Assembly (NCBI GenBank): GCA_017534305.1
Contig: JAFWCU010000035.1
Location: forward strand, 79,790 to 143,789
DNA from: Clostridia bacterium
Lineage (GTDB): Bacteria; Bacillota; Clostridia; TANB77; CAG-465
Length of the DNA stretch: 64,000 bases
Direction: 5' to 3'
Shown here: piece after piece, positions 1 through 64,000 of the stretch
Layout of the letters: the number at the start of each line of letters is the position of its first letter
How positions within the stretch are numbered: position 1 is the stretch's first letter
Made by a program: the position numbers and the translations under genes
The notes under the pieces: generated by a model
Seen by the model: the letters and a program-made list of their open reading frames with translations, nothing else
Told to the model about the DNA's origin: nothing
Database searches by the model: none

Positions 1-219
1 TTTAGAGTAGTATTTAGAACAAAGCTCTAAAAATTTAAAGCCAGATCTAGTAAACTCTGTTAGGTCTCCTGCAATAACAAGAACTTCACCTTGAACTTTA
101 GGTGCAATGTTTTTAGCAATAAAAGACTCCATTTGTTTTACATCATAACCATTAGATGTAGCTTGCAAATAAAAACTTAAATGCATATCTGAGATGTAAT
201 CAACAGTTAACTTACTCAT
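1..219 (-). CDS. Metallophosphoesterase-like protein, N-terminal part (gene runs off the window)
   Basis: Reverse-strand ATG at 217-219 preceded by GAGGTGA. Translation is MSKLTVDYISDMHLSFYL...VLVIAGDLTEF, with the D-x-H and GD motifs typical of calcineurin-like phosphoesterases. Confidence 0.45.
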   Translation of the reverse strand, partial: MSKLTVDYISDMHLSFYLQATSNGYDVKQMESFIAKNIAPKVQGEVLVIAGDLTEFTRSGFKFLELCSKYYSK

Positions 220-381
220 TTTATCACCTCTAATCAAAAATTTTTAATTAAAATCAACTATATTTCAAGCTCGCATATTATACCATAATTTTGTCAACTT
301 GTAAAATATAAGAAAGTATTATATACTTAAACATAGAAAAAACACGAAAACATGAATAATAAAAATGAAAGAAGGAATACT

Positions 382-1047
382 ATGAAATTTTGTCCAGAAT
401 GTGGAAGTCTACTAAATCTAGAAGATAAGATTTGCCCATGTTGTAAGTTCGATATCATAAACATGAAAAAGACAGAGGAGCCTGTAAGTAATACTTTTGA
501 ACCAGATCCTCGAGATATTATAGATATAAAAATACAACCAATGCCACCAACATCTCCTGTAGCATTTGGGCTAATGGAGCCAATTGTATATTTAAAAAAC
601 TATATAAAAGATTCAATAATGATAGAACAAGACCCCGACGATAAAGTAGCGACAAATATAGAAAATATAGCAAGAACATTTGCAAACGATTTAGTGGTTA
701 AAGCTTTATCTGCTAGAGTAGTAGAAAAAGACATAAATAAAATAATGAAAGAAGTAAAATTACTAGAAAAAGAAACAGATGATACAAAAGAGTATTCAAC
801 TAAGCATAAAGTACCATATGAAGAAACAAGAAGTGCAATATGGAGTGCTTTGCAAAAAGAACAAACAACACAAGATGCAATAGAGCAAATACAAAAAGAT
901 TTAGATGATATTCTAAATGAAAATATAACTTTTTCTGAAAGAGAAAAAATAACAAAATATATAAATATGCTAAAGAAAAGAGACCTAAATATGATTGCAA
1001 AAGTAGTAAACGATAAAATACAAAGTTATAGAACATTTACTGCTTAA
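382..1047 (+). CDS. Zinc-ribbon domain protein
   Basis: ORF track 352..1047. I prefer the ATG at 382 (AAGGAA RBS 6 nt upstream). The N-terminus MKFCPECGSLL...CPCC is a CxxC...CxxC zinc ribbon; the rest is unassignable. Confidence 0.5.
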   Translation: MKFCPECGSLLNLEDKICPCCKFDIINMKKTEEPVSNTFEPDPRDIIDIKIQPMPPTSPVAFGLMEPIVYLKNYIKDSIMIEQDPDDKVATNIENIARTFANDLVVKALSARVVEKDINKIMKEVKLLEKETDDTKEYSTKHKVPYEETRSAIWSALQKEQTTQDAIEQIQKDLDDILNENITFSEREKITKYINMLKKRDLNMIAKVVNDKIQSYRTFTA

Positions 1048-1061
1048 AAGGAGGAAATACT

Positions 1062-1664
1062 ATGAGATATACATGTGCATATTGCCAAAAACATTCATGT
1101 CACAAAGGAGATTTAGAAAATGCTCCATTAAATTGCCCAACAAAAAATGAAAAGGAAAACTTAGATAAAATACTAGAAAAATATGATGAAGAAGAAAATT
1201 ACAAAATTGCTCATGTTAGTGCAGAAGTTGTAATGGATAACTATGGTGCAAAAACAAGAGTAAGAGAAATAGTAGATTTTTGCAAACAAATGGAATACAA
1301 AAAGCTAGGACTAGCGTTTTGTGTAGGACTTGCTAAAGAGGCAGGGATATTTATACAAATACTAAAAAATCACGGATTTGAAGTTGAATCTGTAATATGC
1401 AAATTAGGTAGTGTAAATAGAGAAAAGATAGGGATAGAAGGTTGCGATGTTCCGATGTGTAATCCAATAGCACAAGCAGAATTTTTAAATAAAGAAAAAA
1501 CAGAATTTAACATTGTACTTGGACTATGTGTAGGACATGATACATTATTTTTTAAGTACTCTGAAGCACCAGTTACAGTTCTAGCTGTAAAAGATAGAGC
1601 TTTAGCACATAACCCACTTGGTGCACTATATCTTGCAGATGGATATTTTAAAAATAAAGTGTAA
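1062..1664 (+). CDS. DUF1847-family Cys-rich metal-binding protein
   Basis: Strong RBS AAGGAGG. N-terminal CxxCxxxxC...C cluster and the GLCVGHDTLFFKYS / VKDRALAHNPLGALY block that I associate with DUF1847. Confidence 0.6.
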   Translation: MRYTCAYCQKHSCHKGDLENAPLNCPTKNEKENLDKILEKYDEEENYKIAHVSAEVVMDNYGAKTRVREIVDFCKQMEYKKLGLAFCVGLAKEAGIFIQILKNHGFEVESVICKLGSVNREKIGIEGCDVPMCNPIAQAEFLNKEKTEFNIVLGLCVGHDTLFFKYSEAPVTVLAVKDRALAHNPLGALYLADGYFKNKV

Positions 1665-1701
1665 AACAAAGAGTAAAAGAGAATAAATAAGAGGTAAGAT
1701 T

Positions 1702-2052
1702 ATGAAAGAATATATAAGAATAACAACTTTTAGCAAAGATAAAAAAACAGTAGCAAGAATATCTACTGAAGTAATAAAAGAAAAGTATGCTGCAAGTACA
1801 CATATAGATAAAGTTTTATCTAGTTACTGGTGGGATGGTAAAGTAGAAGACACTCAAGAATATAGACTAGAAATAATAACAAGAAAAGATAAGGAAGATA
1901 TAATAGTACAAACAATAAAACTTCTTCATGATTACGATGTACCAGAGATACAAATAGATGAGCATAAAACAGAAAACAAAGATATTAAAAAATGGATAGA
2001 CGATATAGTAAATGAATCAAATGATATAACAGATAAGAGCAACGAACTGTAA
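1702..2052 (+). CDS. cutA: Divalent-cation tolerance protein CutA
   Basis: 116 aa. SSYWWDGKVEDTQEYRLEIITRKD and HDYDVPEI match the CutA1 signature (S-x-Y-x-W...E...KT; H-x-Y-x-x-PE). Confidence 0.7.
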   Translation: MKEYIRITTFSKDKKTVARISTEVIKEKYAASTHIDKVLSSYWWDGKVEDTQEYRLEIITRKDKEDIIVQTIKLLHDYDVPEIQIDEHKTENKDIKKWIDDIVNESNDITDKSNEL

Positions 2053-2221
2053 AACAATTACAGCTCTTTTTACATATTAATGCACAATTTAACAATGACA
2101 CAATAAAATATGTTTAAAAGCAAAATATGGGCAAATTAAGGCTATAATAATGCTAAAAACAAAACTTGAAAAATAATACAATTTATGTTAAAGTTAAATT
2201 ATGAAATAGGAGGTACTATTT

Positions 2222-2710
2222 ATGAACAAAAAAGTATTATACACAATTATTGCAGCAGTAGTTGTAATTGCACTTGTAGTTGTAATTGCAGTGGTTGCAG
2301 GTAATGGCAAAAAATGTGATGAAGAAACTACAGATATTACAGATACAAACAACACACCAGAAGTTGTTGAAACTGTGGATAACGATGAACAACAAACAAT
2401 ATCAGATGTTACAGATTTAGAATTCTATTCAGATGATAAACAAATTGTTTTCATGCAAGCAGACAACATTTACTGGGTATTTGGTTATGAAGGAAATAAA
2501 ATAACATCTTACACAATATATGTAAAATGTGATGACGCAGCACAAGCTGCAACAGCTGCTCTAGCATATGATAGATCAGATGAAGATATAAAAAGTGTAA
2601 CAACAGAGGGAAGATATGTAAAAGTTGAAACAAATCCATCTGCATATGAAGATATGTCACCAGATGATTTAAGACAAACATTCTCATACTTGAAAGAGCA
2701 TACAAAATAA
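2222..2710 (+). CDS. Membrane-anchored hypothetical protein
   Basis: RBS AGGAGG. N-terminal TM helix (LYTIIAAVVVIALVVVIAVVA) followed by an acidic Thr/Asp-rich linker. No recognisable domain. Confidence 0.5.
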   Translation: MNKKVLYTIIAAVVVIALVVVIAVVAGNGKKCDEETTDITDTNNTPEVVETVDNDEQQTISDVTDLEFYSDDKQIVFMQADNIYWVFGYEGNKITSYTIYVKCDDAAQAATAALAYDRSDEDIKSVTTEGRYVKVETNPSAYEDMSPDDLRQTFSYLKEHTK

Positions 2711-2853
2711 TAACAAAAATATAATAAAATGAAGGAGTCAAATTTTATAGTTTGGCTCTTTTTATATTTAATATAAATAATACTACAATTTCGTTTTACA
2801 ACATCAACAAATTGTGCTAAAATAGTCTTGCAAAAAGAGGATGAAAAAGAAAG

Positions 2854-4209
2854 ATGAAAATTGTAATAGCAGGTATAGGTAAATTTGGAGATTATTTAAC
2901 AAGACAACTTGCAAAAGAAAACAATGAAATAACAGTAATAGATATAAACTTCACTGGTAAAGAGGCCTTAATTAATAACGAAGATATAAATAACATTGAA
3001 GGAAACGCACTAGATGTAAAAATACTAGAAGAAGCAGGAGTACAAAACTCAGACTTGCTTATTGCTTCAATGAAAGAAGACTCAGAAAATGTAATGTGTG
3101 CATTACTTTCAAGAAAGCTTGGAGTAAAAAACACAATTGCAAGAATTAGACGTCCAGAATACATTGACTCACTAAATATGATCAAAGAACCACTAGGTTT
3201 ATCTATGATCATTAGTCCAAAACAATTAACTGCAAACCAAATTGCACAAACACTAAGTATACCAAGTGCAATTGAAACAACATCATTTTTCAAAGGAAGA
3301 ATATACGTTATATCTTTAAAACTAAAAGAAGATTCAAAATATATAGGACAATCAATAAAAGAGATATCTCAAAAATTGAACGGAAATATAATTGTTTGTG
3401 CTATTGAAAGAGAAGATAGTGTAGTTATTCCAAATGGAGAAACTATCATTCAAGCAGAAGATAAAATCCATATAACAGGAACAAGAAAAGATATTAATTC
3501 ATTCTTAAGATACGGAAATTTAATACAAGATAAAACAAGACAAGTAATGATTGTAGGTGGTTCAGACATATCTAAATATTTAGCAAACCAACTTGCAGAT
3601 ACAGATATGAAGGTAAAAATAGTTGAACCAAATAAAGAAGTTGCACTAGAGCTTGCAGAAACTTTAGATAATGTTTTAGTAATAAATGCAGACCCATCAG
3701 ATGAACAAACATTATTTGAAGAAGGTATTCAAGAAACAGATGCATTTGTAGCCTTAACTGGTATAGATGAAGAAAACATTGTTTATTCAATGTTTGCGTC
3801 AAGCCAAAAGGTACCAAAAGTAATTACTAAGATAAACCACATTAATTTATCTGGTATTACACAAATGGCAAAAATAGATGCTGTAGTATCTCCACATAAA
3901 ATTGCTGCTAACCAAGTTGTACAATATGTACGTGCAATGGAAAAAGGTAAAAGCTCAAGTTGTGAATCTATATACAACTTTGGAGATAACATCTTTGAAA
4001 TGATCGAGTTTAAAGTAAAAGAAGATTTCAAAGGAATAAACCAAAAACTAGAAGAATTAAAACTACAAGATGATACATTAATTGGTGCTATACAAAGAGG
4101 AAAAAATATTATTTATCCTCAAGGAAAAGATGAAATAAGACTTAACGATACAGTTCTTGTTATATGTAGAAACAATAAAGTTAAAGAACTAAATGATATG
4201 ATTAAGTAA
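2854..4209 (+). CDS. trkA: Trk potassium uptake protein TrkA (two RCK/NAD-binding modules)
   Basis: MKIVIAGIGKFGDYL and a second VMIVGGSDISKYLA Rossmann GxGxxG motif. 451 aa and adjacent to trkH. Confidence 0.85.
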   Translation: MKIVIAGIGKFGDYLTRQLAKENNEITVIDINFTGKEALINNEDINNIEGNALDVKILEEAGVQNSDLLIASMKEDSENVMCALLSRKLGVKNTIARIRRPEYIDSLNMIKEPLGLSMIISPKQLTANQIAQTLSIPSAIETTSFFKGRIYVISLKLKEDSKYIGQSIKEISQKLNGNIIVCAIEREDSVVIPNGETIIQAEDKIHITGTRKDINSFLRYGNLIQDKTRQVMIVGGSDISKYLANQLADTDMKVKIVEPNKEVALELAETLDNVLVINADPSDEQTLFEEGIQETDAFVALTGIDEENIVYSMFASSQKVPKVITKINHINLSGITQMAKIDAVVSPHKIAANQVVQYVRAMEKGKSSSCESIYNFGDNIFEMIEFKVKEDFKGINQKLEELKLQDDTLIGAIQRGKNIIYPQGKDEIRLNDTVLVICRNNKVKELNDMIK

Positions 4210-4227
4210 TAGAAAAGGAAAAAGAAA

Positions 4228-5649
4228 ATGAGAGCAAAAATAACATTAAACTTTATCGGTAAAGTATTAATTGGAATGGCAGTACTTTTCACTTTTCCAA
4301 TTTTTACAGCGCTAATTTATCATGAAAATATACTAAATTTTGTTATACCACAAGTAATAAGTTTAATAGTAGGATTATTATTAAACGCAATTAAATATGA
4401 AAAAAATTCACAAATATATGCAAGAGATGGATTAAAAATAGTTGCTCTGTCTTGGATAATAATATCTTTAATTGGTGCATTACCAATTTATCTAAATCAT
4501 GATGCGCCATACATAGATGCATTATTTGAAACAGTATCAGGGTTTACAACAACAGGTGCAACTATATTTAAAGATGTAGAACACTTAGATAAAGCAATAC
4601 TTTTCTGGCGTGGTTTTACACATTTTATTGGTGGTATGGGAGTACTTGCTTTTGTCATGGCTATTATTCCACTTTCAACTAAAAATAAGTCTATGCATGT
4701 ATTAAAAGCTGAGATGCCAGGACCATCTGTTTCTAAACTTGTACCAAGTATGAAAAAGAATTTAGCTATTCTTTATGGAATTTACATTGGTTTAACAGTA
4801 CTAGAAATTGCGCTACTCAAAATTGCACATATGCCTACTTTTGATAGTATAGTAATTGCATTTGGTACAGCAGGTACAGGAGGATTCTCTGTACTAAATA
4901 CATCAATTGCAAGTTATACAACTATGGCAAAATATGTTATAGCAATATTCATGTTCTTGTTTGGTGTAAACTTTAACATATACTTCCTTGTAGCACTTGG
5001 AAAAGTTAAAGAGGCACTAAAGAGTGAAGAACTTAAAGTATACGCAAGCATGTTCATAGTTGCAGTAGCAATAGTAGTACTAAACACAGTACATATATTT
5101 GGCAATACATACAAAGCATTTGAGGAAGCTTTCTTCCATGTATCATCGATAATGACAAGTACTGGATACTCAATAGGAGATATAAACGTATACCCAACAA
5201 CAAGTAAATCAATTATGCTAGTACTAATGTTAATTAGTGCATGTGCAGGAAGTACATGTGGAGGATTAAAAATATCTAGACTAATAATCTGCGCAAAAAG
5301 CATTAAAAGAAACTTAATTAAACAAGTACATCCAAATGCAGTTCAAGTAGTTAAATTTGAAGGAAAGAAAGTCTCAGAGGAAACTATCGAAAACACAAAC
5401 ACATTCATATTCCTTTATGTAGCTTTAATACTACTTTTTATACTAATTATCTCATTTAACGGCTACAACATAGAAACAACAATAAACGCAGTTTTCACAA
5501 CATTTGCAAATGTAGGACTATGCTTTAACATACAAAACTTCCAAGAATTCACTGTACTTTCAAAAGCAACACTATGCGTAGCAATGCTACTTGGACGTTT
5601 AGAGATATTCCCACTTGTGTCATTGATTAGTGATATGAGGAAGGAGTAA
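4228..5649 (+). CDS. trkH: Trk potassium uptake protein TrkH (membrane subunit)
   Basis: 473-aa polytopic membrane protein with GFTTTGAT and GTAGTGGFS selectivity-filter-like repeats. Starts 19 nt after trkA. Confidence 0.85.
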   Translation: MRAKITLNFIGKVLIGMAVLFTFPIFTALIYHENILNFVIPQVISLIVGLLLNAIKYEKNSQIYARDGLKIVALSWIIISLIGALPIYLNHDAPYIDALFETVSGFTTTGATIFKDVEHLDKAILFWRGFTHFIGGMGVLAFVMAIIPLSTKNKSMHVLKAEMPGPSVSKLVPSMKKNLAILYGIYIGLTVLEIALLKIAHMPTFDSIVIAFGTAGTGGFSVLNTSIASYTTMAKYVIAIFMFLFGVNFNIYFLVALGKVKEALKSEELKVYASMFIVAVAIVVLNTVHIFGNTYKAFEEAFFHVSSIMTSTGYSIGDINVYPTTSKSIMLVLMLISACAGSTCGGLKISRLIICAKSIKRNLIKQVHPNAVQVVKFEGKKVSEETIENTNTFIFLYVALILLFILIISFNGYNIETTINAVFTTFANVGLCFNIQNFQEFTVLSKATLCVAMLLGRLEIFPLVSLISDMRKE

Positions 5650-5682
5650 TTTACAAATTAATAATAATGTATAATATAAACA

Positions 5683-5748
5683 TAGATAAGAGTTAGTAGG
5701 AAAAATACTCATATTATGGGAGTTCTAGGTTCGAGTCCTAGTTATCTA
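5683..5748 (+). other. tRNA-like relic (perfect T-arm plus 7-bp acceptor-like pairing, too short for a tRNA)
   Basis: TAGATAA...CTAGG-TTCGAGT-CCTAG-TTATCTA has a canonical GTTCGAGTC T-loop and a 7/7 complementary acceptor-like stem. Total length is only 66 nt, the stems are AT-rich, and I cannot fold proper D and anticodon arms. Confidence 0.35.
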
Positions 5749-5754
5749 TATATT

Positions 5755-5803
5755 GTCACTACCAGTCTCTCAGTCGAAAGACTGCTGGGTAGTGACATTT
5801 TTT
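5755..5803 (+). terminator. Intrinsic terminator after trkH and the tRNA-like element
   Basis: GTCACTACC...CAGTC-gaaa-GACTG...GGTAGTGAC hairpin followed by ATTTTTT. Confidence 0.75.
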
Positions 5804-5905
5804 ATTTATAAAAAGTCTAATAAATATATTATAAACAATTGATAATGTATAAAAGAATATGATAAAATTAAAATACAAAAATGTACACAAACGATTAATG
5901 AACGG

Positions 5906-5934
5906 TTGAAATGTTATGTATACTATGATATAAT
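5906..5934 (+). promoter_or_regulatory. SigA-type promoter for the 490-aa ORF
   Basis: TTGAAA, 17-nt spacer, TATAAT. Confidence 0.55.
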
Positions 5935-5956
5935 GTGATGCGTTAAAGGAGAGAAT

Positions 5957-7429
5957 ATGGAAAATAGTGATAGATTTTACAGTGAATTTAAAGAAATTCT
6001 TTTAAAATGTTCTTATACTAGTACATATAAGTTTTCTTGGGCAAAGGCAATAATAGAATTATCAATAAAAGATAACAATACACATGAATACATCAATATA
6101 ACTTTTAATAGTATAGTTAGAATAATGTTTAAGTACTACTGGAATTTATATACAAAAGGTATTGTAGACAACACTTATATGGGCTTAAAAACTGAGATAG
6201 GCAATGCTATAGAAGAGTTGGCTAAAAAATACATTGGAAATTATGGAAATATAGAAAACTATGATACAGCTATAAAAAAAATAAATGGAGAAGATTATAA
6301 CAGATGTATTGAGAAAATGGAAGCAGCAGTATCAAAAGATGTTTGCGATAGATTTACTATATCAAAAGGAATACAACAAGATAATATATATGTTCATGAA
6401 AGTGGAAATAAGTATATAACTATGAAAAAGAGCCATATGAACATATTGAAAGAATCTTGTAATGAATTTTATAAGATAATCAATTATAGATGGGCAACAA
6501 CAGTTTTCAATATATCAAACGAAATTAGAAAAAAAGTTTTAGTAGAAGAAGAGTTTGAAGTAAATAGAAGTGTAGAAAATATTGAATTGTTTAATGCTGA
6601 TAACTATCATGATAAGAGTGAAATTGAACTAGAACATGAAAATGAAGAAAATATCATAAAATCAAGTAGAGATGGTATAAAAAAAGAAACTATATTACAA
6701 CTGATTGAAGAAAGAATACAAGATATAATAGTTGACAGCAAAACTATCTACGTATTAAAAGGATTCAATAGTTTTTATAATGATATAAATATAGAAGTTA
6801 AACATATAATGAATCTTAACATTGATGATTCAATAATTAATATATTCGATAATAATGTGCAAAAACTATTATTTCAAACTATAGATGTTTTAAAAGAAGA
6901 AAAACCATGTTTTTGTTTTATGGAAGAATTATTAACATTTAATAAAATTATGCCTATATCTTCGATTATTAAAAACTTAAAATACGAAGTAGAAATAATC
7001 GAAATAGGATGCTTTGAGTATTATTATCCAGGCTTTAAATATAAGGATAATAGTGAAAACGAGTTAATAACAGAAAGAATTGCTGATGACGAAAAAATTC
7101 AAAATATATATCGATATTTTGAAATAATAAAAAATAAAGTGGTGGTAGCATATAACGATATGGATATTATTAAAGAGAATGATATTCCAATCAACTACTT
7201 GTTTGACGGATTTGATGATGTAGAAAAAATGAAAAATAGGTATATTAATTCGAATAATACTGTATCTATTGATAAAACTATATCAAAAAAATCATTCATA
7301 GCTCTATTCGATGGAGCTTTATCAAATGAATTTAACAGTATACAAATTTCAAAAAATAACATTGACGATAGCAGTATGAAGTTTTTAAGCATACTTAATG
7401 AGATGGGAATTGACATACATGTAAAATAA
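5957..7429 (+). CDS. Hypothetical protein (490 aa), first gene of the accessory island
   Basis: RBS AAGGAGAG. It has its own promoter and terminator. No catalytic motif recognised. The N-terminal STYKFSWAKAIIELS segment resembles winged-helix-like modules seen at the N-termini of defence-island proteins, but that is a recollection only. Confidence 0.6.
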   Translation: MENSDRFYSEFKEILLKCSYTSTYKFSWAKAIIELSIKDNNTHEYINITFNSIVRIMFKYYWNLYTKGIVDNTYMGLKTEIGNAIEELAKKYIGNYGNIENYDTAIKKINGEDYNRCIEKMEAAVSKDVCDRFTISKGIQQDNIYVHESGNKYITMKKSHMNILKESCNEFYKIINYRWATTVFNISNEIRKKVLVEEEFEVNRSVENIELFNADNYHDKSEIELEHENEENIIKSSRDGIKKETILQLIEERIQDIIVDSKTIYVLKGFNSFYNDINIEVKHIMNLNIDDSIINIFDNNVQKLLFQTIDVLKEEKPCFCFMEELLTFNKIMPISSIIKNLKYEVEIIEIGCFEYYYPGFKYKDNSENELITERIADDEKIQNIYRYFEIIKNKVVVAYNDMDIIKENDIPINYLFDGFDDVEKMKNRYINSNNTVSIDKTISKKSFIALFDGALSNEFNSIQISKNNIDDSSMKFLSILNEMGIDIHVK

Positions 7430-7456
7430 AAGGCTGCAAAAGCAGCTTTTATTTTA
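7429..7456 (+). terminator. Intrinsic terminator after the 490-aa ORF
   Basis: AAAGGCTGC-aaaa-GCAGCTTTT hairpin overlapping the stop codon, followed by a T-rich tract. Confidence 0.6.
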
Positions 7457-7465
7457 TTTATTAAA

Positions 7466-7494
7466 TTGAGAAATTTGTCAATATATGGTATAAA
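7466..7494 (+). promoter_or_regulatory. Promoter of the Z1/GHKL/Dcm operon
   Basis: TTGAGA, 17-nt spacer, TATAAA, with TG at -15/-14 (extended -10). Confidence 0.5.
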
Positions 7495-7512
7495 TAAAAA
7501 AAGGTGGAAAAA

Positions 7513-10179
7513 ATGGGGATAGAAGAAAAAAATATAGAAATTTTGAAAAACGAAATATTTGATTCAAGAACAATTAGAAGAAAATCTTGGGATGAAATAA
7601 AAGAAAACAAAGATCTAATTTTGCAAATAATTAGGTTTAATAACAATATAGAGTTTAATGATGATGATTTCTATAAAGCAATAGAAGTATTAAAAAAAAT
7701 AGAGCAAAACACTGTGGATATTCGTTATCTTGATGATAATCAAATAAATAATCTTAAAGTTCCACAACAAAGCACATGTGCGTGGCAAATATTTAAAAAG
7801 AATTCATTAAAAAGTTATGGCTTTGAAACAATTAGAGATACAGAAGAAAGTGCATTAAAAATTTTAAATAGATTAAGAATAAATACAATTAATAAAGAAC
7901 CTGGAAAAGGACTAGTTATGGGATATGTTCAATCAGGAAAAACATTAAATATTGAAGCCTTAATAACCATGGCAGCAGATAACGGATTTAATGTTTTTGT
8001 AATGTTAACTGGAACCATAGAAAATTTAAGACAACAAAACTTAGACAGGCTAAAAAATGATATTGAATATAATGGAAAGTCAAGCGTATCATGGACTTTT
8101 GTTGATGATATTAAAAATGCAGAAAAGCACCACAAAATTTCTGGAATATTAAACAGTGAAGGAAGAATTGTGGTTACATTATTAAAGCAAAAAAATAATT
8201 TAACAAAACTAAACAAGTGGTTGACAGAATCTGTAGCAATAATGGAACAACAAAAAATGAAAGTATTAGTAATAGATGATGAGTCTGACCAAGCAAGTAT
8301 AAATACTAAAAAAGATACTAACAGAACTTCAATAAATCAATTAATTGTAGACTTGGTGAATTATAATAGATTTGGTTGCTTAAATTATATTTCATATACC
8401 GCTACACCATATGCAAATTTTTTAAATGAAAATTCTCCAGAGAGTTTATATCCAAAAGATTTTATTGTGTGTTTGCCTAAATCAAAACAATATATTGGCG
8501 CGAGTGAGATATTTGGTAAATATAGCGACATTGATAATAGCAGTGACGGATTAAATATTGTAAGGGATATAACAAAAGAAGATTTAGAATCCATAAAACA
8601 AATAGAGAAAGGAGAAAAACAGGAAATACCTGCAACGTTAAAAAGTGCTATTTGTTGGTTTATTTGTACTTTAGCTATTAGAAGATATAAAGCTGAAGTG
8701 GAAGTTGATAAAAAATTAAATAAAAGCCCGGTTAGTATGATGATTCATACTGATGCTAAAACGATAGTTCACAGAAATACGGGAAGATTCATTAAAGAAT
8801 GGATTAACTCAAATAAGCAGAATTTATTAAAATGGTGTGAAGAAGTATATAGAGAAGAATCATTAGGATTTACAAAAAATGATTTTCTAGAGGTTATGCC
8901 TAATTATGATGCAGATGGACTACATCATATCGAGGATTATCCTAATTTTGAAGATATAAAAAAATATGTAATTGAGATTTTAAATATAAAAGCATCACAC
9001 ATATACATAGATGATGATGATAGACTGAAATATCATAAAGGAATTCATGTTATAGAAGATAATAGCAATAATAGAAAAGGCGTAAATGACAATGGAGAAA
9101 TGATTAGAATTAAATATCCAGAAGAAAATGAAGTCGATTATGCAACAGGCTTTCTTATTATTGGAGGAAATACACTATCAAGAGGACTTACATTAAAAGG
9201 TCTTACAAGCTCATATTTTGCAAGAAAAACAAATCAAGTTGATTCATTAACGCAAATGGGAAGATGGTTTGGATATAGGATTGGTTATGAATTGTTACCG
9301 AGAATATGGCTTACTAGAGATTCCAAAGAAAAATTTACTGAAGCAGCATATATTGAAGAACAATTAAGAGATAATTTGGCTAGTTATGATTTAGGTACAA
9401 AACCATCAGAATATGCACCAAAAATAAAATCTTCATATTTAACAACATTTAAATTAACTGCTACTAATAAAATGCAAAATGCAGTTAAATATCAAACAAT
9501 TTATGAAAAGGTAGATAATCAAACAGTAATATTTGATGATGATATCGATATACAAAGAAACAACTTGATTAACACAATAAATTATATAAAGAACAATGAA
9601 AATAATTTAATACAAGAAAAAGATGGAAACTATGTTGAGAGAAATGTATCATATAGCGAACTATTTGATAATTTGTTAAGTAAAATCAAATTTTATGATA
9701 ATGCAAAACTATTTGGTGAAATTAAGTTCTTTATTAAATATTGTGAAGAAAAAGACAAACGAAATTGGGATGTAATAATTGAAAATTCAAAAGATAAATA
9801 TACACTTAATAATAAAAAAATTAAGGTTGGAAATATTGACATACAAACTGTAAATCGTTCTAGAAGACTAGATAATAGAAATGGTACAATATCAATTGGA
9901 GTATTATCAAACCCAAAAGATAAAACTAATGCTTATTTATATGAAACAGGAAAAGACGGAGATATATATAGTTTAAAAAGACCAAAATTATTCATATACT
10001 TCATAGATAAAGATTCAAAAGCTAATGGCTCAAAGAATAGAGCAGATATGAATTATGAAACCGATATAGTAGGTTTTAAAATCTATGTGCCTAACAAAGA
10101 TGAACAAGTAAATATGTTAAATAAAGAGAATAATAGATATTACATTTCTCAAATAATGAAAAAGGAGGAAAACTCTTAA
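7513..10179 (+). CDS. Z1-domain superfamily-II NTPase/helicase-like protein
   Basis: ORF track 7504..10179. I prefer the ATG at 7513 after AGGTGG. Motifs: GYVQSGKT (Walker A), VLVIDDESDQAS (DExD-like), YISYTATPYAN, GGNTLSRGLTLKGL. This arrangement is what I know as the Z1 domain family. Confidence 0.75.
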   Translation: MGIEEKNIEILKNEIFDSRTIRRKSWDEIKENKDLILQIIRFNNNIEFNDDDFYKAIEVLKKIEQNTVDIRYLDDNQINNLKVPQQSTCAWQIFKKNSLKSYGFETIRDTEESALKILNRLRINTINKEPGKGLVMGYVQSGKTLNIEALITMAADNGFNVFVMLTGTIENLRQQNLDRLKNDIEYNGKSSVSWTFVDDIKNAEKHHKISGILNSEGRIVVTLLKQKNNLTKLNKWLTESVAIMEQQKMKVLVIDDESDQASINTKKDTNRTSINQLIVDLVNYNRFGCLNYISYTATPYANFLNENSPESLYPKDFIVCLPKSKQYIGASEIFGKYSDIDNSSDGLNIVRDITKEDLESIKQIEKGEKQEIPATLKSAICWFICTLAIRRYKAEVEVDKKLNKSPVSMMIHTDAKTIVHRNTGRFIKEWINSNKQNLLKWCEEVYREESLGFTKNDFLEVMPNYDADGLHHIEDYPNFEDIKKYVIEILNIKASHIYIDDDDRLKYHKGIHVIEDNSNNRKGVNDNGEMIRIKYPEENEVDYATGFLIIGGNTLSRGLTLKGLTSSYFARKTNQVDSLTQMGRWFGYRIGYELLPRIWLTRDSKEKFTEAAYIEEQLRDNLASYDLGTKPSEYAPKIKSSYLTTFKLTATNKMQNAVKYQTIYEKVDNQTVIFDDDIDIQRNNLINTINYIKNNENNLIQEKDGNYVERNVSYSELFDNLLSKIKFYDNAKLFGEIKFFIKYCEEKDKRNWDVIIENSKDKYTLNNKKIKVGNIDIQTVNRSRRLDNRNGTISIGVLSNPKDKTNAYLYETGKDGDIYSLKRPKLFIYFIDKDSKANGSKNRADMNYETDIVGFKIYVPNKDEQVNMLNKENNRYYISQIMKKEENS

Positions 10180-10196
10180 TTGAGTATAAGTGATAA

Positions 10197-12242
10197 ATGG
10201 TATTAGATCAACACATAAAACGTATAGATGTAATGGATGTTGGTGGAAAAATGTTAAAAAAGTCTATTCAAAATGACAGTACTCCAACATTAGATTTATT
10301 AGTAAGAGAAGTTGTGCAAAACTCATTAGATGCAAAAAAAGATAATGTAGATTGCGTTAAACTCGAATTTAAAAATGGGAATCTTGATAATAATAAATTA
10401 ATTGAATGCTTAGGAAATATAGGAAAGAAAATAGAAAGTAAGTACCAAACATTTAACAAGAGTTGCTATATGGCTTTTAGAGATAGCAATACAACAGGGC
10501 TAACTGGGCCAATGAACCTTAAAGATGTTGTCGATAATAAGTTTGGAAGATTAATAAATCTTGTCTTCAATATTGGCAAACCACAAACAGCTGAAGGTGC
10601 TGGAGGCTCATGGGGATATGGAAAAACTGTATATTATAGAGTAGGAATTGGTTTAGTGGTATATTATACGAGAATAGTAGAAAATGGTATTTATAAGTCA
10701 AGATTAGTTATTACATTTATTGAAGATGAAGAAAATACCATTATACCATCAGGAAACATTGATAATCAATCTTTAAAAAGTGGAATCATGTGGTTTGGAA
10801 AAAATGTAAATAATAGTTTTTATCCTGTGACAAATGAAAATGAAATAAAAGAGATTTTGAATATTTTTAATATTCCACTATATACAGGAAATGAAACAGG
10901 TACAACAGTAATAATACCATATATAGATGAAGAAAAGCTTTTAGATCAAACTTTTTCAAACGATGAAGATAACAAAAATTATTTTGTATGGAACAAAACT
11001 ATTGAGGAATATATAAAGTATTCAATACAAAAATGGTATGCACCTAGATTAATGAATAGGTACTATAAAGATAATCCTTATTTATATTTCATTATAAATG
11101 GATATCCATTTGATGAATACGACGATTTTCATCCATTTTTTAAAATGATACAAAATTTATATAACAGTTGCATAGGAATTGAAAATGATAATGTTATAGT
11201 AGAAAATATAAAAATAAGAGATAGCTCCGATATTGTTGGAAAAATAGCATATGGTAAATTTACTAAATATGATATGGATATAACGCAACAAGATGCAGAT
11301 CCTTTTACTGAAATAACTAATCTTAGAAAAAATCACGATGTAAATGAACCGATTATTGCTTTTTGCAGAAAGCCTGGAATGATATTAAAGTATGATATAA
11401 AAGAGAAATGGTCAAATAAGATTAAGTTTTTAGATGAAGACAAATATTTGGTAGGATTCTTTTTGGCAAACTCAAATGCTATTTTAAAAGATAAGCCTAA
11501 CGGTCAAGAAAGTTTGGAAGAGTATTTAAGAAGCAGTGAAAAAGCAGACCATATGGACTGGAATGATGAACAAAAATGCAAAATTGTATCAAAACTACAA
11601 AGTAAAGTTCAAACAATAATTAATGATTCTTTAAAAGAAGTTGTTGAAGAAGAACAAATCGAAATAAGTAGTCCACTAAATAAGAAACTAGCTAGATTAT
11701 TTCTTCCTCAAAAAGGTTTTGGAAGAAGACCATCTGGAATTAAAGCTCAAATCCAAGAAGAAAAGAGAGTTTCTCTTTCAAATAAAATTAATGCAACAAT
11801 TAATGATATAGATGGCTCATTTTACATTGATGAAGATGATAATAAAACAAAGTCATATACCGTTAATTTTGGAAATAAAGAAACTGATATGTCTTTTGAA
11901 TTACAGCTTGTTTCTGAAGATGGTACTATTTCTCCAAGTAAATGGTATAAAGATTTTGAAAGGAGATTATTCCCAATTAAAATTCTAAAAATAGATCTTC
12001 TAGAAAAGCATTGTAATAATGATACTGAATATTTAAATAATGTGAGATTACATGAAGAAAATAAAAAATATGAAGACAAAGAATATACATTTGAATTAGA
12101 AAAGGATGAATTTGATCAAATAATAGGATTTAGAATATTAAAAAAAGAAACAATTAAATATTTAAAATTTAGAATTACATATAGATATAATGACGAAAGT
12201 TTTATAGGTTCAATTTCTAAGAAGGGAAATGCAAATGAATAA
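10197..12242 (+). CDS. GHKL (HATPase_c_3, MORC/MutL-like) ATPase
   Basis: LVREVVQNSLDA (Bergerat N-box), RDSNTTGLTG (DxGxG-like) and GGSWGYGKT (G-rich lid). The start is uncertain; the ATG at 10249 after GGTGG is an alternative. Confidence 0.7.
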   Translation: MVLDQHIKRIDVMDVGGKMLKKSIQNDSTPTLDLLVREVVQNSLDAKKDNVDCVKLEFKNGNLDNNKLIECLGNIGKKIESKYQTFNKSCYMAFRDSNTTGLTGPMNLKDVVDNKFGRLINLVFNIGKPQTAEGAGGSWGYGKTVYYRVGIGLVVYYTRIVENGIYKSRLVITFIEDEENTIIPSGNIDNQSLKSGIMWFGKNVNNSFYPVTNENEIKEILNIFNIPLYTGNETGTTVIIPYIDEEKLLDQTFSNDEDNKNYFVWNKTIEEYIKYSIQKWYAPRLMNRYYKDNPYLYFIINGYPFDEYDDFHPFFKMIQNLYNSCIGIENDNVIVENIKIRDSSDIVGKIAYGKFTKYDMDITQQDADPFTEITNLRKNHDVNEPIIAFCRKPGMILKYDIKEKWSNKIKFLDEDKYLVGFFLANSNAILKDKPNGQESLEEYLRSSEKADHMDWNDEQKCKIVSKLQSKVQTIINDSLKEVVEEEQIEISSPLNKKLARLFLPQKGFGRRPSGIKAQIQEEKRVSLSNKINATINDIDGSFYIDEDDNKTKSYTVNFGNKETDMSFELQLVSEDGTISPSKWYKDFERRLFPIKILKIDLLEKHCNNDTEYLNNVRLHEENKKYEDKEYTFELEKDEFDQIIGFRILKKETIKYLKFRITYRYNDESFIGSISKKGNANE

Positions 12243-13146
12243 TATATTAGAAAACTATCCACTTTTGGATAATGATTTGATTGTAAAATCTAAAATTAAT
12301 ATAATACCAGATGTGTATTATACAATAGATGATAACGTGAAAAAACTAAAACTTGACCAGTACAATAATAATTTATTATTAGTTGTTGACGATGAAGAAA
12401 TATGGTCACCAAAGAACAATAATTTATTTATTTCATATAAAGTTGAGATAGATAATCCAAGAGAATTTTATAGTAAAGTCGCAGGAAAAAATTCAAAATT
12501 AGGAATAGTACTAACTTGGAGCTGTAAAAGTACCAAAACAGTAAAATCTACTTTAATAAAAACTTTTGATTATACTGAAGAAAAACTAAACTTTATAACT
12601 GGGTTAAAAATTGATAAGGGAGAAATAGCTAATAAAATTAACATATCATTTAAGTTAGTTATGATAGATAATAATGATTCAAAAAATTATGCAAAGATAG
12701 TTGGAGCCGAACTTGGAGAATTACAAAATGAAATAATTGAAGTAGAAGGAAATGGTTCTATTTTTCCAATGGTATTAATAAAAGATGAAAATGGACCACT
12801 ATGGGAAGCTATTTACAATTTTGATCCTGATGAGTTAAATGAAGAATTAAATTTAAATAAAGTTTGTTTAAGAATAAATGCTTTGCATAAAAACTATAAA
12901 AAAGAAGATTATACACTTGATGGAGAAAATATGACACCTATTTTTAAAGAAATATTATCTCAATTTTTTGTGTTTCTGTTCTATAGAGCTAACTCTATAG
13001 AAGAAATTAGAAGTGAAAAATATGATAATGGTACAATTGGTGCATTTATTCAAAATTTATTATATAGTTTCGATATAGATATGTTAGATGAAATTAACGA
13101 TTTATCAAAAAAAATTAGAAAAAAGATAGATAGTTTGGATGCATAA
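12235..13146 (+). CDS. Hypothetical protein (~303 aa) within the operon
   Basis: ORF track 12229..13146. The ATG at 12235 overlaps the upstream stop (ATGAATAA), indicating translational coupling. No motif recognised. Confidence 0.6.
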   Translation: MNNILENYPLLDNDLIVKSKINIIPDVYYTIDDNVKKLKLDQYNNNLLLVVDDEEIWSPKNNNLFISYKVEIDNPREFYSKVAGKNSKLGIVLTWSCKSTKTVKSTLIKTFDYTEEKLNFITGLKIDKGEIANKINISFKLVMIDNNDSKNYAKIVGAELGELQNEIIEVEGNGSIFPMVLIKDENGPLWEAIYNFDPDELNEELNLNKVCLRINALHKNYKKEDYTLDGENMTPIFKEILSQFFVFLFYRANSIEEIRSEKYDNGTIGAFIQNLLYSFDIDMLDEINDLSKKIRKKIDSLDA

Positions 13147-13158
13147 GAAGGAGAAAAT

Positions 13159-13839
13159 ATGAATTGGAAAGAATTGAGTAATAATGACGCTTCACTAGAG
13201 TTTGAAAAATTGTTAAATGGTACAAGAAATAATGAAACAAAATTAAACTCTAGTTATGAAGAAATGAGAAACGATTTGTTAAATCTATGGAAAGAAACCA
13301 ATAATGAAATACTAGAAAAAAAGTTACCAGGGGACTATTGTTATGATTATATATTTGCTTTAAAAATGTATAATTTACTAACAAACAAATATGGCATTAC
13401 AAAGTATGAAGCTGGAAATGACAATATTTGGATGTATATACATTTAATTGTTAGCCCGGAAATTCTTAGAGATAGAATAGGAATGGACAACCCTGATAGA
13501 TATTATAAACTAAGCAGAAGATTATATTTCAAAAATTTATGGTGGTATATTTATCTTTCATGGAGAATAGATGAAGATACTACTAGAAAGATAATTGAAA
13601 ACAATTCAACTGATACGATATTACAGCTATGTGAAAGAAGCGGAAAACTTGGTTATCGAAGAGAAGTATATAATGAAATTATGTATCAAAAATATTTGAA
13701 AAAAATAAAAGATGGAAGTCCATTTAGAAGTATTATGGTACTTAATACACTTAAAGTAAAAACTATAGATCCATATATATATGATGGCGGAGTAGAAAAA
13801 TATGTACAAGATTTGATAAAAGAGGCTTTGGAGGGATAA
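13159..13839 (+). CDS. Hypothetical protein (226 aa) within the operon
   Basis: RBS AAGGAG. Trp/Tyr-rich segments (NIWMYIHLIVSPEILRDRIG, RRLYFKNLWWYIYLSWR). No catalytic motif recognised. Confidence 0.6.
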   Translation: MNWKELSNNDASLEFEKLLNGTRNNETKLNSSYEEMRNDLLNLWKETNNEILEKKLPGDYCYDYIFALKMYNLLTNKYGITKYEAGNDNIWMYIHLIVSPEILRDRIGMDNPDRYYKLSRRLYFKNLWWYIYLSWRIDEDTTRKIIENNSTDTILQLCERSGKLGYRREVYNEIMYQKYLKKIKDGSPFRSIMVLNTLKVKTIDPYIYDGGVEKYVQDLIKEALEG

Positions 13840-13841
13840 AT

Positions 13842-14732
13842 ATGAAAAAAAACATTTTTAGAGATTGCTATAATTACATGAAGAATGGACAAACTATTAT
13901 GCAAATAGAAAATACGAATAATTTATATGCTGTAAAAGAAGATGGATACTTTGGAGTCGCAGTTGATATTCCTATGGATGCTTTTGATTATGAAGAAAAC
14001 TTTGAAAATATTTTGTGTGTTACGAGATATAAAAATTTTAATGACAGTAACCATAAACTTTTTCAAATAATAACTGATAGGTTAGACCATTTAGATTTTT
14101 TCTTTGATATATGCGAAAATTTCGTATCTTTCTGCACAAAGCAAGAGAATATTTCAATATTAGTATTAAAAGCTTATTGGATTGATGAGTTAAAAGCGTT
14201 TGTTGGAAATAGGCTTGTTGAAGAAAGTTCATATTCTTTTTTAGCTGAATTAAAAGTTTTGGAATATCTATTAACAATAGGGAAAAATGCAATATTAACA
14301 AAAGATGGTACATATGATATTGAATGTGATAAAGAATATTTTGAGGTGAAGTCTACCATCAGTAGATATAACTCAAACATTCATGTAAATAGCCAATATC
14401 AATTAGTATCTAATAGCGATGAATCTTTAAAAATAGTATTTGTAAGATTGGAAGAATTAGAAAATGGAATTTCAATTATCGAAACAATTGAAAAATTAAG
14501 AATTTTGAATTATAATGTAGAAACAATACTTCAAAGGGCAAAAAGAATTGATAGCGATGCTCTAAACAAAAAATATTGTATACATGAAGCGAGAATTTAT
14601 AATGTAGATGATAATTTTCCAAAAATAACTCCAGAAATGTTTCCAAATGAAACATTTCCAAAAGGAATTATTAAAGTTGAATATACAATTGATTTGGATT
14701 CATTAACATATGAGAAAATTGATTTAAAATAG
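13842..14732 (+). CDS. PD-(D/E)XK motif protein (putative nuclease)
   Basis: RBS GGAGGG. Starts 2 nt after the upstream stop. YDIECDKEYFEVKS gives D...E-x-K spacing. Size and context match the PD-(D/E)XK motif proteins that accompany Z1/GHKL genes. Confidence 0.6.
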   Translation: MKKNIFRDCYNYMKNGQTIMQIENTNNLYAVKEDGYFGVAVDIPMDAFDYEENFENILCVTRYKNFNDSNHKLFQIITDRLDHLDFFFDICENFVSFCTKQENISILVLKAYWIDELKAFVGNRLVEESSYSFLAELKVLEYLLTIGKNAILTKDGTYDIECDKEYFEVKSTISRYNSNIHVNSQYQLVSNSDESLKIVFVRLEELENGISIIETIEKLRILNYNVETILQRAKRIDSDALNKKYCIHEARIYNVDDNFPKITPEMFPNETFPKGIIKVEYTIDLDSLTYEKIDLK

Positions 14733-14745
14733 AGGGGGATATAAA

Positions 14746-15855
14746 GTGATAAGGCTAGCAACAGTATTTAGCGGTATAGGAGCAATAGAACAAGCATTAA
14801 AACAACTTGGTATTGATTACAAAGTTGTTTTTGCGTGTGACAATGGAGAAAGATATCTTGATATTGATCAAGAAGAAATAGAAGAGAAAATTAAAGGTTT
14901 AACACCTGAAGAAAAACAAAAATATATTTCTAAAATATATAATGAAACAGGAAAAGTTAACAATGTAAAAAAATCATATTTTGCTAATTATGATATATCA
15001 GAAGATAGATGGTATGAAGATATAAGATTTTTAGATGGTAATAAATATAAAGGAAAAGTAGATTTAATCGTTGGTGGAAGCCCATGTCAAAGCTTTTCTA
15101 CATATGGTAAAAAAAGAGGATTAGAGGATACTAGAGGAACACTATTTTATGACTATGCAAGATTAATAAAAGAAATACAGCCTAAAGTCTTTATTTTTGA
15201 AAATGTAAAAGGTTTATTAAGTCATGACAAAGGAAGAACTTGGTCTGTAATAAAAGATGTATTTGAAAGTTTAAATTATAAAATTAAATATCAAGTTATC
15301 AATGCATGTGATTATGGGCTTCCTCAGCTAAGAAAAAGAGTTTTCGTAGTTGGTATAAATAAAAATATCGAAAGCGAAGAGTTTTCTTTTCCTGATAAAA
15401 TTGAACTTGAACATACAGCCAAAGATTACTTAGATGATGAAGTGGATGACAAATATTATTTGCCATTCAAAGGTTTTAGATATGTTACTACGCCAGAAAG
15501 AAACGAAGGTAGAGCTAGAGTAAATAGAGATATTATTGGATGTGAAACTGCAAATCAACAATTTAACTGGATAGGAGATTTTAGAGTAGAAAAGCCTAAG
15601 CCACAACATTATAATGATCCAAGAATATATATAGGAGAATATGAGGGACAAGAAGCTGTAGCGAGAAAAATGACACCACAAGAATGTTTAAAATTAATGG
15701 GATTTCAAGATTTTAACGTTGTAGTAGATGATAAAACAGCATACAGACAAGCCGGAAATTCAATTGCAGTACCAGTATTAAAAGAAATCACGAAATCAAT
15801 TTTAAATACAGTAAATTTTGATGGAGATGATAGTAATGGAGAAATACAAAAGTAA
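14746..15855 (+). CDS. dcm: DNA (cytosine-5)-methyltransferase
   Basis: GTG start after AGGGGG. Motifs in canonical order: I FSGIGA, IV GGSPCQSFS, VI FENVKG, VIII QLRKRVF, X GNSIAVPV. Confidence 0.9.
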   Translation: MIRLATVFSGIGAIEQALKQLGIDYKVVFACDNGERYLDIDQEEIEEKIKGLTPEEKQKYISKIYNETGKVNNVKKSYFANYDISEDRWYEDIRFLDGNKYKGKVDLIVGGSPCQSFSTYGKKRGLEDTRGTLFYDYARLIKEIQPKVFIFENVKGLLSHDKGRTWSVIKDVFESLNYKIKYQVINACDYGLPQLRKRVFVVGINKNIESEEFSFPDKIELEHTAKDYLDDEVDDKYYLPFKGFRYVTTPERNEGRARVNRDIIGCETANQQFNWIGDFRVEKPKPQHYNDPRIYIGEYEGQEAVARKMTPQECLKLMGFQDFNVVVDDKTAYRQAGNSIAVPVLKEITKSILNTVNFDGDDSNGEIQK

Positions 15856-16810
15856 AATATGGTATTTAGATAGAGGGAAAAATTATTTTACTGATGAAGG
15901 AAAAGATTTTTATAATACTATTATTAATGTGGTAAATTCAAATTATTTTACAAGTAAAATTGACTCATCAGATTTAATTGAAAAATTTCCAAACAAATAC
16001 AAAAAATCTAAAAATCCTAATGCATTATTGACATCGGCAAGAAATATAGGAATTCTTAACAAAAAAAATGTACTAGGAGAAAGTGTTAAATATTATCTAA
16101 ATAATAGACTAACATATAAAGAATTGATTTTTGAAAATCTAACAAAAATTAATTATGATAAAGACTGTTCATATAATGTTAAGCCTTTTTTTGTTATATG
16201 TAAAACATTATATGAACTGTACAAAATTTCAAAAGAAGAAGCATATTTAACTAGAAGTGATTGTAAAAATTATCTGCTAGATATAACTGATTACAATATG
16301 ATAGACTATAAATTTGCATGTAAAATTATTTCTAATAGAGATTTTGAAACATTAGAAAAAGGATATTCATTAGACATTTGGTTTAATGCTTTAAGCGAAT
16401 TTGATATGTTTAATTCTAGTAATAATAACACTATAATAAAAATTAACGAAGGGGAGATTTTATTTTTTAAAGAAGTTTCTTCAAAAGTAAATAAGGTAAA
16501 AACATATAAAAGCAACAATATCTTTAATAGTACAATTGATGAATATTGTTCTAAAGAAACTGGAATTAATTATATCATTCCAAATATTGAATTTAATTCT
16601 GGACTTGAAATTGATAGTAATACAGGAAAAGAAATATATGATTATTTATTTGGAATATCAAACAATATAAGTCAAAAATATTTTAATAATAATTATTTTG
16701 GTGTATATAAGCCTTATAGAAAAATAGCAAATATTGCAATTAGAAAAATAGAATATAATAATATGGAAATAGCTAGATTATTATATAAGATTAATAATGA
16801 GGTGGTTTAA
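15836..16810 (+). CDS. Hypothetical protein (~324 aa) overlapping the 3' end of dcm
   Basis: ORF track 15818..16810. I prefer the ATG at 15836 (GGAG 9 nt upstream), which gives a 20-nt overlap with dcm. No motif recognised. Confidence 0.55.
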   Translation: MEKYKSKIWYLDRGKNYFTDEGKDFYNTIINVVNSNYFTSKIDSSDLIEKFPNKYKKSKNPNALLTSARNIGILNKKNVLGESVKYYLNNRLTYKELIFENLTKINYDKDCSYNVKPFFVICKTLYELYKISKEEAYLTRSDCKNYLLDITDYNMIDYKFACKIISNRDFETLEKGYSLDIWFNALSEFDMFNSSNNNTIIKINEGEILFFKEVSSKVNKVKTYKSNNIFNSTIDEYCSKETGINYIIPNIEFNSGLEIDSNTGKEIYDYLFGISNNISQKYFNNNYFGVYKPYRKIANIAIRKIEYNNMEIARLLYKINNEVV

Positions 16811-17509
16811 ATGTATGGAGTACCTACAGTAAGATTACTTATTAAACCTACTTTTGATGCCCTTAAAAGATTAGGTGGCACAGGAGATAGTGAAAGTATA
16901 CAAAAGGAAGTAATAGAAATAATGGGATTAGATTATGATGCTATAAATGCACCACATAAGGACCATAGTTGTACAGAACTTGAGTATAATTTAAAATGGG
17001 CAAGAACGAACTTAAAAAACGCTAAAATAATTGAAAATTTAGAAAAAGGAATATGGAGAATTTTACCTGAATATAGAAATCATTTTATGACAGCTAATGA
17101 AGCTAATGATATAGCAAAATATAGAGAAAATAAGAATAACTATGTGAAAACCAATAAATCATCTATAATTAATCAAGAATACATTGAAAATAATTATAAT
17201 AACTTAACGCAACAAATTAGACAATTTAACGAAGAAAGAGATTGGGACCAATTCCATTCTCCAGAAAATTTAGCTAAATCTATTTCTATAGAAGCAGGAG
17301 AATTATTAGAATGCTTTCAATGGAATAATGATTATAACAAAGAAGAAGTCTGTGAAGAATTAGCAGATGTATTTACATACTGTATTATGATGGCGGACAA
17401 GCTTGGTGTTAATCCAGAAGAAATCATTTTAAATAAACTAGAGAAAACTAAGAAAAAATATCCAGTAGAAAAATCTAAAGGGGTAAGTACAAAATATGAT
17501 AAATTATAA
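16811..17509 (+). CDS. Fusion of an Mrr_N-like winged helix to a DCTPP1-like MazG nucleotide pyrophosphohydrolase
   Basis: The ATG directly abuts the upstream TAA. The N-terminus (LIKPTFDALKRLGGTGDSESIQKEVIEIMG...LKWARTNLKNAKIIEN..GIWRI) resembles Mrr_N. The C-terminus (ERDWDQFHSPENLAKSISIEAGELLECFQW...EELADVFTYCIMMADKLGV...LEKTKKKYP) aligns by eye with the dCTP pyrophosphatase 1 / MazG-like core. Confidence 0.7.
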   Translation: MYGVPTVRLLIKPTFDALKRLGGTGDSESIQKEVIEIMGLDYDAINAPHKDHSCTELEYNLKWARTNLKNAKIIENLEKGIWRILPEYRNHFMTANEANDIAKYRENKNNYVKTNKSSIINQEYIENNYNNLTQQIRQFNEERDWDQFHSPENLAKSISIEAGELLECFQWNNDYNKEEVCEELADVFTYCIMMADKLGVNPEEIILNKLEKTKKKYPVEKSKGVSTKYDKL

Positions 17510-17879
17510 TACAGAAGAAAAAAGTATACTATACATACTTCATAATATGGAACTTAATAAGTTCTTTACGAATGTTTTTGATATATATGAAATTAGAGGT
17601 GTTGTTGGCGATAAAAACGGAGTTGTTTTCGAGGTAAGAACAAAAGAAAAGGGCCACAATGTGCCACATATTCATGCTAGATATGGCGAATATAATATTT
17701 CTATTGCGATAGATACAGGTGAAGTTTTAAAAGGAAATCTGCCAGGTAAAAAGCAAAAAATCGCACAAAAATGGGTTTTAGACAATAAAGATATGTTAAT
17801 AACAAAATGGAATAATATTGTGGTAAAAGATAATTGGCCATTTAGTAATACAAAATTAAAAGATAAAGCATATAACTAG
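17496..17879 (+). CDS. DUF4160 domain protein
   Basis: VPHIHARYGEYNISIAIDTGEVLKGNLPGKKQKIAQKWV matches the DUF4160 pattern (PHIH..Y.....I.I..G....G.LP). The start is uncertain (17496 overlapping the upstream gene, or 17547). Confidence 0.55.
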   Translation: MINYNTEEKSILYILHNMELNKFFTNVFDIYEIRGVVGDKNGVVFEVRTKEKGHNVPHIHARYGEYNISIAIDTGEVLKGNLPGKKQKIAQKWVLDNKDMLITKWNNIVVKDNWPFSNTKLKDKAYN

Positions 17880-17900
17880 AGATTATATGCTTTATTTTTT
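17865..17900 (+). terminator. Intrinsic terminator ending the operon
   Basis: AAAGCATATAA-ctagaga-TTATATGCTTT hairpin spanning the stop codon, then a T-run. Confidence 0.65.
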
Positions 17901-17962
17901 GTCTTATCTTGTAACCCAGATCTCTCTGTGATAAAATATAACCATATTTTGGAGGTCGAAAT

Positions 17963-19831
17963 ATGATAGTTTACGAGGCTACAAAAGAGTTATTTGTATC
18001 AGATGTAATACAAGATAAAATTAGAGATAGAATAGATAAAAAGTTTTATGAAAAAATGGGTTATCACACAAGTGAATCAGAAAGAAAAGCTTGGGAAAAC
18101 TCTATGCAATATATGTTAAAAGTATTAGTAGATAATAATATACCTGCAGCATGTGGTATAGCTATAGAATTTAGGATACCTAATACTTCTAAAAGAGTAG
18201 ATTTTATCATTTCAGGTAAAGATGAAAGTGGTAAAAATACAGCTATAATAGTAGAACTAAAACAATGGACTGAAGCAAAAATAGTAAGTGGTAAAGATGC
18301 TATAGTTGAAACATTTACAGGACATGCAGTAAGAGAAGTAGCACATCCATCATATCAAGCATGGTCTTATGCTACAACAATAGAAGATTATAACGAAAAT
18401 GTTCAACAACAATGTATTACTCTACATCCTTGCGCATACTTACACAATTACCAAAGAGTAACACCACCAACTATATTATCTGATGTATATAAAGAATATT
18501 TAGATAAAGCACCTGCATTTGTAAAAGGTGATGTAGAAGATTTAAGAAAATTCATTACAAAGCATATTAAGTATGGAGATAATAAAGAAACACTATACTT
18601 AATAGAAAATGGAAAAATAAGACCATCTAAAGCGTTACAAGACGCATTATCTGGAATGTTAAAAGGTAATAGAGAATTTGTAATGATAGATGATCAAAAA
18701 GTAGTATATGAAACTGCATTTAGTATGGCTAAAAAATCTTATCAAGATGGAAAGAAAAGAGTGCTAATTGTAGAAGGTGGACCAGGTACAGGTAAATCTG
18801 TAGTAGCAGTAAACTTACTTGTAAATCTAACAAATGAAAATATGCTATGCCAGTACGTAACTAAAAACTCTGCACCAAGAAATATATATGCTGCAAAACT
18901 TAGTGGTGAAATGAAGAAAACTAGAATAAACAATTTATTCAAAGGTTCAGGTGCATTTGTGGATGAACCGGCTAACCAATTTGATGCTTTAATAGTAGAT
19001 GAAGCACATAGATTAAATAAAAAATCTGGTATGTTCCAAAACTTAGGAGAAAATCAAATTAAAGAAATTATTAATGCATCTAAATTTTCTGTTTTCTTTA
19101 TAGATGAATCTCAAAGAGTAACTCTAAAAGATAATGGTAGTATAGAAGAAATAGAAAAATTCATTAAAGAATTTAATGCAGAAGAAGTTAAACTTGAACT
19201 ACAATCTCAATTTAGATGTAATGGCTCAGACGGATATATAGCATGGCTAGATGATGTATTACAAATTAGAGAAACAGCAAATGATATCTTTGACTTAGAT
19301 TATGATATTAGAATTTGTGATACACCAAATGAAGTAAGAGATATAATTTTTGAAAAAAATAAAGAATGTAATAAAGCAAGACTGCTTGCAGGATATTGTT
19401 GGAACTGGATAAAGGAAGGTAAAAACAAAAGTGATGTTCATGATATAACAATACCAGAGTATAATTTTGCTATGAGTTGGAACTTAGGAAATAGTGAAAC
19501 ATGGGCTATAGATGAAGACTCTGTAAATGAAATAGGATGTATACATACATCTCAAGGACTTGAGTTTGATTATGTGGGTGTAATAATAGGTGATGACTTA
19601 AAATATAGAGATGGAAAAATAATTACAGATTACACTAAAAGAGCAAGTACAGATCAATCACTTAAAGGAATAAATAAACTAGCAAAAGAAAATGCAGAAG
19701 AAGCTAAAAGAGTAGCAGATGAAATAATAAAAAACACATATAGAACATTACTATCTAGAGGACAAAAAGGATGCTATATCTATTGTATAGATAGTGAGTT
19801 GAGAGATTATTTAAAAGAAAGATTAAAATAG
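17963..19831 (+). CDS. DUF2075-family (Schlafen-group-3-like) nuclease-NTPase
   Basis: N-terminal RVDFIISG...AIIVELKQW (D...E-x-K), then VLIVEGGPGTGKSVVA (Walker A) and ALIVDEAHRL (Walker B). 622 aa. This layout is typical of DUF2075/COG3410. Confidence 0.7.
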   Translation: MIVYEATKELFVSDVIQDKIRDRIDKKFYEKMGYHTSESERKAWENSMQYMLKVLVDNNIPAACGIAIEFRIPNTSKRVDFIISGKDESGKNTAIIVELKQWTEAKIVSGKDAIVETFTGHAVREVAHPSYQAWSYATTIEDYNENVQQQCITLHPCAYLHNYQRVTPPTILSDVYKEYLDKAPAFVKGDVEDLRKFITKHIKYGDNKETLYLIENGKIRPSKALQDALSGMLKGNREFVMIDDQKVVYETAFSMAKKSYQDGKKRVLIVEGGPGTGKSVVAVNLLVNLTNENMLCQYVTKNSAPRNIYAAKLSGEMKKTRINNLFKGSGAFVDEPANQFDALIVDEAHRLNKKSGMFQNLGENQIKEIINASKFSVFFIDESQRVTLKDNGSIEEIEKFIKEFNAEEVKLELQSQFRCNGSDGYIAWLDDVLQIRETANDIFDLDYDIRICDTPNEVRDIIFEKNKECNKARLLAGYCWNWIKEGKNKSDVHDITIPEYNFAMSWNLGNSETWAIDEDSVNEIGCIHTSQGLEFDYVGVIIGDDLKYRDGKIITDYTKRASTDQSLKGINKLAKENAEEAKRVADEIIKNTYRTLLSRGQKGCYIYCIDSELRDYLKERLK

Positions 19832-19988
19832 GATAAAAAGCTACCAAATAAATTTGATAGCTTTATGTTACAAAAGTGAGTTGAAAAATGTCTAATTAAT
19901 AGATGTACTTTTTAAAAGGTAAAAAATAGAAAAACTATATTATTTTCAAATATTATAGTTATATAATTGGTAAAAAAGGGGAGTGCCA

Positions 19989-21296
19989 ATGAAAAAACTA
20001 AAAGAATTTACAGTAATACTATTAGAAAAAGAATATACAGCTAAATTTGACCAAGAAAATAGTGAATTAATAATAGATGATGAAAAGAAATTACGCAATA
20101 TAGCTAGAACAGACATAATTAAAATAAGAGATATGAATAATTGCTTTGTTAATAGTAAAAGTGAACTCTATTTTTGGTATGTCGAAAAATGTATACATGT
20201 AAATAGTGACTATGTTCTGTTTAAGGTAAAGTATTTTGTAAGTGATCCATTAAATAGAGGAAAAGCATTAAAAAGAAAATATAATAAGATAGTTTTAGCC
20301 GGTTCAAAAACAGTAAATAGATTACTACACCCTGCAGACTATTTTTATAATAATCTAGAAGAATCTAACTGTAATATTCTATATAATAAAAAAGTAATGA
20401 AATCATTTACAGTTAAATACAAAAAGAAAGAATTGCATTTTGAAATATATATTGGTAAATTAATAAATAATGGTAATTTATCAAGATTTGATGACTATGT
20501 AAAAATAGAAATCGAATCAAAAAAGAATATGAATATAAACGAAGCATTAATGTTAATTAAAAAGATTAAACAAGCTTTTGTTGTTTTAAGCGGTAACGAA
20601 AGTATTATTTTTAAATATATAGAATTAATTAATGAGACTTCTTATATTTACATTAATGAAAATGGGAGTGAAGATTTTTACAAATTAATGTCAGTAAATT
20701 TGTATCAAAATGAAATATTAGAGAAGATAATTAAGGGAACCATAGAGAATAAAAAATTAGAATATAGATTTTTTGAAAAGAACAACATAGAAATAACAAC
20801 ACTATATATTTGTAGAGCCTTTGAAAAAATCGCAGAGAAAAGAAGAATTAAGCCTAATAGATCAGATGCCGAAAATAGAATAATTACCGAATTACTAAAA
20901 AAATTACATACATTTGAGTCAAATGGATTTATAGATGGAGTAGAAAATACACTAAACACCTATAACAATAAGTTTTATTCACATTTAAAATGGGCTTTTG
21001 CTAAATACTATTATTATTTTGATGAAAGTAATATGTGTTGGCCTGATTTCTTTATAAAAAAAGTAGGTAAAAAAACAGAATGTGGTATTGAATTTGATGA
21101 TAGTGCTTATAGATTAAATAAACTGAGAAATAACATAGCACATGATGATATGACAAATATTATATTAGCCGAGGATAAAAACATAATTAATGGATTAGGA
21201 TATATTACATATATAATGTTATTAGAGGAGTTTGGATTAAGTAAAGATGAAATAATGTTGTTTATGACCTGGGGGATGAATTTGTTTATAGAATAA
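19989..21296 (+). CDS. Hypothetical protein with a C-terminal HEPN-like Rx4H motif (Abi/ApeA-like candidate)
   Basis: ORF track 19983..21296; ATG at 19989 after GGGGAG. The C-terminal YRLNKLRNNIAHDD gives R-NNIA-H. The N-terminal ~350 aa are unassignable. Confidence 0.5.
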   Translation: MKKLKEFTVILLEKEYTAKFDQENSELIIDDEKKLRNIARTDIIKIRDMNNCFVNSKSELYFWYVEKCIHVNSDYVLFKVKYFVSDPLNRGKALKRKYNKIVLAGSKTVNRLLHPADYFYNNLEESNCNILYNKKVMKSFTVKYKKKELHFEIYIGKLINNGNLSRFDDYVKIEIESKKNMNINEALMLIKKIKQAFVVLSGNESIIFKYIELINETSYIYINENGSEDFYKLMSVNLYQNEILEKIIKGTIENKKLEYRFFEKNNIEITTLYICRAFEKIAEKRRIKPNRSDAENRIITELLKKLHTFESNGFIDGVENTLNTYNNKFYSHLKWAFAKYYYYFDESNMCWPDFFIKKVGKKTECGIEFDDSAYRLNKLRNNIAHDDMTNIILAEDKNIINGLGYITYIMLLEEFGLSKDEIMLFMTWGMNLFIE

Positions 21297-21321
21297 TATA
21301 AATTTTAAGTAGTTGTTAATA

Positions 21322-21356
21322 AAAAGCAATAGATACCTATCTATTGCTTTTTTCTT
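21322..21356 (+). terminator. Intrinsic terminator at the right edge of the island
   Basis: GCAATAGATA-cc-TATCTATTGC hairpin flanked by an A-run and a T-run. Confidence 0.7.
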
Positions 21357-21436
21357 TTTCTTTCCCCATTTTCATCACTTATTGCAAATTCTTTTTCATC
21401 CATATATAATTAAAATATAAATGTGAGGGTTATTGT

Positions 21437-22633
21437 ATGAAAACAAGTAAATTAGAAGCAAACGCAATTATTGCAATTAGTGCAATGAAAAGCGTAATAG
21501 ATAAGTTTTTAGGCCCATTTTTAACAGCATATTTTATTCAAACATCTAAAGATAGTTTAGTGGATTTATCCATATATAACATTTTTTCAAATATTGTTTT
21601 AATGATATTTAGTATGATAGTATCAAGCTTTATTGAAAGAAAATTTAGAATAGGGATGTTTAGAATAGGTGTAGTATTAAACTTTGGATATATACTAACA
21701 ATTATACTTTTAAACGAAAACATAGTTCATTATCTATGGCTAATAGCAATACTAAGTGGTATTAGTTCAACTGCATATTGGATGCCATATAATTTATTTA
21801 ATCTAACAAAAATTAGTAACGAGGATAGAACCAAATATAACATTACATCTAGAATAGTATCTAATGTAATTGGTATATTTTGTCCTTTAATACTTGGATC
21901 ATTAATAACTGTAACAAATTATATTTTAACTGCAGGAGTAATACTTGTAATTTCTTTTATACAGATAATACTTACATTTATTCTTAAACCAGATGATTTA
22001 GATAAAACAGATACATTTAATCCAGTTAAAACATATAAAAAGATGAGTAGCAATAACCAAACATTAAGAAGTTTTAACTCACAATTTTTAGTTGGAATGA
22101 CAGTAAATACTAGTGCACTAGAAGTATTACTTGTAGTATTAGTTTTTAGCGTAATAAAAAGCAATTTCAACTTAGGTGTTATTACATCTATTAGTACAAT
22201 AATTAGCATATTAGCTATGTCTTTATATGGTAAGATATATAAAAACAGAGAAGATAAAAAGATAATATTATTATCTAGTATAGTTGTAGCTATAGTAGTA
22301 ACAACAATGGCTGTTTGGAAAAATTCAGTAGCACTTGTAATATGTTATTGTATATACATGGTATTAATAGACTTAATTAAACTAACACAAACAGTTAGAG
22401 CAGATAATGTTGCAAATACTAGTGTAGTAGATAAAACAGAACAATGTGAATATAATGCAATTAGAGAGGCACATATGGATTTTGGAAGAATAATTAGTTT
22501 TATACTGTTACTAGTTGCAGCTAAATTTGGAGGAAACACTTCACTAAATATACTCATGATATTCTTAAGTATATTAATTTGTTTCTTAGGAATAAACATA
22601 GTTAGAATTAATAAACAAGAAAATAAAGTATAG
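21437..22633 (+). CDS. Polytopic membrane transporter (MFS-like)
   Basis: 398 aa with about 10-12 hydrophobic segments. RBS GTGAGGG. Family not determinable by eye. Confidence 0.5.
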   Translation: MKTSKLEANAIIAISAMKSVIDKFLGPFLTAYFIQTSKDSLVDLSIYNIFSNIVLMIFSMIVSSFIERKFRIGMFRIGVVLNFGYILTIILLNENIVHYLWLIAILSGISSTAYWMPYNLFNLTKISNEDRTKYNITSRIVSNVIGIFCPLILGSLITVTNYILTAGVILVISFIQIILTFILKPDDLDKTDTFNPVKTYKKMSSNNQTLRSFNSQFLVGMTVNTSALEVLLVVLVFSVIKSNFNLGVITSISTIISILAMSLYGKIYKNREDKKIILLSSIVVAIVVTTMAVWKNSVALVICYCIYMVLIDLIKLTQTVRADNVANTSVVDKTEQCEYNAIREAHMDFGRIISFILLLVAAKFGGNTSLNILMIFLSILICFLGINIVRINKQENKV

Positions 22634-22701
22634 AATGAAAAAAATTGAGACAAGCTACATTTCGTGCTTGTCTTTTTAGTTGGCCGTAACTACACTTTAA
22701 G

Positions 22702-22730
22702 TTGACATAACGCTTACTTTATAGTATAAT
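22702..22730 (+). promoter_or_regulatory. Consensus SigA promoter
   Basis: TTGACA, 17-nt spacer, TATAAT (perfect consensus), about 60 nt upstream of the 34-codon ORF. Confidence 0.65.
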
Positions 22731-22788
22731 TATATATGTCATTAAAAAGTTTAGACTTAAAAATAATTTTTTTAAGGAGGGTTAGTTT

Positions 22789-22893
22789 ATGCTAACATTA
22801 TTATTAACTATTACTATTGTTTCTATTATTTTAACATGTATAGTTCGGCCAAATCAAAAACAAGGAATCGTATATTATACTAATAGGTCTTGA
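22789..22893 (+). CDS. 34-aa hydrophobic peptide (below the ORF-track cut-off)
   Basis: AAGGAGGG RBS 7 nt upstream of the ATG. Product is MLTLLLTITIVSIILTCIVRPNQKQGIVYYTNRS. It may instead be the N-terminus of a frameshifted gene (see findings). Confidence 0.4.
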   Translation: MLTLLLTITIVSIILTCIVRPNQKQGIVYYTNRS

Positions 22894-22915
22894 ACTGTTT
22901 GTTGCATTCATTATT

Positions 22916-23269
22916 ATGATGATTTATTTACCTATACAAACAGATATCAATTATTATAATAATTATGATTCTTTAAAGCAGGAGTATACACAAAATATAG
23001 AAGAGTGTAAAAACGAACTAAACCAAATAATTGCAACACAATCTGAGATTGATGGCTATGACTACTCAAAACATTTAGATGCTATGGGTTATGAAAAACT
23101 ATTTAAGACATATATGCCAGAAAAACTTAGACCTGTAGGATTTAATACAAGAAGTCCAGCAGATGCTGCAATAAGAAGAATAGCACTAAATGAAGGTTTC
23201 ATTAAAGACTTAGAAGATATTCGTGCAAACATTGATAGCAAGAAATGGTGGCTAAACTTTTCAAATTAA
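22916..23269 (+). CDS. Hypothetical protein (117 aa as called)
   Basis: ORF track. The reading frame is open upstream to 22844 and encodes a TM-like segment (ILIGLELFVAFIIMMIYL) with no ATG, so the true N-terminus is unclear. Confidence 0.45.
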   Translation: MMIYLPIQTDINYYNNYDSLKQEYTQNIEECKNELNQIIATQSEIDGYDYSKHLDAMGYEKLFKTYMPEKLRPVGFNTRSPADAAIRRIALNEGFIKDLEDIRANIDSKKWWLNFSN

Positions 23270-23524
23270 ATAATATTTTTTCGAATGATTTTATTCAAAA
23301 AATACCATATAAAAATTTCAAGACTAATATTAAATATATTAGTCTTTTTCTTTTGCTTTTTTATAGTCCTAATTCACTCAAATTTCTAAAATAACGAACT
23401 TTTAGTATGGTATAGATTAACTTTAGATACAAAAAGTATAACATAGCTAAAATTGGATATTTAATTGCTGTAAAATTATTTTAGTTTGTTGTATAATAGT
23501 TATATAAAAGTAGGAGGCATATAT

Positions 23525-24067
23525 ATGGGAATAATGAAAGATAATACAAATACTTATTTGTTATTTGGTATAATTGTTTGCATATTAATTGGATGTATAT
23601 TAATATTATTAAAAGACAAAAAAGTATTCAAAAAGAATGAAATGGTTATAGCTGCAAAAGATAAGTTAAAACACATAAGCAAAGTTAAAAAGATGTTCTT
23701 AATCTCGGGGTTAGTAATAGCAATAATAATAGCTATAATTATCATAATTCTTATGACTATTGATTGTAATAAAAGAATGTACAGTACAGATTATGGAGTT
23801 GCATGTGGAACTTCAATACTTATGAACAGTGTAGAAAAAACTATAAACACTATAATTGTAACTACACACGTATATATAGTAGTATTTCATATTCTATGGA
23901 TGCTATTTGAAAATTTATATTATAAGAAAAAAATAAAAAACAATAACCAATTCAATGAAAAAGAGAAAGCAATACTTATAGAAGCATATTCAACTTCCAA
24001 TTTAAGCATCGTTGGTTATGCAATAATCTGTCAAGTAATCCCACTCGCTTTAAGAATACTATTATAA
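23525..24067 (+). CDS. Membrane protein, unknown function
   Basis: ORF track 23486..24067. I prefer the ATG at 23525 (AGGAGG 7 nt upstream). About four hydrophobic segments. Confidence 0.5.
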   Translation: MGIMKDNTNTYLLFGIIVCILIGCILILLKDKKVFKKNEMVIAAKDKLKHISKVKKMFLISGLVIAIIIAIIIIILMTIDCNKRMYSTDYGVACGTSILMNSVEKTINTIIVTTHVYIVVFHILWMLFENLYYKKKIKNNNQFNEKEKAILIEAYSTSNLSIVGYAIICQVIPLALRILL

Positions 24068-24118
24068 TTATACGCATTGTCGAGTTTTGTCGAATACATA
24101 TTAATTACAATTATTCTA

Positions 24119-24147
24119 TTGACTATACATATATTGAAGAATATAAT
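24119..24147 (+). promoter_or_regulatory. Consensus-like SigA promoter upstream of the NMNAT-pnuC operon
   Basis: TTGACT, 17-nt spacer, TATAAT. Confidence 0.6.
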
Positions 24148-24185
24148 TCATTTGGCTAAGGCCACAATGTATAAACGAGTTATGA

Positions 24186-24225
24186 GGTGCAAGAAATAAT
24201 ACTTGCACCAATTTTTGTTTTTTTT
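24186..24225 (+). terminator. Intrinsic terminator or attenuator about 40 nt downstream of that promoter
   Basis: GGTGCAAG-aaataata-CTTGCACC followed by AATTTTTGTTTTTTTT. It lies 58 nt upstream of the NMNAT start codon. Confidence 0.65.
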
Positions 24226-24282
24226 ATTGAATATTTTTACCATATTATATATCATAATAATATATGAAAACGAGGTAATAAT

Positions 24283-24774
24283 ATGAAAAAATATAAAGTT
24301 GGAATGTATGGAGGAAAGTTCATGCCTTTCCATAAAGGCCATATGTATTGTGTAGAATATGCAGCAAAAATGTGTGAAAAATTATATGTTATATTATTTC
24401 ATGGAGGTGCACAAGAATTAGAAATTCTAAAGACTCGTCATGAAGATTGGCTACAAGTAAAAAGCAGAGAAGAGCACATGGCAAATGCACTTAAAGATAT
24501 GCCTGGTGTAGAATTTGTATCACTAGACGTTACAGCATGTAAAAAGCCAGATGGAACACAAGACTGGGATGCGGAAACACCACTAGTTCTTGAGGCTTGT
24601 GGTGGTCACCTAGATGCAGTATTTGGAAGTGAACCAGATTATGATGATTACTATTCAAAAGCATATCCTGGCGCAAAATATGAAATAATAGATGTAGATA
24701 GAAAAAAATATAATATTAGCGGCACTATGTGTAGAGCCATGAGCGAGGAGGAAAGAGCAAAATGGATAATCTAA
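24283..24774 (+). CDS. NadR-type nicotinamide-nucleotide adenylyltransferase (cytidylyltransferase fold)
   Basis: KVGMYGGKFMPFHKGHMYCV carries the (H/T)xGH motif. 163 aa and overlaps pnuC by 13 nt. Confidence 0.65.
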   Translation: MKKYKVGMYGGKFMPFHKGHMYCVEYAAKMCEKLYVILFHGGAQELEILKTRHEDWLQVKSREEHMANALKDMPGVEFVSLDVTACKKPDGTQDWDAETPLVLEACGGHLDAVFGSEPDYDDYYSKAYPGAKYEIIDVDRKKYNISGTMCRAMSEEERAKWII

Positions 24775-25478
24775 TTAAATCTTTCAAAAGCTTAAAATGG
24801 TATGAATGGATAATGATAATTGTAATGGTTGCAATAGCTGGATGGAAAGTTGTGGAAAGTGTGTTAAACTTGACACCAACAGCAGACCCAAATTGGCTTG
24901 CAATTGTTAATTTCATAAGTGGAATATGTGGAATAATCTGTATATTCTTTTGCGCTAAGGCAAGTGTTTCAAATTATGTGTTCGGACTAGTAAATACAAT
25001 AGTATATGTTCTATTCCTTATTCATGATAGAATATATGGAACACTAGCTCTAGAGCTTCTAGTATATCTTCCACTAAACATATTTGGATGGATAGTATGG
25101 GCAAGAAATAGAGATAAACAAGATACAGAAAAAACACTATCTAGAAAGTTAACTTGGTGGCAAGATATACTTTCTGTTATTGCAGTAGGTTTTACAGGAG
25201 TTATTTGTTACTTTGGACTATCTAAACTAGGTGGAGCAGTACCTTGGTTAGATGCATACATAGTTGCAGTTGGTGTAATTGCATCTATGCTACAATTATT
25301 CAGATTTAGAGAGCAATACATATGGTGGACAGTATCAAACATCGTTGCAGTAACAATGTATATTATTAATTTTGATCCTGTTTACTTAACTAAAAAAAGC
25401 ATTTATTTCATAATGGGTATCATCGGCTTATACAACTGGTGGAAACTACAAAAAGAAAGAAATGCAGAGAACAAATAG
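24762..25478 (+). CDS. pnuC: Nicotinamide riboside transporter PnuC
   Basis: 238-aa, 7-8 TM protein with Trp-rich segments (WYEWIMI..., NIFGWIVWARNR, YNWWKLQK) typical of PnuC, coupled to an NMNAT gene. Confidence 0.7.
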   Translation: MDNLIKSFKSLKWYEWIMIIVMVAIAGWKVVESVLNLTPTADPNWLAIVNFISGICGIICIFFCAKASVSNYVFGLVNTIVYVLFLIHDRIYGTLALELLVYLPLNIFGWIVWARNRDKQDTEKTLSRKLTWWQDILSVIAVGFTGVICYFGLSKLGGAVPWLDAYIVAVGVIASMLQLFRFREQYIWWTVSNIVAVTMYIINFDPVYLTKKSIYFIMGIIGLYNWWKLQKERNAENK

Positions 25479-25582
25479 TATGCAATTGGGGAAAATATAT
25501 ATGTGGGCAGCCTGTTTTAGGCTGCTTTTTTGTGACCATTTTGTAGAAATAGTGAAAGTTTTGTGTACTATTACTATTTTTG

Positions 25583-25822
25583 TTGCATATATAAATATGT
25601 AGTACTATAATGAGTTTATAGAAACAGAAAGTAATATAGTAATAATTAAATAACTCTTCGTTGACAGTTATAATTATACGAGTTCGATAGGTTCTCATAC
25701 TATATTACTTTAACAGTCACTGTTTCTTTAAAATTGTATTTTATACTAAAGTATCAAGATAAATTGCAAACAGATAAAACACAATAACTTATACACCGGA
25801 GCACTAAAAAGTGCTCCTTTTT
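25583..25822 (+). ncRNA. Candidate structured small RNA (promoter, long hairpin, terminator)
   Basis: TTGCAT-17-TATAAT at 25583-25611. A long imperfect hairpin pairs 25620-25641 with 25698-25727 (14 contiguous bp plus 8 bp). GGAGCAC-taaaaa-GTGCTCC plus T-run at 25798-25822. No ORF with an RBS inside. Confidence 0.4.
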
Positions 25823-25918
25823 GTATTTCTAAAACGGAAATTTAATATATAATAAATATGCGAAAGGTTTCTTTTTAAGAAATATTGTGGTATAATATAT
25901 ACTAAGGAAGTGATTAGT

Positions 25919-26887
25919 GTGGGATTAAGTGCAAATCTAAGAATACGTAGAGAAGAAATTAAAATGACTCAAAAAGAATTAGCTCAAAAAATAGGTGTAG
26001 AACCAGCAACAATTTCTAAATATGAATCTGGTATGAATGAACCAAATATTAAAAATCTTAAATCTATAGCCGAAGCTCTAGATACTTCAATAGACGAACT
26101 AGTAAAAGAGGAAGAAGATGTAGTAGACTTATCTAAAGTTAATCTATTAGAAATACTAAGAGAGCAAAAGAGAAACAAACTAGAAGGAAATATTTATCAC
26201 TATACTCAAGTAAAATTTGCATATAATACAAACCATATTGAGGGTAGTACATTAACAGAAGAGCAAACTAGATATATATATGAAACCAAAAGTCTATTAA
26301 CTGATCAAAATACATTATCATTTACTAAACTAGATGATATTTATGAAACAGTTAATCATTTTAGACTAGTAGATTATATGATAGATAATGCGGATAAAAA
26401 ACTAACAGAATCAATGATAAAAGAATTTCACAAAATATTAAAAGCCGGAACAAGTGATGAAACAGAAAAAGGATATAATATTGGAGAATACAAAAGCATA
26501 GAAAATTCTGTTGGCAATCTTAAAACAGCTAAACCAAATCAAGTAGCCAAAGAAATAAAAGTATTATTAGAAAAATACAATTCAAAAGAAAAAATAAAAG
26601 TTGAAGATATAATAGATTTTCATGCAAAATTTGAAGCTATACATCCATTTCAAGATGGAAATGGTAGAATAGGAAGAATGATAATGTTCAAAGAATGTCT
26701 AAAAAATAATATAGTACCTTTTATTATTTTAGATAAAGATAAACAATTCTATTATAGAGGACTATATCAATATCAAGAGAGCAAAGAAAAAGGTTATCTA
26801 ATAGATACATGCTTAAACGCACAAGATCAGTATAAAGCTTCTATGGAATATTTCTTAAAAGGTTACACAAAATTAAATAATAAATAA
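25919..26887 (+). CDS. XRE-family HTH domain fused to a Fic domain
   Basis: MTQKELAQKIGVEPATISKYESG (HTH) and HPFQDGNGRIGR (Fic motif HxFx[D/E]GNGRxxR). ORF track 25910; I prefer the GTG at 25919 after AAGGAAG. Confidence 0.8.
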   Translation: MGLSANLRIRREEIKMTQKELAQKIGVEPATISKYESGMNEPNIKNLKSIAEALDTSIDELVKEEEDVVDLSKVNLLEILREQKRNKLEGNIYHYTQVKFAYNTNHIEGSTLTEEQTRYIYETKSLLTDQNTLSFTKLDDIYETVNHFRLVDYMIDNADKKLTESMIKEFHKILKAGTSDETEKGYNIGEYKSIENSVGNLKTAKPNQVAKEIKVLLEKYNSKEKIKVEDIIDFHAKFEAIHPFQDGNGRIGRMIMFKECLKNNIVPFIILDKDKQFYYRGLYQYQESKEKGYLIDTCLNAQDQYKASMEYFLKGYTKLNNK

Positions 26888-26953
26888 AAAGAAAGGGAGC
26901 ACCATTTTCATGGTGCTCTTTTTAGGTGATTACTACAAAAGTAGTAATATGCA

Positions 26954-27919
26954 TTAATATTTTTTGATTCCGCCAAAGTCACTATCGTGTGAATTGATAG
27001 GGCCGCTAGATGTTATCATTTCTTCATCTATTTTTTCTCTAATGTTTTCCATTTTTTCTTGAGTCATAGGACCACGTTTTGGCTTTTCTTCAGTATTGTT
27101 CTCTTTATAATCATAAGTAACTCTTCCTGGGCCTTCATCCATAATGTCATCTCTATTTTTCATAGCATTTTTTATTATTGTAACAAATATAAATACAAAG
27201 AAGAATAAAAATACAAATGGTATTATTGCAAATATTGGGAAAGTATGGTCAGCAACTTCACCAAATATAGATACTATTGTTCCAAATATTGGAATAAAGA
27301 AGAAAAAGAAGAAAAATATTGCTAGGATTGGACCTATTGCAGCTTGATTTTTCTGTGCATTTTCTATTCTTTCAAAAGCCTTGTTAATTGTATTTTCTGC
27401 ATTTTCTCTAACTGTTTCACTTGAAGTAACTGTTTCTTTAGTTTTAGTATTTGAGCTTTGACCTTTGTTTATATTGTTCATAGCTTCTCTAACTTCATCT
27501 CTTTTTAGTGCATAAAGAAGTTGTATATTTTGGTTTTTAAATGTTTCAACAAATGCAATAACATGATCTAGTTGAGACTTATCCATATATACATCTACAT
27601 ATATTTTAAATATATCTCCAGTGTCTTTAGTGCAAACAAGAATAAATTTAGTATATTCCTGTCTTACTTCTACCATTGTAATATCTCCACTACAAATATT
27701 AGTCTTTTTATGTGCTTCTATTGAGCTATTTGTAATGGTATTTACTGGAATGAACAAAATATCATTTTCTGTAGCATTAACTACAAATCTTTTATTTTTT
27801 ACTTTAGTACCTGCTGGATCTTCAGGTAAATCATCAATTCTTGCATCAAAATAATTGTTTCTATGAAACCATAAGTTATTATTTTGAAGTTCACGTTCTA
27901 TTTCATTATTTGTTAGCAT
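26954..27919 (-). CDS. Membrane protein with a soluble N-terminal domain and two Phe-rich TM segments
   Basis: ORF track 26954..27994. I prefer the ATG at 27917-27919 (GGAGG 8 nt upstream). Includes AIFFFFFFFIPIF and FVFLFFFVFIFV. Function unknown. Confidence 0.5.
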   Translation of the reverse strand: MLTNNEIERELQNNNLWFHRNNYFDARIDDLPEDPAGTKVKNKRFVVNATENDILFIPVNTITNSSIEAHKKTNICSGDITMVEVRQEYTKFILVCTKDTGDIFKIYVDVYMDKSQLDHVIAFVETFKNQNIQLLYALKRDEVREAMNNINKGQSSNTKTKETVTSSETVRENAENTINKAFERIENAQKNQAAIGPILAIFFFFFFFIPIFGTIVSIFGEVADHTFPIFAIIPFVFLFFFVFIFVTIIKNAMKNRDDIMDEGPGRVTYDYKENNTEEKPKRGPMTQEKMENIREKIDEEMITSSGPINSHDSDFGGIKKY

Positions 27920-28028
27920 ATAAACCAACCTCCATAACAATTTTATTATATCATTAATTATAAAAAATATACAAGATAGTAAAATAAAAAACACTCCCTT
28001 AAAAGAGAGTGCCTATTTAACATGTGTA

Positions 28029-29342
28029 TTATATTAATTTTGGTAAGAATAAGCTTGCTAGTCCTAAGAATAGGAAGAAGCCTAATACATCTGTTGCTGT
28101 TGTTAAGAATATAGAAGAAGATATTGCTGGATCTATATGAAGTTTTTCTAGAATAATTGGAATTATTAATCCAAAGAATCCTGAGATTATTAAATTTCCA
28201 ATCATTGCTAAGAAGATAATTAATCCAAGATAAACATTTCCATACATTATAGAAACAATTATTCCTGTAATTACTCCAACTGCAGCTCCATTAATTAATC
28301 CTAAAGCAACTTCTTTAAATATTAGTTTCTTAACTTCATTAAATTTAACTTTACCCATTGCTAAGCTTCTAATTATGATAGAAACAGTTTGGCTTCCTGC
28401 ATTTCCACCCATTCCAGCAATTATAGTCATTGTAGCAGAAAGTGCAACAACTTGAGCAATAATTCCTTCAAATGCTTTAATAGTAAATGAAGCAAGGAAT
28501 GCAGTAGCAAGGTTTACTAGTAACCATGGAAGACGTCTTCTAACAGATTGTAGTATAGTACTATCTAGAGTTTCTTCTTTATCTACACCACCCATTTTTA
28601 AGATATCTTCTGTTTGTTCTTCTATGATAACATCTACGATATCGTCTACTGTAATAATACCAAGCATTACTTTTTGGCTGTTTATTACTGGTATTGCATT
28701 TAAGTCATATTTAGAAACTATTTTTGCAACTTCTTCTTGGTCTAAATCTGGATCAACATACATGAAGTTTGGATTCATTAAATCTTCTAATGCTTCAGAG
28801 TGATCTGCAACAAGTAAATCTCTAAGACTTACTGTTCCAACAATTTTTTTATTATTGTTCATTACATATATAGTTTCAATATGTTCTGTTTTTGGTGCAA
28901 TTTCTTTTATTTTTTCTATTGCTTGAGATACTGTAAATCTTCTGTATAGTGCAATATATTCAGTAGTCATGATACCACCAGCACTATCATCTTTATATCC
29001 TAAAAGATCTGTAATTAATTTTTTGTCTCCTGTTTTCATTTTGTTAATTAATTCTTTTCTAAGTCCAGTATTAATTACATCTAGAACGTCTACAATATCA
29101 TCTTTAGACATAAAGCTAAATACTCTTAAAGCTCTGTCTGAATCGATTGAATACATTATTTTCTTTTGAACTTTTTGATCTGCTTCTTCTAGTACACGTG
29201 CAAGGTATTGGTCTTCAAGAGCATCACAAACTTTTTTAATTTCATCATCTTCAAAGTCTGAAAGCATTAAAGCAAGATCAACTAGTCTAATATCATCTGT
29301 GTAAGTAAAATTTGTTAATTCTAATAATTTTAGGTTTTCCAT
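28029..29342 (-). CDS. mgtE: Magnesium transporter MgtE
   Basis: 437 aa: N-domain, tandem CBS region (IVGTVSLRDLL, MLGIITVDDIVDVI), and a C-terminal 5-TM domain with GNAGSQ and TATDVLGF motifs. Confidence 0.9.
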   Translation of the reverse strand: MENLKLLELTNFTYTDDIRLVDLALMLSDFEDDEIKKVCDALEDQYLARVLEEADQKVQKKIMYSIDSDRALRVFSFMSKDDIVDVLDVINTGLRKELINKMKTGDKKLITDLLGYKDDSAGGIMTTEYIALYRRFTVSQAIEKIKEIAPKTEHIETIYVMNNNKKIVGTVSLRDLLVADHSEALEDLMNPNFMYVDPDLDQEEVAKIVSKYDLNAIPVINSQKVMLGIITVDDIVDVIIEEQTEDILKMGGVDKEETLDSTILQSVRRRLPWLLVNLATAFLASFTIKAFEGIIAQVVALSATMTIIAGMGGNAGSQTVSIIIRSLAMGKVKFNEVKKLIFKEVALGLINGAAVGVITGIIVSIMYGNVYLGLIIFLAMIGNLIISGFFGLIIPIILEKLHIDPAISSSIFLTTATDVLGFFLFLGLASLFLPKLI

Positions 29343-29456
29343 CTTTTTTTCCTCCTTTACAATTTAATTTTTTCTTTTAAATAATAAAAGAGAATATATA
29401 ATAAAAACTATATAAATTACTTCATATAATCATCATTTATTTCTAAAAATGGGTGC

Positions 29457-29660
29457 AAAAAAACTATACAAGGAACTTGTATAGAGCGCACAAAAAACAA
29501 ATAAAGTACTATTTTGTTACTTTACTTATAGCAGTCTAATCCATTTGAGTAAGGTTACTCGAAATGGAATCATTCCAAGTTATACAAGTTTTATTATATA
29601 TTCTCGGGTTATACGTACTATCATCTACCATTTCTTTCACCATCCTTTCGTAAAATCAAC
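29457..29660 (-). promoter_or_regulatory. M-box (ykoK)-like Mg2+ riboswitch leader with terminator
   Basis: The leader read on the minus strand shows GGTGAAAG..AACCCGAGAA..TTCGAGTAACC..AAATGGATTAGAC..CTGCTATAAGTAAAG, collinear with M-box core blocks as I remember them. It ends in CTATACAAG-ttc-CTTGTATAG plus T7 (29457-29484). M-boxes commonly precede mgtE in Firmicutes. Confidence 0.55.
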
Positions 29661-29669
29661 TACATAATT

Positions 29670-29699
29670 ATTATACCATAGTTTTTATAGCTATTTCAA
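29670..29699 (-). promoter_or_regulatory. Promoter of the mgtE leader
   Basis: On the minus strand: TTGAAA, 18-nt spacer, TGgTATAAT. Confidence 0.5.
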
Positions 29700-29787
29700 G
29701 CCTTTGACGACAATTTACGACAAAAAACGCAAATTACTTGCAAAAATATAGAGGATACCATTAAGTATCCTCTAATATTGTATTACT

Positions 29788-31674
29788 TTAGTCTAAGATG
29801 TTTCTTTCATATTCTTTGTATTTCTCTTTTAAAGATTCCATATCTTTTTCAAGAGTAATTATTAGTTTAGATGCTTTGTCTAAATCACCTTTATCAAAGG
29901 CATCTTTAACTTTAGTCATAATAGATTTTTCAATCTTAGTATCTTTGTATATGTTAGTTTTAAGTGAATGAATTTCGTTCCATCTTTCATTGTCTAATTC
30001 ATCTGTACTTTCAATTTTAACCATTTTTTCTAGTTCATGATAATGTGTTCTAATTTTAGTATTTAGTACTAGAGTTTTCCAATTGTTAATTACAGATTGC
30101 TTATATGAAGCAATGATTTCATCTCTGAAAACATCACCTCTTTTAAGTATTTTAATTTTCTCTTTTTCTGTATCTAAATGTTTAATGTTTTCATATACAG
30201 TTTTAGGTGGAACACCAAAGTATTTTTCTCTTTCTTCTTCAGTGTAGAACTCAAAGATATCTTCTTCGCTTCTATATGTTCTATCTTTTTCTAGATATTG
30301 TGCATCTTCACCATAAGCTTTATCTATTTCTTTTAGAAGTTCGTTTTCATTCTTGTTAGAGTCTATTGCATATTCAATTCCATCTATCATTGCCATTAAT
30401 GATACAGCCATACATAGATATAGGTTTGAATTTGGGTTTGGTGAACGAAGTTCAAATCTTGTTTCATATGGATTTTCTGAGTTATTAACAAGTCCAATTA
30501 AAACGCTTCTGTTACGAGTTGCGTTTTCCACACTATACCCAAGAGATGTAACAGTTGCAACTGGTGCTTCAAATCCTGGTTGTAGTCTGTTTAGTGCATC
30601 ATCTGTAGAAGAAATAAATGGGTTCATTACTTCATAGTTTTTAAGTATTCCCATTAAAGCTCCATAACCTACAACACTTAAGAATGTATTTTCTCTTGGA
30701 TGGAAAATGTTAATTTTTGTTCCATCATCTAAAACCATAACTGCACCTAAATGTAAGTGCATACCATTTCCTGCAACATGTTCAATTGGTTTTGCCATAA
30801 ATGTAGTTTCTAAGCCAAATTCTTCAAATACTTTTTTAACTATATTTTTGACAAGGATTTGTTTATCTGCTGAGTCAACTGGAGTAGAGTATTTCCAATC
30901 CACTTCAATTTGCTCCATTATTTCATTGTATTTACCATCTTTAGAACGAGTTGGTCTTACACCACCTACTTCTTTGTGTCCCATTTCTGGTTCTAGTTCA
31001 TAGTCTTCAAGTTGAAGTAGTGTTTCTTCTAAAGCAGATCTTACTGTTCCTTCGATTCTATTCCAGTATTGTTCATTCATATTTTGTGAAGCAGCAAGCT
31101 CTTCAATTTTAGGTTCACTAGTTGGAGTTTTAGTCCAAAACTCAAGTTCTGTTGCTGTAGTAAAATACAAATCTTTAATTCTACTAGAATCTAAATTAAA
31201 TAATCTAATTGAGTTGTCTTTTATCTTATTTAGTATTGCTTCTCTTGCAGTTTCCATAGCATTGTATAAAAGACTTCTAGAGTCAACAACATCACTGTTG
31301 TGTTTTAAAAATGCTGGGATAATAAGTGTACCGATTGGACGTTCTGTTCTCTGGTCAAGTAAATCCTCGTTGTAATCTACATACCAAGCTACGTCTAAAT
31401 CCATAGGCATATCTATTCTTGCATCATTTAGTTTAGAGATTAACGGTAAGTTAACAGAAGAACCATCTGTCTGGATTGCTTTACCATTCAAATATCCTTT
31501 TAGGTCTTTTACAAACTCTCTAATTGGAATTCTTTCGTCTGTAACGTTACCGTATAAGTCTATTGACATGAATGAAGCAAACTTAATCTCTGGATGATTT
31601 TTTAAAATGTCTAGAATATCGCGTTCATTATGCTTTTCTACCGGTATTTTAAATAGTGTCTTTTCTTCTTTCAT
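29788..31674 (-). CDS. glnA: Glutamine synthetase, long (type III-like) form
   Basis: 628 aa. GS catalytic-domain blocks: ATELEFW, HKEVGG, AGNGMHLHLG, NRSVLIG, RFELRSPNPNSNLYL. It is longer than the ~445-aa type I enzymes. Confidence 0.7.
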   Translation of the reverse strand: MKEEKTLFKIPVEKHNERDILDILKNHPEIKFASFMSIDLYGNVTDERIPIREFVKDLKGYLNGKAIQTDGSSVNLPLISKLNDARIDMPMDLDVAWYVDYNEDLLDQRTERPIGTLIIPAFLKHNSDVVDSRSLLYNAMETAREAILNKIKDNSIRLFNLDSSRIKDLYFTTATELEFWTKTPTSEPKIEELAASQNMNEQYWNRIEGTVRSALEETLLQLEDYELEPEMGHKEVGGVRPTRSKDGKYNEIMEQIEVDWKYSTPVDSADKQILVKNIVKKVFEEFGLETTFMAKPIEHVAGNGMHLHLGAVMVLDDGTKINIFHPRENTFLSVVGYGALMGILKNYEVMNPFISSTDDALNRLQPGFEAPVATVTSLGYSVENATRNRSVLIGLVNNSENPYETRFELRSPNPNSNLYLCMAVSLMAMIDGIEYAIDSNKNENELLKEIDKAYGEDAQYLEKDRTYRSEEDIFEFYTEEEREKYFGVPPKTVYENIKHLDTEKEKIKILKRGDVFRDEIIASYKQSVINNWKTLVLNTKIRTHYHELEKMVKIESTDELDNERWNEIHSLKTNIYKDTKIEKSIMTKVKDAFDKGDLDKASKLIITLEKDMESLKEKYKEYERNILD

Positions 31675-31837
31675 AGTTTTCCTCCCATCTATAACAATAT
31701 TATATATAAAAACAAAAAAATGTACATATTATTTAGTAAATTTTCACTAAAATATAATATAACAATTAAAGTAATTCTTGTATTATTTTCCTCTTCGTGA
31801 TAATCTATAGATATATTAGAAAAGAATAGGTGAGATT

Positions 31838-33352
31838 ATGTATAAAGATAACAAAATTTTAATTTCAAAAACAGCTAAAGGAGAAGAACTTTGCATACTT
31901 CCAGACAAAGCAAATAGACACGGACTAATTACAGGTGCATCTGGATCAGGTAAAACAATAACTTTAAAGGTTATGGCAGAGTCATTCTCTAGCATGGGAG
32001 TACCAGTATTTCTTGCAGACGTAAAAGGAGACCTTGCAGGTTGCTGTATACCAGGACAAACTAACGAAAAACTAGAGCAAAGATTAAGCTCAATTGGAAT
32101 TGAAAACTTTGAATACAAAGGATTTCCTACTGTGTTTTGGGATGTAAATGGAGCAGATGGTCATCCAATTAGAACAACAGTATCTAGTGTTGGTTCTGTA
32201 ATTTTATCTCGTATGCTTGGACTTTCAGATGCTCAAGAGGGAGTACTTGCTATTGCATTTAAAATTGCAAGAGATAAAAATCTGGAATTAATTGACTTAG
32301 ATGACTTAAGACTACTTCTTCAATATATTGGAGAAAACAAAGATGAGTTTATACTAGGATATGGTAATATTGCTCCACAATCTGTAGGAAGCATACAAAG
32401 AAGTATATTAATGCTAGAAGAGCAAGGAGGAAACAACTTCTTTGGAGAACCGGCAATAGATATAAATGACTTTCTACATACAGACTTACAAACTGGCTTT
32501 GGTAATATTAACATTCTACATGCTGTAGAACTATTTAAACAACCAGATTTATATGCATGTTTTATGTTATGGCTGCTTACAACTCTTAACCAAAATATGC
32601 CAGAAGTAGGTGATCTTGAAAAGCCAAAAATGGTATTCTTCTTTGATGAAGCTCATTTACTATTTAACAACATGCCAAATTACATGTTAACACAAGTAAT
32701 ACAAGTAGTTAAATTAATACGTTCAAAAGGTATAGGTCTATTCTTTATATCTCAATCTCCAGCAGATATACCAAACGAAGTGCTAGCTCAACTTGGAAAT
32801 ATTGTACAACATACCTTACGTGCATATTCTCCTGCAGAACAACGTGCAGTAAAAGTAATTGCAGATTCATTTAGACCAAATCCAGAAATGAATACTGAAC
32901 AAACAATTCTTGAACTTGGAACAGGTGAGGCAGTAATTTCATTTGTAAATGAAAAAGGTGAACCAAGTATAGTACAAAGAGGAACAATTTTACCACCTCA
33001 ATCTCAAATGGGTGCAATAGATGGATCTCTTCGCCTAATGGTATTAAATAGAAGTGAATTTAAAGGTAAATATGATAACAAGATAAATAGAGAATCTGCA
33101 TATGAGATTATACAAGCTCAAATGCAAGAAAAACTAGCTGTAAAACAAGCAGAAGAAGATAAAAAAGCTGCTGAAAAACTTAAAAAAGAAGAAGAAAAAG
33201 CAAAAGCTGCAGCAGAAAAAGAAAAGAAAAAGAATAAATCTGTAGTAGAAAAAGCTATGGAAAAAACTGCTAAGTCTGCTTTTAACTCAGTAACAAGAAA
33301 AGCAGGAAGTAAGATAGCAAAAACATTCTGGAATAGTTTATTCAAAAAATAA
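31838..33352 (+). CDS. DUF853 / HerA-like P-loop ATPase (YjgR family)
   Basis: ANRHGLITGASGSGKTITLKVMAESFSSMGVPVFLADVKGDL closely parallels E. coli YjgR as I recall it. Walker B is VFFFDEAHLLF. Lys/Glu-rich C-terminal tail. Confidence 0.75.
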   Translation: MYKDNKILISKTAKGEELCILPDKANRHGLITGASGSGKTITLKVMAESFSSMGVPVFLADVKGDLAGCCIPGQTNEKLEQRLSSIGIENFEYKGFPTVFWDVNGADGHPIRTTVSSVGSVILSRMLGLSDAQEGVLAIAFKIARDKNLELIDLDDLRLLLQYIGENKDEFILGYGNIAPQSVGSIQRSILMLEEQGGNNFFGEPAIDINDFLHTDLQTGFGNINILHAVELFKQPDLYACFMLWLLTTLNQNMPEVGDLEKPKMVFFFDEAHLLFNNMPNYMLTQVIQVVKLIRSKGIGLFFISQSPADIPNEVLAQLGNIVQHTLRAYSPAEQRAVKVIADSFRPNPEMNTEQTILELGTGEAVISFVNEKGEPSIVQRGTILPPQSQMGAIDGSLRLMVLNRSEFKGKYDNKINRESAYEIIQAQMQEKLAVKQAEEDKKAAEKLKKEEEKAKAAAEKEKKKNKSVVEKAMEKTAKSAFNSVTRKAGSKIAKTFWNSLFKK

Positions 33353-33372
33353 TAAAAAATACTATATCGCCG

Positions 33373-33401
33373 TTGACAATTTTACTGGCTTATAGTATTA
33401 T
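33373..33401 (+). promoter_or_regulatory. Candidate ilv leader promoter nested in the upstream gene's terminator region
   Basis: TTGACA, 17-nt spacer, TATTAT. The predicted start (~33408) lies inside the 5' arm of the 33403-33437 hairpin, so transcripts from this promoter would lack the full terminator stem. Confidence 0.45.
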
Positions 33402-33402
33402 T

Positions 33403-33437
33403 AAAACAACTCAAATAAAACTGAGTTGTTTTTTTAT
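33403..33437 (+). terminator. Intrinsic terminator of the DUF853 gene
   Basis: AAAACAACTCA-loop-TGAGTTGTTTT hairpin followed by a T-run. Confidence 0.6.
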
Positions 33438-33467
33438 ATAATTTTGTAAAAGAAAGAGGGTAACAAA

Positions 33468-33509
33468 ATGAATAAATCTAATATTGTTTTAGTCGGACTA
33501 CTTAGGTAA
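33468..33509 (+). CDS. Candidate 13-aa branched-chain-rich leader peptide
   Basis: AGAGGG RBS. Product is MNKSNIVLVGLLR, where 6 of 7 consecutive codons are Ile/Val/Leu. Located 140 nt upstream of ilvB. Confidence 0.4.
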   Translation: MNKSNIVLVGLLR

Positions 33510-33589
33510 GCATCGCATATCACTGTAGATATGGGGTGCTAATTTCCATACCTACAGTAGTCCCAAACGATATTAGTAAAATAGAGTTT

Positions 33590-33622
33590 AAGCTATGTAG
33601 GTAAAACTGCATAGCTTTTTTT
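33590..33622 (+). terminator. Attenuator terminator immediately upstream of ilvB
   Basis: AAGCTATG-loop-CATAGCTT followed by TTTTTT. It ends 28 nt before the ilvB start. Confidence 0.6.
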
Positions 33623-33649
33623 GTACCTAAAATTATGGAGGTGTTTAAA

Positions 33650-35383
33650 ATGTGGATAACAGGAGCAGAATTATTTGTTAAAGCATTAAGAGAAGAGGGG
33701 GTTAAAACATTATTTGCATACCCGGGTGGGTCGGCAATAGATCTATTTGATGCATTATATGGAGTAAAAGATATAGATGTAGTACTACCACGTCATGAAC
33801 AAGCGCTAGTTCATGCGGCAGATGGATATGCACGTGCTACAGGAGAGGTAGGTGTATGTTTAGTTACAAGTGGACCAGGTGCTACAAATCTAGTTACAGG
33901 TATTGCAACAGCAAATTATGATTCAGTACCACTTGTATGTTTTACGGGTCAAGTACCAACAAGTTTAATTGGAAATGATGCATTTCAAGAAGTAGATACA
34001 GTTGGAATTGTTAGAAACATATGCAAGTATGCTGTTACAGTAAGAAAAAGAGAAGATTTGGGAAGAATAATACATAATGCTTTTTATATTGCAAAAAGTG
34101 GTAAACCAGGTGTAGTTGTGGTAGATATACCAAAAGATATACAATTAGCACTAGGCTCAGATGAAATACCAAAAGATATACATATTAGAGGATATAATCC
34201 AAATACTTCAGTACATATTGGACAAGTAAATAAAGCATTAGAAGTATTAGAAAGAGCTAAAAGACCAGTATTTCTACTTGGTGGAGGAATTAATGTAGCA
34301 AGAGCAAATGCTAAAATGACTGAACTTGCAGAAAAAATGGGAATGCCAGTTGTAACAACAATTATGGGCAAAGGTGCTATACCAACAAACCATGATTTAT
34401 ACATTGGAAACTTAGGAATACATGGTAGCTATGCTGCAAATACTGCAATTTCAAAATGTGATGTGCTATTTTCAATAGGTACAAGATTTAACGATAGGAT
34501 AACAGGAAAGATAGAAAAGTTTGCTTCACATGCAACTATAATCCATGTAGATATAGATCCTGCATCAATTTCTAGAAATATATCTGTTAATATACCAATA
34601 GTTGGAGATGCAAATAATGCAATAGAGGCGTTACTTAAGAGGGCAAAACACTTGGATATAGATGAATGGAGACAAGAGGTTACAGCATGGCGGGATGATT
34701 TCCCTATTCAAATGAAAAAAGATGAAGATGTATTAACACCAGAATATATAATTAAAGCTATAAACAGAAATTACAAAAATGCAATTATTACTACAGATGT
34801 AGGACAAAATCAATTATGGACTACTCAATATATTGAAATAGATGAAAACAAGAGACTACTTACTTCTGGAGGACTTGGAACAATGGGATATGGATTACCT
34901 TCGGCAATAGGAGCAAAAATTGGATGCCCTTCAAAAGATGTAGTAAGTATTAATGGCGATGGTGGTATTCAGATGAATATACAAGAATTGGCTACAGCAG
35001 TTTCACAAGAACTACCAATTACAATATGTATATTCAATAATGGATATCTTGGAAATGTTAGACAATGGCAGGAGATGTTCTATAACAAGCGTTATTCACT
35101 AACTTGCCTAAAATATACTAAATCATGTAATAGAGATTGCGCAAATTGTACAAAAAAGCAAACAACTTATACACCAGATTTTATTAAACTTGCTCAAAGT
35201 TATGGTGCAAAAGGAATAAGAGTATTTAAACCAGAGGAAGTAGTTAATGCTTTTAAAGAGGCAAAGAAAAACAAGAATACTCCAACAATAATTGAATTTA
35301 TAATACCAGATGATTTAAATGTTCTACCAATGGTAAAACCAGGAAATACATTAGATGATATGGTAATGGATAAGGGGGAATAG
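33650..35383 (+). CDS. ilvB: Acetolactate synthase large subunit
   Basis: ORF track 33635. I prefer the ATG at 33650 because the 33635 ATG is part of the GGAGGTG RBS. ThDP-enzyme blocks: FAYPGGSAIDLFDAL, GPGATNLVTGIATA, GLGTMGYGLPSAIGA, NGDGGIQMNIQEL. Confidence 0.9.
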   Translation: MWITGAELFVKALREEGVKTLFAYPGGSAIDLFDALYGVKDIDVVLPRHEQALVHAADGYARATGEVGVCLVTSGPGATNLVTGIATANYDSVPLVCFTGQVPTSLIGNDAFQEVDTVGIVRNICKYAVTVRKREDLGRIIHNAFYIAKSGKPGVVVVDIPKDIQLALGSDEIPKDIHIRGYNPNTSVHIGQVNKALEVLERAKRPVFLLGGGINVARANAKMTELAEKMGMPVVTTIMGKGAIPTNHDLYIGNLGIHGSYAANTAISKCDVLFSIGTRFNDRITGKIEKFASHATIIHVDIDPASISRNISVNIPIVGDANNAIEALLKRAKHLDIDEWRQEVTAWRDDFPIQMKKDEDVLTPEYIIKAINRNYKNAIITTDVGQNQLWTTQYIEIDENKRLLTSGGLGTMGYGLPSAIGAKIGCPSKDVVSINGDGGIQMNIQELATAVSQELPITICIFNNGYLGNVRQWQEMFYNKRYSLTCLKYTKSCNRDCANCTKKQTTYTPDFIKLAQSYGAKGIRVFKPEEVVNAFKEAKKNKNTPTIIEFIIPDDLNVLPMVKPGNTLDDMVMDKGE

Positions 35384-35385
35384 CT

Positions 35386-35886
35386 ATGGAAAAGAGATGG
35401 ATTTGCTTATTTGTAGAAAACGAAATAGGCGTGCTTGCAAGAATATCTGGACTATTTTCATCTAAATCGTATAACATTGAATCACTAACTGTAGGAACAA
35501 CAGAAGATCCTACAATTTCAAGAATGACTATTTCAATGATTTCAGATGATAAAACTTTTGAACAAATAAAGAAACAATTAAATAGGAGTGTAGAAGTAAT
35601 AAAAGTTGTAGACTATACTACAGTTCAAACACATATGAAAGAAATACTATATATAAAGGTTTATTCTCTAACAGATAAAGATAAAACAGAAATATTTAGA
35701 CTAGCACAAGTATATAATTTAAAAATATTAGATTATAACAAGAATTCAGTAATAATTGAATGGACAGAAATTGAATCTAAAATAGATGAAATGATAGAAA
35801 TGTTTAAATCAACATTTTTAAATAGAGTAGAAGTCGTTCGTGGTGGAAGTGTAGCAATAGAAGCAATAGGAATATCAAACAGATAA
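35386..35886 (+). CDS. ilvN: Acetolactate synthase small (regulatory, ACT-domain) subunit
   Basis: Starts 2 nt after ilvB. LFVENEIGVLARISGLFSSKSYNIESLTVG is the ACT-domain signature of IlvH/IlvN. Confidence 0.85.
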   Translation: MEKRWICLFVENEIGVLARISGLFSSKSYNIESLTVGTTEDPTISRMTISMISDDKTFEQIKKQLNRSVEVIKVVDYTTVQTHMKEILYIKVYSLTDKDKTEIFRLAQVYNLKILDYNKNSVIIEWTEIESKIDEMIEMFKSTFLNRVEVVRGGSVAIEAIGISNR

Positions 35887-35889
35887 AAG

Positions 35890-35918
35890 TTGACATAAAC
35901 ATAAATAAATGGTATAAT
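35890..35918 (+). promoter_or_regulatory. Consensus SigA promoter
   Basis: TTGACA, 17-nt spacer, TATAAT with TG at -15/-14. Confidence 0.6.
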
Positions 35919-35988
35919 TATAATGTAGTTTATTTAATATTAGTGCCAATCGAACTACACTTGGCAAATAATCTTCAATGGAGGTAAT

Positions 35989-36336
35989 ATGAAGGTTAAC
36001 GTACAAATTTTAATTCCAACTTACAGCATCTTTGATGAGATGAGTGCGGTAAACACAGAAGCTGTTTTAAAAGACGGTTGTTTATACATCTCTCCAACTG
36101 ATGCAGCATGCAAGTTCTCAGAAGAAGAACTTAGGGAAAGACTAGATGAGGAAGACTCTCTAGACTTAATTGAGGAATATGAATACGAATTCATTCCTGC
36201 ACTAAAAATCCCAGTAGATGACTTGCGAGTAAGCAAAGTGGGAATCCACGGTAAACCATTTTATCAATTCATTTTAGACGATGAAATGAAAGCAGAGTAT
36301 CGTATGGATGATCCACAGGAAGATATTTGTTGCTAA
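35989..36336 (+). CDS. Acidic hypothetical protein (115 aa)
   Basis: RBS GGAGG. No recognisable domain. Spot G+C counts (33-40%) are higher than the neighbours. Confidence 0.5.
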   Translation: MKVNVQILIPTYSIFDEMSAVNTEAVLKDGCLYISPTDAACKFSEEELRERLDEEDSLDLIEEYEYEFIPALKIPVDDLRVSKVGIHGKPFYQFILDDEMKAEYRMDDPQEDICC

Positions 36337-36411
36337 GACGGCAACCTACCAAATAGGTAGGCAATATACACACAAAGAGACCCTGGAACGTTGGGGGTCT
36401 CTTTTTTTTGT

Positions 36412-37023
36412 CTAATTTTCGTTTCTTAGCATTAAGCGTATTGTAGAATATAGATATGGTTTATATTCTTCAATGCTTAATGGCTTTTTATATGTAATAG
36501 CATTAAATGCTGTAGCACTAACTAGTTCTATTATCATAAATAATGTAACATCTGGATTTTTAATTTTTATATTATTCTTTTTTATTCCATCAAGAAACAT
36601 TTCTCTAAGTTCATTAAAAGCATCTTTATCTGGTTCATTTTTATCATAAATCTTAACTAATGTTTCGTGATAAACTCCCCAAGATAAATTCTTAGAAATA
36701 AATGCAAGTAAAAGTTGGTTTTTAGTTAGTTCGTCTATTACATAGTTTATTATATAAATTATTTGATCTTCAAAATTTTCAATATAGTTTTTCTTAAGAG
36801 ATTTTATTGCATCAGTAAATAGTTTCTTAGATTTTCTAGCTACAAGAACATCTCGTAATTCATATTTATCCTTAAAATATAAATAAAAAGTACCTTTAGC
36901 CATTTTAGCTTGGTCTACTATATTTTGTATAGAAGTGTTAACTATACCATTTTCTGTAAATAATTTAAAACCAGAATCTAATAATCTTTTTTGTTTATCT
37001 GTCTTTAAATCCTCATTTGTCAT
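36412..37023 (-). CDS. TetR/AcrR-family transcriptional regulator
   Basis: N-terminal KQKRLLDSGFKLFTENGIVNTSIQNIVDQAKMAKGTFYLYFKDK is the TetR HTH signature. Divergent from the MMPL gene. Confidence 0.85.
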   Translation of the reverse strand: MTNEDLKTDKQKRLLDSGFKLFTENGIVNTSIQNIVDQAKMAKGTFYLYFKDKYELRDVLVARKSKKLFTDAIKSLKKNYIENFEDQIIYIINYVIDELTKNQLLLAFISKNLSWGVYHETLVKIYDKNEPDKDAFNELREMFLDGIKKNNIKIKNPDVTLFMIIELVSATAFNAITYKKPLSIEEYKPYLYSTIRLMLRNEN

Positions 37024-37106
37024 GTTAAAATCTCACCTCACATAATTTTAATATAACACAAAAATACATGTGTTTCAATATTTTTTATAAAATTCAATGC
37101 AAAATA

Positions 37107-37168
37107 TTGACTATTGGTCATAATAGTACTATAATTGTTAATGATCGAATAAAATGACTAATAGTCAT
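37107..37168 (+). promoter_or_regulatory. MMPL operon promoter with two TetR-type palindromic operators
   Basis: TTGACT-17-TATAAT (37107-37135). Imperfect palindrome TGACTAtTGGTCA (37108-37120) within the promoter, and perfect palindrome ATGACTA-a-TAGTCAT (37154-37168) just downstream. Confidence 0.55.
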
Positions 37169-37267
37169 AATTTTAAAATGAGTTTTTTGTATATTTTTGA
37201 CAAAAAATGTTTAAAGTATTAATCTTTTGAGTTAAAAGATTATACTAAAAAAGAAAGGAGAATAAAT

Positions 37268-39337
37268 ATGCTTAAATTTGGGGAGTTTATAACTAAGCAT
37301 AAAAAGATTATAGTAATTCTAGCATTCTTGCTTTTAATACCAGCAATTATGGGCTTTTTAGCAACAAGAGTTAATTATGATATTTTAGTTTATCTACCTT
37401 CAGACATTGAAACAATACAAGGAGAAAACATACTATCTGAAGATTTTAACATGGGCGGATTTAGTGTAGTACTAGTAGATGGTATGAAACCAAAACAACT
37501 AGCAAAATTAGAAAAAGATATTGAAGGAGTAGGAAATGTAGAAAAGGTCCTTGGAATATCAGATGTATTTGGAGAGTCCTACCCTACAGAAATGATTCCA
37601 GATGATATTAAAGAGGCAGTATATAAAGGAGATACTACTGCAATTCTAGTTACATACAAAGATAAAATTTCAGATGACGAAACAACCAAAACAGTAAGAG
37701 AGCTAAGAAAAATAGTTGGAAAAGATTGTAAAATATCTGGTATGACAGCAACTATGATTGATACAGAAGACTTATCTAAATCTGAAGTAGCAATATATGT
37801 AATTATAGCTGTAGTACTTGTAACTATTGTACTTCAACTTTCTCTCGATTCATTTGCAGCACCAATATTTATGTTGTTAAACATAGGAATGTGTGTTGTA
37901 TATAATATGGGGACAAATGTATTACAAGGACAAATTTCATACATAACACAATCTATTAGTGCTGTACTTCAACTTGGTGTTACCATGGATTTTTCCATTT
38001 TCCTATACCATAGTTTCCTACACCAAAAAGAAACAGGAAAAAGTTCAGATGAAGCAATGACTCATGCAATTGCAGAAACATTTACATCTGTTGCAGGGTC
38101 ATCTTTAACTACAATAGCAGGCTTCCTAGCACTATGCTCAATGAACCTAACACTTGGTAGAGATATAGGAATAGTAATGGCAAAAGGCGTACTTTTAGGA
38201 GTAATTGGAGTAGTAACAATACTACCCGCATTTATTCTATGTTTTGAAAAAATAATAGAAAAAACAAAACACAAAAATGTTTTTCCTAAGTTTGAAAAAC
38301 TTAAAAACTTTAGCATTAAAAACTATAAGCTAACATTAATGGCATTTATACTAATATTACCTATTGCATACTACGGATATAAAAATACAGGTATATATTA
38401 TAACTTAGATAAATCATTACCAGAAACACTTGAAAGTGTACAGGCAAATAATGAGCTAGCAGAAAAATTTAATATGACAAGTATGGAAATGCTATTAATA
38501 GACAAAGACATATCAGATGCAAAACTTAATGATATGCTAGAAAAAATAGATGAAATAGATGGTATAGCTTGGACATTAAGCTATTCTAAAATTACCAAAG
38601 GGACAATACCTTTAGAGATGATGCCAGATAAAATAAAAGATATGCTAGTATCAGATAAATACCAATTAGTATTAATCAACTCAGAATATGAGATGGCAAC
38701 AGATGAGTTAAATGAACAAATTGAAAAAGTAAACGAAATAGTAAAAGCTACAGATAAAAACGCAATACTTGCAGGAGAAGGCCCACTAATGAAAGACCTT
38801 GTAGAAGTAGCAGATCATGACTTCAAAAGTGTAAATATAGTATCAATAGTAATTATTTTAATTCTAATGATATTTGTATTAAAATCTGGTTCATTACCAA
38901 TAATACTTACTATAGTAATTGAATTTGCAATATTCATTAATATGGGAATACCATACTATACTCATACAACTTTACCATTTGTTGCATCTATCGTTATTGG
39001 TACAATACAACTTGGAGCAACAATAGACTATGCAATATTAATTACTACTAAGTATAAGGAAAACCGATTAAACGGAATGAATAAAAAAGATTCAATAGAT
39101 AAAGCACTAAGTTCATCTATACAGTCAATTATAGTAAGTGGACTATCTTTCTTTGCTGCAACAATAGGTGTAGCAATATATTCTAAGATAGAATTAATAG
39201 GTTCACTATGCACTTTAATGGCAAGGGGGGCTATAATATCCATGATTGTAGTAATCACTGTACTGCCAGCATTTCTTATGGTATTAGATAAACTTGTACT
39301 AAAAACAACAATGAAAATGAAAGATATAAAAAACTAG
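37268..39337 (+). CDS. MMPL/RND-superfamily membrane transporter
   Basis: 689 aa with two blocks of ~5-6 TM helices, each following a large extracytoplasmic loop. This is the typical MMPL layout, and the gene is TetR-adjacent. Confidence 0.7.
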   Translation: MLKFGEFITKHKKIIVILAFLLLIPAIMGFLATRVNYDILVYLPSDIETIQGENILSEDFNMGGFSVVLVDGMKPKQLAKLEKDIEGVGNVEKVLGISDVFGESYPTEMIPDDIKEAVYKGDTTAILVTYKDKISDDETTKTVRELRKIVGKDCKISGMTATMIDTEDLSKSEVAIYVIIAVVLVTIVLQLSLDSFAAPIFMLLNIGMCVVYNMGTNVLQGQISYITQSISAVLQLGVTMDFSIFLYHSFLHQKETGKSSDEAMTHAIAETFTSVAGSSLTTIAGFLALCSMNLTLGRDIGIVMAKGVLLGVIGVVTILPAFILCFEKIIEKTKHKNVFPKFEKLKNFSIKNYKLTLMAFILILPIAYYGYKNTGIYYNLDKSLPETLESVQANNELAEKFNMTSMEMLLIDKDISDAKLNDMLEKIDEIDGIAWTLSYSKITKGTIPLEMMPDKIKDMLVSDKYQLVLINSEYEMATDELNEQIEKVNEIVKATDKNAILAGEGPLMKDLVEVADHDFKSVNIVSIVIILILMIFVLKSGSLPIILTIVIEFAIFINMGIPYYTHTTLPFVASIVIGTIQLGATIDYAILITTKYKENRLNGMNKKDSIDKALSSSIQSIIVSGLSFFAATIGVAIYSKIELIGSLCTLMARGAIISMIVVITVLPAFLMVLDKLVLKTTMKMKDIKN

Positions 39338-39358
39338 AAAGGTTTAAAGGTGAAATAA

Positions 39359-41230
39359 ATGAAAAACTTAATAAAAAAAATCACTGCAACTACATTAGTA
39401 ATTGGTCAAATAATTCTTGCAAATTCAAATATTTTAGCTATAACTAAGGAAGAAACAGTTTATTCAAAATTAGACACTACTGGAAATAGTTACCAAACTG
39501 TTGTAAATGATCATATTAAAAATACAGAATATTTAGAGGAAATAAAAGATTTAAGTGATTTACTAGAGATTGAAAATTTAAGTGAAGATAACACATATAC
39601 ACAAAATGGGAATGTTATCGTTTGGAATGCTAAAGGTAAAGACATATACTACAATGGTAAATCTGAAAAAGAGTTACCAATAGAGGTTAAGATGACTTAT
39701 ACTCTTGATGGAAAAGAAATTTCTCCAGAAGAGTTAAGTGGAAAAAGTGGAAAACTTAATATTAAAATAGAATATACAAATAAGGCAAAACACTATGTAG
39801 AAATAGACGGACAATATGTAGAAATGTATACTCCTTTTGTTATATTTGCTGGTACATATTTTAAAAATGAAACTGTACAAAATGTAAAAGTAACAACAGG
39901 TAAAGCAGTAGATGATGGTTCTAAAACTATAGTAATTGGTATGGCTCTACCTGGACTTCAAACAAGTCTTGGATTGGATAAAGATACTTTTGAAATTCCA
40001 GAGGATATTGAAATAGAAATGGATGTAACAAATTATGAACAATCTAGTATTATAACATTTGTAACACCTAAGATAATAGATAAAGAAGATTTCAATATAC
40101 TAGACGAGTTAGATACACTTTATTCAAGTGTAGATACATTACAATCTTCTATGGACCAAATAGAAGAAGGTGCAAATGCTTTAAGTGAAGGTACAGCACT
40201 ATATAGTGAGAACTATAACACATTCAATAGTGCAATTGGAATGTTAAATGATGGAACAACTACACTTAAAGAAAACTATGAAATGTTTAATAATGGAGTA
40301 CAAACTGCAAATGAAGGTGCAAAACAATTAAATGAGGGAATGCAACAATTAAATACAGCAGCAGAAAGTATTAAAGACGTTGTATATACTGTTATAGATT
40401 GGCTACAAACAGCTATGAATACTTTAGTAACACCACTTAAATCATTACAACAAACTATAATTGAAGATATAGATGCAGTAATTGCTATGGTAGATAACAT
40501 TAGTAATCCAAGCCAAGAAAATATTGAATATATAAATGGGTTAAATTACCAAGCTATACAAGATTTATATACAGAAAATGCAAATCTTGAAGCTTTAAAA
40601 GAAGGAGCAGACGAAGAAACAGTTGCTCTTTTTGACGAGCAAATTGCAACAAACAATAACGTAATTGCAATACTAGAACAAAATAATGCTCAAACTTTAT
40701 ACCAAAATATTGACCCAGAACAAATAGCTTCTGTTAGAGAAAAACTTGTTGAAATTAGAGGTAAAGTTGAAAGCTCAGAACTTACAGTAGAAGAATTAGA
40801 AGAAAAAGTACAAAACATTATTAATGAAGTATATGCAGCTTTTGATGGAATTAATGCATTGGCACAAGGAACTGAACAACTAGCACAAGGAACTGAACAA
40901 CTTGCAACTGCATCTTCTCAAATAAATGATGGAATTATTACTTTAAATGAATCTACACAACAGTTAGCACAAGCAAGTACACAATTAAATGATGCTTCTG
41001 TACAAATTAGTGATGGTGCAAAGCAATTATATGATGGAATTGCAATGTTCAATAACGAAGGAATAAGAGTACTAACATCTAAAGTAAATAATGATGTAAG
41101 AGGAATAAGCGTAAGATTAGATAAATTAATGGAACTATCTAAAGAATATAATAATTTTTCAAATATAGATAGCTCAAGCAAAGGAGACCTAAGATTCATT
41201 ATGATCTCTGATGCAATAAAACTTAAATAG
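39359..41230 (+). CDS. Secreted or anchored protein with YhgE/Pip-like LxxG heptad-type repeats
   Basis: N-terminal signal or anchor. The central region has recurring ..L..G...L motifs (ALSEGTALYSEN, LNDGTTTLKEN, FNNGVQTANEGAKQLNEGMQQL, LAQGTEQLAQGTEQLA, INDGIITLNES, ISDGAKQLYDG). Confidence 0.5.
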   Translation: MKNLIKKITATTLVIGQIILANSNILAITKEETVYSKLDTTGNSYQTVVNDHIKNTEYLEEIKDLSDLLEIENLSEDNTYTQNGNVIVWNAKGKDIYYNGKSEKELPIEVKMTYTLDGKEISPEELSGKSGKLNIKIEYTNKAKHYVEIDGQYVEMYTPFVIFAGTYFKNETVQNVKVTTGKAVDDGSKTIVIGMALPGLQTSLGLDKDTFEIPEDIEIEMDVTNYEQSSIITFVTPKIIDKEDFNILDELDTLYSSVDTLQSSMDQIEEGANALSEGTALYSENYNTFNSAIGMLNDGTTTLKENYEMFNNGVQTANEGAKQLNEGMQQLNTAAESIKDVVYTVIDWLQTAMNTLVTPLKSLQQTIIEDIDAVIAMVDNISNPSQENIEYINGLNYQAIQDLYTENANLEALKEGADEETVALFDEQIATNNNVIAILEQNNAQTLYQNIDPEQIASVREKLVEIRGKVESSELTVEELEEKVQNIINEVYAAFDGINALAQGTEQLAQGTEQLATASSQINDGIITLNESTQQLAQASTQLNDASVQISDGAKQLYDGIAMFNNEGIRVLTSKVNNDVRGISVRLDKLMELSKEYNNFSNIDSSSKGDLRFIMISDAIKLK

Positions 41231-41474
41231 TATGCAAAGTTCTATGCATAAATATAACCTAAATATCCTAGAGTAAAATCTAGGATATTTTTTTTCCTAA
41301 GATTCTTTTTTTGCAAATTATTTGCATATAAACACTTGCTTTTTATGTAAATTATGGTATAATATTTCACGTAATTTTAAATCAACGGGTTTAACACTAA
41401 TTAGTGTTGAAGATGCCACTTCACTATTTAGTACATCTATGTGTATTAAGTTTAATTTTAATTAAAATGGAGGT

Positions 41475-42956
41475 ATGGAAAAAATGAAACTTAAAAAGTT
41501 TAAGTATTACAAGTATTGCATCGTGTTCATTGCATTATTTTTGTTTATTCCAGCAAAGGTGTATGCTGTAAGCATACCACAACCAACACAGGAGTTCTAT
41601 GTAAATGATTTTGCAGATGTCCTAACAGAAGAAGAAGAAAAACAAATGTTAGAAAAAGCTGTAAATCTTGCATCAGAAGAACTAGGCATTCAAGTTGTAG
41701 TAACAACTATAAAAAGCTTAGAAGGTGAAAGTATAGAAAACTATGCTCATGACATGTATAACCAATATGGTATTGGTAAAGATGATATGGGAGTATTAAT
41801 TCTTCTTTCAACCGGAGACAGAGATACAAGAATTGAACTAGGAAATGCTATGGAGGCATACATAACAGATTCTAAAGCAGGAAGACTATTAGACAAGCAC
41901 GCAATTCCACATTTTAAAGAAAATAAGTTTAATAGCGGACTGCTAGAAGTTCAATCAGCTGTTATAGATGAAGCTTCAACAATTAAGACTCAAATGGTTG
42001 AAAGAGCAGAGCGTGAAGCAAGACAAAAAGAAGCTATGGAAAAGATAGGCAACTTCTTTTTAGGACTATTAAAAGTCATTGGCTGGATTCTTCTATTTGG
42101 TACGCCTATAGGTATTATTTTATGGTTAATAAATAAGGCTATAGAAAAGTATCAAGCAAAAGAAGATGAGTTAAAAAGCTTAAGAGAGTATAAGCAGGCA
42201 AGTGAAAACAAAATTCAAAATGCCAAAAACAGAGCCGATCTTGTAGAAAGAGAAGCAGAGCGTGAATGTTCACAAATGGAATCATCATTAAAAGATTTAC
42301 AAGAAAGATATGATGAGATTGAAGAAAGACTAAATGATGCAAGAGAGTTATATCCTTCACTAGATGACGATATAGATAAGTCTCACGCACAAACTTTTAA
42401 CAAAGAGCTAATTCCATATGTGAATAAAAAACCAGCTTCTAGTTTAATACCTATTCTTGCTGGAATCCTTGCTACATATAAAGGCTTAACTTCAAATGAG
42501 AAAAGATTTGTATCAGATGATATTGAAAAAATAAAAGATACCTATCAAAAAAGTCTAGATATAAAGCAAGAAGAGGAAAGAAAAGAAAAAAATAGTACAT
42601 TACTTGCTACACTTCTAGGAATAGTTGGAGCAATTTCAATAGGAAATAGTTCAAACCTATCTAGAATTAAAGAGGCAATGAGCATGTACAATAGTTTAGA
42701 TCCAGATTACAAGTCTGAGTTTGGTTCAAGCAAGCTTGCATTACTTAAAAAGCTATTAAATCAGGCAGAAGATGATGACGAAAGAGAAAGACGTAGACGT
42801 CAAGAAGAGGAAGAAAGACGAAGACGTGAGGAAGAAGAGGAAGAAGAAAGGCGCAGAAGACAACGTATGAATTCTTTTAGTAGTTCTTCTAGCTCAAGTA
42901 GTTTTCATGGATTTGGCGGACATTCGTCCGGAGGAGGTGCATCAAGACATTTCTAG
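41475..42956 (+). CDS. TPM-domain protein (long form, with a coiled-coil and E/R-rich extension)
   Basis: YVNDFADVLTEEEEKQM...VVTTIKSLEG...GIGKDDMGVLILLSTGDRDTRIELG is the TPM (TLP18.3/Psb32/MOLO-1) signature. TM segment at ~aa 195-220. Alternative start at 41484. Confidence 0.75.
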   Translation: MEKMKLKKFKYYKYCIVFIALFLFIPAKVYAVSIPQPTQEFYVNDFADVLTEEEEKQMLEKAVNLASEELGIQVVVTTIKSLEGESIENYAHDMYNQYGIGKDDMGVLILLSTGDRDTRIELGNAMEAYITDSKAGRLLDKHAIPHFKENKFNSGLLEVQSAVIDEASTIKTQMVERAEREARQKEAMEKIGNFFLGLLKVIGWILLFGTPIGIILWLINKAIEKYQAKEDELKSLREYKQASENKIQNAKNRADLVEREAERECSQMESSLKDLQERYDEIEERLNDARELYPSLDDDIDKSHAQTFNKELIPYVNKKPASSLIPILAGILATYKGLTSNEKRFVSDDIEKIKDTYQKSLDIKQEEERKEKNSTLLATLLGIVGAISIGNSSNLSRIKEAMSMYNSLDPDYKSEFGSSKLALLKKLLNQAEDDDERERRRRQEEEERRRREEEEEEERRRRQRMNSFSSSSSSSSFHGFGGHSSGGGASRHF

Positions 42957-43044
42957 GTTATTATAGTGAGTTTCATTTTTTCATTCATCGAAAGGGTGCT
43001 CACTATTCATTAATTAAATTTTTAAATTATTAAGGAGGAAAATT

Positions 43045-43638
43045 ATGAAAAGTAGTGGTTTAAAAATTTTCGGTGGAATACTAGCAGTGATTGTGGGTAT
43101 TGCATTAATATGCATATTTTATAGCATAAGTACAAAAAATAGTTTTATCTCAATGAGAGAGGATATCAATCAAGGGCAAGCAAACGTTGAAGTAGCGCTT
43201 CAAAGACGTGCAGATTTAATTCCAAACTTGGTTGCAACAGTAAAAGGTTATGCAACTCATGAGGAGAAAGTTTTCACAGAAATCGCAGAAGCTAGAAGTA
43301 AACTTGCAGGAAGCATTAATTCTGGAGATATTAATAAGATATCTCAAGCAAATGATGAATTGTCAGCTGCATTAAGTAGACTTTTAGTAGTAAAGGAAGC
43401 ATATCCTGAACTTAAAGCAAATGAAAACTTTACCGCTCTTATGGATGAGCTTGCAGGAACAGAAAATAGAATTGCAATAGCAAGAAGAGACTACAACGAC
43501 ATAGTAAGAAAATACAATGCTAAGATTCAAAGATTTCCAGCATCTATAATTGCAAATAGCAATGGATTTGAAAAAGTGGATTATTTCACTTCACAAGAAG
43601 GAGCAAATATTGCACCGACAGTAGATATTGGACAATAA
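43045..43638 (+). CDS. lemA: LemA-family protein
   Basis: N-terminal TM helix, then ALQRRADLIPNLVATVKGYATHEEKVFTEIAEAR and AYPELKANENF, the classic LemA blocks. Confidence 0.85.
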   Translation: MKSSGLKIFGGILAVIVGIALICIFYSISTKNSFISMREDINQGQANVEVALQRRADLIPNLVATVKGYATHEEKVFTEIAEARSKLAGSINSGDINKISQANDELSAALSRLLVVKEAYPELKANENFTALMDELAGTENRIAIARRDYNDIVRKYNAKIQRFPASIIANSNGFEKVDYFTSQEGANIAPTVDIGQ

Positions 43639-43665
43639 TAAATCTATATAAAAAGGAGAGAGATA

Positions 43666-44400
43666 ATGAAAAGATATATTTCTAAAATAACGCATTATCT
43701 TGTTATTCTTTTAGTTCTTGGATTTGTATTAATTCCAACTTGCGTTTTTGCTAAAGCAAAAATTCCAACTCAAACAACTGAGTTTTACGTCAATGACTTT
43801 GCAGACGTCTTAACAGAAGCACAAGAAAAAGAACTTGTAGATAAAGCCAAAAGCTATGCAGATAGTAACAATGGCATACAAGTTGTAATAACTACTGTTA
43901 AATCTTTAGATGGAGAAACTTTAGAGTACTATGCCCATGACATGTATAATCAATATGGTATTGGTAAAGATGATATGGGTGTACTCATTCTCTTAGTAAC
44001 TGGAGATAGAGATGTTCGCATGGAAATTGGAACGGCAATGGAAGCATACATCAACGACGCAAAAGCTGGAAGGATGATAGATAAGTTTGCAATCGAGCAC
44101 TTCAAGAACAATGAATTTGACCAAGGCTTAATTGAACTACAAGACGGAACTTTTAAAGAGATTACTGCCATGATAAATGGGCAAGAGTCAACAGTTCCAG
44201 AAGAAGAGATTAACTGGACAACATGGATATGGATAATATTATTTATAATCATCATTATTTTTGATGTTACCAATGGTTTTGGAACAGGATTATATATTAG
44301 TCCATTTATTCTTGGAAGTTCAAGTGGTTCAGGAAAGTCTGGCGGTTCATCTGGATTTGGAGGTCATTCATCTGGTGGTGGAGCATCAAGACATTTTTAG
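43666..44400 (+). CDS. TPM-domain protein (short form)
   Basis: YVNDFADVLTEAQEKEL...VITTVKSLDG...GIGKDDMGVLILLVTGDRDVRMEIG. TM segment, then a Gly/Ser tail ending GFGGHSSGGGASRHF. Confidence 0.8.
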   Translation: MKRYISKITHYLVILLVLGFVLIPTCVFAKAKIPTQTTEFYVNDFADVLTEAQEKELVDKAKSYADSNNGIQVVITTVKSLDGETLEYYAHDMYNQYGIGKDDMGVLILLVTGDRDVRMEIGTAMEAYINDAKAGRMIDKFAIEHFKNNEFDQGLIELQDGTFKEITAMINGQESTVPEEEINWTTWIWIILFIIIIIFDVTNGFGTGLYISPFILGSSSGSGKSGGSSGFGGHSSGGGASRHF

Positions 44401-44440
44401 AATGTCTAAAAAATAATTAATAATGAAGGAGATTAAAATT

Positions 44441-45031
44441 ATGAATAAAAGATTGAGCCTTTTTGGCGTAATAATTGTAATTGTTTTAGGTGTTGCATTA
44501 ATGATTGGTGGATATTTTATATCTACAGGAAATAGTTTAGTAAACAAATACGAGGAAGTAAATCTACAAAAGAGTCAAATTGAAGTATCACTTCAAAAAC
44601 GTGCAGATTTAATTCCAAATTTAGTTTCAACTGTAAAAGGATATGCTAAACATGAAGAGAAAGTCTTTACAGAAATTGCAGAAGCAAGAAGTAAACTTGC
44701 AGGAAGCGTAAAAAGTGGAGACGTTAATGAGATGTCTGAAGCAAATAGTAACTTAAGTTCAGCATTAAGCAGACTTTTAGTTATTGCAGAAGCCTATCCG
44801 GAGTTAAAAGCAGATACACAATTTATTCAATTACAATCACAATTAACAAGTTGTGAAACAGAAATTGCCAATGCTCGTACAAAATACAATGATTCGGTAA
44901 GAACATTTAATTCTATGATTAAACGTTTCCCAACATCTATTGTAGCAAATAGCAAAGGTTATACTGAGTTTGATTATTTCAAAGCAGACGAAGGTTCTCA
45001 AAAGGTTCCTACAGTTAACTTTGAAGACTAA
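44441..45031 (+). CDS. lemA: LemA-family protein (paralogue)
   Basis: ORF track 44423. I prefer the ATG at 44441 (AAGGAG 9 nt upstream). SLQKRADLIPNLVSTVKGYAKHEEKVFTEIAEAR. Confidence 0.85.
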   Translation: MNKRLSLFGVIIVIVLGVALMIGGYFISTGNSLVNKYEEVNLQKSQIEVSLQKRADLIPNLVSTVKGYAKHEEKVFTEIAEARSKLAGSVKSGDVNEMSEANSNLSSALSRLLVIAEAYPELKADTQFIQLQSQLTSCETEIANARTKYNDSVRTFNSMIKRFPTSIVANSKGYTEFDYFKADEGSQKVPTVNFED

Positions 45032-45137
45032 CTCATCAAGCAGTAAGAGTAATATCTTACTGCTTTTTTTATCTACAATATTGTCAAAAGTATAAAAAAA
45101 GAGTAAAATAGAATATAGGAACTTTGAAAGGAAAATT

Positions 45138-46187
45138 ATGAAAGAAGCAAAAAAATATTTAAAGAATATGATACTTTTTGTTGTTCTTATAGCAGTTACA
45201 TTTTATATTGTACTTAAAAACCAAAATATTGAAGATATAAAAAACGCACTATTAAGTGTAGATATAAAATACCTACTTGTAGGAGTTGCAGCAATGTTTG
45301 TATACTTTGGCTGCGAAGCATTTAATTTAAAAAGAACATTAGGAGTGCTTGGAGAAAAGTCTAGCTTTATACATTGTTTTAGATATGTGTTGATTGGATT
45401 TTTCTTTAGTGCCATTACACCTGCAGCAAGCGGTGGTCAACCAATGCAAATATACTTCATGCATAAAGATAAGCTTAGTGGAGCAAAGTCAACTTTATCA
45501 CTATTAATACTACTTTGTAGTTATCACATAGTAACAATAACATTTGCTATCATTAGTTTCTGCTTTAATGTTGCAACGCTTACAGTACCAATGAGAATAA
45601 TGTTTGTATTTGGAATAATATGTAGTTGTACATTGTTCTCGCTATATTTAATTGGAATATTCTCTAAAAAGACATCAAGAGCATTAATTGGATTTGGTGT
45701 AAAAGTATTAAAATTATTTAAAGTTAAAAACATAGATGAAAAAGAAAAGAAATTAGTAAATGGACTAGATAAATATCACGGAGGAGCAGAATATATTAAA
45801 TCTAATCCTCGTATGATGATTAAAACAATACTTATCACTATGCTTCAAATGGCAGCATATTACAGTATTTCATACTGGGTATATCGTTCATTTGGATTAA
45901 GTCAAAATTCATTACTAAGTATATTAACAATTCAATCTATACTATACATATCTGTATGTGTATTACCACTACCTGGATCTGTAGGTGTTAGTGAAGGAGT
46001 ATTCCTAGGGCTATATGCTAAAATATATAGTGAAGGATTAGTTGGTACTGCAATGATGTTACATAGAGGAATTAGTTTCTATCTATTTGTAATTATATGT
46101 TCAATAGCTGTAATGTATAGCACAATGAAGCACAAGAAAGAAATAGAACAAGAAATGGTAGACGAGAAAGTTATAATAGAAAAATAA
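45138..46187 (+). CDS. Flippase-like / lysyl-phosphatidylglycerol-synthase TM-region family membrane protein (UPF0104)
   Basis: 8-TM protein with FFFSAITPAASGGQPMQIYFM, the block I associate with LPG_synthase_TM. Confidence 0.65.
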   Translation: MKEAKKYLKNMILFVVLIAVTFYIVLKNQNIEDIKNALLSVDIKYLLVGVAAMFVYFGCEAFNLKRTLGVLGEKSSFIHCFRYVLIGFFFSAITPAASGGQPMQIYFMHKDKLSGAKSTLSLLILLCSYHIVTITFAIISFCFNVATLTVPMRIMFVFGIICSCTLFSLYLIGIFSKKTSRALIGFGVKVLKLFKVKNIDEKEKKLVNGLDKYHGGAEYIKSNPRMMIKTILITMLQMAAYYSISYWVYRSFGLSQNSLLSILTIQSILYISVCVLPLPGSVGVSEGVFLGLYAKIYSEGLVGTAMMLHRGISFYLFVIICSIAVMYSTMKHKKEIEQEMVDEKVIIEK

Positions 46188-46397
46188 TATAAACAGGGGT
46201 TATTTAAAGCATAATCCCTGTTATTTTGGATTTTTGTTCATGAAACGTATAATTTGGTACTTGTTTGATTTCTGACCATTAAACCAACGATTTAAGCAAA
46301 CAGCAAATTGAAATTTACATAAAAATATGGTATAATATACAGTATAATATAAATTTTTAATTATAGTAGGATTACTACTATAGAAAAGGAGATAATT

Positions 46398-46790
46398 ATG
46401 AATAGTGTAAAAGAAAAATCAAAAATAGCAGCTAATTGGTGGAGACAAAAAATAGATTCAGTAGATGATTCTAATTTTGACAATGGCGAGAAAAGTATGG
46501 CAATAGCTATGATGATGGGAATGAGAAAGAATATGGAAGAACTAGATACAGAAGTTTTAGATAGATTTGAAAAATTGCTTGAAAAAGCAATATACAAAGA
46601 ACTAAAACATAATGGTTATCTAGATACCATAGTATCTTGCGATTATCACCCTGAGGGAGTATTAAAAGATATTTCTAGAGAATTAGGAATCAGAGAAATT
46701 TACTTTCCAATTAAAACTGTTATGTGGATTTCACCACAAGGAGTTAAAGTTCGTGCAGGATATTCTGCTGAAGTAGTAACTCTTTGCTAA
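46398..46790 (+). CDS. Hypothetical protein (130 aa)
   Basis: RBS AAGGAG. Preceded by TTGAAA-17-TGgTATAAT (about 46308-46338). No domain recognised. Confidence 0.5.
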   Translation: MNSVKEKSKIAANWWRQKIDSVDDSNFDNGEKSMAIAMMMGMRKNMEELDTEVLDRFEKLLEKAIYKELKHNGYLDTIVSCDYHPEGVLKDISRELGIREIYFPIKTVMWISPQGVKVRAGYSAEVVTLC

Positions 46791-46927
46791 ATAAAAGTAG
46801 CACCTTAATTGGTGCTATTTTTTTTATTCATTTAATATTATCTTCACATTTATTAACATATATGTTAGAATACTAATGTATTAAATATTTTTACATCCTA
46901 ATAATAATTTTAAAGGAGGTAATTGCT

Positions 46928-47318
46928 ATGGTATATGTATTGTTAATACTAGGATTTATACGAGGAAGATTAGCAAAAAGAATTGAGCTTGCAGATAGTG
47001 GCAAGAAGGTAGAAGTGATGCCTTATGTAAGAAATACATATGATTTTTTAGATTTTGTATACATCATGCGGAGTAATTGCTGCAATAGTTATTATCTCTT
47101 GGGGAGTATATAACTATGACTCTACAGAGCCAGTATACTTTCTAAACAAAGCTCAAATACTACAAGAAGAATTAGATAGTGGTAAACTTTCAAGATACGA
47201 AATAAGTAGTGCTCAAATGAATATTAGAGCATACAAAGATATTTATGAAAAAGACGTAAAGAGAAAAGAAAACTTTAAAAAAGCTCAAAAAATACTATTT
47301 TTCATAGAGTTTTTATAA
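46928..47318 (+). pseudogene. Possible frameshifted small two-TM membrane protein (two overlapping ORFs)
   Basis: ORF 46928..47113 has a strong AGGAGG RBS. ORF 47055..47318 starts with TTG and has no RBS. Its frame opens at 47052, right at a T-run, and continues with a TM segment (CGVIAAIVIISWGV). Confidence 0.35.
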
Positions 47319-47351
47319 CAAAAAAGAATGCAAATTAATGCATTCTTTTTT

Positions 47352-48218
47352 TTAAACATTTTCTTGAAAATTCATTTCAATTTCTTTAACTCTGTCTTGG
47401 AAAACAAGCCAGTCTTCATGTTCTTTTTCTTTATTTTCTTCAATAAATTCTTGAATCTTTTTTGTGCCATCTGGGCTTTCTCCAAATTCACGTCTTTTCA
47501 TTCTAACCAAATGATAAAAATTCATATTTTCATACTCAGTATTTGAAAGAATAATGTTTAAATTGCTTTCTATTGATTCTAACAATTCTTTAAGCCTAAA
47601 TGAAAAAATAGAAAAAGTAGAACTTGACATGCAATAAACATCTGTAAAGTCTGTGCTTATTTTCTCATTTAGACTAAGACTACCTGCTTTTAGTACTGAA
47701 ACAAGATGCTCATAATTTGGTTCGTTTTTTTCAATCTCTGCATAGAAAGTAAACTTTTCATTATTTCTTTGCATCCTAAATATGATTCCTGTCTCTTTCT
47801 CTTTAAAAGCATCGCATATTTTTAAAAAAGTTGTTGCAACATCATCAAGTTTAGTTGTATCACTACTACACAAACTATCAAACATAGCATCAAAAAAAGG
47901 AATTATGTCTTTGTCATTAGGAGTGGTCAGATGAAAACTTAAAAGTGGAGTATACCATTCGAAGTTTTTGTAGATAAATCCTCCATCTGGTATTGCTACT
48001 ATTTTAAAGTTTTTCATAAGTCTAATTGCTTGTATAATGTAAGCAAGTTTTGTATATTCAGTGTCTTGGTCAATAAAGAATTCAACATATGGTGGCATAA
48101 GCTCGTTTGCTGTGTTAATTCTTAAGTCTTCGCTAAAACACTTTAAGCTAAATTTTTTTAAATGTTTGCTCTCTTCTGTAAGGGAAACCTCTTTTCCTAA
48201 ACATTTCTTTTCGTTCAT
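47352..48218 (-). CDS. Hypothetical protein (288 aa)
   Basis: Long ORF with RBS AGGAGG upstream of the ATG at 48216-48218. No domain recognised. Confidence 0.55.
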   Translation of the reverse strand: MNEKKCLGKEVSLTEESKHLKKFSLKCFSEDLRINTANELMPPYVEFFIDQDTEYTKLAYIIQAIRLMKNFKIVAIPDGGFIYKNFEWYTPLLSFHLTTPNDKDIIPFFDAMFDSLCSSDTTKLDDVATTFLKICDAFKEKETGIIFRMQRNNEKFTFYAEIEKNEPNYEHLVSVLKAGSLSLNEKISTDFTDVYCMSSSTFSIFSFRLKELLESIESNLNIILSNTEYENMNFYHLVRMKRREFGESPDGTKKIQEFIEENKEKEHEDWLVFQDRVKEIEMNFQENV

Positions 48219-48377
48219 ATTAAATGACCTCCTTATTTGAAATTTTATTTAAAATTATCATAGAAGTATACATAATTTGACTTGAAAATTATAACATGGT
48301 ATTAACAAAAAGGCAAGAGCTTAATATAAAAAGGTATAAAAAAACAGTACTAAAACTAGTACTGTATCTGTATATTT

Positions 48378-48854
48378 CTAATATATTATTTTATCTTCTT
48401 TTAAATTAAACTTTTCAAAAGCTTCAATTGTTGTTTCTCTATCTATATTTTCAAGTTTTAATGTTTCATTTCCTTGAGGGTTATTTTCTAGTGAAGCTAT
48501 ATAATCATAAATAAAATCATCTCTAAAACCAATGTTATCTGCATCTTCTTTGGTGTTTCCATAGTGTACCACTTTTATATTTGCCCAAATTATTGCACTA
48601 AGACACATTGGACATGGGTAACAAGAAGTATAAAGTTCACAACCTGTTAAATCATGCGAATTTATATATTTTGAAGCTTCTCTAATTGCAAGAATTTCAG
48701 CATGAGCTGTAGGATCGTTATAATCTAAAACATGATTAGACGCTTTTCCAATCACCCTACCATTTTTTACTACACATGCTCCAAAAGGACCACCAGCATT
48801 AGTAACTAAATTATCTTCAGCCAAATTGTTAACTAGTTTCATATATTTATTCAT
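48378..48854 (-). CDS. guaD: Guanine deaminase-type CDA-fold nucleoside/nucleotide deaminase
   Basis: GGPFGACVVKNGRVIG...DPTAHAEILAIREA...YTSCYPCPMCLSAIIWA...GFRDDFIY is collinear with B. subtilis GuaD as I recall it. The start is moved to the Met at 48852-48854. Confidence 0.65.
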   Translation of the reverse strand: MNKYMKLVNNLAEDNLVTNAGGPFGACVVKNGRVIGKASNHVLDYNDPTAHAEILAIREASKYINSHDLTGCELYTSCYPCPMCLSAIIWANIKVVHYGNTKEDADNIGFRDDFIYDYIASLENNPQGNETLKLENIDRETTIEAFEKFNLKEDKIIY

Positions 48855-48961
48855 AAAAAAATAAACCTCCAAAATGATTACACAAAAATTCTATCATATA
48901 AAAAATAATAATTCAATAAAAAGAAGAAGAGAGGACAACGTGCGTCCTCTCAAAATATAAA

Positions 48962-49306
48962 TTACAATAAGTGGTAATCTTCATGGTTAGGTTGTCTAAA
49001 ATTCTTTCTTTTGGCAAGTACCTTGATTGTCGCGTCTTTCCCGTCAGAGAACTTTCTTAGACCAAGCTCAGTCGATTCCTTTTCACCCGAAGACAACGCC
49101 ATGTATGATAGAAGATAAAAAATGTGCAAGCCTTTTTCATCTCGCGTTTGCTCAGCTAGAGCAAGCCATTCTTTGTCTCCTTCAACTAATGCGTTAAAGA
49201 CTTCTTGGTAATTTGGAACTTTTTGAAGCTCTTCCATGAAACGTTCTTTGTCGTATGTACTGTCATACGACTGGATGTTGCTGAGAAAATCTTCTATTGC
49301 ATACAT
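48962..49306 (-). CDS. Hypothetical protein (114 aa)
   Basis: ORF track 48962..49408. I prefer the ATG at 49304-49306 (GGAGG 8 nt upstream). Lies downstream of, and co-oriented with, the GH13 gene. Confidence 0.5.
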   Translation of the reverse strand: MYAIEDFLSNIQSYDSTYDKERFMEELQKVPNYQEVFNALVEGDKEWLALAEQTRDEKGLHIFYLLSYMALSSGEKESTELGLRKFSDGKDATIKVLAKRKNFRQPNHEDYHLL

Positions 49307-49404
49307 ATAATCTACCTCCTTATCTTGTGGTATTATAACATTTTTTATGTAACATGTCAAATAAAAAAAGAGTGCCCTAACTATAGGGCACCCTAAAAAG
49401 ACAA

Positions 49405-51261
49405 TCACTCCATAATGATTGAACCTTTTGGAACAAGCTTTTTAACCTTTTGAGGTTCGCTTGTATAAAGTACATTGTCACCATCGACAAATTCCATGTC
49501 AAAAGTGCTATCAGATAAGTTTACACCAACGTAGAGCTTTTGATGAGTTGTCTCGTCCTCACGAAGAAAAACACAGATTCCACCATGAAACATTACCGGA
49601 ACAAACCTTGCGTCTTTAAGGAAAGGATGATCCTTACGAATCTGTCCAAGCTTCATATAAAACTCAATAAGGTCGGTGTCCTCATGTCCCCAAGGATATG
49701 TCTTTCTGTTGTGTGGGTCTTTAAAGCCATATACTCCAGCTTCATCTCCGTAATACAAACATGGATTACCTGGAAGGAAGTATTGCAAAACAGACATCTG
49801 CTTAAGAAGATGAACTCCTCTAGCATATTCTTCCTCACTTAAGTGATCGTTTGCTGCCTGCCAGTATCTGTCATGTCCGTTAGCTCCACCTTTTGCTAAA
49901 CGAGTAAGTGCACGTTCAATATCATGTCCTGAAATCATATTCATCATTGCATCAAGATTATCTTTTGGATAGTTCTCAATGGTTCTAAAGATAGTTTCAA
50001 GCAGATCTTCTGCGTGCTTGTTTTCAAAGAAAGCAAAAAGTGCATCTTTATACACATAGTTCATTGCACTATCTAGAGTGTTATGTGTAAAGTAGTGCTT
50101 ACGTTCTCCATATGCCTCCTTTGTAGAAACGTCTTCCCAAACTTCACCTATGACAGATGCTTGCTCTCCATATGCTGTCTCTTTCTTAATAGATTGAGAG
50201 ATACGGTAAAGCATGTAGTTGGTAATCTCGTCAACAACGTCAAGTCTAAAGCCGGATGCTCCAAGTCTTATCCACTTCTTAACGACTTGGCAGATATAGT
50301 CTATCATTTCTTCAGACTGTTTATCTAGTTTAGGAAGAGTATCAAAACCCCACCATGAGTCGTAAGCATTAGGATAGTTAAAGAAACAGTACCACTTATA
50401 GTATGGACTATCTGGACTGTTATACGCACCAACTGTTGCGTAACGTCTTTCTTTGTTAAAGTAAAGACTGTCAGATCCTGTATGGTTAAATACACCATCA
50501 AGAATAATCCTTATACCACGTTTTTTAGCTTCAGCACAAAGAGTTGCAAAATCTTCTTCCTTACCAAGTAATGGATCAATCTTCATGTAGTCTGCTGTGT
50601 TGTAACGATGGTTTGAATGAGCTTCAAAGATGGGATTAAGATAGATAATAGTTACCCCTAAAGAGGCAATGTAGTCTAACTTATCCGTTATACCTTGAAG
50701 GTCACCACCAAAGTAGTCATTATTAAGAATTAATCCATGTTCGTTTGGAAGATAGTCTGGATTGTCATTCCAGTTTGCATGCATCTTACGATCACCAGGA
50801 ACATTTTCTTTAGGTTTTCCAGAATTGTAAAATCTATCTGGGAAAATCTGGTAGAAAGTTGCTCCTTTCATAAAATCTGGAACACTTAACTCTTTGCAAA
50901 ATGTAGTAAGCTGAAAGCACTCGTTCTCACTTCCTCCAAACATACCTTTGCATAGCTTGTCTCGTCTTACCTCAACGTATTTACCATTAATATTCATGGT
51001 GAAGTAATAATAGTATACGTCAGGAGTATCTGGTGTGTAAGAGCAAGAGTAGTAGTTGCTATTAAACGTAGTTTTAGCAAGACTTAAATCTACTTCTTGT
51101 CTTTCATCCCACTTGTCTATTCTGAAAATTACAAGTTTAGGATTGTCAATGACGCTTGTCTTATCTAGCCTAAGGCTAAACTTTACAGATGTACCCTCCA
51201 TTACAGGTCCGACTGGATCCTTGCATTTAGGATCTAAACTGCAGTAAATTTCACTAATCAT
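49405..51261 (-). CDS. GH13 alpha-glycosidase (neopullulanase/cyclomaltodextrinase-like)
   Basis: GH13 conserved regions DGVFNHTG, GFRLDVVDE, GEVWED and SGHDIERA, plus an N-terminal Ig-like domain. Confidence 0.85.
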   Translation of the reverse strand: MISEIYCSLDPKCKDPVGPVMEGTSVKFSLRLDKTSVIDNPKLVIFRIDKWDERQEVDLSLAKTTFNSNYYSCSYTPDTPDVYYYYFTMNINGKYVEVRRDKLCKGMFGGSENECFQLTTFCKELSVPDFMKGATFYQIFPDRFYNSGKPKENVPGDRKMHANWNDNPDYLPNEHGLILNNDYFGGDLQGITDKLDYIASLGVTIIYLNPIFEAHSNHRYNTADYMKIDPLLGKEEDFATLCAEAKKRGIRIILDGVFNHTGSDSLYFNKERRYATVGAYNSPDSPYYKWYCFFNYPNAYDSWWGFDTLPKLDKQSEEMIDYICQVVKKWIRLGASGFRLDVVDEITNYMLYRISQSIKKETAYGEQASVIGEVWEDVSTKEAYGERKHYFTHNTLDSAMNYVYKDALFAFFENKHAEDLLETIFRTIENYPKDNLDAMMNMISGHDIERALTRLAKGGANGHDRYWQAANDHLSEEEYARGVHLLKQMSVLQYFLPGNPCLYYGDEAGVYGFKDPHNRKTYPWGHEDTDLIEFYMKLGQIRKDHPFLKDARFVPVMFHGGICVFLREDETTHQKLYVGVNLSDSTFDMEFVDGDNVLYTSEPQKVKKLVPKGSIIME

Positions 51262-51433
51262 CTTTCGTTCCTCCTAACCAAAAAATTATTTTTGTGTTTT
51301 AACTACTTGCATTGACATCATATATATACCATCCAAACAGAGAAAAGTCAAACAAAAGATTGAAAGAAGTACAATTTAATGATATAAATTATAATATAGA
51401 AAATAAAAGAATATCATAAAAGAGGTGATAATT

Positions 51434-51733
51434 ATGAATCCATTTTCAATATTAATGTTTATTTTTGGTGCAGGTATAATACTTGCAGGACTTATTACTT
51501 ATAGAGGAAGTACATTTTTTGTTTGGAGAACATATCACAAAAATCCACCAGTAAAAAAAGACTTAAGATACATAGGTAGAGTTACTATGTTTACAAGTCT
51601 TTGTCCATTTATTACTGGACTTACTGCACTAATAGTAGATATGGATAAGCATCCAATTATTATTGGACTAACTTTTGTAGTAACACTTATTGCATGTTTA
51701 GTAATTGGTATTAAAGTATTAAAAGGTGAGTAA
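51434..51733 (+). CDS. Small membrane protein (3 TM)
   Basis: ORF track 51425. I prefer the ATG at 51434 after AAGAGGTGA. Confidence 0.5.
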   Translation: MNPFSILMFIFGAGIILAGLITYRGSTFFVWRTYHKNPPVKKDLRYIGRVTMFTSLCPFITGLTALIVDMDKHPIIIGLTFVVTLIACLVIGIKVLKGE

Positions 51734-51868
51734 GAACTTAAGACTATAGTAAATAACTATAGTCTTTTTGTATTTTAAGCATAAATTATTAACAAAACAT
51801 ATTGTATTTTTATCTGTTTTCAACTATAATTTTCTTGAAATCAAGTAAGTATTATTGAGGGATTAAAT

Positions 51869-52468
51869 ATGTATAGAAAAATTGTAAAGCCTACATTAGA
51901 TTTTCTGTTTGCTTTACTTCTAATATTACTACTATGGCCACTTATGGGTATAGTAGCTCTTATCACATGGATAGACTTAGGATTACCTTTGCGCAATTTG
52001 TTAAGAGAAAGAGAAGGGAAGAATAAGAAAACATATATAATGTATAAGTTTAGAACAAAAGCATTAGATTCAGATGGTCATACTTTTTCTAACACTTATA
52101 CAAAAGTTAGCAGATTTATAGATAAAACAAGATTAAATGAATTGCCACAGTTATTTAATATATTATTTGGACAAATGAGCTTTGTTGGACCTCGTCCTTT
52201 TATTCCAGGTGAATCGGACAAATTCAAAGATATAATAGACCCAAAAAGATATATGATGAGACCTGGAGTAACTGGTCTTGCACAAATAAATGGTGGACGT
52301 TCTATTTCTACAAAAACAAAGCTAAAATATGATGTTGAGTATTATGATAACATGAGTTTTTGGCTAGATTTGAAAATAGTATTTATAACAATAGGAGAAC
52401 TATTAACTTTTGATGTAGACAAAGCAAATAAGAAAAGAGCAGAAGAAATAAATGCTAGAAAAAAATAG
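51869..52468 (+). CDS. Undecaprenyl-phosphate sugar phosphotransferase (bacterial sugar transferase family)
   Basis: One N-terminal TM helix, then YKFRT...DELPQLFNILFGQMSFVGPRP...RPGVTGLAQING, the WbaP/EpsL-type signature. Confidence 0.8.
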   Translation: MYRKIVKPTLDFLFALLLILLLWPLMGIVALITWIDLGLPLRNLLREREGKNKKTYIMYKFRTKALDSDGHTFSNTYTKVSRFIDKTRLNELPQLFNILFGQMSFVGPRPFIPGESDKFKDIIDPKRYMMRPGVTGLAQINGGRSISTKTKLKYDVEYYDNMSFWLDLKIVFITIGELLTFDVDKANKKRAEEINARKK

Positions 52469-52799
52469 TGGACATATAGATAATATTGCAAAATAGTAAA
52501 AATAAAAGAGCTGTAAAAACTACAGCTCTCTTTTTTGTTTGATTATAAAAGACGCAAAATAAAAAACAAGCGGCAACATATAACAAAAAAGTAACAAAAA
52601 AGTAAGAATAATTTAATAATAATTAATTATATTAATAATATTAATCTACACAATAAACTATTATCATAACACTATCTTGAATAATATTACTATTTATATT
52701 ATATTAATGGTGTAAAAGCTAAGTGCCTAACGCTTAAAGGGAGGTGATAGTATCAAAATTCCAAGAGCAAAAAGAAATATTTTATGTTTCGTTTTTGCA

Positions 52800-53912
52800 A
52801 TGTGTATGATTATATCTGGTTCACTTGCTATAGCAGATACGATCAATACAATACAAACAACTTCCATAGCCACAACAGCAGTACATATTGAAATCGAGGA
52901 TTTTACACAAGATTATTCAATAGAGCAAAATGCACTACTGTTAATGCCAGGAGATAGCGTATCATTTGTACCAAAAGTAGTAAACTATGGCACACCATGC
53001 TACGTACGTGCAAAGATAGATGTCAAAATAGATGGCAAAAGTGAAGATGTAGAAACATTTATTGGTGGAATATCTTCTTCTTTAGAAAAGAGAGGAGACT
53101 ATTACTACTACAACAATATAGTAGGAGAAAATGAAACAATAGACATTTTTGAATCAGTAAAACTTCCATCAAATATAGAAAACACATATCAAGGTAAAGA
53201 GCTACTTGTAGAAGTTCATGCTGAAGCAGTACAAGCTAGAAACTTTGATCCAAGTGGCCAGTGGAATATTGAAATAGAAGAAACTCTAGACAGACATTAC
53301 TCTATTTCAGATGATACTGAACCTGTTGAATCAAAAGTTATTTACCAGAACGAGACAGAAAAATATATTAAAAATTCTAATCCGTTCTTTTCAGAATTAG
53401 TAAATCTTGTACCTGGTGATGAAATTCAAGAAGAGATATTAATAGAAGATATTCAATATCCTTCAAAATTCACACTAGATATTCAATCAAAAAATAAAGA
53501 TGGACAAGATATAGACCTTTTAGAAAAAGCAATGCTAAAAATCACAGCAAGTGATGGTACAGAAATATATAATGGTAGCATTAAAGATTACACTTTAAGG
53601 GAAATCGCAAACTTAAATTCTGGAGAAACAAAAGAATTGATTGCAACAATTTCACTTCCTGCAGAGCTTGGAAATGAATATGCACTTAAAAAAGCAAGTA
53701 TCTTATGGATATACAATGGAGAATATGAAGGAAAAGAAAATCCGGACGTAATAATAGATCCAGATGAAAAAGATTCTCAAAATGGTAACAATACACCAAT
53801 AACAGGAGACATTAAACTGGATTTCTACTTAGTATTATTCATAATATCAACAATTGGATTGTTTAGCACAATAGCTATAAACAATAAAAAAGAAAATTTA
53901 GAAGAGAGGTAA
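52800..53912 (+). CDS. Secreted protein of the SipW locus with a C-terminal xPxTG-like sorting signal
   Basis: ORF track. The frame is open upstream to ~52743 and encodes a typical signal-peptide n-region (IKIPRAKRNILCFVFA-) after GGGAGGTG, so the real start is probably a non-ATG codon (ATC 52752 or ATT 52758). Confidence 0.6.
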   Translation: MCMIISGSLAIADTINTIQTTSIATTAVHIEIEDFTQDYSIEQNALLLMPGDSVSFVPKVVNYGTPCYVRAKIDVKIDGKSEDVETFIGGISSSLEKRGDYYYYNNIVGENETIDIFESVKLPSNIENTYQGKELLVEVHAEAVQARNFDPSGQWNIEIEETLDRHYSISDDTEPVESKVIYQNETEKYIKNSNPFFSELVNLVPGDEIQEEILIEDIQYPSKFTLDIQSKNKDGQDIDLLEKAMLKITASDGTEIYNGSIKDYTLREIANLNSGETKELIATISLPAELGNEYALKKASILWIYNGEYEGKENPDVIIDPDEKDSQNGNNTPITGDIKLDFYLVLFIISTIGLFSTIAINNKKENLEER

Positions 53913-53918
53913 GAGAAT

Positions 53919-54539
53919 ATGAAAACAAATTCAAAATCAAACAGAAAAAAACTAATTGCTGTAGCATTATTACTATGCTTAGTATTATTAATCGGAGGAA
54001 TATCTGCATACTTTACAGATAAAACTGAAACATTATCAAATACCTATACAATAGGTAATATCGAAATCGATTTAACAGAGCCAGGTTGGGTTGCAGCAAA
54101 TGCACAAGGTATTATGCCAGGAGACGTATTAGTAAAAGACCCAACAGTACAAAATACTGGTTCATCAGATGCTTACGTATTTGTAAAAGTATCAATACCT
54201 ACTGGAACAGTAGATGGAACAGCTAATACTGAATTATTTACACTAGTAAATTCAAATAATCAAGATGGAGTAAATGCAGGATGGGTTCAAGTAAGTAGAA
54301 CTCCAGAAACAGGAAAAGTTACATACGTATATGCTTATGCATCAGCTACTGAGTTAACTACAGTAGCACCAAATGGTACTGCAACACTATTTAACAAAGT
54401 AAGATTTGTAAATCCAACAGATGCTTCTACTACAACTTTAACAAATGGAAGTATTGATGTTACAGCATATGCAATTCAAACAAACAACATTCCAGCTACA
54501 ACAGCTCCAGCAACAGTATTTGCTAACTTTACTAATTAA
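53919..54539 (+). CDS. TasA/camelysin-like protein with a SipW-dependent-type signal peptide
   Basis: KKLIAVALLLCLVLLIGGISAYFTDKTETLSNTYTIGNIEIDL matches the A-x-F-(T/S)-D...N.F..G pattern of SipW substrates. Adjacent to sipW. Confidence 0.7.
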   Translation: MKTNSKSNRKKLIAVALLLCLVLLIGGISAYFTDKTETLSNTYTIGNIEIDLTEPGWVAANAQGIMPGDVLVKDPTVQNTGSSDAYVFVKVSIPTGTVDGTANTELFTLVNSNNQDGVNAGWVQVSRTPETGKVTYVYAYASATELTTVAPNGTATLFNKVRFVNPTDASTTTLTNGSIDVTAYAIQTNNIPATTAPATVFANFTN

Positions 54540-54555
54540 TTTTAAAGGATAATTT

Positions 54556-55032
54556 ATGAAGATATTTAAAACCATAATAAATATAATTTTGACATTATTT
54601 ATTATTGTTGGTATATCAGTGCTAATAGCATATATTATTGGAATAAAGCCATATGTTGTAATGTCTGGTTCAATGGAACCAAATATTAAAGTTGGAAGCA
54701 TATCTTTCGTTAACACAAGATATCCATATGAAAAGGTACAGGTAGGAGACATTATAGCTTTTAAAAGAGAAGCTATTTTTGCAACACATAGAGTAGTAGA
54801 AATTACAGAAGAAGGTTTTATGACAAAAGGCGATGCTAATAATGTGGCAGATGGTAAAATAGTGCCAGAAGAAGAATATGTTGGAAAGAACATATTATCG
54901 ATTCCAATAATTGGATATATTATCCAAGCAACACAAACAAAAGCAGGAAAAGTAATTTTAATTACTACAATAGTATTTATACTGGCTTGTGCATTCTTTG
55001 TAATTAAGCCAGAGGAAAAAATACAAAAATAA
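54556..55032 (+). CDS. sipW: Signal peptidase I, SipW (archaeal/ER) type
   Basis: SGSMEP (catalytic Ser), THRVVEI (His) and KGDANN, with N- and C-terminal TM helices. 158 aa. Confidence 0.8.
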   Translation: MKIFKTIINIILTLFIIVGISVLIAYIIGIKPYVVMSGSMEPNIKVGSISFVNTRYPYEKVQVGDIIAFKREAIFATHRVVEITEEGFMTKGDANNVADGKIVPEEEYVGKNILSIPIIGYIIQATQTKAGKVILITTIVFILACAFFVIKPEEKIQK

Positions 55033-55069
55033 AACAAAAATAATAGACAAAGAAAGGAGGTATTTTCAC

Positions 55070-57136
55070 ATGACTGTTTCTAAAAAGAAGAAGTTGTTAT
55101 TAGTATCAATACTTGTAACGACATTGAGTCTAGTCTTTTTAGTATTATCAGCACAGAGTATTTTAGCGTATATGAAAGATATAAAAGCTATATCTAATTC
55201 ATATACAACTGTTCAAAAATATGCTGTAACTTTTGATGCTAATGGTGGACAAGGTTCAATGCCAACACAATATATGTTCTACGGAGTTAATTACAACTTA
55301 AATCCAAATACATTTACAATGACAGATATGATATTTCGTGGATGGAATACTAAAGCAGACGGTACAGGAACAGCATATAATAATAATGAACAGGTAGTTG
55401 ATCTTGGAAATATTACATTATATGCACAATATGTACAAGGAATAGCAATAGTAAACGGCCAAGTGTATACTACATTACAAGCTGCAGTAAATGCAGTATC
55501 AACAGAAAATATTCAAACAACTGTTACATTAATTGCAGATACTAGTGAAAATATCTCTGTATCAAGTGGTCAAAATATTGTTTTTGATCTTCAAGGACAT
55601 ACAATAAGTATTACATCTGGTTGCATATTAACCAATGCCGGTACAGTACTAATTCAAGATGGTGTATTAACATCTAATTCTACTACAGATGGCGCCGTTA
55701 ACAATACAGGAAATCTTACTGTTTCAGGCGGGCAAATATTAATGACAAACGACAGAGGAAAGCAAGCAATATTTAATAATGGTACTCTTGAAATCACAGG
55801 AAATGCATATATTTATTCTGCAAGTTCAACTGCTGCTGGAAACAATAGGAGAGCTGCAGTGCAAAATACTGCAAATAATGAATTGTTAGTAACAGGCGGA
55901 ACAATAGTTTCATCTGGCTACCATGGAATAGTAAATGCTGGTAATATGACTATTGGTACTAAAGATGGTACTGCAAATAGGAACTCTCCAGTAATTCAAG
56001 GAATATATTATGGAATAAGTAGTAATAATAACTATGGATTCTATGATGGAACTATAAAAGGAATAAATGCAAGTACAAATAATGATTCGAAAATAAATGA
56101 TCTTGAGCAAGGATATAGCTTACATAGTTCAACAGAAGATATTGGTGGTGATATTTATCATACTTTAACATCTGCCCAAATGGTAAATCTAGATGCAAAT
56201 GGAGGATATATAAATCCAGATAAAATCTTTGCTTTGTTTGGTGAACCGGCAGGCACACTGCCAGAACCAGGAAGATCAGGATATGCATTTGATGGATGGT
56301 ATACAGATCCTGTAAATGGAACTCTTGTAGACTCAAACACTATATTAACTGAAGAGAATAATACGTTATATGCTCACTGGACACATGCAATCGCTGCACA
56401 AGTAAACGGTGTAGATTATTACACATTACAAGAAGCAGTTAATGCAGTTCCAAAAGATGGTACACAAACAACTATAACACTTTTAAGAGATGCTGGAGAC
56501 AAGGCAATAATAGATGCACATCAAAATATACTATTTAATCTACAAAGTAATAAACTTATAAACTGTGAAAATGGAATTATGATAGAAAATAATGGTACTC
56601 TTGAAATAACAAATGGAAATTTAGGCTCTACTGCATTATATGGAACAATAAATAATAATGTTGGAGGTCTATTGGTTATAAATGGAGTAAATATATCTGG
56701 AAAAAATAGATCTGCAATATATAATGACGGAGGATCTGTAATTATTTCAGATGGTTACATAACATCTACAGCAACTGGAAAACCAACCGTTGCATCATTG
56801 GGTAGAGCAGCAATACAAAATATTAATGGTGGTAATGTTACTATTACAGGTGGTACAATAGTAGGAGAAACGCAACAAGCAATTTCTAATGAAGGTACCT
56901 TAACAATTGGTACTCCATCAGATGGAATTGATACTACACAACCTACTATAATAGGTCAAACTTATGGTGTAGTAACTATTGATACATTCAACTACTATGA
57001 TGGTACAATTAAAGGTATAACTGATGCTATATCTGGAACAATAACAAACCAAGAACAAAATACTCAAATTGTTGTAGGTTCTGATGTTATAGATGGAAAA
57101 ACATATATTACTAATCATTTAGAAGAAAATAATTAA
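55070..57136 (+). CDS. Large secreted protein with two Listeria-Bacteroides (Flg_new) repeat domains plus beta-helix-like modules
   Basis: YAVTFDANGGQGSMP...FRGWNTKADGTGTAY...LYAQY and VNLDANGGYINP...GYAFDGWYTDPVNGT...LYAHW. The signal region ends in AYMKDIKAISNSYTT, which is SipW-substrate-like. Confidence 0.65.
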   Translation: MTVSKKKKLLLVSILVTTLSLVFLVLSAQSILAYMKDIKAISNSYTTVQKYAVTFDANGGQGSMPTQYMFYGVNYNLNPNTFTMTDMIFRGWNTKADGTGTAYNNNEQVVDLGNITLYAQYVQGIAIVNGQVYTTLQAAVNAVSTENIQTTVTLIADTSENISVSSGQNIVFDLQGHTISITSGCILTNAGTVLIQDGVLTSNSTTDGAVNNTGNLTVSGGQILMTNDRGKQAIFNNGTLEITGNAYIYSASSTAAGNNRRAAVQNTANNELLVTGGTIVSSGYHGIVNAGNMTIGTKDGTANRNSPVIQGIYYGISSNNNYGFYDGTIKGINASTNNDSKINDLEQGYSLHSSTEDIGGDIYHTLTSAQMVNLDANGGYINPDKIFALFGEPAGTLPEPGRSGYAFDGWYTDPVNGTLVDSNTILTEENNTLYAHWTHAIAAQVNGVDYYTLQEAVNAVPKDGTQTTITLLRDAGDKAIIDAHQNILFNLQSNKLINCENGIMIENNGTLEITNGNLGSTALYGTINNNVGGLLVINGVNISGKNRSAIYNDGGSVIISDGYITSTATGKPTVASLGRAAIQNINGGNVTITGGTIVGETQQAISNEGTLTIGTPSDGIDTTQPTIIGQTYGVVTIDTFNYYDGTIKGITDAISGTITNQEQNTQIVVGSDVIDGKTYITNHLEENN

Positions 57137-57191
57137 AATTAAAATAAAAAAGTGCACCCAAAATATTGGGTGCATATTTTATTATATGTTG

Positions 57192-57596
57192 TTAACTATT
57201 ATTTTTGTTAGCTTTCCAAGTTCTAAACTTGTCTAAATCCTTTCTGATCCATTTTAATGCAACTACAACAACTACTAGGTCATCTGCATAACCAAATAAA
57301 CCTTTGTTATCATCAATAATATCATCTTTTTTAACGATATAGATGAATGCTGCAACTATAATAGCTATAGTCTTTGTAGATGTTTCTTGGTATTCTCCAG
57401 TAATATAGTTTTTAACCATAGAAATCATTGTTGGTACTTGAGATAAATCCTTACCTACTACAGGTACCTTTGCTATTGCATCTTCAACTTTAGTTAGCAA
57501 GTTAGTGATTTTGCTCTTATCCTTAAGCATCTCTGTTGCTTGAGGAATGTTTTCCTCGATTGCCTTTTTGGCACTTTCAAAATTAAATCCGTTCAT
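57192..57596 (-). CDS. DUF1232 (YkvA-like) membrane protein
   Basis: ORF track 57192..57665; start moved to the Met at 57594-57596. IAIIVAAFIYIVKKDDIIDDNKGLFGYADDLVVVVVALKWI matches DUF1232. Confidence 0.6.
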   Translation of the reverse strand: MNGFNFESAKKAIEENIPQATEMLKDKSKITNLLTKVEDAIAKVPVVGKDLSQVPTMISMVKNYITGEYQETSTKTIAIIVAAFIYIVKKDDIIDDNKGLFGYADDLVVVVVALKWIRKDLDKFRTWKANKNNS

Positions 57597-57697
57597 ATAA
57601 TTATATCTCCCTTCATTTAAATTTGTCACGAGGCATAGTATAACATAGTTTACAATAAAAATCAAGAAAAAAGTGCTAGATTAACTAGCACTTTGTA

Positions 57698-58453
57698 TTA
57701 TTTACCATCTTTAACTTGTTTTAAATCTTCTGGTAGAAGTGTATAATCATATCTCTTAAAGAAAGATATTTTCTTTAATTTCATACCTTCATCATCGTTT
57801 AAATAGTCGTATCCAAAAGCTTGAATTTTCTTTTCTGGATCAATAGTATTGTATAAGTTAACTCTTTTAGCACGTTCAGTTTTTTTAATCATTTTCAAGT
57901 GGTAAAGGTTATAATTAGTCATTACACTTTTTTCTAGTATTTCTTTATAACCCCATACAGTGTGGTATTGGTTAGGCATAACACTATCAAAATCCATTTC
58001 TTCAGAAAGTGGGAACAAAATATATTTAGTCTTTTTATCCCATATTCCATCACATCTATAATGTTTAATATCATTGTGTAATTCTCTAAAGTGGAAACCA
58101 TAAGCAACTTTTTTATCTGGAGTACACATTTTTCTAATATTCTTTAAAAATGCAAGTTCAAATCTTTCATCTGGGTCTAGGCATAATACCCAAGTATTAT
58201 TCTTATCTTCACTAATTTCCCAAGCTGCTCTAACTACTTTTTGTCTATTTCCTCTCTCATCATATTCGATTCCATCTCTTACTGGAGATTTTATAATCTT
58301 TTTTAATTTAGGTTCTTTTTCAAATAATTCTACTGTCTTATCTGTAGACCCATCATCTAATACTACAAAACCATCAACGTAATCTCTAATATGATCTAAA
58401 AACTTAGGTAAGTGGTATTCTTCGTTTCTTACACATGTTACTACATATATCAT
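57698..58453 (-). CDS. Family-2 glycosyltransferase
   Basis: IYVVTCVRNEEYHLPKFLDHI...VVLDDGSTDKT and CLDPDE (DxD-like). Start moved to the Met after GGAGG. Confidence 0.7.
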   Translation of the reverse strand: MIYVVTCVRNEEYHLPKFLDHIRDYVDGFVVLDDGSTDKTVELFEKEPKLKKIIKSPVRDGIEYDERGNRQKVVRAAWEISEDKNNTWVLCLDPDERFELAFLKNIRKMCTPDKKVAYGFHFRELHNDIKHYRCDGIWDKKTKYILFPLSEEMDFDSVMPNQYHTVWGYKEILEKSVMTNYNLYHLKMIKKTERAKRVNLYNTIDPEKKIQAFGYDYLNDDEGMKLKKISFFKRYDYTLLPEDLKQVKDGK

Positions 58454-58584
58454 AATTAATCCTCCATTCATATAAGGCAATTATATAATAATAGATAAGA
58501 AAAAACAATATAAATATATAAAAGAATTCTATTGAAAAATTTTGTTCCTTTAATATATAATTTTACTATGGAGGTTTGTTTTAT

Positions 58585-60597
58585 ATGAAAATATTAAAAT
58601 CTAAGATTTCAATTATAATAATTGTAGCAATTATTGTAATAGTAAGTATTGTAGGCATAATAAATGCTAGATATGACGGACCTAAAAAGATTAAAACTGC
58701 ACAAAAGCTTGAATCAATATATGGCAACGAAGATGATTTTTTTGGCCCTATGAAGAAAATGTTATATTGCATAATAGCTGCTCCATGGATAGATACAGAT
58801 ATTTTTTATGATTATGGTTATTATGGAGGAAAATATGACTTTTACGATTCAGATATAAGCTTTAATACTGCAATTAATTCAACTAGTAGTTCTAACTGGT
58901 TTAAATCTGGAAGTAGTAAAGAAACAGCAAGTGGCAATAATGATTTTTCAAAAACAAATATACAAGTGGAAAATGTGGATGAAGCAGATGTAATTAAAAC
59001 AGATGGAGAATATATTTATTCTTTATCAGACAACAAAGTTATTATTACTGATGCAAGAGACCCACAAAATACAAAAGTAGTATTTGAATTAACAAGTACA
59101 AGTTATTCTGGAACTTCTCCAGAAGAAATACTATTATATGGAAATGACTTAATAGTAATAGGAACAATGAGAGGACCTATGACAACAGTTGAAGTATACG
59201 ACATCACTTCAAAAGAAAATCCAATTAAAAAAGAAGCATATTGCGTAAATGGTAGATATTATACATCAAGACTTACAGATGGAAAATTATATGTGCTATC
59301 TACAGGACAGCTAGATTATGATGATGGAAAAGTAGATAATAGCTATGTTGAAAATTCTGTAACACGTTTTATTAGCTATAATGACATATATTATTTCAAT
59401 AATAAATTAACAACAGCTCAAACTACAATTTCTACTTTAGACTTAGATAAAGAAAAAGCAAAAGTAGATGTTAGTATGTATTTGCTAGCTTTAGATAATA
59501 TATATGTATCTCAAGATAATATGTATTTAGTAGCAGACAATTACTACAATCAAAAAATATCATTTTTACCTGCATTCATAAGATTACTTGGACCAAAAGG
59601 AATAATAGGTGAAGCAAAAGATTTATATACTGAAGATGATTATTTCTATGATGACGATGAAACAACTATATATAAATTTGCGTTAAATAATGGAAAAATA
59701 AAATATGTTGGAAAAGCTAAAGAAGAAGGATATACTATAGATCAATTCTCTTTAGACGAATACAATTCAAACTTAAGAGTAGCTCTTTATACAGATAAAG
59801 GCTCAAGAGTTGCTATATTTAATGATAAAATGAAAAAGATTGGAGAAACAGAGAAAGTTGCTAGAGGCGAAAGAATGTATTCTTCAAGATTTATTGGAGA
59901 TAGAGGATACTTAGTAACATATCTAAATACAGACCCACTTTTCTGTATAGATTTATCTGATCCAAAAAATCCAGAAATACTTGGTGAACTTCAAATAAGT
60001 GGATATAGTACATACCTACATCCATATGATGAAACTCACTTAATAGGTATAGGTTATGAATCTGAGGTTAAAACAAATAGAAATAGTGAAGGAAAAGTAA
60101 CTTCACAATATGCTGTAATAACTGGCATGAAAATGGCACTTTTTGACGTTTCAAATATAAACAATCCAATAAAAATATCAGATACACAAATTGGAGATAA
60201 ATATACTCGTTCAGCAATATTAACAAATCATAAAGCATTATTATTCTCAAAAGAGAAAGGAATAATTGCAATACCTGTTAATACATATGAAAAAGAGCTT
60301 GAAATATCATCAACAAACGGAGATCTTTCTTCACTTGAATCTTCATATACTACAAATTCAAAAGAGTATAGAACAGAAGGATACTTAGTATATGGAATTA
60401 ACCTTGAAGATGGATTTGTACCAAAAGGATTTATAGACCATAGTGAAACAGATCCAAAATCATATAGTGGAACAAACTTAATTAGAGGAGTATATATTAA
60501 AGATTATCTATTTACTGTATCACAAGGTATGGTAAAAGTTAATAAACTAGATACACTTGAACAAGTTGCATCAGTTTTAATAAAGGGGGTTGAGTAG
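58585..60597 (+). CDS. Secreted beta-propeller domain protein (Beta_propel family)
   Basis: N-terminal anchor, then SKTNIQVENVDEADVIKTDGEYIYSL, the signature I associate with PF09826 proteins. ORF track start 58576 is a TTG; I prefer the ATG at 58585 after GGAGG. Confidence 0.65.
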   Translation: MKILKSKISIIIIVAIIVIVSIVGIINARYDGPKKIKTAQKLESIYGNEDDFFGPMKKMLYCIIAAPWIDTDIFYDYGYYGGKYDFYDSDISFNTAINSTSSSNWFKSGSSKETASGNNDFSKTNIQVENVDEADVIKTDGEYIYSLSDNKVIITDARDPQNTKVVFELTSTSYSGTSPEEILLYGNDLIVIGTMRGPMTTVEVYDITSKENPIKKEAYCVNGRYYTSRLTDGKLYVLSTGQLDYDDGKVDNSYVENSVTRFISYNDIYYFNNKLTTAQTTISTLDLDKEKAKVDVSMYLLALDNIYVSQDNMYLVADNYYNQKISFLPAFIRLLGPKGIIGEAKDLYTEDDYFYDDDETTIYKFALNNGKIKYVGKAKEEGYTIDQFSLDEYNSNLRVALYTDKGSRVAIFNDKMKKIGETEKVARGERMYSSRFIGDRGYLVTYLNTDPLFCIDLSDPKNPEILGELQISGYSTYLHPYDETHLIGIGYESEVKTNRNSEGKVTSQYAVITGMKMALFDVSNINNPIKISDTQIGDKYTRSAILTNHKALLFSKEKGIIAIPVNTYEKELEISSTNGDLSSLESSYTTNSKEYRTEGYLVYGINLEDGFVPKGFIDHSETDPKSYSGTNLIRGVYIKDYLFTVSQGMVKVNKLDTLEQVASVLIKGVE

Positions 60598-60598
60598 T

Positions 60599-60886
60599 AT
60601 GGAAGAAACATTATCTAACAATAACGAACAAAAGAAAAGTATATTTTCTAAGATAAATGGCGTTGTAGCACTTATTATGGCTATAGCATCTGTTATTCTA
60701 GGATACTTCTGGTACTTATCAATACCTCTAGGAGTAGTTGCATTAATAGCTTCTATAAAAAAGATAAAAGAAACTGGAAAAACACTTCCAAAGGCTGCAA
60801 TGATTATTTCTGTAATAGGAATTGTACATTGTGTAATGGTATATGTATCAGTTTTCTTTATGATTTATTCATCAATGGGAATATAG
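60599..60886 (+). CDS. DUF4190-like small membrane protein
   Basis: Two TM helices (INGVVALIMAIASVILGYFWYL, AAMIISVIGIVHCVMVYV). ATG at 60599. Confidence 0.5.
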   Translation: MEETLSNNNEQKKSIFSKINGVVALIMAIASVILGYFWYLSIPLGVVALIASIKKIKETGKTLPKAAMIISVIGIVHCVMVYVSVFFMIYSSMGI

Positions 60887-60896
60887 GAGGTAGAAT

Positions 60897-61166
60897 ATGG
60901 AATCAACAAATAAGAAAAAATCACCATATGGTGTGTTATCATTAACACTTGGAATTATTTCAATTATTTATGCATTGTTCTGGTATATTTCACTTCCTAC
61001 AGGAATCCTTGCTATAAATTTAGGAATTAAAGGGAAAGCAGAAGTTGGAAGTAAACTTGCAACAGCCGGTAAGGTTACAGGAATAGTTGGACTTTCAATA
61101 ATGGGAGCGCTAATGCTATTAAAAACATTCATAATAGTTTTAGCCTTTCTAGAATATATATTATAA
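60897..61166 (+). CDS. DUF4190-like small membrane protein (paralogue)
   Basis: YGVLSLTLGIISIIYALFWYISLPTGILAINLGIKGK...AGKVTGIVGLSIMG, with the same architecture as the preceding gene. Confidence 0.5.
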   Translation: MESTNKKKSPYGVLSLTLGIISIIYALFWYISLPTGILAINLGIKGKAEVGSKLATAGKVTGIVGLSIMGALMLLKTFIIVLAFLEYIL

Positions 61167-61273
61167 TATAAACAAAGGAGTTAACTAAATAGTTAACTCT
61201 TTTTTATTGCAAAATAGTATATACTTATGATATCATATCAATAGATGAAAAATCATATAGGAGGGATTTAAAA

Positions 61274-61975
61274 ATGAATAACGAAAACAAAAAGTCAAAA
61301 GTTGGCTTAATTATTGCAATAGTATTAATCATTCTTTTAATATTATTCTTAGTGTGGTTTTTTGTACTAAAAGATAAAGGTACAAATAATGCACCTACAA
61401 ATAATGAACCAAGTACACAAACAGAAAAAACTACAAAGGAAACTAATACAAATAAAGAGGCATATGAATATGACTACAAAGATGGAGTATTAACACAAAT
61501 TGTAGATGAAGATGGAAAACCAAAACAAACAGACTTTGTTATAGATGGAATTATTTTAGTAGGTAACAGACATAGCTATTATGGTATGGATGATACAACT
61601 GGAGTCATTGAAAATTTTGTTAAACAAGGGTATAAAAAGGAAGGTATTAACTCATCTTTCTATCTAAATGAATATATTGGTTTCTATGTTGATACTAAAT
61701 ATAAAGGATCAGAAAGTGATGTTAAAATATTGGTTACACCACATAAATCTGTAGAAGAATATGAAAAAATGACTTCTTCACAATTAACAACACTTGCTGA
61801 AGAAAAAGGGTTTGTTATGGATTATACAACACCAGATGAAGAAAATTATAAATATGTTGGTGAAAACTACGTAAATATGGACTATCCAGAAGGACAATAT
61901 GATATACTATTCACATACAAAGGTGAAATAGCATACTTCATAAATATAACAGAAACTCTAGAAGAAGCCGAGTAA
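61274..61975 (+). CDS. N-terminally anchored hypothetical protein
   Basis: TM helix (VGLIIAIVLIILLILFLVWFFV), a Thr/Asn-rich linker, then a globular domain of unknown function. Confidence 0.5.
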   Translation: MNNENKKSKVGLIIAIVLIILLILFLVWFFVLKDKGTNNAPTNNEPSTQTEKTTKETNTNKEAYEYDYKDGVLTQIVDEDGKPKQTDFVIDGIILVGNRHSYYGMDDTTGVIENFVKQGYKKEGINSSFYLNEYIGFYVDTKYKGSESDVKILVTPHKSVEEYEKMTSSQLTTLAEEKGFVMDYTTPDEENYKYVGENYVNMDYPEGQYDILFTYKGEIAYFINITETLEEAE

Positions 61976-61990
61976 TAAGGAGGAAATATT

Positions 61991-62497
61991 ATGAATAAAA
62001 AAGTAATTATAGGGTGCATAGTTGCAGTAGCATTAATAGGGATAGTAGTTTTAGCAATATGCATAGGTGGTAAAAAAGAAGATGCAACACCACAAAACAA
62101 TTCTACTGAAACAGAAAAAACAGAAGTACAAGAAAAGGTTGCATTTACAAAAGAAGTTGTTAAAACACGTGTAAAATATAAAGCACCAGAAGATATCGAT
62201 TTACTTGGTAGTTTCAAAGATTTAGGACATACATGTACAATAACATACTATACAAATCAAACTTCAGTTTATGCACTATATCCTTTTGATGATGTAGTTG
62301 AAAAAGTAGATAAAGTAACAATAAATGGAGTAGAATATGAAACATATAAATATGTAGAAAAAGCAATGATACATTATGTATATAGAACAAAAGTTGGAAA
62401 TTACTATCACCTATTCCAATATGACGTATATAATACAGAATATGATGATTCACAAGTTGAAACTTTCATGAATACTGTTGAATTTATTAATGAATAA
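61991..62497 (+). CDS. N-terminally anchored hypothetical protein
   Basis: TM helix (VIIGCIVAVALIGIVVLAICI) followed by a soluble domain. RBS AAGGAGG. Confidence 0.5.
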   Translation: MNKKVIIGCIVAVALIGIVVLAICIGGKKEDATPQNNSTETEKTEVQEKVAFTKEVVKTRVKYKAPEDIDLLGSFKDLGHTCTITYYTNQTSVYALYPFDDVVEKVDKVTINGVEYETYKYVEKAMIHYVYRTKVGNYYHLFQYDVYNTEYDDSQVETFMNTVEFINE

Positions 62498-62574
62498 ATA
62501 ATAAAATAAACAACGAAAAACCGTGGGATAATATCTCACGGTTTTTAAATTACAAGCTCATGCGAGCTAAGTGC

Positions 62575-63174
62575 TTAATGAGCATTACATTTCTTCTTAG
62601 CCTTCAAGAATAATTTTTTAACAAAAGATTCATTTTCTCTACTTTGCTGTTCTTCCTCAATTGTTCTTGCTAAAACTCTAATGCTGGCCATATAATGATA
62701 CATTTGCAATTTGAAGTTAAGAGACTCATCTCTAAACATCAACTCTTTTGTGCCTCTAGAATTAAATACTTTATCGACCATCATATAGAATGAATTCAAA
62801 TCAATTACATGTAAGTCATTTATAAACTGTGCACTATCTGAATCAATAGGTTGTTTCCTATCGCAAATGCTGTTGAGTAATTCGCAAAATCTCATATAAT
62901 CTTTTTGTGATTTCTTAGCTAACTGTTTTAATACATCAAGAGAATAATTAGAAAACTTATCATAATCTGGGATGAAACCTAGAGAGCAAATAACTCTAAC
63001 ATTTTCTGGTTTTTCTATTAGATAAAAGCCATTTTCATCGCACTCTCTAGAGACGATTGATGCCTCAGTAGAAATGTCAATGCCAAGAAAGTCTTTCATA
63101 CTTTCTAACACATTAATGTCATCTTGTTGAATGAAGCATACAGCACTGTTGTGTCTAATGTTCGTTCTTTTCAT
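62575..63174 (-). CDS. Hypothetical protein (~199 aa)
   Basis: ORF track 62575..63234; start moved to the Met at 63172-63174 (AAGGAGGG upstream). No domain recognised. Confidence 0.5.
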   Translation of the reverse strand: MKRTNIRHNSAVCFIQQDDINVLESMKDFLGIDISTEASIVSRECDENGFYLIEKPENVRVICSLGFIPDYDKFSNYSLDVLKQLAKKSQKDYMRFCELLNSICDRKQPIDSDSAQFINDLHVIDLNSFYMMVDKVFNSRGTKELMFRDESLNFKLQMYHYMASIRVLARTIEEEQQSRENESFVKKLFLKAKKKCNAH

Positions 63175-63337
63175 TGTATCGCCCTCCTTTAAAATAGTAT
63201 AATCAACTATTTTTTTAATACAAAAGATGCGCATGTATTATATCACTCGTAAAACAAAAAAACAATATATTTATGTTAACATTCAATATAATTTATTATT
63301 TAATAAAAATGATTTGATTTATAACTGAAAAAAAGCC

Positions 63338-63364
63338 AAAAAAAGAGATTCTTACGAATCTCTT
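63338..63364 (-). terminator. Intrinsic terminator after tRNA-Pro
   Basis: On the minus strand: AAGAGATTC-gtaa-GAATCTCTT followed by T7. Confidence 0.65.
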
Positions 63365-63372
63365 AAAACAAA

Positions 63373-63448
63373 TGGTCGGAGTGACAGGACCCGAACCTGC
63401 GACCTCATGGTCCCAAACCACGCGCTCTACCAACTGAGCTACACCCCG
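63373..63448 (-). tRNA. tRNA-Pro (anticodon UGG), CCA-encoded
   Basis: Reverse complement is CGGGGTG-TA-GCTC-AGTTGGTA-GAGC-G-CGTGG-TTTGGGA-CCATG-AGGTC-GCAGG-TTCGGGT-CCTGT-CACTCCG-A-CCA. This is a full 76-nt cloverleaf with anticodon TGG. Confidence 0.93.
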
Positions 63449-63721
63449 ATTTGTTACAGATGTAATTATAACACTAGTTTTATTGAAAATCAATAGTTTA
63501 TTTTAAAATTTTACAATTTTCTTTTTGAATTATTTTTTTGTATGTTCTTATCATATTTTATTCGCTTTTTTCTGTTTTGTTAAATGGTATTTCTTTTATG
63601 TAATCATTTAGACATTTTCTTTTCCTTAATTTGCCCATTTTCATTGACTTTTTTAACTCAAAAGTATATGATATTAGTGTATTAAATCGACCTTAAGGTT
63701 AGTTATTTAGAAAGGAATAAA

Positions 63722-64000
63722 ATGAGCGTATATTGTGGAACAGATATAATAGAAGTTGCAAGAATAAAAAAATCTATGCAAAAGTCTATTTTTAAAGTAA
63801 GTATATATACAGATTTTGAAATTGAAGATATAGATAGTGCTTCAAATGAAGATGTAAGATACCAAAGATATGCTGGTAGATTTGCAGCTAAAGAGGCAGT
63901 ATATAAAGCTTTATCTCCACTATGTAAACGTGAAGACTATGCACCATCATTTAAAGATATAGAAATTGCAAATGATGAGTCGCTAGGAGGTAGACCATTT
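63722..64000 (+). CDS. acpS: Holo-[acyl-carrier-protein] synthase (partial, runs off the window)
   Basis: MSVYCGTDIIEVARIKK...YAGRFAAKEAVYKAL matches the AcpS pattern G-x-D-I-x-E-x-x-R...RFAAKEA. Confidence 0.75.
   Translation, partial: MSVYCGTDIIEVARIKKSMQKSIFKVSIYTDFEIEDIDSASNEDVRYQRYAGRFAAKEAVYKALSPLCKREDYAPSFKDIEIANDESLGGRPF

Follow-up and report, generated by a model that had tools for sequence, protein, structure and literature searches.

The plus strand of the window (the whole stretch of 64,000 nucleotides analysed here) contains, between positions 7513 and 17879, nine consecutive and tightly packed open reading frames (ORFs), g1 to g9. We consider it probable (about 0.6) that the first seven constitute an ATP-dependent restriction-modification-like defence operon, and that the last two are unrelated passengers co-transcribed at its 3' end. 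On sequence comparison, the composition of the operon is that of a variant, confined to one clade, of a family predicted before, and not a new composite. The relevant features are the following:

5957-7429, plus strand: g0, 490-aa gene without family match (own promoter-like site at 5906-5934)
7429-7450: terminator of g0 (-11.9 kcal/mol, z -3.7)
7466-7494, plus strand: promoter-like element with extended -10 (TTGAGA at 7466-7471, 17-nt spacer, TGg-TATAAA at 7486-7494)
7513-10179, plus strand: g1, SF2 helicase-like NTPase with Z1 domain, 888 aa (Pfam Z1 PF10593, 8e-50)
10197-12242, plus strand: g2, GHKL-like (paraMORC-type) ATPase, 681 aa (motifs; PADLOC PDC-M33A)
12235-13146, plus strand: g3, conserved core subunit, 303 aa (census and AlphaFold2 model)
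13159-13839, plus strand: g4, DUF6339 protein, 226 aa, Arg/Trp-rich (precomputed annotation)
13842-14732, plus strand: g5, DUF4420 PD-(D/E)XK nuclease candidate, 296 aa (Pfam DUF4420, 8e-20)
14746-15855, plus strand: g6, C5-cytosine DNA methyltransferase (Dcm), 369 aa (Pfam DNA_methylase, 8e-72)
15836-16810, plus strand: g7, clade-specific helical protein, 324 aa (near-clade loci and AlphaFold2 model)
16811-17509, plus strand: g8, Mrr_N::MazG-like chimera, 232 aa (Pfam domain matches)
17496-17879, plus strand: g9, DUF4160 protein, 127 aa (Pfam DUF4160, 3e-17)
17862-17901, plus strand: intrinsic terminator-like hairpin and T-run at the operon end (AT-rich 14-bp stem, hairpin at 17862-17896)

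Re-reading of the ORF coordinates gives junction gaps of 17, -8, 12, 2, 13, -20, 0 and -14 nt, exactly as in the first-pass annotation, and a purine-rich Shine-Dalgarno-like stretch is present 5' of most starts. The promoter-like element is located 16 nt 3' of the g0 terminator and 19 nt 5' of the start codon. Since the GTG at 7504 proposed by the ORF tool falls within the AGGTGG ribosome-binding site directly 5' of the ATG at 7513, this ATG is the better start of g1. Promoter-like hexamers are no commoner than chance in this 28% GC DNA (135 found, 124 expected), so the promoter call depends on position and not on statistics. The terminal hairpin folds with -12.5 kcal/mol (z -4.7; as good a fold in 0 of 200 shuffles), holds the g9 stop codon in its loop, and was missed by a consensus terminator scan because its stem has too few G-C pairs. 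With both signals located, the earlier proposal that g1 to g9 are a single expression unit with one promoter and one terminator is confirmed.

Conservation of the genes was followed in 80 genome loci (the census), which come from Firmicutes, Pseudomonas, Chlorobi and archaea, and 95 related loci were collected for gene matches. Z1 is present in all 80 census loci, GHKL in 76, g3 in 73, g4 in 71, DUF4420 in 59, Dcm in 73 and Vsr in 43; the order Z1-GHKL-g3-g4 is retained in most of them, and most missing genes are due to contig ends. The operon-adjacent Dcm co-diverges with Z1 (Spearman 0.57, 60 loci). This shows that Z1, GHKL, g3, g4 and DUF4420 belong to one widely conserved module with a Dcm that diverges alongside; the catalytic residues of the core proteins are intact and conserved. 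Three ORFs had been left unassigned in the first-pass annotation. Two of them, g3 and g4, can now be counted among the conserved core parts because they are co-conserved and are among the components that a 2022 prediction lists, while g7 is conserved in the nearest clade only.

The two NTPases open the operon. Across 81 sequences, g1 keeps a Walker A motif (G137-T144), DDExDQ (255-260), YTATP (295-299), GGxTLxRGLT (551-560) and D577-S-L-T-Q-M-G-R-W-F-G587; it matches the MzaC model only weakly (178 bits; cut-off 1500). The DEAD-Z1 subunit H.CglI is an ATP-driven dsDNA translocase (PMC5861437), and by analogy with it g1 is proposed to be a dsDNA translocase motor. The GHKL gene is located directly 3' of Z1 in 76 of the 80 loci. 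The protein g2 has no match in Pfam or NCBIfam and its profile has none in the PDB, and hhalign with MutL aligned motif I alone; residues 32-220 match PADLOC PDC-M33A (2e-12). Bergerat-type motifs are present in 77 homologues (E38-x3-N42-x2-D45; D96-x2-T99-x-G101-x2-G104; G136-G-S-W-G-x-G-K-T144; T236), and it is on these motifs that the protein is called GHKL-like.

The g3 gene lies, in each locus where it occurs, between the GHKL gene and g4. Its homologues form 345 clusters among 1.84 billion representatives, the best 150 of which, as listed, are all stand-alone and nearly all of 300-330 aa. No Pfam family matches g3. Structure prediction and Foldseek searches had been suggested for the unassigned ORFs: the AlphaFold2 model of g3 (pLDDT 91.8) presents an Ig-like beta-sandwich and a C-terminal helical bundle, and its matches are limited to generic beta-sandwich proteins such as RhoGDI, UNC119 and ApaG (E about 3e-4, low TM-scores). 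A non-catalytic adaptor is the role proposed for g3. The DUF6339 label of g4 is shared by 16 of 51 members of its family; conserved residues include W91, R106, R121, W128-W129, R160 and R190, and no sequence match was found in the PDB. In g5, which scores 47 bits with the MzaD model (cut-off 420), E136, D159 and E168-V-K170 are conserved across 60 sequences and correspond to the E-D-ExK pattern given by Iyer et al. (2008). Thus, family matches and motifs agree with the Z1/GHKL-like/PD-(D/E)XK/Dcm core of the Iyer et al. kind recognized at first pass, and all the motifs quoted there are found in the translations.

The Dcm (243 bits with TIGR00675 dcm; catalytic PCQ Cys at residue 114) is the proposed self-marking enzyme. 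Its identity is 68-69% with the Dcm of one Mza-type and one LlaJI-type locus and 58% with M1 of another LlaJI-type locus; this likeness extends to the variable part that separates motifs VIII and IX. Wherever a near-clade locus extends far enough, g7 is the gene directly 3' of Dcm (L003-L008, L083, L086-L093); it is absent from most of the Z1/GHKL family. Its model (pLDDT 85, pTM 0.87) is almost all helical and gave no significant match in the fold search, the best weak ones being winged-helix domains (E about 1). The N-terminal 200 residues or so are homologous to the N-terminus of the McrB-like R1 of two LlaJI-type loci, L033 (5e-12) and L094, whose neighbours include AAA_5 and RE_LlaJI. The same domain is present in a 420-aa protein encoded by the first gene of three Mza-type operons (L095-L097; MzaB 8e-46, MzaC 6e-117, MzaD 1e-10, MzaE 3e-56). 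In these Mza- and LlaJI-type loci it stands each time beside one of the Dcms that resemble g6. In addition, three g7 homologues contain a topoisomerase-type zinc ribbon.

In LlaJI, specificity has been shown experimentally to depend on R1 alone, and the N-terminal half of R1 is unique to it (PMC1459862). The g7 protein is probably, then, a DNA target-recognition subunit cognate to Dcm; alternatively, it could be an adaptor to Dcm and not a DNA reader. The same Dcm lineage occurs without g7 in L080, L011, L060 and L071, whose additional small ORFs show no relation to g7. Since family members lacking g7 exist, the core either works without it or uses another reader. The upstream gene g0, which had no match in family-profile searches, is a possible functional partner of g7, although transcribed separately: its residues 9-183 are 27% identical (4e-9) to the C-terminal extension fused to a g7 homologue (P0144) in an operon of the same type (L083), and residues 22-209 likewise match L092:10001-11983 (25%, 7e-5).

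According to the mechanism we propose, Dcm would methylate host DNA at a short, possibly asymmetric target, and g7 would bind the same target if unmethylated, as does, by analogy, the N-terminal half of LlaJI R1. The DEAD-Z1 motor would hydrolyse ATP and translocate on dsDNA in the manner of H.CglI, the GHKL protein might act as an ATP-gated dimerising clamp linking sensing to cleavage, and the DUF4420 PD-(D/E)XK protein would cut the DNA. Both g3 (beta-sandwich and helices) and g4 (DUF6339) may serve as structural or DNA-contacting adaptors.

The first-pass annotation had suggested instead a nine-gene composite combining m5C self-marking, ATP-driven sensing and cleavage, and depletion of the nucleotide pool by the Mrr_N::MazG protein, with the DUF4160 protein as effector or regulator. 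The domains it named are there (in g8, Mrr_N at residues 10-84, 3e-9, and MazG-like at 157-232, 7e-24, both complete), the junctions overlap or abut under one promoter and one terminator, and a stand-alone MazG recurs near the system in L005, L006, L007 and L080. However, co-conservation, preset as the test, splits the operon. The full length of g8 matches nothing among the 95 related loci, and in 99 matching plasmid records its MazG half alone is found, never the fusion. Its halves correspond to two genes that are separate in sister loci. Residues 5-88 share 44% identity with the N-terminus of the canonical Mrr encoded after g7 in L006 (for the L004 Mrr, 46% over residues 38-88), and residues 132-232 share 75-83% with the stand-alone 105-aa MazG genes. 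In L005 and L080 these genes adjoin an SLFN-type helicase, the L005 pair being upstream of the core; no helicase was seen beside them in L006 and L007. The gene after g7 also varies among sister loci (Mrr, DUF6998 or a CmpB-like protein). Hence g8 is a chimera of two neighbouring modules, most likely produced by a deletion that would have fused the start of an Mrr gene to the MazG of a MazG/SLFN-type helicase pair. The helicase of such a pair in this window is g10. As for g9, it scores 70 bits with NCBIfam toxin_DhiT (cut-off 100), has no homologue in the 95 related loci outside the contig of the window, and leaves no room for an antitoxin ORF, the next gene being only 83 nt away; it appears to be an orphan DhiT-toxin-like insertion. 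The absence of g8 and g9 from related loci while g3 and g4 are kept argues for a variant of the predicted family with two apparent passengers, and makes the nine-gene composite very unlikely. Since both genes overlap their neighbours and sit 5' of the sole recognisable terminator, their expression accompanies that of the system, which they might modulate.

It is equally improbable that Dcm and g7 are an independent Type II pair, g7 being the endonuclease, and that Z1, GHKL and DUF4420 have a separate, methylation-independent function. The two genes share 20 nt and are always found together, extra Dcm-containing restriction-modification-like genes occur near many related loci, and the invariant g7 residues D12, R13, D180 and N184 could in principle be catalytic. 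However, the helical g7 model has no sheet of the PD-(D/E)XK, HNH, GIY-YIG or PLD-like kind, and its N-domain is never found in a lone Dcm and g7 pair, but always together with NTPase-nuclease machinery whose own nuclease is RE_LlaJI or DUF4420; besides, Dcm belongs to most census loci and co-diverges with Z1. Somewhat less remote, although still unlikely, is that the core is no classical restrictor. It would then be abortive-infection or Type IV-like, or act in MutL/Vsr style on mismatches or hemimethylated intermediates, with Dcm and Vsr as signal and not as protection. Iyer et al. (2008) appealed to the functional links known between MutL, Vsr and Dcm. An AIPR abortive-infection protein is encoded in the related Mza type, and no core protein has a hypervariable target-recognition region. 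The frequency of Vsr in the census also fits; however, Vsr repairs deaminated m5C and is expected beside any Dcm. The clade of the window lacks both Vsr and AIPR (neither is among the family matches in the operon, as already noted at first pass), and the homology between g7 and the N-terminus of LlaJI R1 suggests that it is unmethylated sites that are recognised. The seven-gene restriction-modification-like operon is therefore the reading we prefer.

The core family represents widespread, predicted bacterial anti-phage restriction systems. Genes g1 to g6 fit the third operon type (Z1/paraMORC) of Iyer et al. (2008), and equal in domain set, sizes and gene number the candidate defence system that Miller et al. 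(2022) predicted computationally as 'Type I'. This system comprises Z1 (925 aa), MORC-like (704), DUF4420 (298), DUF6339 (231) and unknown (310) proteins and a cytosine methyltransferase. A one-to-one match to a predicted system holds, therefore, for six genes but not for all nine. The reluctance of the first-pass annotation to equate the locus with MADS was justified, since MADS has an N6-methyltransferase and different genes. By their defining features the operon is not Mza, MADS or CglI, although a newer named system beyond PADLOC-DB 2023 may have been missed. In the variant described here, g7 is a clade-specific seventh gene, and its N-terminal domain accompanies the same Dcm lineage in Mza- and LlaJI-type systems too.

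The nine plus-strand genes at 7513-17879 (g1 to g9) form an operon, as the first-pass annotation had proposed, and all the motifs that it had named were located in the translations. The junction gaps are 17, -8, 12, 2, 13, -20, 0 and -14 nt. By co-conservation this operon splits into three layers: a core of six genes (g1-g6), g7, and the pair formed by g8 and g9. The genes and the signals that precede them are the following:

7429-7450: terminator of the upstream gene
7466-7494: promoter-like element TTGAGA-17-TGgTATAAA, followed by AGGTGG and by the ATG at 7513
g1, plus strand: 888 aa, Z1 domain (Pfam Z1, 8e-50)
g2, plus strand: 681 aa, conserved Bergerat-type motifs (PADLOC PDC-M33A, 2e-12)
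g3, plus strand: 303 aa, without family assignment
g4, plus strand: 226 aa, DUF6339
g5, plus strand: 296 aa, DUF4420
g6, plus strand: 369 aa, full-length Dcm, a C5-cytosine methyltransferase
g7, plus strand: 324 aa, no family
g8, plus strand: 232 aa, Mrr_N and MazG-like
g9, plus strand: 127 aa, DUF4160; DhiT-like, below the model cut-off

The terminator and the promoter-like element in front, together with a 14-bp hairpin and T-run after g9 (-12.5 kcal/mol, z = -4.7), fit the earlier view of a single expression unit. Promoter-like hexamers occur in the AT-rich DNA of the window (about 28% GC) at background frequency, so that the promoter call is one of position only. The window sequence is identical to a scaffold of the metagenome assembly ERZ28653837.

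The core proteins can be described at different levels of detail. In g1, the Walker A, DDExDQ and YTATP motifs and the Z1 signature DSLTQMGRWFG are conserved across 81 homologues. The GHKL motifs I-IV of g2 are conserved in the right order in the homologue alignment; neither the Pfam GHKL models nor a profile search of the PDB gave a match, and when the g2 GHKL profile was compared with E. coli MutL by hhalign, motif I alone aligned. The E-D-ExK residues of g5 (E136, D159 and E168-V-K170) show a conservation of 90% or more across 60 sequences. Three ORFs had been regarded as unassignable; the 226-aa one, g4, can now be placed as DUF6339, and g3 and g7 are still without a family. The g4 protein is rich in Arg and Trp, and hhalign detected no relation to g7 or to g0, a separately transcribed gene upstream of the operon. 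Structure prediction of g3, with homologues taken from a representative-sequence search, gave a model (pLDDT 92) with an Ig-like beta-sandwich (residues ~20-215) and a helical bundle. Its fold matches are generic sandwich proteins only, and on this model g3 is read as a putative non-catalytic adaptor. Homologues of g3 form 345 clusters among 1.84 billion representatives, and those in the best 150 of the 345 clusters are all stand-alone, nearly all of 300-330 aa. Sequence and profile searches of the PDB with g1, g2, g3, g4, g7, g0 and g10 (the helicase gene downstream) found no match.

Co-conservation was determined in 80 loci from a species-representative genome collection, retrieved via an alignment of Z1 homologues, the ORFs of which were scanned by phmmer and family HMMs. 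Z1 was present in all 80 loci, the GHKL protein in 76, g3 in 73, g4 in 71, DUF4420 in 59, Dcm in 73 and Vsr in 43. The order Z1-GHKL-g3-g4 is constant, and truncated contigs explain most absences. The hosts include Bacilli, Clostridia, Pseudomonas, a Chlorobiaceae MAG, Methanobrevibacter and Methanomassiliicoccaceae, and a Z1 relative is encoded in 574 of the 599 candidate stretches of the genome collection. Dcm lies between g4 and DUF4420 in 30 loci and 3' of DUF4420 in 30; it co-diverges with Z1 (Spearman 0.57), indicating that it is a genuine component of the system. The nine genes are not co-conserved as one unit: g7 is found in the near clade only and g9 in no related locus. Taken as a whole, the observations of the first-pass annotation are confirmed and its interpretation is partly supported.

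Several census loci present variant arrangements. In a Chlorobiaceae MAG (L019:4003-18145), the GHKL-g3-g4-DUF4420 / Z1 module occurs twice in tandem on a single contig. In L007:9824-18497, Dcm is directly 3' of g4 and a DUF4420 ORF was not detected; this locus may represent a seven-gene operon that naturally lost its nuclease. In one subgroup of the family (L014, L027, L030, L063, L067, L068, L074, L075 and L077), DUF4420 is replaced between g4 and Dcm by an unassigned ORF some 1 kb long, possibly an alternative nuclease.

The last two operon genes, g8 and g9, are lineage-specific passengers. Residues 5-88 of g8 match the N-terminal part of Mrr from the sister locus L006 at 44% identity (residues 38-88, 46% with L004), and residues 132-232 share 75-83% identity with stand-alone 105-aa MazG genes. 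The position after g7 is occupied in sister loci by a canonical Mrr (Mrr_N plus Mrr_cat; L004, L006, L093), by a CmpB-like gene (L003) or elsewhere by DUF6998. Since the two halves of g8 match separate genes of sister loci, the full fusion is absent from them and the slot is variable, g8 is most simply explained as a deletion-fusion chimera. For g9, no homologue was found in related loci, and an insertion is the simplest reading. With two of nine genes being passengers, one of them an apparent chimera, tight translational coupling within one operon should not be taken as proof of functional unity.

Other identities for these two genes were considered. Reading g8 as an Mrr Type IV restriction endonuclease is rejected: a MazG-like domain replaces Mrr_cat, complete Mrr proteins being found in L004 and L006. 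A DhiT/DhiA type II toxin is likewise rejected for g9, which scores 70.1 bits with toxin_DhiT against a cut-off of 100 and has no adjacent antitoxin gene; downstream, g10 lies 83 nt away, and upstream g9 adjoins g8, the MazG fusion. In L005 and L080, a 105-aa MazG gene is directly 5' of an SLFN/DUF2075-type helicase gene corresponding to g10. Therefore, MazG and the g10-type helicase probably constitute a separate two-gene defence module, the MazG part of which was fused into g8 in the window. Against 99 plasmid records, the MazG half of g8 alone matches; plasmid MazG neighbourhoods are heterogeneous, and the pairing with the SLFN helicase holds in related loci only.

Around the operon, the following features were observed:

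5717-5745, plus strand: tRNA T-arm-like sequence CTAGGTTCGAGTCCTAG
about 5755-5800: long hairpin and T-run after the T-arm-like sequence, at the upstream island edge
17963-19831, plus strand: g10, SLFN-group-3/DUF2075 helicase (Pfam 2.5e-105) with an N-terminal D...ELK nuclease-like motif, weakly similar to PDC-S41, Nhi and AbiO (PADLOC)
19989-21296, plus strand: 435-aa ORF with a terminator at 21321-21352, no Pfam or PADLOC match
25910-26887, plus strand: HTH_3 and Fic protein, strong match to the PADLOC candidate PDC-S04 (1.5e-104) and to SoFic

The 435-aa ORF closes an apparent island between TrkA/TrkH genes and an MFS transporter gene, and the HTH_3-Fic gene is a further defence-type gene about 8 kb downstream. 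ARAGORN and Rfam call no tRNA at 5717-5745; the region 5717-5800 may represent an attachment site, a small RNA or what is left of a tRNA.

The gene that distinguishes the window clade is g7. It is confined to the nearest clade, in which Z1 is about 50% identical, and it is always immediately 3' of Dcm (L003-L008, L083, L086-L093). The predicted model (pLDDT 85, pTM 0.87) is nearly all helical, and Foldseek searches of the PDB and of viral structures gave no significant match, the weak best matches being winged-helix domains. A McrB-like protein of 668 aa from Bacillus suaedaesalsae (L033) has an N-terminus that aligns with the N-terminal ~200 residues of g7 (26% identity, 5e-12); this protein is placed between a pair of Dcms (58% and 45% identical to g6) and RE_LlaJI. 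A metagenome scan provided a second LlaJI-type case (L094), with a Dcm 69% identical to g6, as well as three Mza-type operons (L095:8887-19158, L096 and L097). In the latter, a Dcm with 68% identity to g6 comes first, followed by a 420-aa g7-like protein at the position of MzaA and then by genes matching MzaB, MzaC, MzaD and MzaE, in this order. The arrangement points to some Mza systems being guarded by methylation. The g7 residues W9, D12, R13, N16, L65-T66, R69, P117, Y153, D180-I-W182, N184 and F192 are invariant in window-type, LlaJI-type and Mza-type contexts. The three contexts carry one methyltransferase lineage (58-69% identical) and one domain of about 200 residues.

Experiments on LlaJI have shown that R1 alone determines specificity; what is unique to this subunit is its N-terminal half (PMC1459862). 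For this reason g7 is proposed, by analogy, as the reader of the Dcm target. Against this proposal counts the occurrence of the same Dcm lineage without g7 in L080, L011, L060 and L071; the small ORFs beside Dcm in L080 and L011 are unrelated to g7. An apparent g7 match in L049 was discarded, since it came from the AAA_5 part of the L033 protein within the g7 HMM, and neither g7 nor g3 had a tblastn match in plasmids. We give a probability of roughly 0.4 to the reading that Dcm and a g7-type reader are a portable "mark-and-read" specificity cassette. This tentative cassette would serve three unrelated NTP-driven nuclease engines: paraMORC/Z1/DUF4420 in the window, Mza (MzaB-E) and the McrBC-like LlaJI.

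The upstream gene g0 (5957-7429, plus strand) encodes 490 aa and has no family match. Its N-terminal ~180 residues match C-terminal extensions of g7 homologues in L083:8737-10269 (27%, 4e-9) and L092:10001-11983 (25%, 7e-5). Such fusions suggest that g0 may work together with g7.

If the cassette reading is true, the uncharacterised Z1/paraMORC family and the Mza-type systems would be genuine restriction-modification systems in which specificity subunits can be exchanged, and g7 would offer a handle on how both discriminate self from non-self. In the proposed mechanism, Dcm would mark the host DNA and g7 would recognise unmethylated sites. The DEAD-Z1 motor would then translocate along dsDNA fuelled by ATP, as described for H.CglI (PMC5861437), the GHKL protein would act as an ATP-gated clamp, DUF4420 would be responsible for cleavage, and g3 and g4 would scaffold the complex. 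We infer each of these biochemical steps; the conservation and the homology are results of the present analysis. The window offers a compact and intact example of the seven genes, from a gut organism that is Clostridia-like and low in GC. Its main value lies in this operon together with a candidate specificity cassette common to Mza-type and LlaJI-type systems; through g7, the candidate specificity subunit, target recognition and self/non-self discrimination become directly testable.

Among the known systems, MADS has an N6-adenine methyltransferase and mandatory mad6-8 genes. It is rejected here, since the window methyltransferase is a C5-cytosine enzyme and no PADLOC mad model matches any of the nine proteins; the reluctance of the first-pass annotation to equate the operon with MADS was well founded, both the methyltransferase and the genes being different. 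Mza (mzaABCDE; Gao et al. 2020, as cited in PMC9523054) is closer, g1 and g5 being distant homologues of MzaC and MzaD. Membership is nonetheless rejected: scores are far below the NCBIfam equivalog cut-offs (MzaC 177.8 bits against 1500, MzaD 47.1 against 420), g2 has no match to the MutL-like MzaB, and there is no AIPR (MzaE) among the ten proteins scanned. In addition, g3 and g4 match no PADLOC model, so that neither fits a Mza model.

LlaJI-type systems, composed of a McrB-like GTPase (R1) and RE_LlaJI (R2), share with the window a Dcm 58-69% identical to the methyltransferases of L033 and L094. The N-terminus of R1 is homologous to the N-domain of g7, and nothing else of R1 is shared. The operon lacks AAA_5 and RE_LlaJI and is therefore not a member; its engine is Z1/GHKL/DUF4420 and it has one methyltransferase instead of two.

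CglI and NgoAVII (PMC5861437, PMC4267653) resemble the window in combining an m5C methyltransferase with a DEAD-Z1 helicase-like motor. Like their H/N subunit, g1 contains a Z1 domain with Walker A and DExx motifs; sequence matches to PDB chains were not detectable. According to PMC5861437, CglI has three genes, its R subunit joins site-recognition and nuclease domains, and ATP-driven dsDNA translocation by the motor activates a separate nuclease. These systems offer the best experimental model for the proposed role of g1. Membership is rejected because none of the nine proteins is a combined recognition-nuclease R protein and the window system consists of at least seven genes. Its candidate nuclease is DUF4420, its recognition function is tentatively placed in g7, and the GHKL ATPase, g3 and g4 are extra.

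Operons of Z1, GHKL, DUF4420 and Dcm are widespread and were twice predicted, in 2008 and in 2022, to act in restriction; a non-exhaustive literature search found no experimental study of this family. The theme outlined in Iyer 2008 (PMC2292703) unites a distinct SFII helicase (Z1), whose C-terminal domain bears DThhQXuRhFG, with a novel E-D-ExK protein of restriction-endonuclease fold and with GHKL+S5 ATPases of the MORC/paraMORC families; DCM, VSR and AIPR genes are often found nearby. The first-pass annotation had pointed to this operon type, in agreement with the presence of both the helicase motif (D577-S-L-T-Q-M-G-R-W-F-G587 of g1, conserved in 81 sequences) and the E-D-ExK motif of the nuclease candidate g5. 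The GHKL-type motifs of g2 and the cytosine methylase g6 are further points of likeness. The window operon differs in that g2 matches no Pfam GHKL model and in the absence of Vsr and AIPR genes, which had been noted before; an AIPR search of ten proteins was empty. In the operon descriptions considered from that paper, g3, g4 and g7 have no counterpart.

A likeness in all six core components exists with the "Type I" defence system of Miller 2022 (Nat Commun, PMC9523054), a prediction only, which provides no mechanism to compare. Its Supplementary Table 11 describes Z1 (925 aa), DUF4420 (298), DUF6339 (231), an unknown protein (310) and a MORC-like protein of 704 aa with a non-significant match, and, according to the main text, the third core gene encodes a cytosine methyltransferase. 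Likened by description, these six components equal g1-g6 by domain and size, and, as the window family, they are widely spread taxonomically. The window clade lacks their associated DNA-repair endonuclease (Vsr) and adds g7. The core thus belongs to a kind already known by prediction but uncharacterised, and with g7 as a seventh gene it takes a new form.

Follow-up and report, generated by a model that had tools for sequence, protein, structure and literature searches.

A rare, lineage-specific fusion of an Mrr_N winged helix to a DCTPP1-type MazG-like enzyme in a clostridial defence island

We analyzed a 64,000-nt stretch of contig JAFWCU010000035.1 from a Clostridia bacterium, hereafter the window, in which an ORF encoding an Mrr_N winged helix joined to a MazG-like domain lies between a seven-gene cassette and a helicase gene. 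The features of this region are the following.

7504-10179, + strand: Z1/MzaC-like gene, first gene of the cassette (Pfam, PADLOC, locus comparison)
10197-12242, + strand: cassette gene encoding 681 aa
12229-13146, + strand: cassette gene encoding 305 aa
13159-13839, + strand: DUF6339 gene of the cassette
13842-14732, + strand: DUF4420/MzaD-like PD-(D/E)XK gene of the cassette
14746-15855, + strand: C5-cytosine DNA methyltransferase (Dcm)
15818-16810, + strand: p330, unannotated protein of 323-330 aa, likely start ATG at 15839, last of the seven cassette genes
16800-16805, + strand: ribosome-binding site AGGTGG, read off the sequence, 5 nt ahead of the fusion ATG
16811-17509, + strand: Mrr_N::MazG-like fusion ORF of 232 aa (ATG at 16811, stop codon 17507-17509 included)
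16820-17086, + strand: Mrr_N winged-helix domain, aa ~4-92 (Pfam, AF2 model, winged-helix fold matches, dN/dS 0.05)
17087-17194, + strand: linker, aa ~93-128, modelled as a long helix and then a stretch of low confidence, holding the fusion junction
17195-17506, + strand: complete DCTPP1-type MazG-like pyrophosphatase domain, aa ~129-232 (Pfam, structure matches, fold search, subfamily alignment)
17496-17879, + strand: DUF4160/DhiT-like gene, a ~370-nt insertion at the stop codon of the fusion, absent in loci L001 and L098
17862-17900, + strand: terminator-like 14-bp hairpin and U-run, kept in L001 and L098 (folding -12.5 kcal/mol, z = -3.5)
17909-17937, + strand: promoter-like site (TTGTAA, 17 nt, TG-n-TAAAAT) and, after it, a GGAGG ribosome-binding site that precedes the helicase
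17963-19831, + strand: SLFN-g3/DUF2075 helicase of Nhi-like architecture, with a D...ExK nuclease-like region at its N-terminus

Type IV restriction enzymes, Cas9, Old/Gabija-like ATPases and PADLOC candidates are among the flanking genes, in agreement with the defence-island setting proposed in the initial annotation. That annotation had also placed the fusion directly downstream of the methyltransferase, with its start codon abutting the upstream stop. The abutment is present, as the TAA at 16808-16810 immediately precedes the fusion ATG, but this stop belongs to p330: a 330-aa ORF (15818/15839-16810) in fact intervenes between the methyltransferase and the fusion. Searches of Pfam, NCBIfam, PADLOC, PHROGs and PDB sequences returned nothing for p330. 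With its stop abutting the next start and the ribosome-binding site inside its 3' end, p330 is predicted to be translationally coupled to the fusion in this lineage. A sequencing or assembly artefact was rejected, since the fusion ORF was found with the same junction, at 93% identity, on 7 independent contigs.

The N-terminal half is an Mrr_N domain, as first read from the sequence. Its Pfam match (PF14338, E 2.8e-9) reached 37.4 bits, above the cut-off of 29.5, and the AF2 model of this domain, computed alone after a full-length model built on a mixed alignment had rendered the N-terminus poorly, was a winged helix with a pLDDT of ~96 over aa 1-100. The modelled elements (helices 7-20, 27-38 and 56-70, strand 24-26, and a wing of strands 74-78 and 81-84) follow the topology H-E-H-H-H-E-E. 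Foldseek matched this model to winged-helix DNA binders only, with weak E-values (≥0.03) since, to our knowledge, no Mrr_N structure has been solved. An exhaustive HMMER search recovered 984 relatives of the domain at E≤1e-3, and the closest 149 of them all carried Mrr_N; these closest relatives are fused to effector domains, namely Mrr_cat, TIR, HEPN and GmrSD. A word-index search with the N-terminal 129 aa gave no matches and missed even the 99%-identical protein P0001, which we read as a sensitivity limit of that search. Pfam detected no Mrr_cat PD-(D/E)XK nuclease domain in the fusion protein.

The C-terminal half matched the MazG-like family PF12643 (E 7e-24, 84.3 bits for a cut-off of 27). 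By sequence, the best solved structure was the AF1178 pyrophosphatase (4qgp, 7.5e-19), together with mouse and human DCTPP1 (6sqw, 2a3q, 7mu5 and 2oie, 1.5e-15 to 1e-10); by fold, Foldseek ranked 6sqw, 4qgp and 7mu5 best, with target-normalised TM scores of 0.70-0.78, the top match being the mouse dCTPase solved with 5-Me-dCMP. The AF2 model is an all-alpha four-helix fold with a pLDDT of 88-97 across aa 131-220. These results bear out the block-for-block alignment with DCTPP1 described at the outset, and both the ExxE and the ExxD motifs, whose absence had been named as evidence against a catalytic enzyme, are present. The metal ligands E161, E164, E183 and D186 align with mouse E63, E66, E95 and D98 and, like the cytosine-pocket residues W145, W171, F139, F148, H149, Y190 and Y217, are invariant in all 45 subfamily members aligned; E142 and D144 are kept in ≥90% of them. 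The pocket and metal-ligand residues map onto the metal ligands and cytosine pocket described for DCTPP1 (PMC13291643). His38 of DCTPP1, one of two cytosine "selectivity filter" histidines, corresponds to Ile136 in the fusion, a column that varies across the subfamily, so that cytosine specificity is not assured. As part of the overall explanation developed below, the intact residues suggest that this half is probably a catalytically competent DCTPP1-type dNTP pyrophosphatase.

The origin of the fusion could be read from two other loci. In L050, Dcm and p330 are followed by a complete Mrr, then by two genes on the minus strand, and finally by a stand-alone MazG-like gene and the helicase. The L050 Mrr (287 aa, Mrr_N plus Mrr_cat) has a start overlapping the p330 stop; it aligns to fusion aa 4-126, with 44% identity over the N-terminal ~92 aa, while the L050 MazG-like protein aligns to aa 131-232. 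In L098, whose context is otherwise unrelated, a stand-alone MazG-like gene matches the C-terminal half of the fusion with 98% protein and 93% DNA identity, and the helicase is 92% identical to that of the window. DNA homology between the window and L098 begins at window position 17198, which is the exact ATG of the L098 stand-alone gene, and the fusion is therefore a rearrangement chimera Mrr_N::MazG. Within the Mrr linker, where the left breakpoint falls, the window and L050 are too diverged and AT-rich for a DNA alignment to locate it. Candidate Mrr_N remnants in L013 and L023, suggested by matches that began as early as query residues 69 and 88, were rejected, as these ORFs are ordinary stand-alone genes.

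The architecture survey called for in the initial annotation found this combination to be rare. Only two near-identical proteins, among 888 MazG-type matches and the 149 closest Mrr_N relatives, have the Mrr_N-MazG architecture, and it was absent from the best 80 loci of 185,579 species genomes; 241 million metagenome records did not contain it either. The enzyme gene itself has at least 584 relatives across species genomes of Clostridia, Bacilli, Saccharibacteria, Actinomycetes, Bacteroidota and methanogens. A phage origin was rejected: the subfamily occurred in 15 of 50,697 phage records, the closest of which were unannotated faecal fragments. The fusion is a rare, recent, lineage-specific chimera: its winged helix comes from an adjacent Mrr restriction gene, and its enzyme half is the entire MazG-like gene of a distinct two-gene module.

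Both halves of the fusion are under purifying selection, as measured between two lineages (the window and L001). The dN/dS was 0.05 for the winged helix (12 synonymous and 3 nonsynonymous changes, P ~8e-7 against neutrality) and 0.04 for the MazG-like domain; the linker, at 0.23, was the least constrained part. These values bear on the proposal, in our view very unlikely, that the winged helix regulates transcription of its own operon or module and leaves the enzyme unchanged, or else is a tolerated, functionless passenger. Such a role would fit a fusion that is very rare and accidental in origin, in a subfamily of which other members carry small N-terminal add-ons (HTH_3 in P0030, DpnD/PcfM in P0114), but the constraint on the winged-helix core speaks against a passenger and we know of no Mrr_N acting as an operator-binding domain.

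Upstream, the seven-gene Z1...DUF4420-Dcm-p330 cassette is conserved, and its position raised the question of whether the enzyme belongs to it, as the initial annotation had assumed in tying the enzyme to an m5C methylase operon. According to this explanation, the fusion would be an accessory of the methylase cassette that clears 5-methyl-dCTP released from methylated DNA before its random re-incorporation, as a bacterial counterpart of the role of mammalian DCTPP1. The coupling to p330 agrees with it, as does the terminator-like hairpin, which is found only after the fusion; moreover, the arrangement has been kept under selection in two lineages, the nearest fold and pocket are those of a dCTPase solved with a 5-methylated ligand, and MutT/NudG-like NUDIX genes recur beside the MazG-like subfamily. 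However, the cassette is complete without any MazG in L091-L097 and, in L094-96, p330 is followed by a full Mrr with its Mrr_cat. Among the best 80 species-genome loci of the subfamily, Dcm lay within 3 kb of the MazG-like gene in 3 and within 10 kb in 12, and a Z1 gene was near in 2. The link to the methylase stems from one rearrangement, and we consider the accessory role unlikely. The "modified cytosine" theme drawn from the NUDIX and Type IV neighbours is only suggestive.

The conserved genomic partner of the MazG-like subfamily is instead the DUF2075/SLFN-g3 helicase. In 66 of these 80 loci it follows the MazG-like gene in the same orientation; its projected start is at ≤300 nt in 54 of the 80, and it is missing from 14. 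The DUF2075/SLFN-g3 domain of the window helicase gave a Pfam E-value of 2.5e-105, and the protein matched the PADLOC models Nhi, AbiO and PDC-S41. Its aa 1-266 had no Pfam match and no PDB relative; a D...ELK motif, read by eye, is conserved there in L013 and L023, and the PADLOC NERD+UvrD match was weak. The helicase starts 454 nt downstream of the fusion in the window, with the DUF4160 insertion between them, compared with a gap of ~105 nt in L001 and L098. The hairpin (17862-17896) was not listed by a terminator scanner, having fewer than 3 G-C pairs, but folding supports it. Because this terminator-like hairpin and a separate promoter-like site lie between the two genes, co-expression of the fusion and the helicase is not evident in this lineage. 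A literature search found no paper joining DUF2075 with MazG, or MazG with Schlafen, and a domain-centric discovery paper mentions neither MazG nor PF09848; the widespread pairing of MazG-like enzyme and DUF2075 helicase appears undescribed.

Taken together, these observations lead us to favour, as the probable explanation, a MazG-like enzyme of a mobile module that was fused by rearrangement to an Mrr reader, with dCTP-type hydrolysis as its presumed activity. The native enzyme would be the stand-alone first gene of a mobile two-gene module with the DUF2075/SLFN-g3 (Nhi-like) nuclease-helicase, a module that appears common in the defence islands of several phyla. Through a rearrangement that either deleted ~2 kb or inserted the module into mrr, the complete enzyme would have been joined, in frame, to the winged helix and linker encoded by a Type IV Mrr gene next to the Z1...Dcm-p330 cassette, which that gene had followed; the breakpoint lies exactly at the enzyme start codon. 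The enzyme would thereby have gained a DNA-reader domain together with the transcription and translational coupling of the cassette. We infer that it acts as a tetramer hydrolysing dCTP-type nucleotides, probably 5-modified, to dNMP and pyrophosphate. It may serve as the nucleotide-pool arm of the helicase module, either removing phage-specific or recycled modified dCTPs or lowering dCTP, and the captured winged helices could raise the local concentration of the tetramer at DNA that may be methylated. The initial annotation had likewise put forward 5-methyl-dCTP sanitation, dCTP depletion and destruction of phage-modified dCTPs as possible roles. Going further, the MazG-like and DUF2075 pair might be an undescribed two-gene anti-phage system, in which the enzyme would act against modified or ordinary dCTP of the phage and the helicase-nuclease against its DNA, the Mrr_N fusion then being a natural experiment on the advantage of DNA tethering; we put this forward tentatively, as a possibility that is doubtful at present.

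Depletion of dNTPs is an established defence strategy of bacteria, in which dCTP deaminase, dGTPase and PUA-Cal-HAD systems drain the dNTP pool. The enzyme could be imagined as an abortive-infection effector, a latent pyrophosphatase that would drain dCTP or all dNTPs once either the winged helix or the helicase had detected DNA from a phage or DNA with damage. The effector domains joined to the closest Mrr_N relatives are in line with such a role, and a preprint predicts MazG-like domains in place of the calcineurin effector in PUA-HAD dNTP-depleting systems (bioRxiv 10.64898/2026.01.15.699771). Yet the stand-alone form of the subfamily (~105-130 aa) is a bare catalytic domain of ~105 aa with no evident regulatory or sensor part. 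DCTPP1-type enzymes, moreover, are constitutive housecleaning enzymes. The locus has no HAD or second phosphatase partner, and no PADLOC family matched the fusion protein, including the known dNTP-depletion models (dCTP deaminase, dGTPase, PUA-Cal-HAD). An abortive-infection effector therefore seems to us quite unlikely, and the captured mobile-module enzyme remains the preferred reading.

If the enzyme does act on dCTP-type nucleotides in a helicase-nuclease module, a pyrophosphatase route would be added to the deaminase, dGTPase and calcineurin/HAD defences of the nucleotide pool, and Nhi-like helicases would gain a so far overlooked partner. The fusion is in addition a dated, codon-resolved case of defence islands making reader-effector proteins by rearrangement between neighbouring systems, with the captured reader retained by selection. 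As the fused and unfused enzymes both occur naturally and are 98% identical, they offer a ready experimental comparison.

Compared with known enzymes, the fusion shares with DCTPP1/RS21-C6 and AF1178 the PF12643 family, the four-helix all-alpha fold and the ExxE...ExxD ligands, and with DCTPP1 the equivalents of the Trp47/Trp73 base sandwich, Phe41, Phe50, His51 and Tyr102/Tyr129. It differs from DCTPP1 by Thr189 in place of Ile101, in addition to the loss of His38, by missing the eukaryotic tails, and by being joined to a DNA-binding domain; its gene belongs to a defence island of a bacterium and neighbours that of a putative nuclease-helicase. Like Mrr-type Type IV enzymes, it has a genuine Mrr_N winged helix at its N-terminus, but a pyrophosphatase stands in place of the Mrr_cat nuclease, which rules out activity as a restriction endonuclease. 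Integron iMazG, Bacillus YpjD/BcMazG and MazG-like enzymes of phages such as cyanophage S-2L share the small, mobile, all-alpha NTP pyrophosphatase fold; they are different subfamilies with far weaker fold matches (E 0.02-0.2, ranks 21-28).

The McaZI-group modification-dependent endonucleases (DUF3427-DUF3883) adjoin DUF2075 NTPases (Lutz 2019, PMC6765204), a neighbourhood matched in L005 and L007 by NUDIX, DUF3427+NOV_C, MazG-like and DUF2075 genes; the intervening MazG-like gene is not mentioned in that paper, and in the window the reader derives from Mrr, not DUF3427. The Nhi and Nhi-like anti-phage proteins combine an N-terminal nuclease and a DUF2075 helicase in a single gene (Bari 2022; Millman 2022). 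The partner helicase shares their DUF2075/SLFN-g3 domain and has an N-terminal D...ExK region that may be a nuclease; Nhi is reported to work by itself, whereas about 80% of the best 80 loci have a MazG-like gene ahead of the helicase. The initial statement that no defence component was known to tether a pyrophosphatase to a reader has to be softened, as the above preprint predicts rare PUA-MazG-HAD variants with a PUA modified-base reader and a MazG-like effector. Like the fusion, PUA-Cal-HAD and PUA-MazG-HAD systems couple a domain of a nucleic-acid or modified-base reader family to an effector that cleaves nucleotide triphosphates. The fusion differs from them in having an Mrr_N winged helix, for DNA, rather than a PUA pocket, for a mononucleotide, and in lacking a HAD partner; its coupling is a recent accident, whereas that of the PUA systems is an established architecture.

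The ORF encoding the Mrr_N::MazG-like fusion was present as described in the initial annotation, with a product of 232 aa and an AGGTGG ribosome-binding site 5 nt 5' of its ATG, which indeed touches the TAA of the preceding gene. That gene is not the methyltransferase, as had been stated, since a 330-aa ORF (p330) intervenes between Dcm and the fusion. The island (~5.9-21.3 kb) is bounded by TrkA/TrkH on one side and an MFS transporter on the other and has a G+C content below that of its flanks. The features are as follows:

5957-7429: island-edge ORF of 490 aa, no Pfam match
7504-16810: conserved seven-gene cassette ending with Dcm and p330
14746-15855: Dcm methyltransferase
15818/15839-16810: p330
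16811-17509 (+): fusion ORF
17496-17879: DUF4160/DhiT-like gene (type II toxin family), overlapping the fusion by 14 nt
17963-19831 (+): SLFN-g3/DUF2075 helicase
19983-21296: island-edge ORF of 437 aa, no Pfam or PHROGs match
25910-26887: HTH_3 + Fic/DOC gene, a few kb outside the island

Both domain assignments of the initial annotation held above the curated Pfam thresholds: MazG-like (PF12643) at aa 157-232 (E 7e-24) and Mrr_N (PF14338) at aa 10-84 (E 2.8e-9). In a sequence search of solved structures, we observed matches to AF1178 (4qgp; 7.5e-19) and to mouse and human DCTPP1 (1.5e-15 to 1e-10), and this alignment reproduced the DCTPP1 blocks named in the initial annotation. The AlphaFold model of the C-terminal half (pLDDT 88-97) had as its top structural match the mouse dCTPase with 5-Me-dCMP bound (TM 0.70-0.78). 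Residue roles described for DCTPP1 (PMC13291643) were then mapped through the alignment to solved structures. E161, E164, E183 and D186 align with the metal ligands, so that all four acidic residues, whose absence would have spoken against the assignment, are present; W145 and W171 align with the tryptophan sandwich, and F139, F148, Y190, Y217 and H149 with the remaining pocket residues. All these positions were invariant in 45 subfamily members. Two residues differ, DCTPP1 His38 being replaced by Ile136 and Ile101 by Thr189. Because the mapped residues are otherwise kept in this intact active site, the MazG-like half should be catalytically active, and a preference for cytosine is plausible, although not assured. 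On all computable criteria save His38, the fusion belongs to the DCTPP1-type MazG-like family.

The N-terminal half, modelled from its own alignment, gave a confident winged helix (pLDDT ~96). Its structural matches were winged-helix DNA binders only, all weak because Mrr_N has no solved structure. Searching proteins by word index with the N-terminal 129 aa gave no match although the database contains proteins 99% and 93% identical; an exhaustive HMMER search recovered 984 relatives, with Mrr_N in all of the 149 closest. This half is thus a genuine Mrr_N domain, of the DNA-reader type. These 149 relatives carry Mrr_cat, NA-iREase1, GmrSD_N, TIR, HEPN or AAA modules, and none carries MazG. The fusion protein is not a restriction enzyme.

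Among 888 proteins matching the full sequence, both domains occurred only in P0001 (99%) and P0002 (93%), the others being stand-alone proteins of ~105-170 aa with at most 87% identity to the C-terminal half. We found at least 584 relatives in 185,579 species genomes, the best 80 of which match the C-terminal half alone; two apparent fusions (L013, L023) proved on ORF inspection to be ordinary stand-alone genes. No fusion emerged from 241 million metagenome records scanned with patterns that included N-terminal-specific ones. Proteins of 169 aa (P0064, P0069, P0101 and similar) form a populous branch within the MazG subfamily, with a conserved N-terminal extension of ~60 aa lacking a Pfam match; in one Saccharibacteria locus (L013, 1386-1649) this extension is a separate, frame-shifted ORF.

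The cassette upstream (Z1/MzaC-like, ~690 aa, ~305 aa, DUF6339, DUF4420/MzaD-like, Dcm, p330) is conserved in L091-L097. Although reminiscent of the MZA system, it scores well short of the NCBIfam cut-offs. Its last gene is always p330, which has 26 homologues and no known domain, some homologues bearing an added topoisomerase-type zinc ribbon. What follows p330 varies: an entire Mrr enzyme gene, its start overlapping the stop of p330 (L050, L094-96), housekeeping genes (L091-93) or unrelated genes (L097). In L091-L093, an SLFN-g3 helicase lies directly upstream of Z1 (positions 1-577, at the locus edge), not downstream of p330. Dcm was found within 10 kb of the MazG-like gene in 12 of the 80 best species-genome loci and within 3 kb in 3. 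The fusion therefore does not belong regularly to the Dcm cassette.

Unfused relatives reveal how the two halves came together. In L050, the Mrr gene (aligning to fusion aa 4-126) is followed by two genes on the minus strand, a stand-alone MazG-like gene of 108 aa (aligning to aa 131-232) and the helicase. The closest unfused relative, L098, has a stand-alone MazG with 98% protein and 93% DNA identity and a helicase with 92% DNA identity, surrounded by unrelated genes (PLD-helicase, SMC-like ATPase, reverse transcriptase); we detected no further homology to the window beyond the MazG-helicase module. The junction reads AGAAGGTGTTTTAT-ATG-AAC-AAC-TTA-ACA in L098 and GAA-AAT-AAT-TAT-AAT-AAC-TTA-ACG in the window. 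Homology therefore begins at the start codon of the stand-alone gene, so the fusion is an Mrr winged helix plus its linker, continuing in frame into the whole MazG-like ORF; the join falls on the left edge of a discrete two-gene module of 2.3 kb. Gene order in the P0002 contigs matches that of the window (Z1, 681 aa, 303 aa, DUF6339, DUF4420, Dcm, p330, fusion, helicase), and the same junction in the window and in L001, the collinear locus with the 93%-identical fusion, indicates a single event, by either deletion or the module's insertion into mrr.

Nei-Gojobori counts between the window and L001 gave a dN/dS of 0.05 for the winged-helix core (12 synonymous, 3 nonsynonymous; binomial P ~8e-7 against neutrality), 0.23 for the linker (7 and 10) and 0.04 for the MazG half (18 and 4), with 0.03-0.09 for neighbouring genes. 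In this single pairwise comparison, both halves show purifying selection over the time from the split of the two lineages. The fusion is a rare accident retained by selection.

The fusion is predicted to be read together with the Dcm-p330 operon. After it, the window and L001 have in common a hairpin of 14 bp plus U-run (-12.5 kcal/mol, z = -3.5), a promoter-like site of the extended -10 type and, ahead of the helicase, a GGAGG; therefore, enzyme gene and helicase may be transcribed separately in this clade. The L098 match to the window (17857-19911, ~92% DNA identity) spans the fusion-helicase interval. A ~370-nt insertion exactly at the fusion stop codon of the window, bearing the DUF4160/DhiT-like gene, is missing in the otherwise collinear L001 and L098, and no DUF2442-type antitoxin gene was evident beside it. 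Two genes past the helicase, L001 carries Cas9-Cas1-Cas2 (14252-18917), where the window has the 437-aa ORF and the MFS transporter.

The constant partner of the MazG-like gene in this defence-island module is the helicase, a candidate nuclease-helicase, which was the next gene to close stand-alone homologues in every context examined. It lay downstream on the same strand in 66 of the best 80 of at least 584 loci, its projected start within 300 nt of the MazG stop in 54, mostly at -60 to +50 nt. Other neighbours were NUDIX (10; the recurrent one MutT/NudG-like, under model cut-offs), DUF3427 enzymes (9) and Mrr (4). The helicase matches the PADLOC models Nhi, AbiO and PDC-S41 and conserves a D...ELK motif in its N-terminal part; an N-terminal nuclease with DUF2075 has been named "Nhi-like" (Millman et al.), and DUF2075 NTPases adjoin DUF3427 modification-dependent enzymes (Lutz et al.). 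The flanks are varied and defence-rich (Type IV enzymes, Cas9, Old/Gabija-like ATPases, PbeA, methyltransferases, PADLOC candidates) and also include some housekeeping genes. The 80 loci come from Clostridia, Bacilli, Saccharibacteria, Actinomycetes, Muribaculaceae and Methanobrevibacter, with identities of 55-84%, a distribution which implies horizontal spread of the MazG-like gene. The pair also occurs in archaeal methanogens (Methanobrevibacter L070, L083) and CPR bacteria (Saccharibacteria L013, L014, L035, L039) at 60-80% identity to Clostridial copies, pointing to recent transfer between domains within gut and rumen communities. Fic proteins adjoin it in L023 and L040. In seven loci (L063, 9445-10107, and six others), some lacking the helicase, a 220-aa protein without Pfam or NCBIfam match stands at +1 or +2 after the MazG-like gene and may be the source of seven PADLOC PDC-S07 matches. 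No paper in the literature searched names DUF2075 and MazG together; this widespread pairing with an Nhi-like helicase is the more general finding and apparently undescribed.

We propose that a tetrameric enzyme would convert dCTP-type nucleotides to dNMP and pyrophosphate in the service of the helicase module and be kept on DNA by its four captured winged helices. It could possibly remove phage-modified dCTPs, or 5-methyl-dCTP salvaged from the breakdown of methylated DNA, a role that would be relevant to hosts also bearing Type IV enzymes, or it could lower dCTP levels. Since the stand-alone form is bare, without a sensor, triggered depletion is less likely than a constitutive housecleaning-type activity. 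The initial annotation had named no known precedent for a defence component joining a reader to a pyrophosphatase; the Mrr_N-MazG fusion is indeed rare, but a reader-plus-MazG design has already been predicted in rare PUA-HAD systems, so the concept has precedent.
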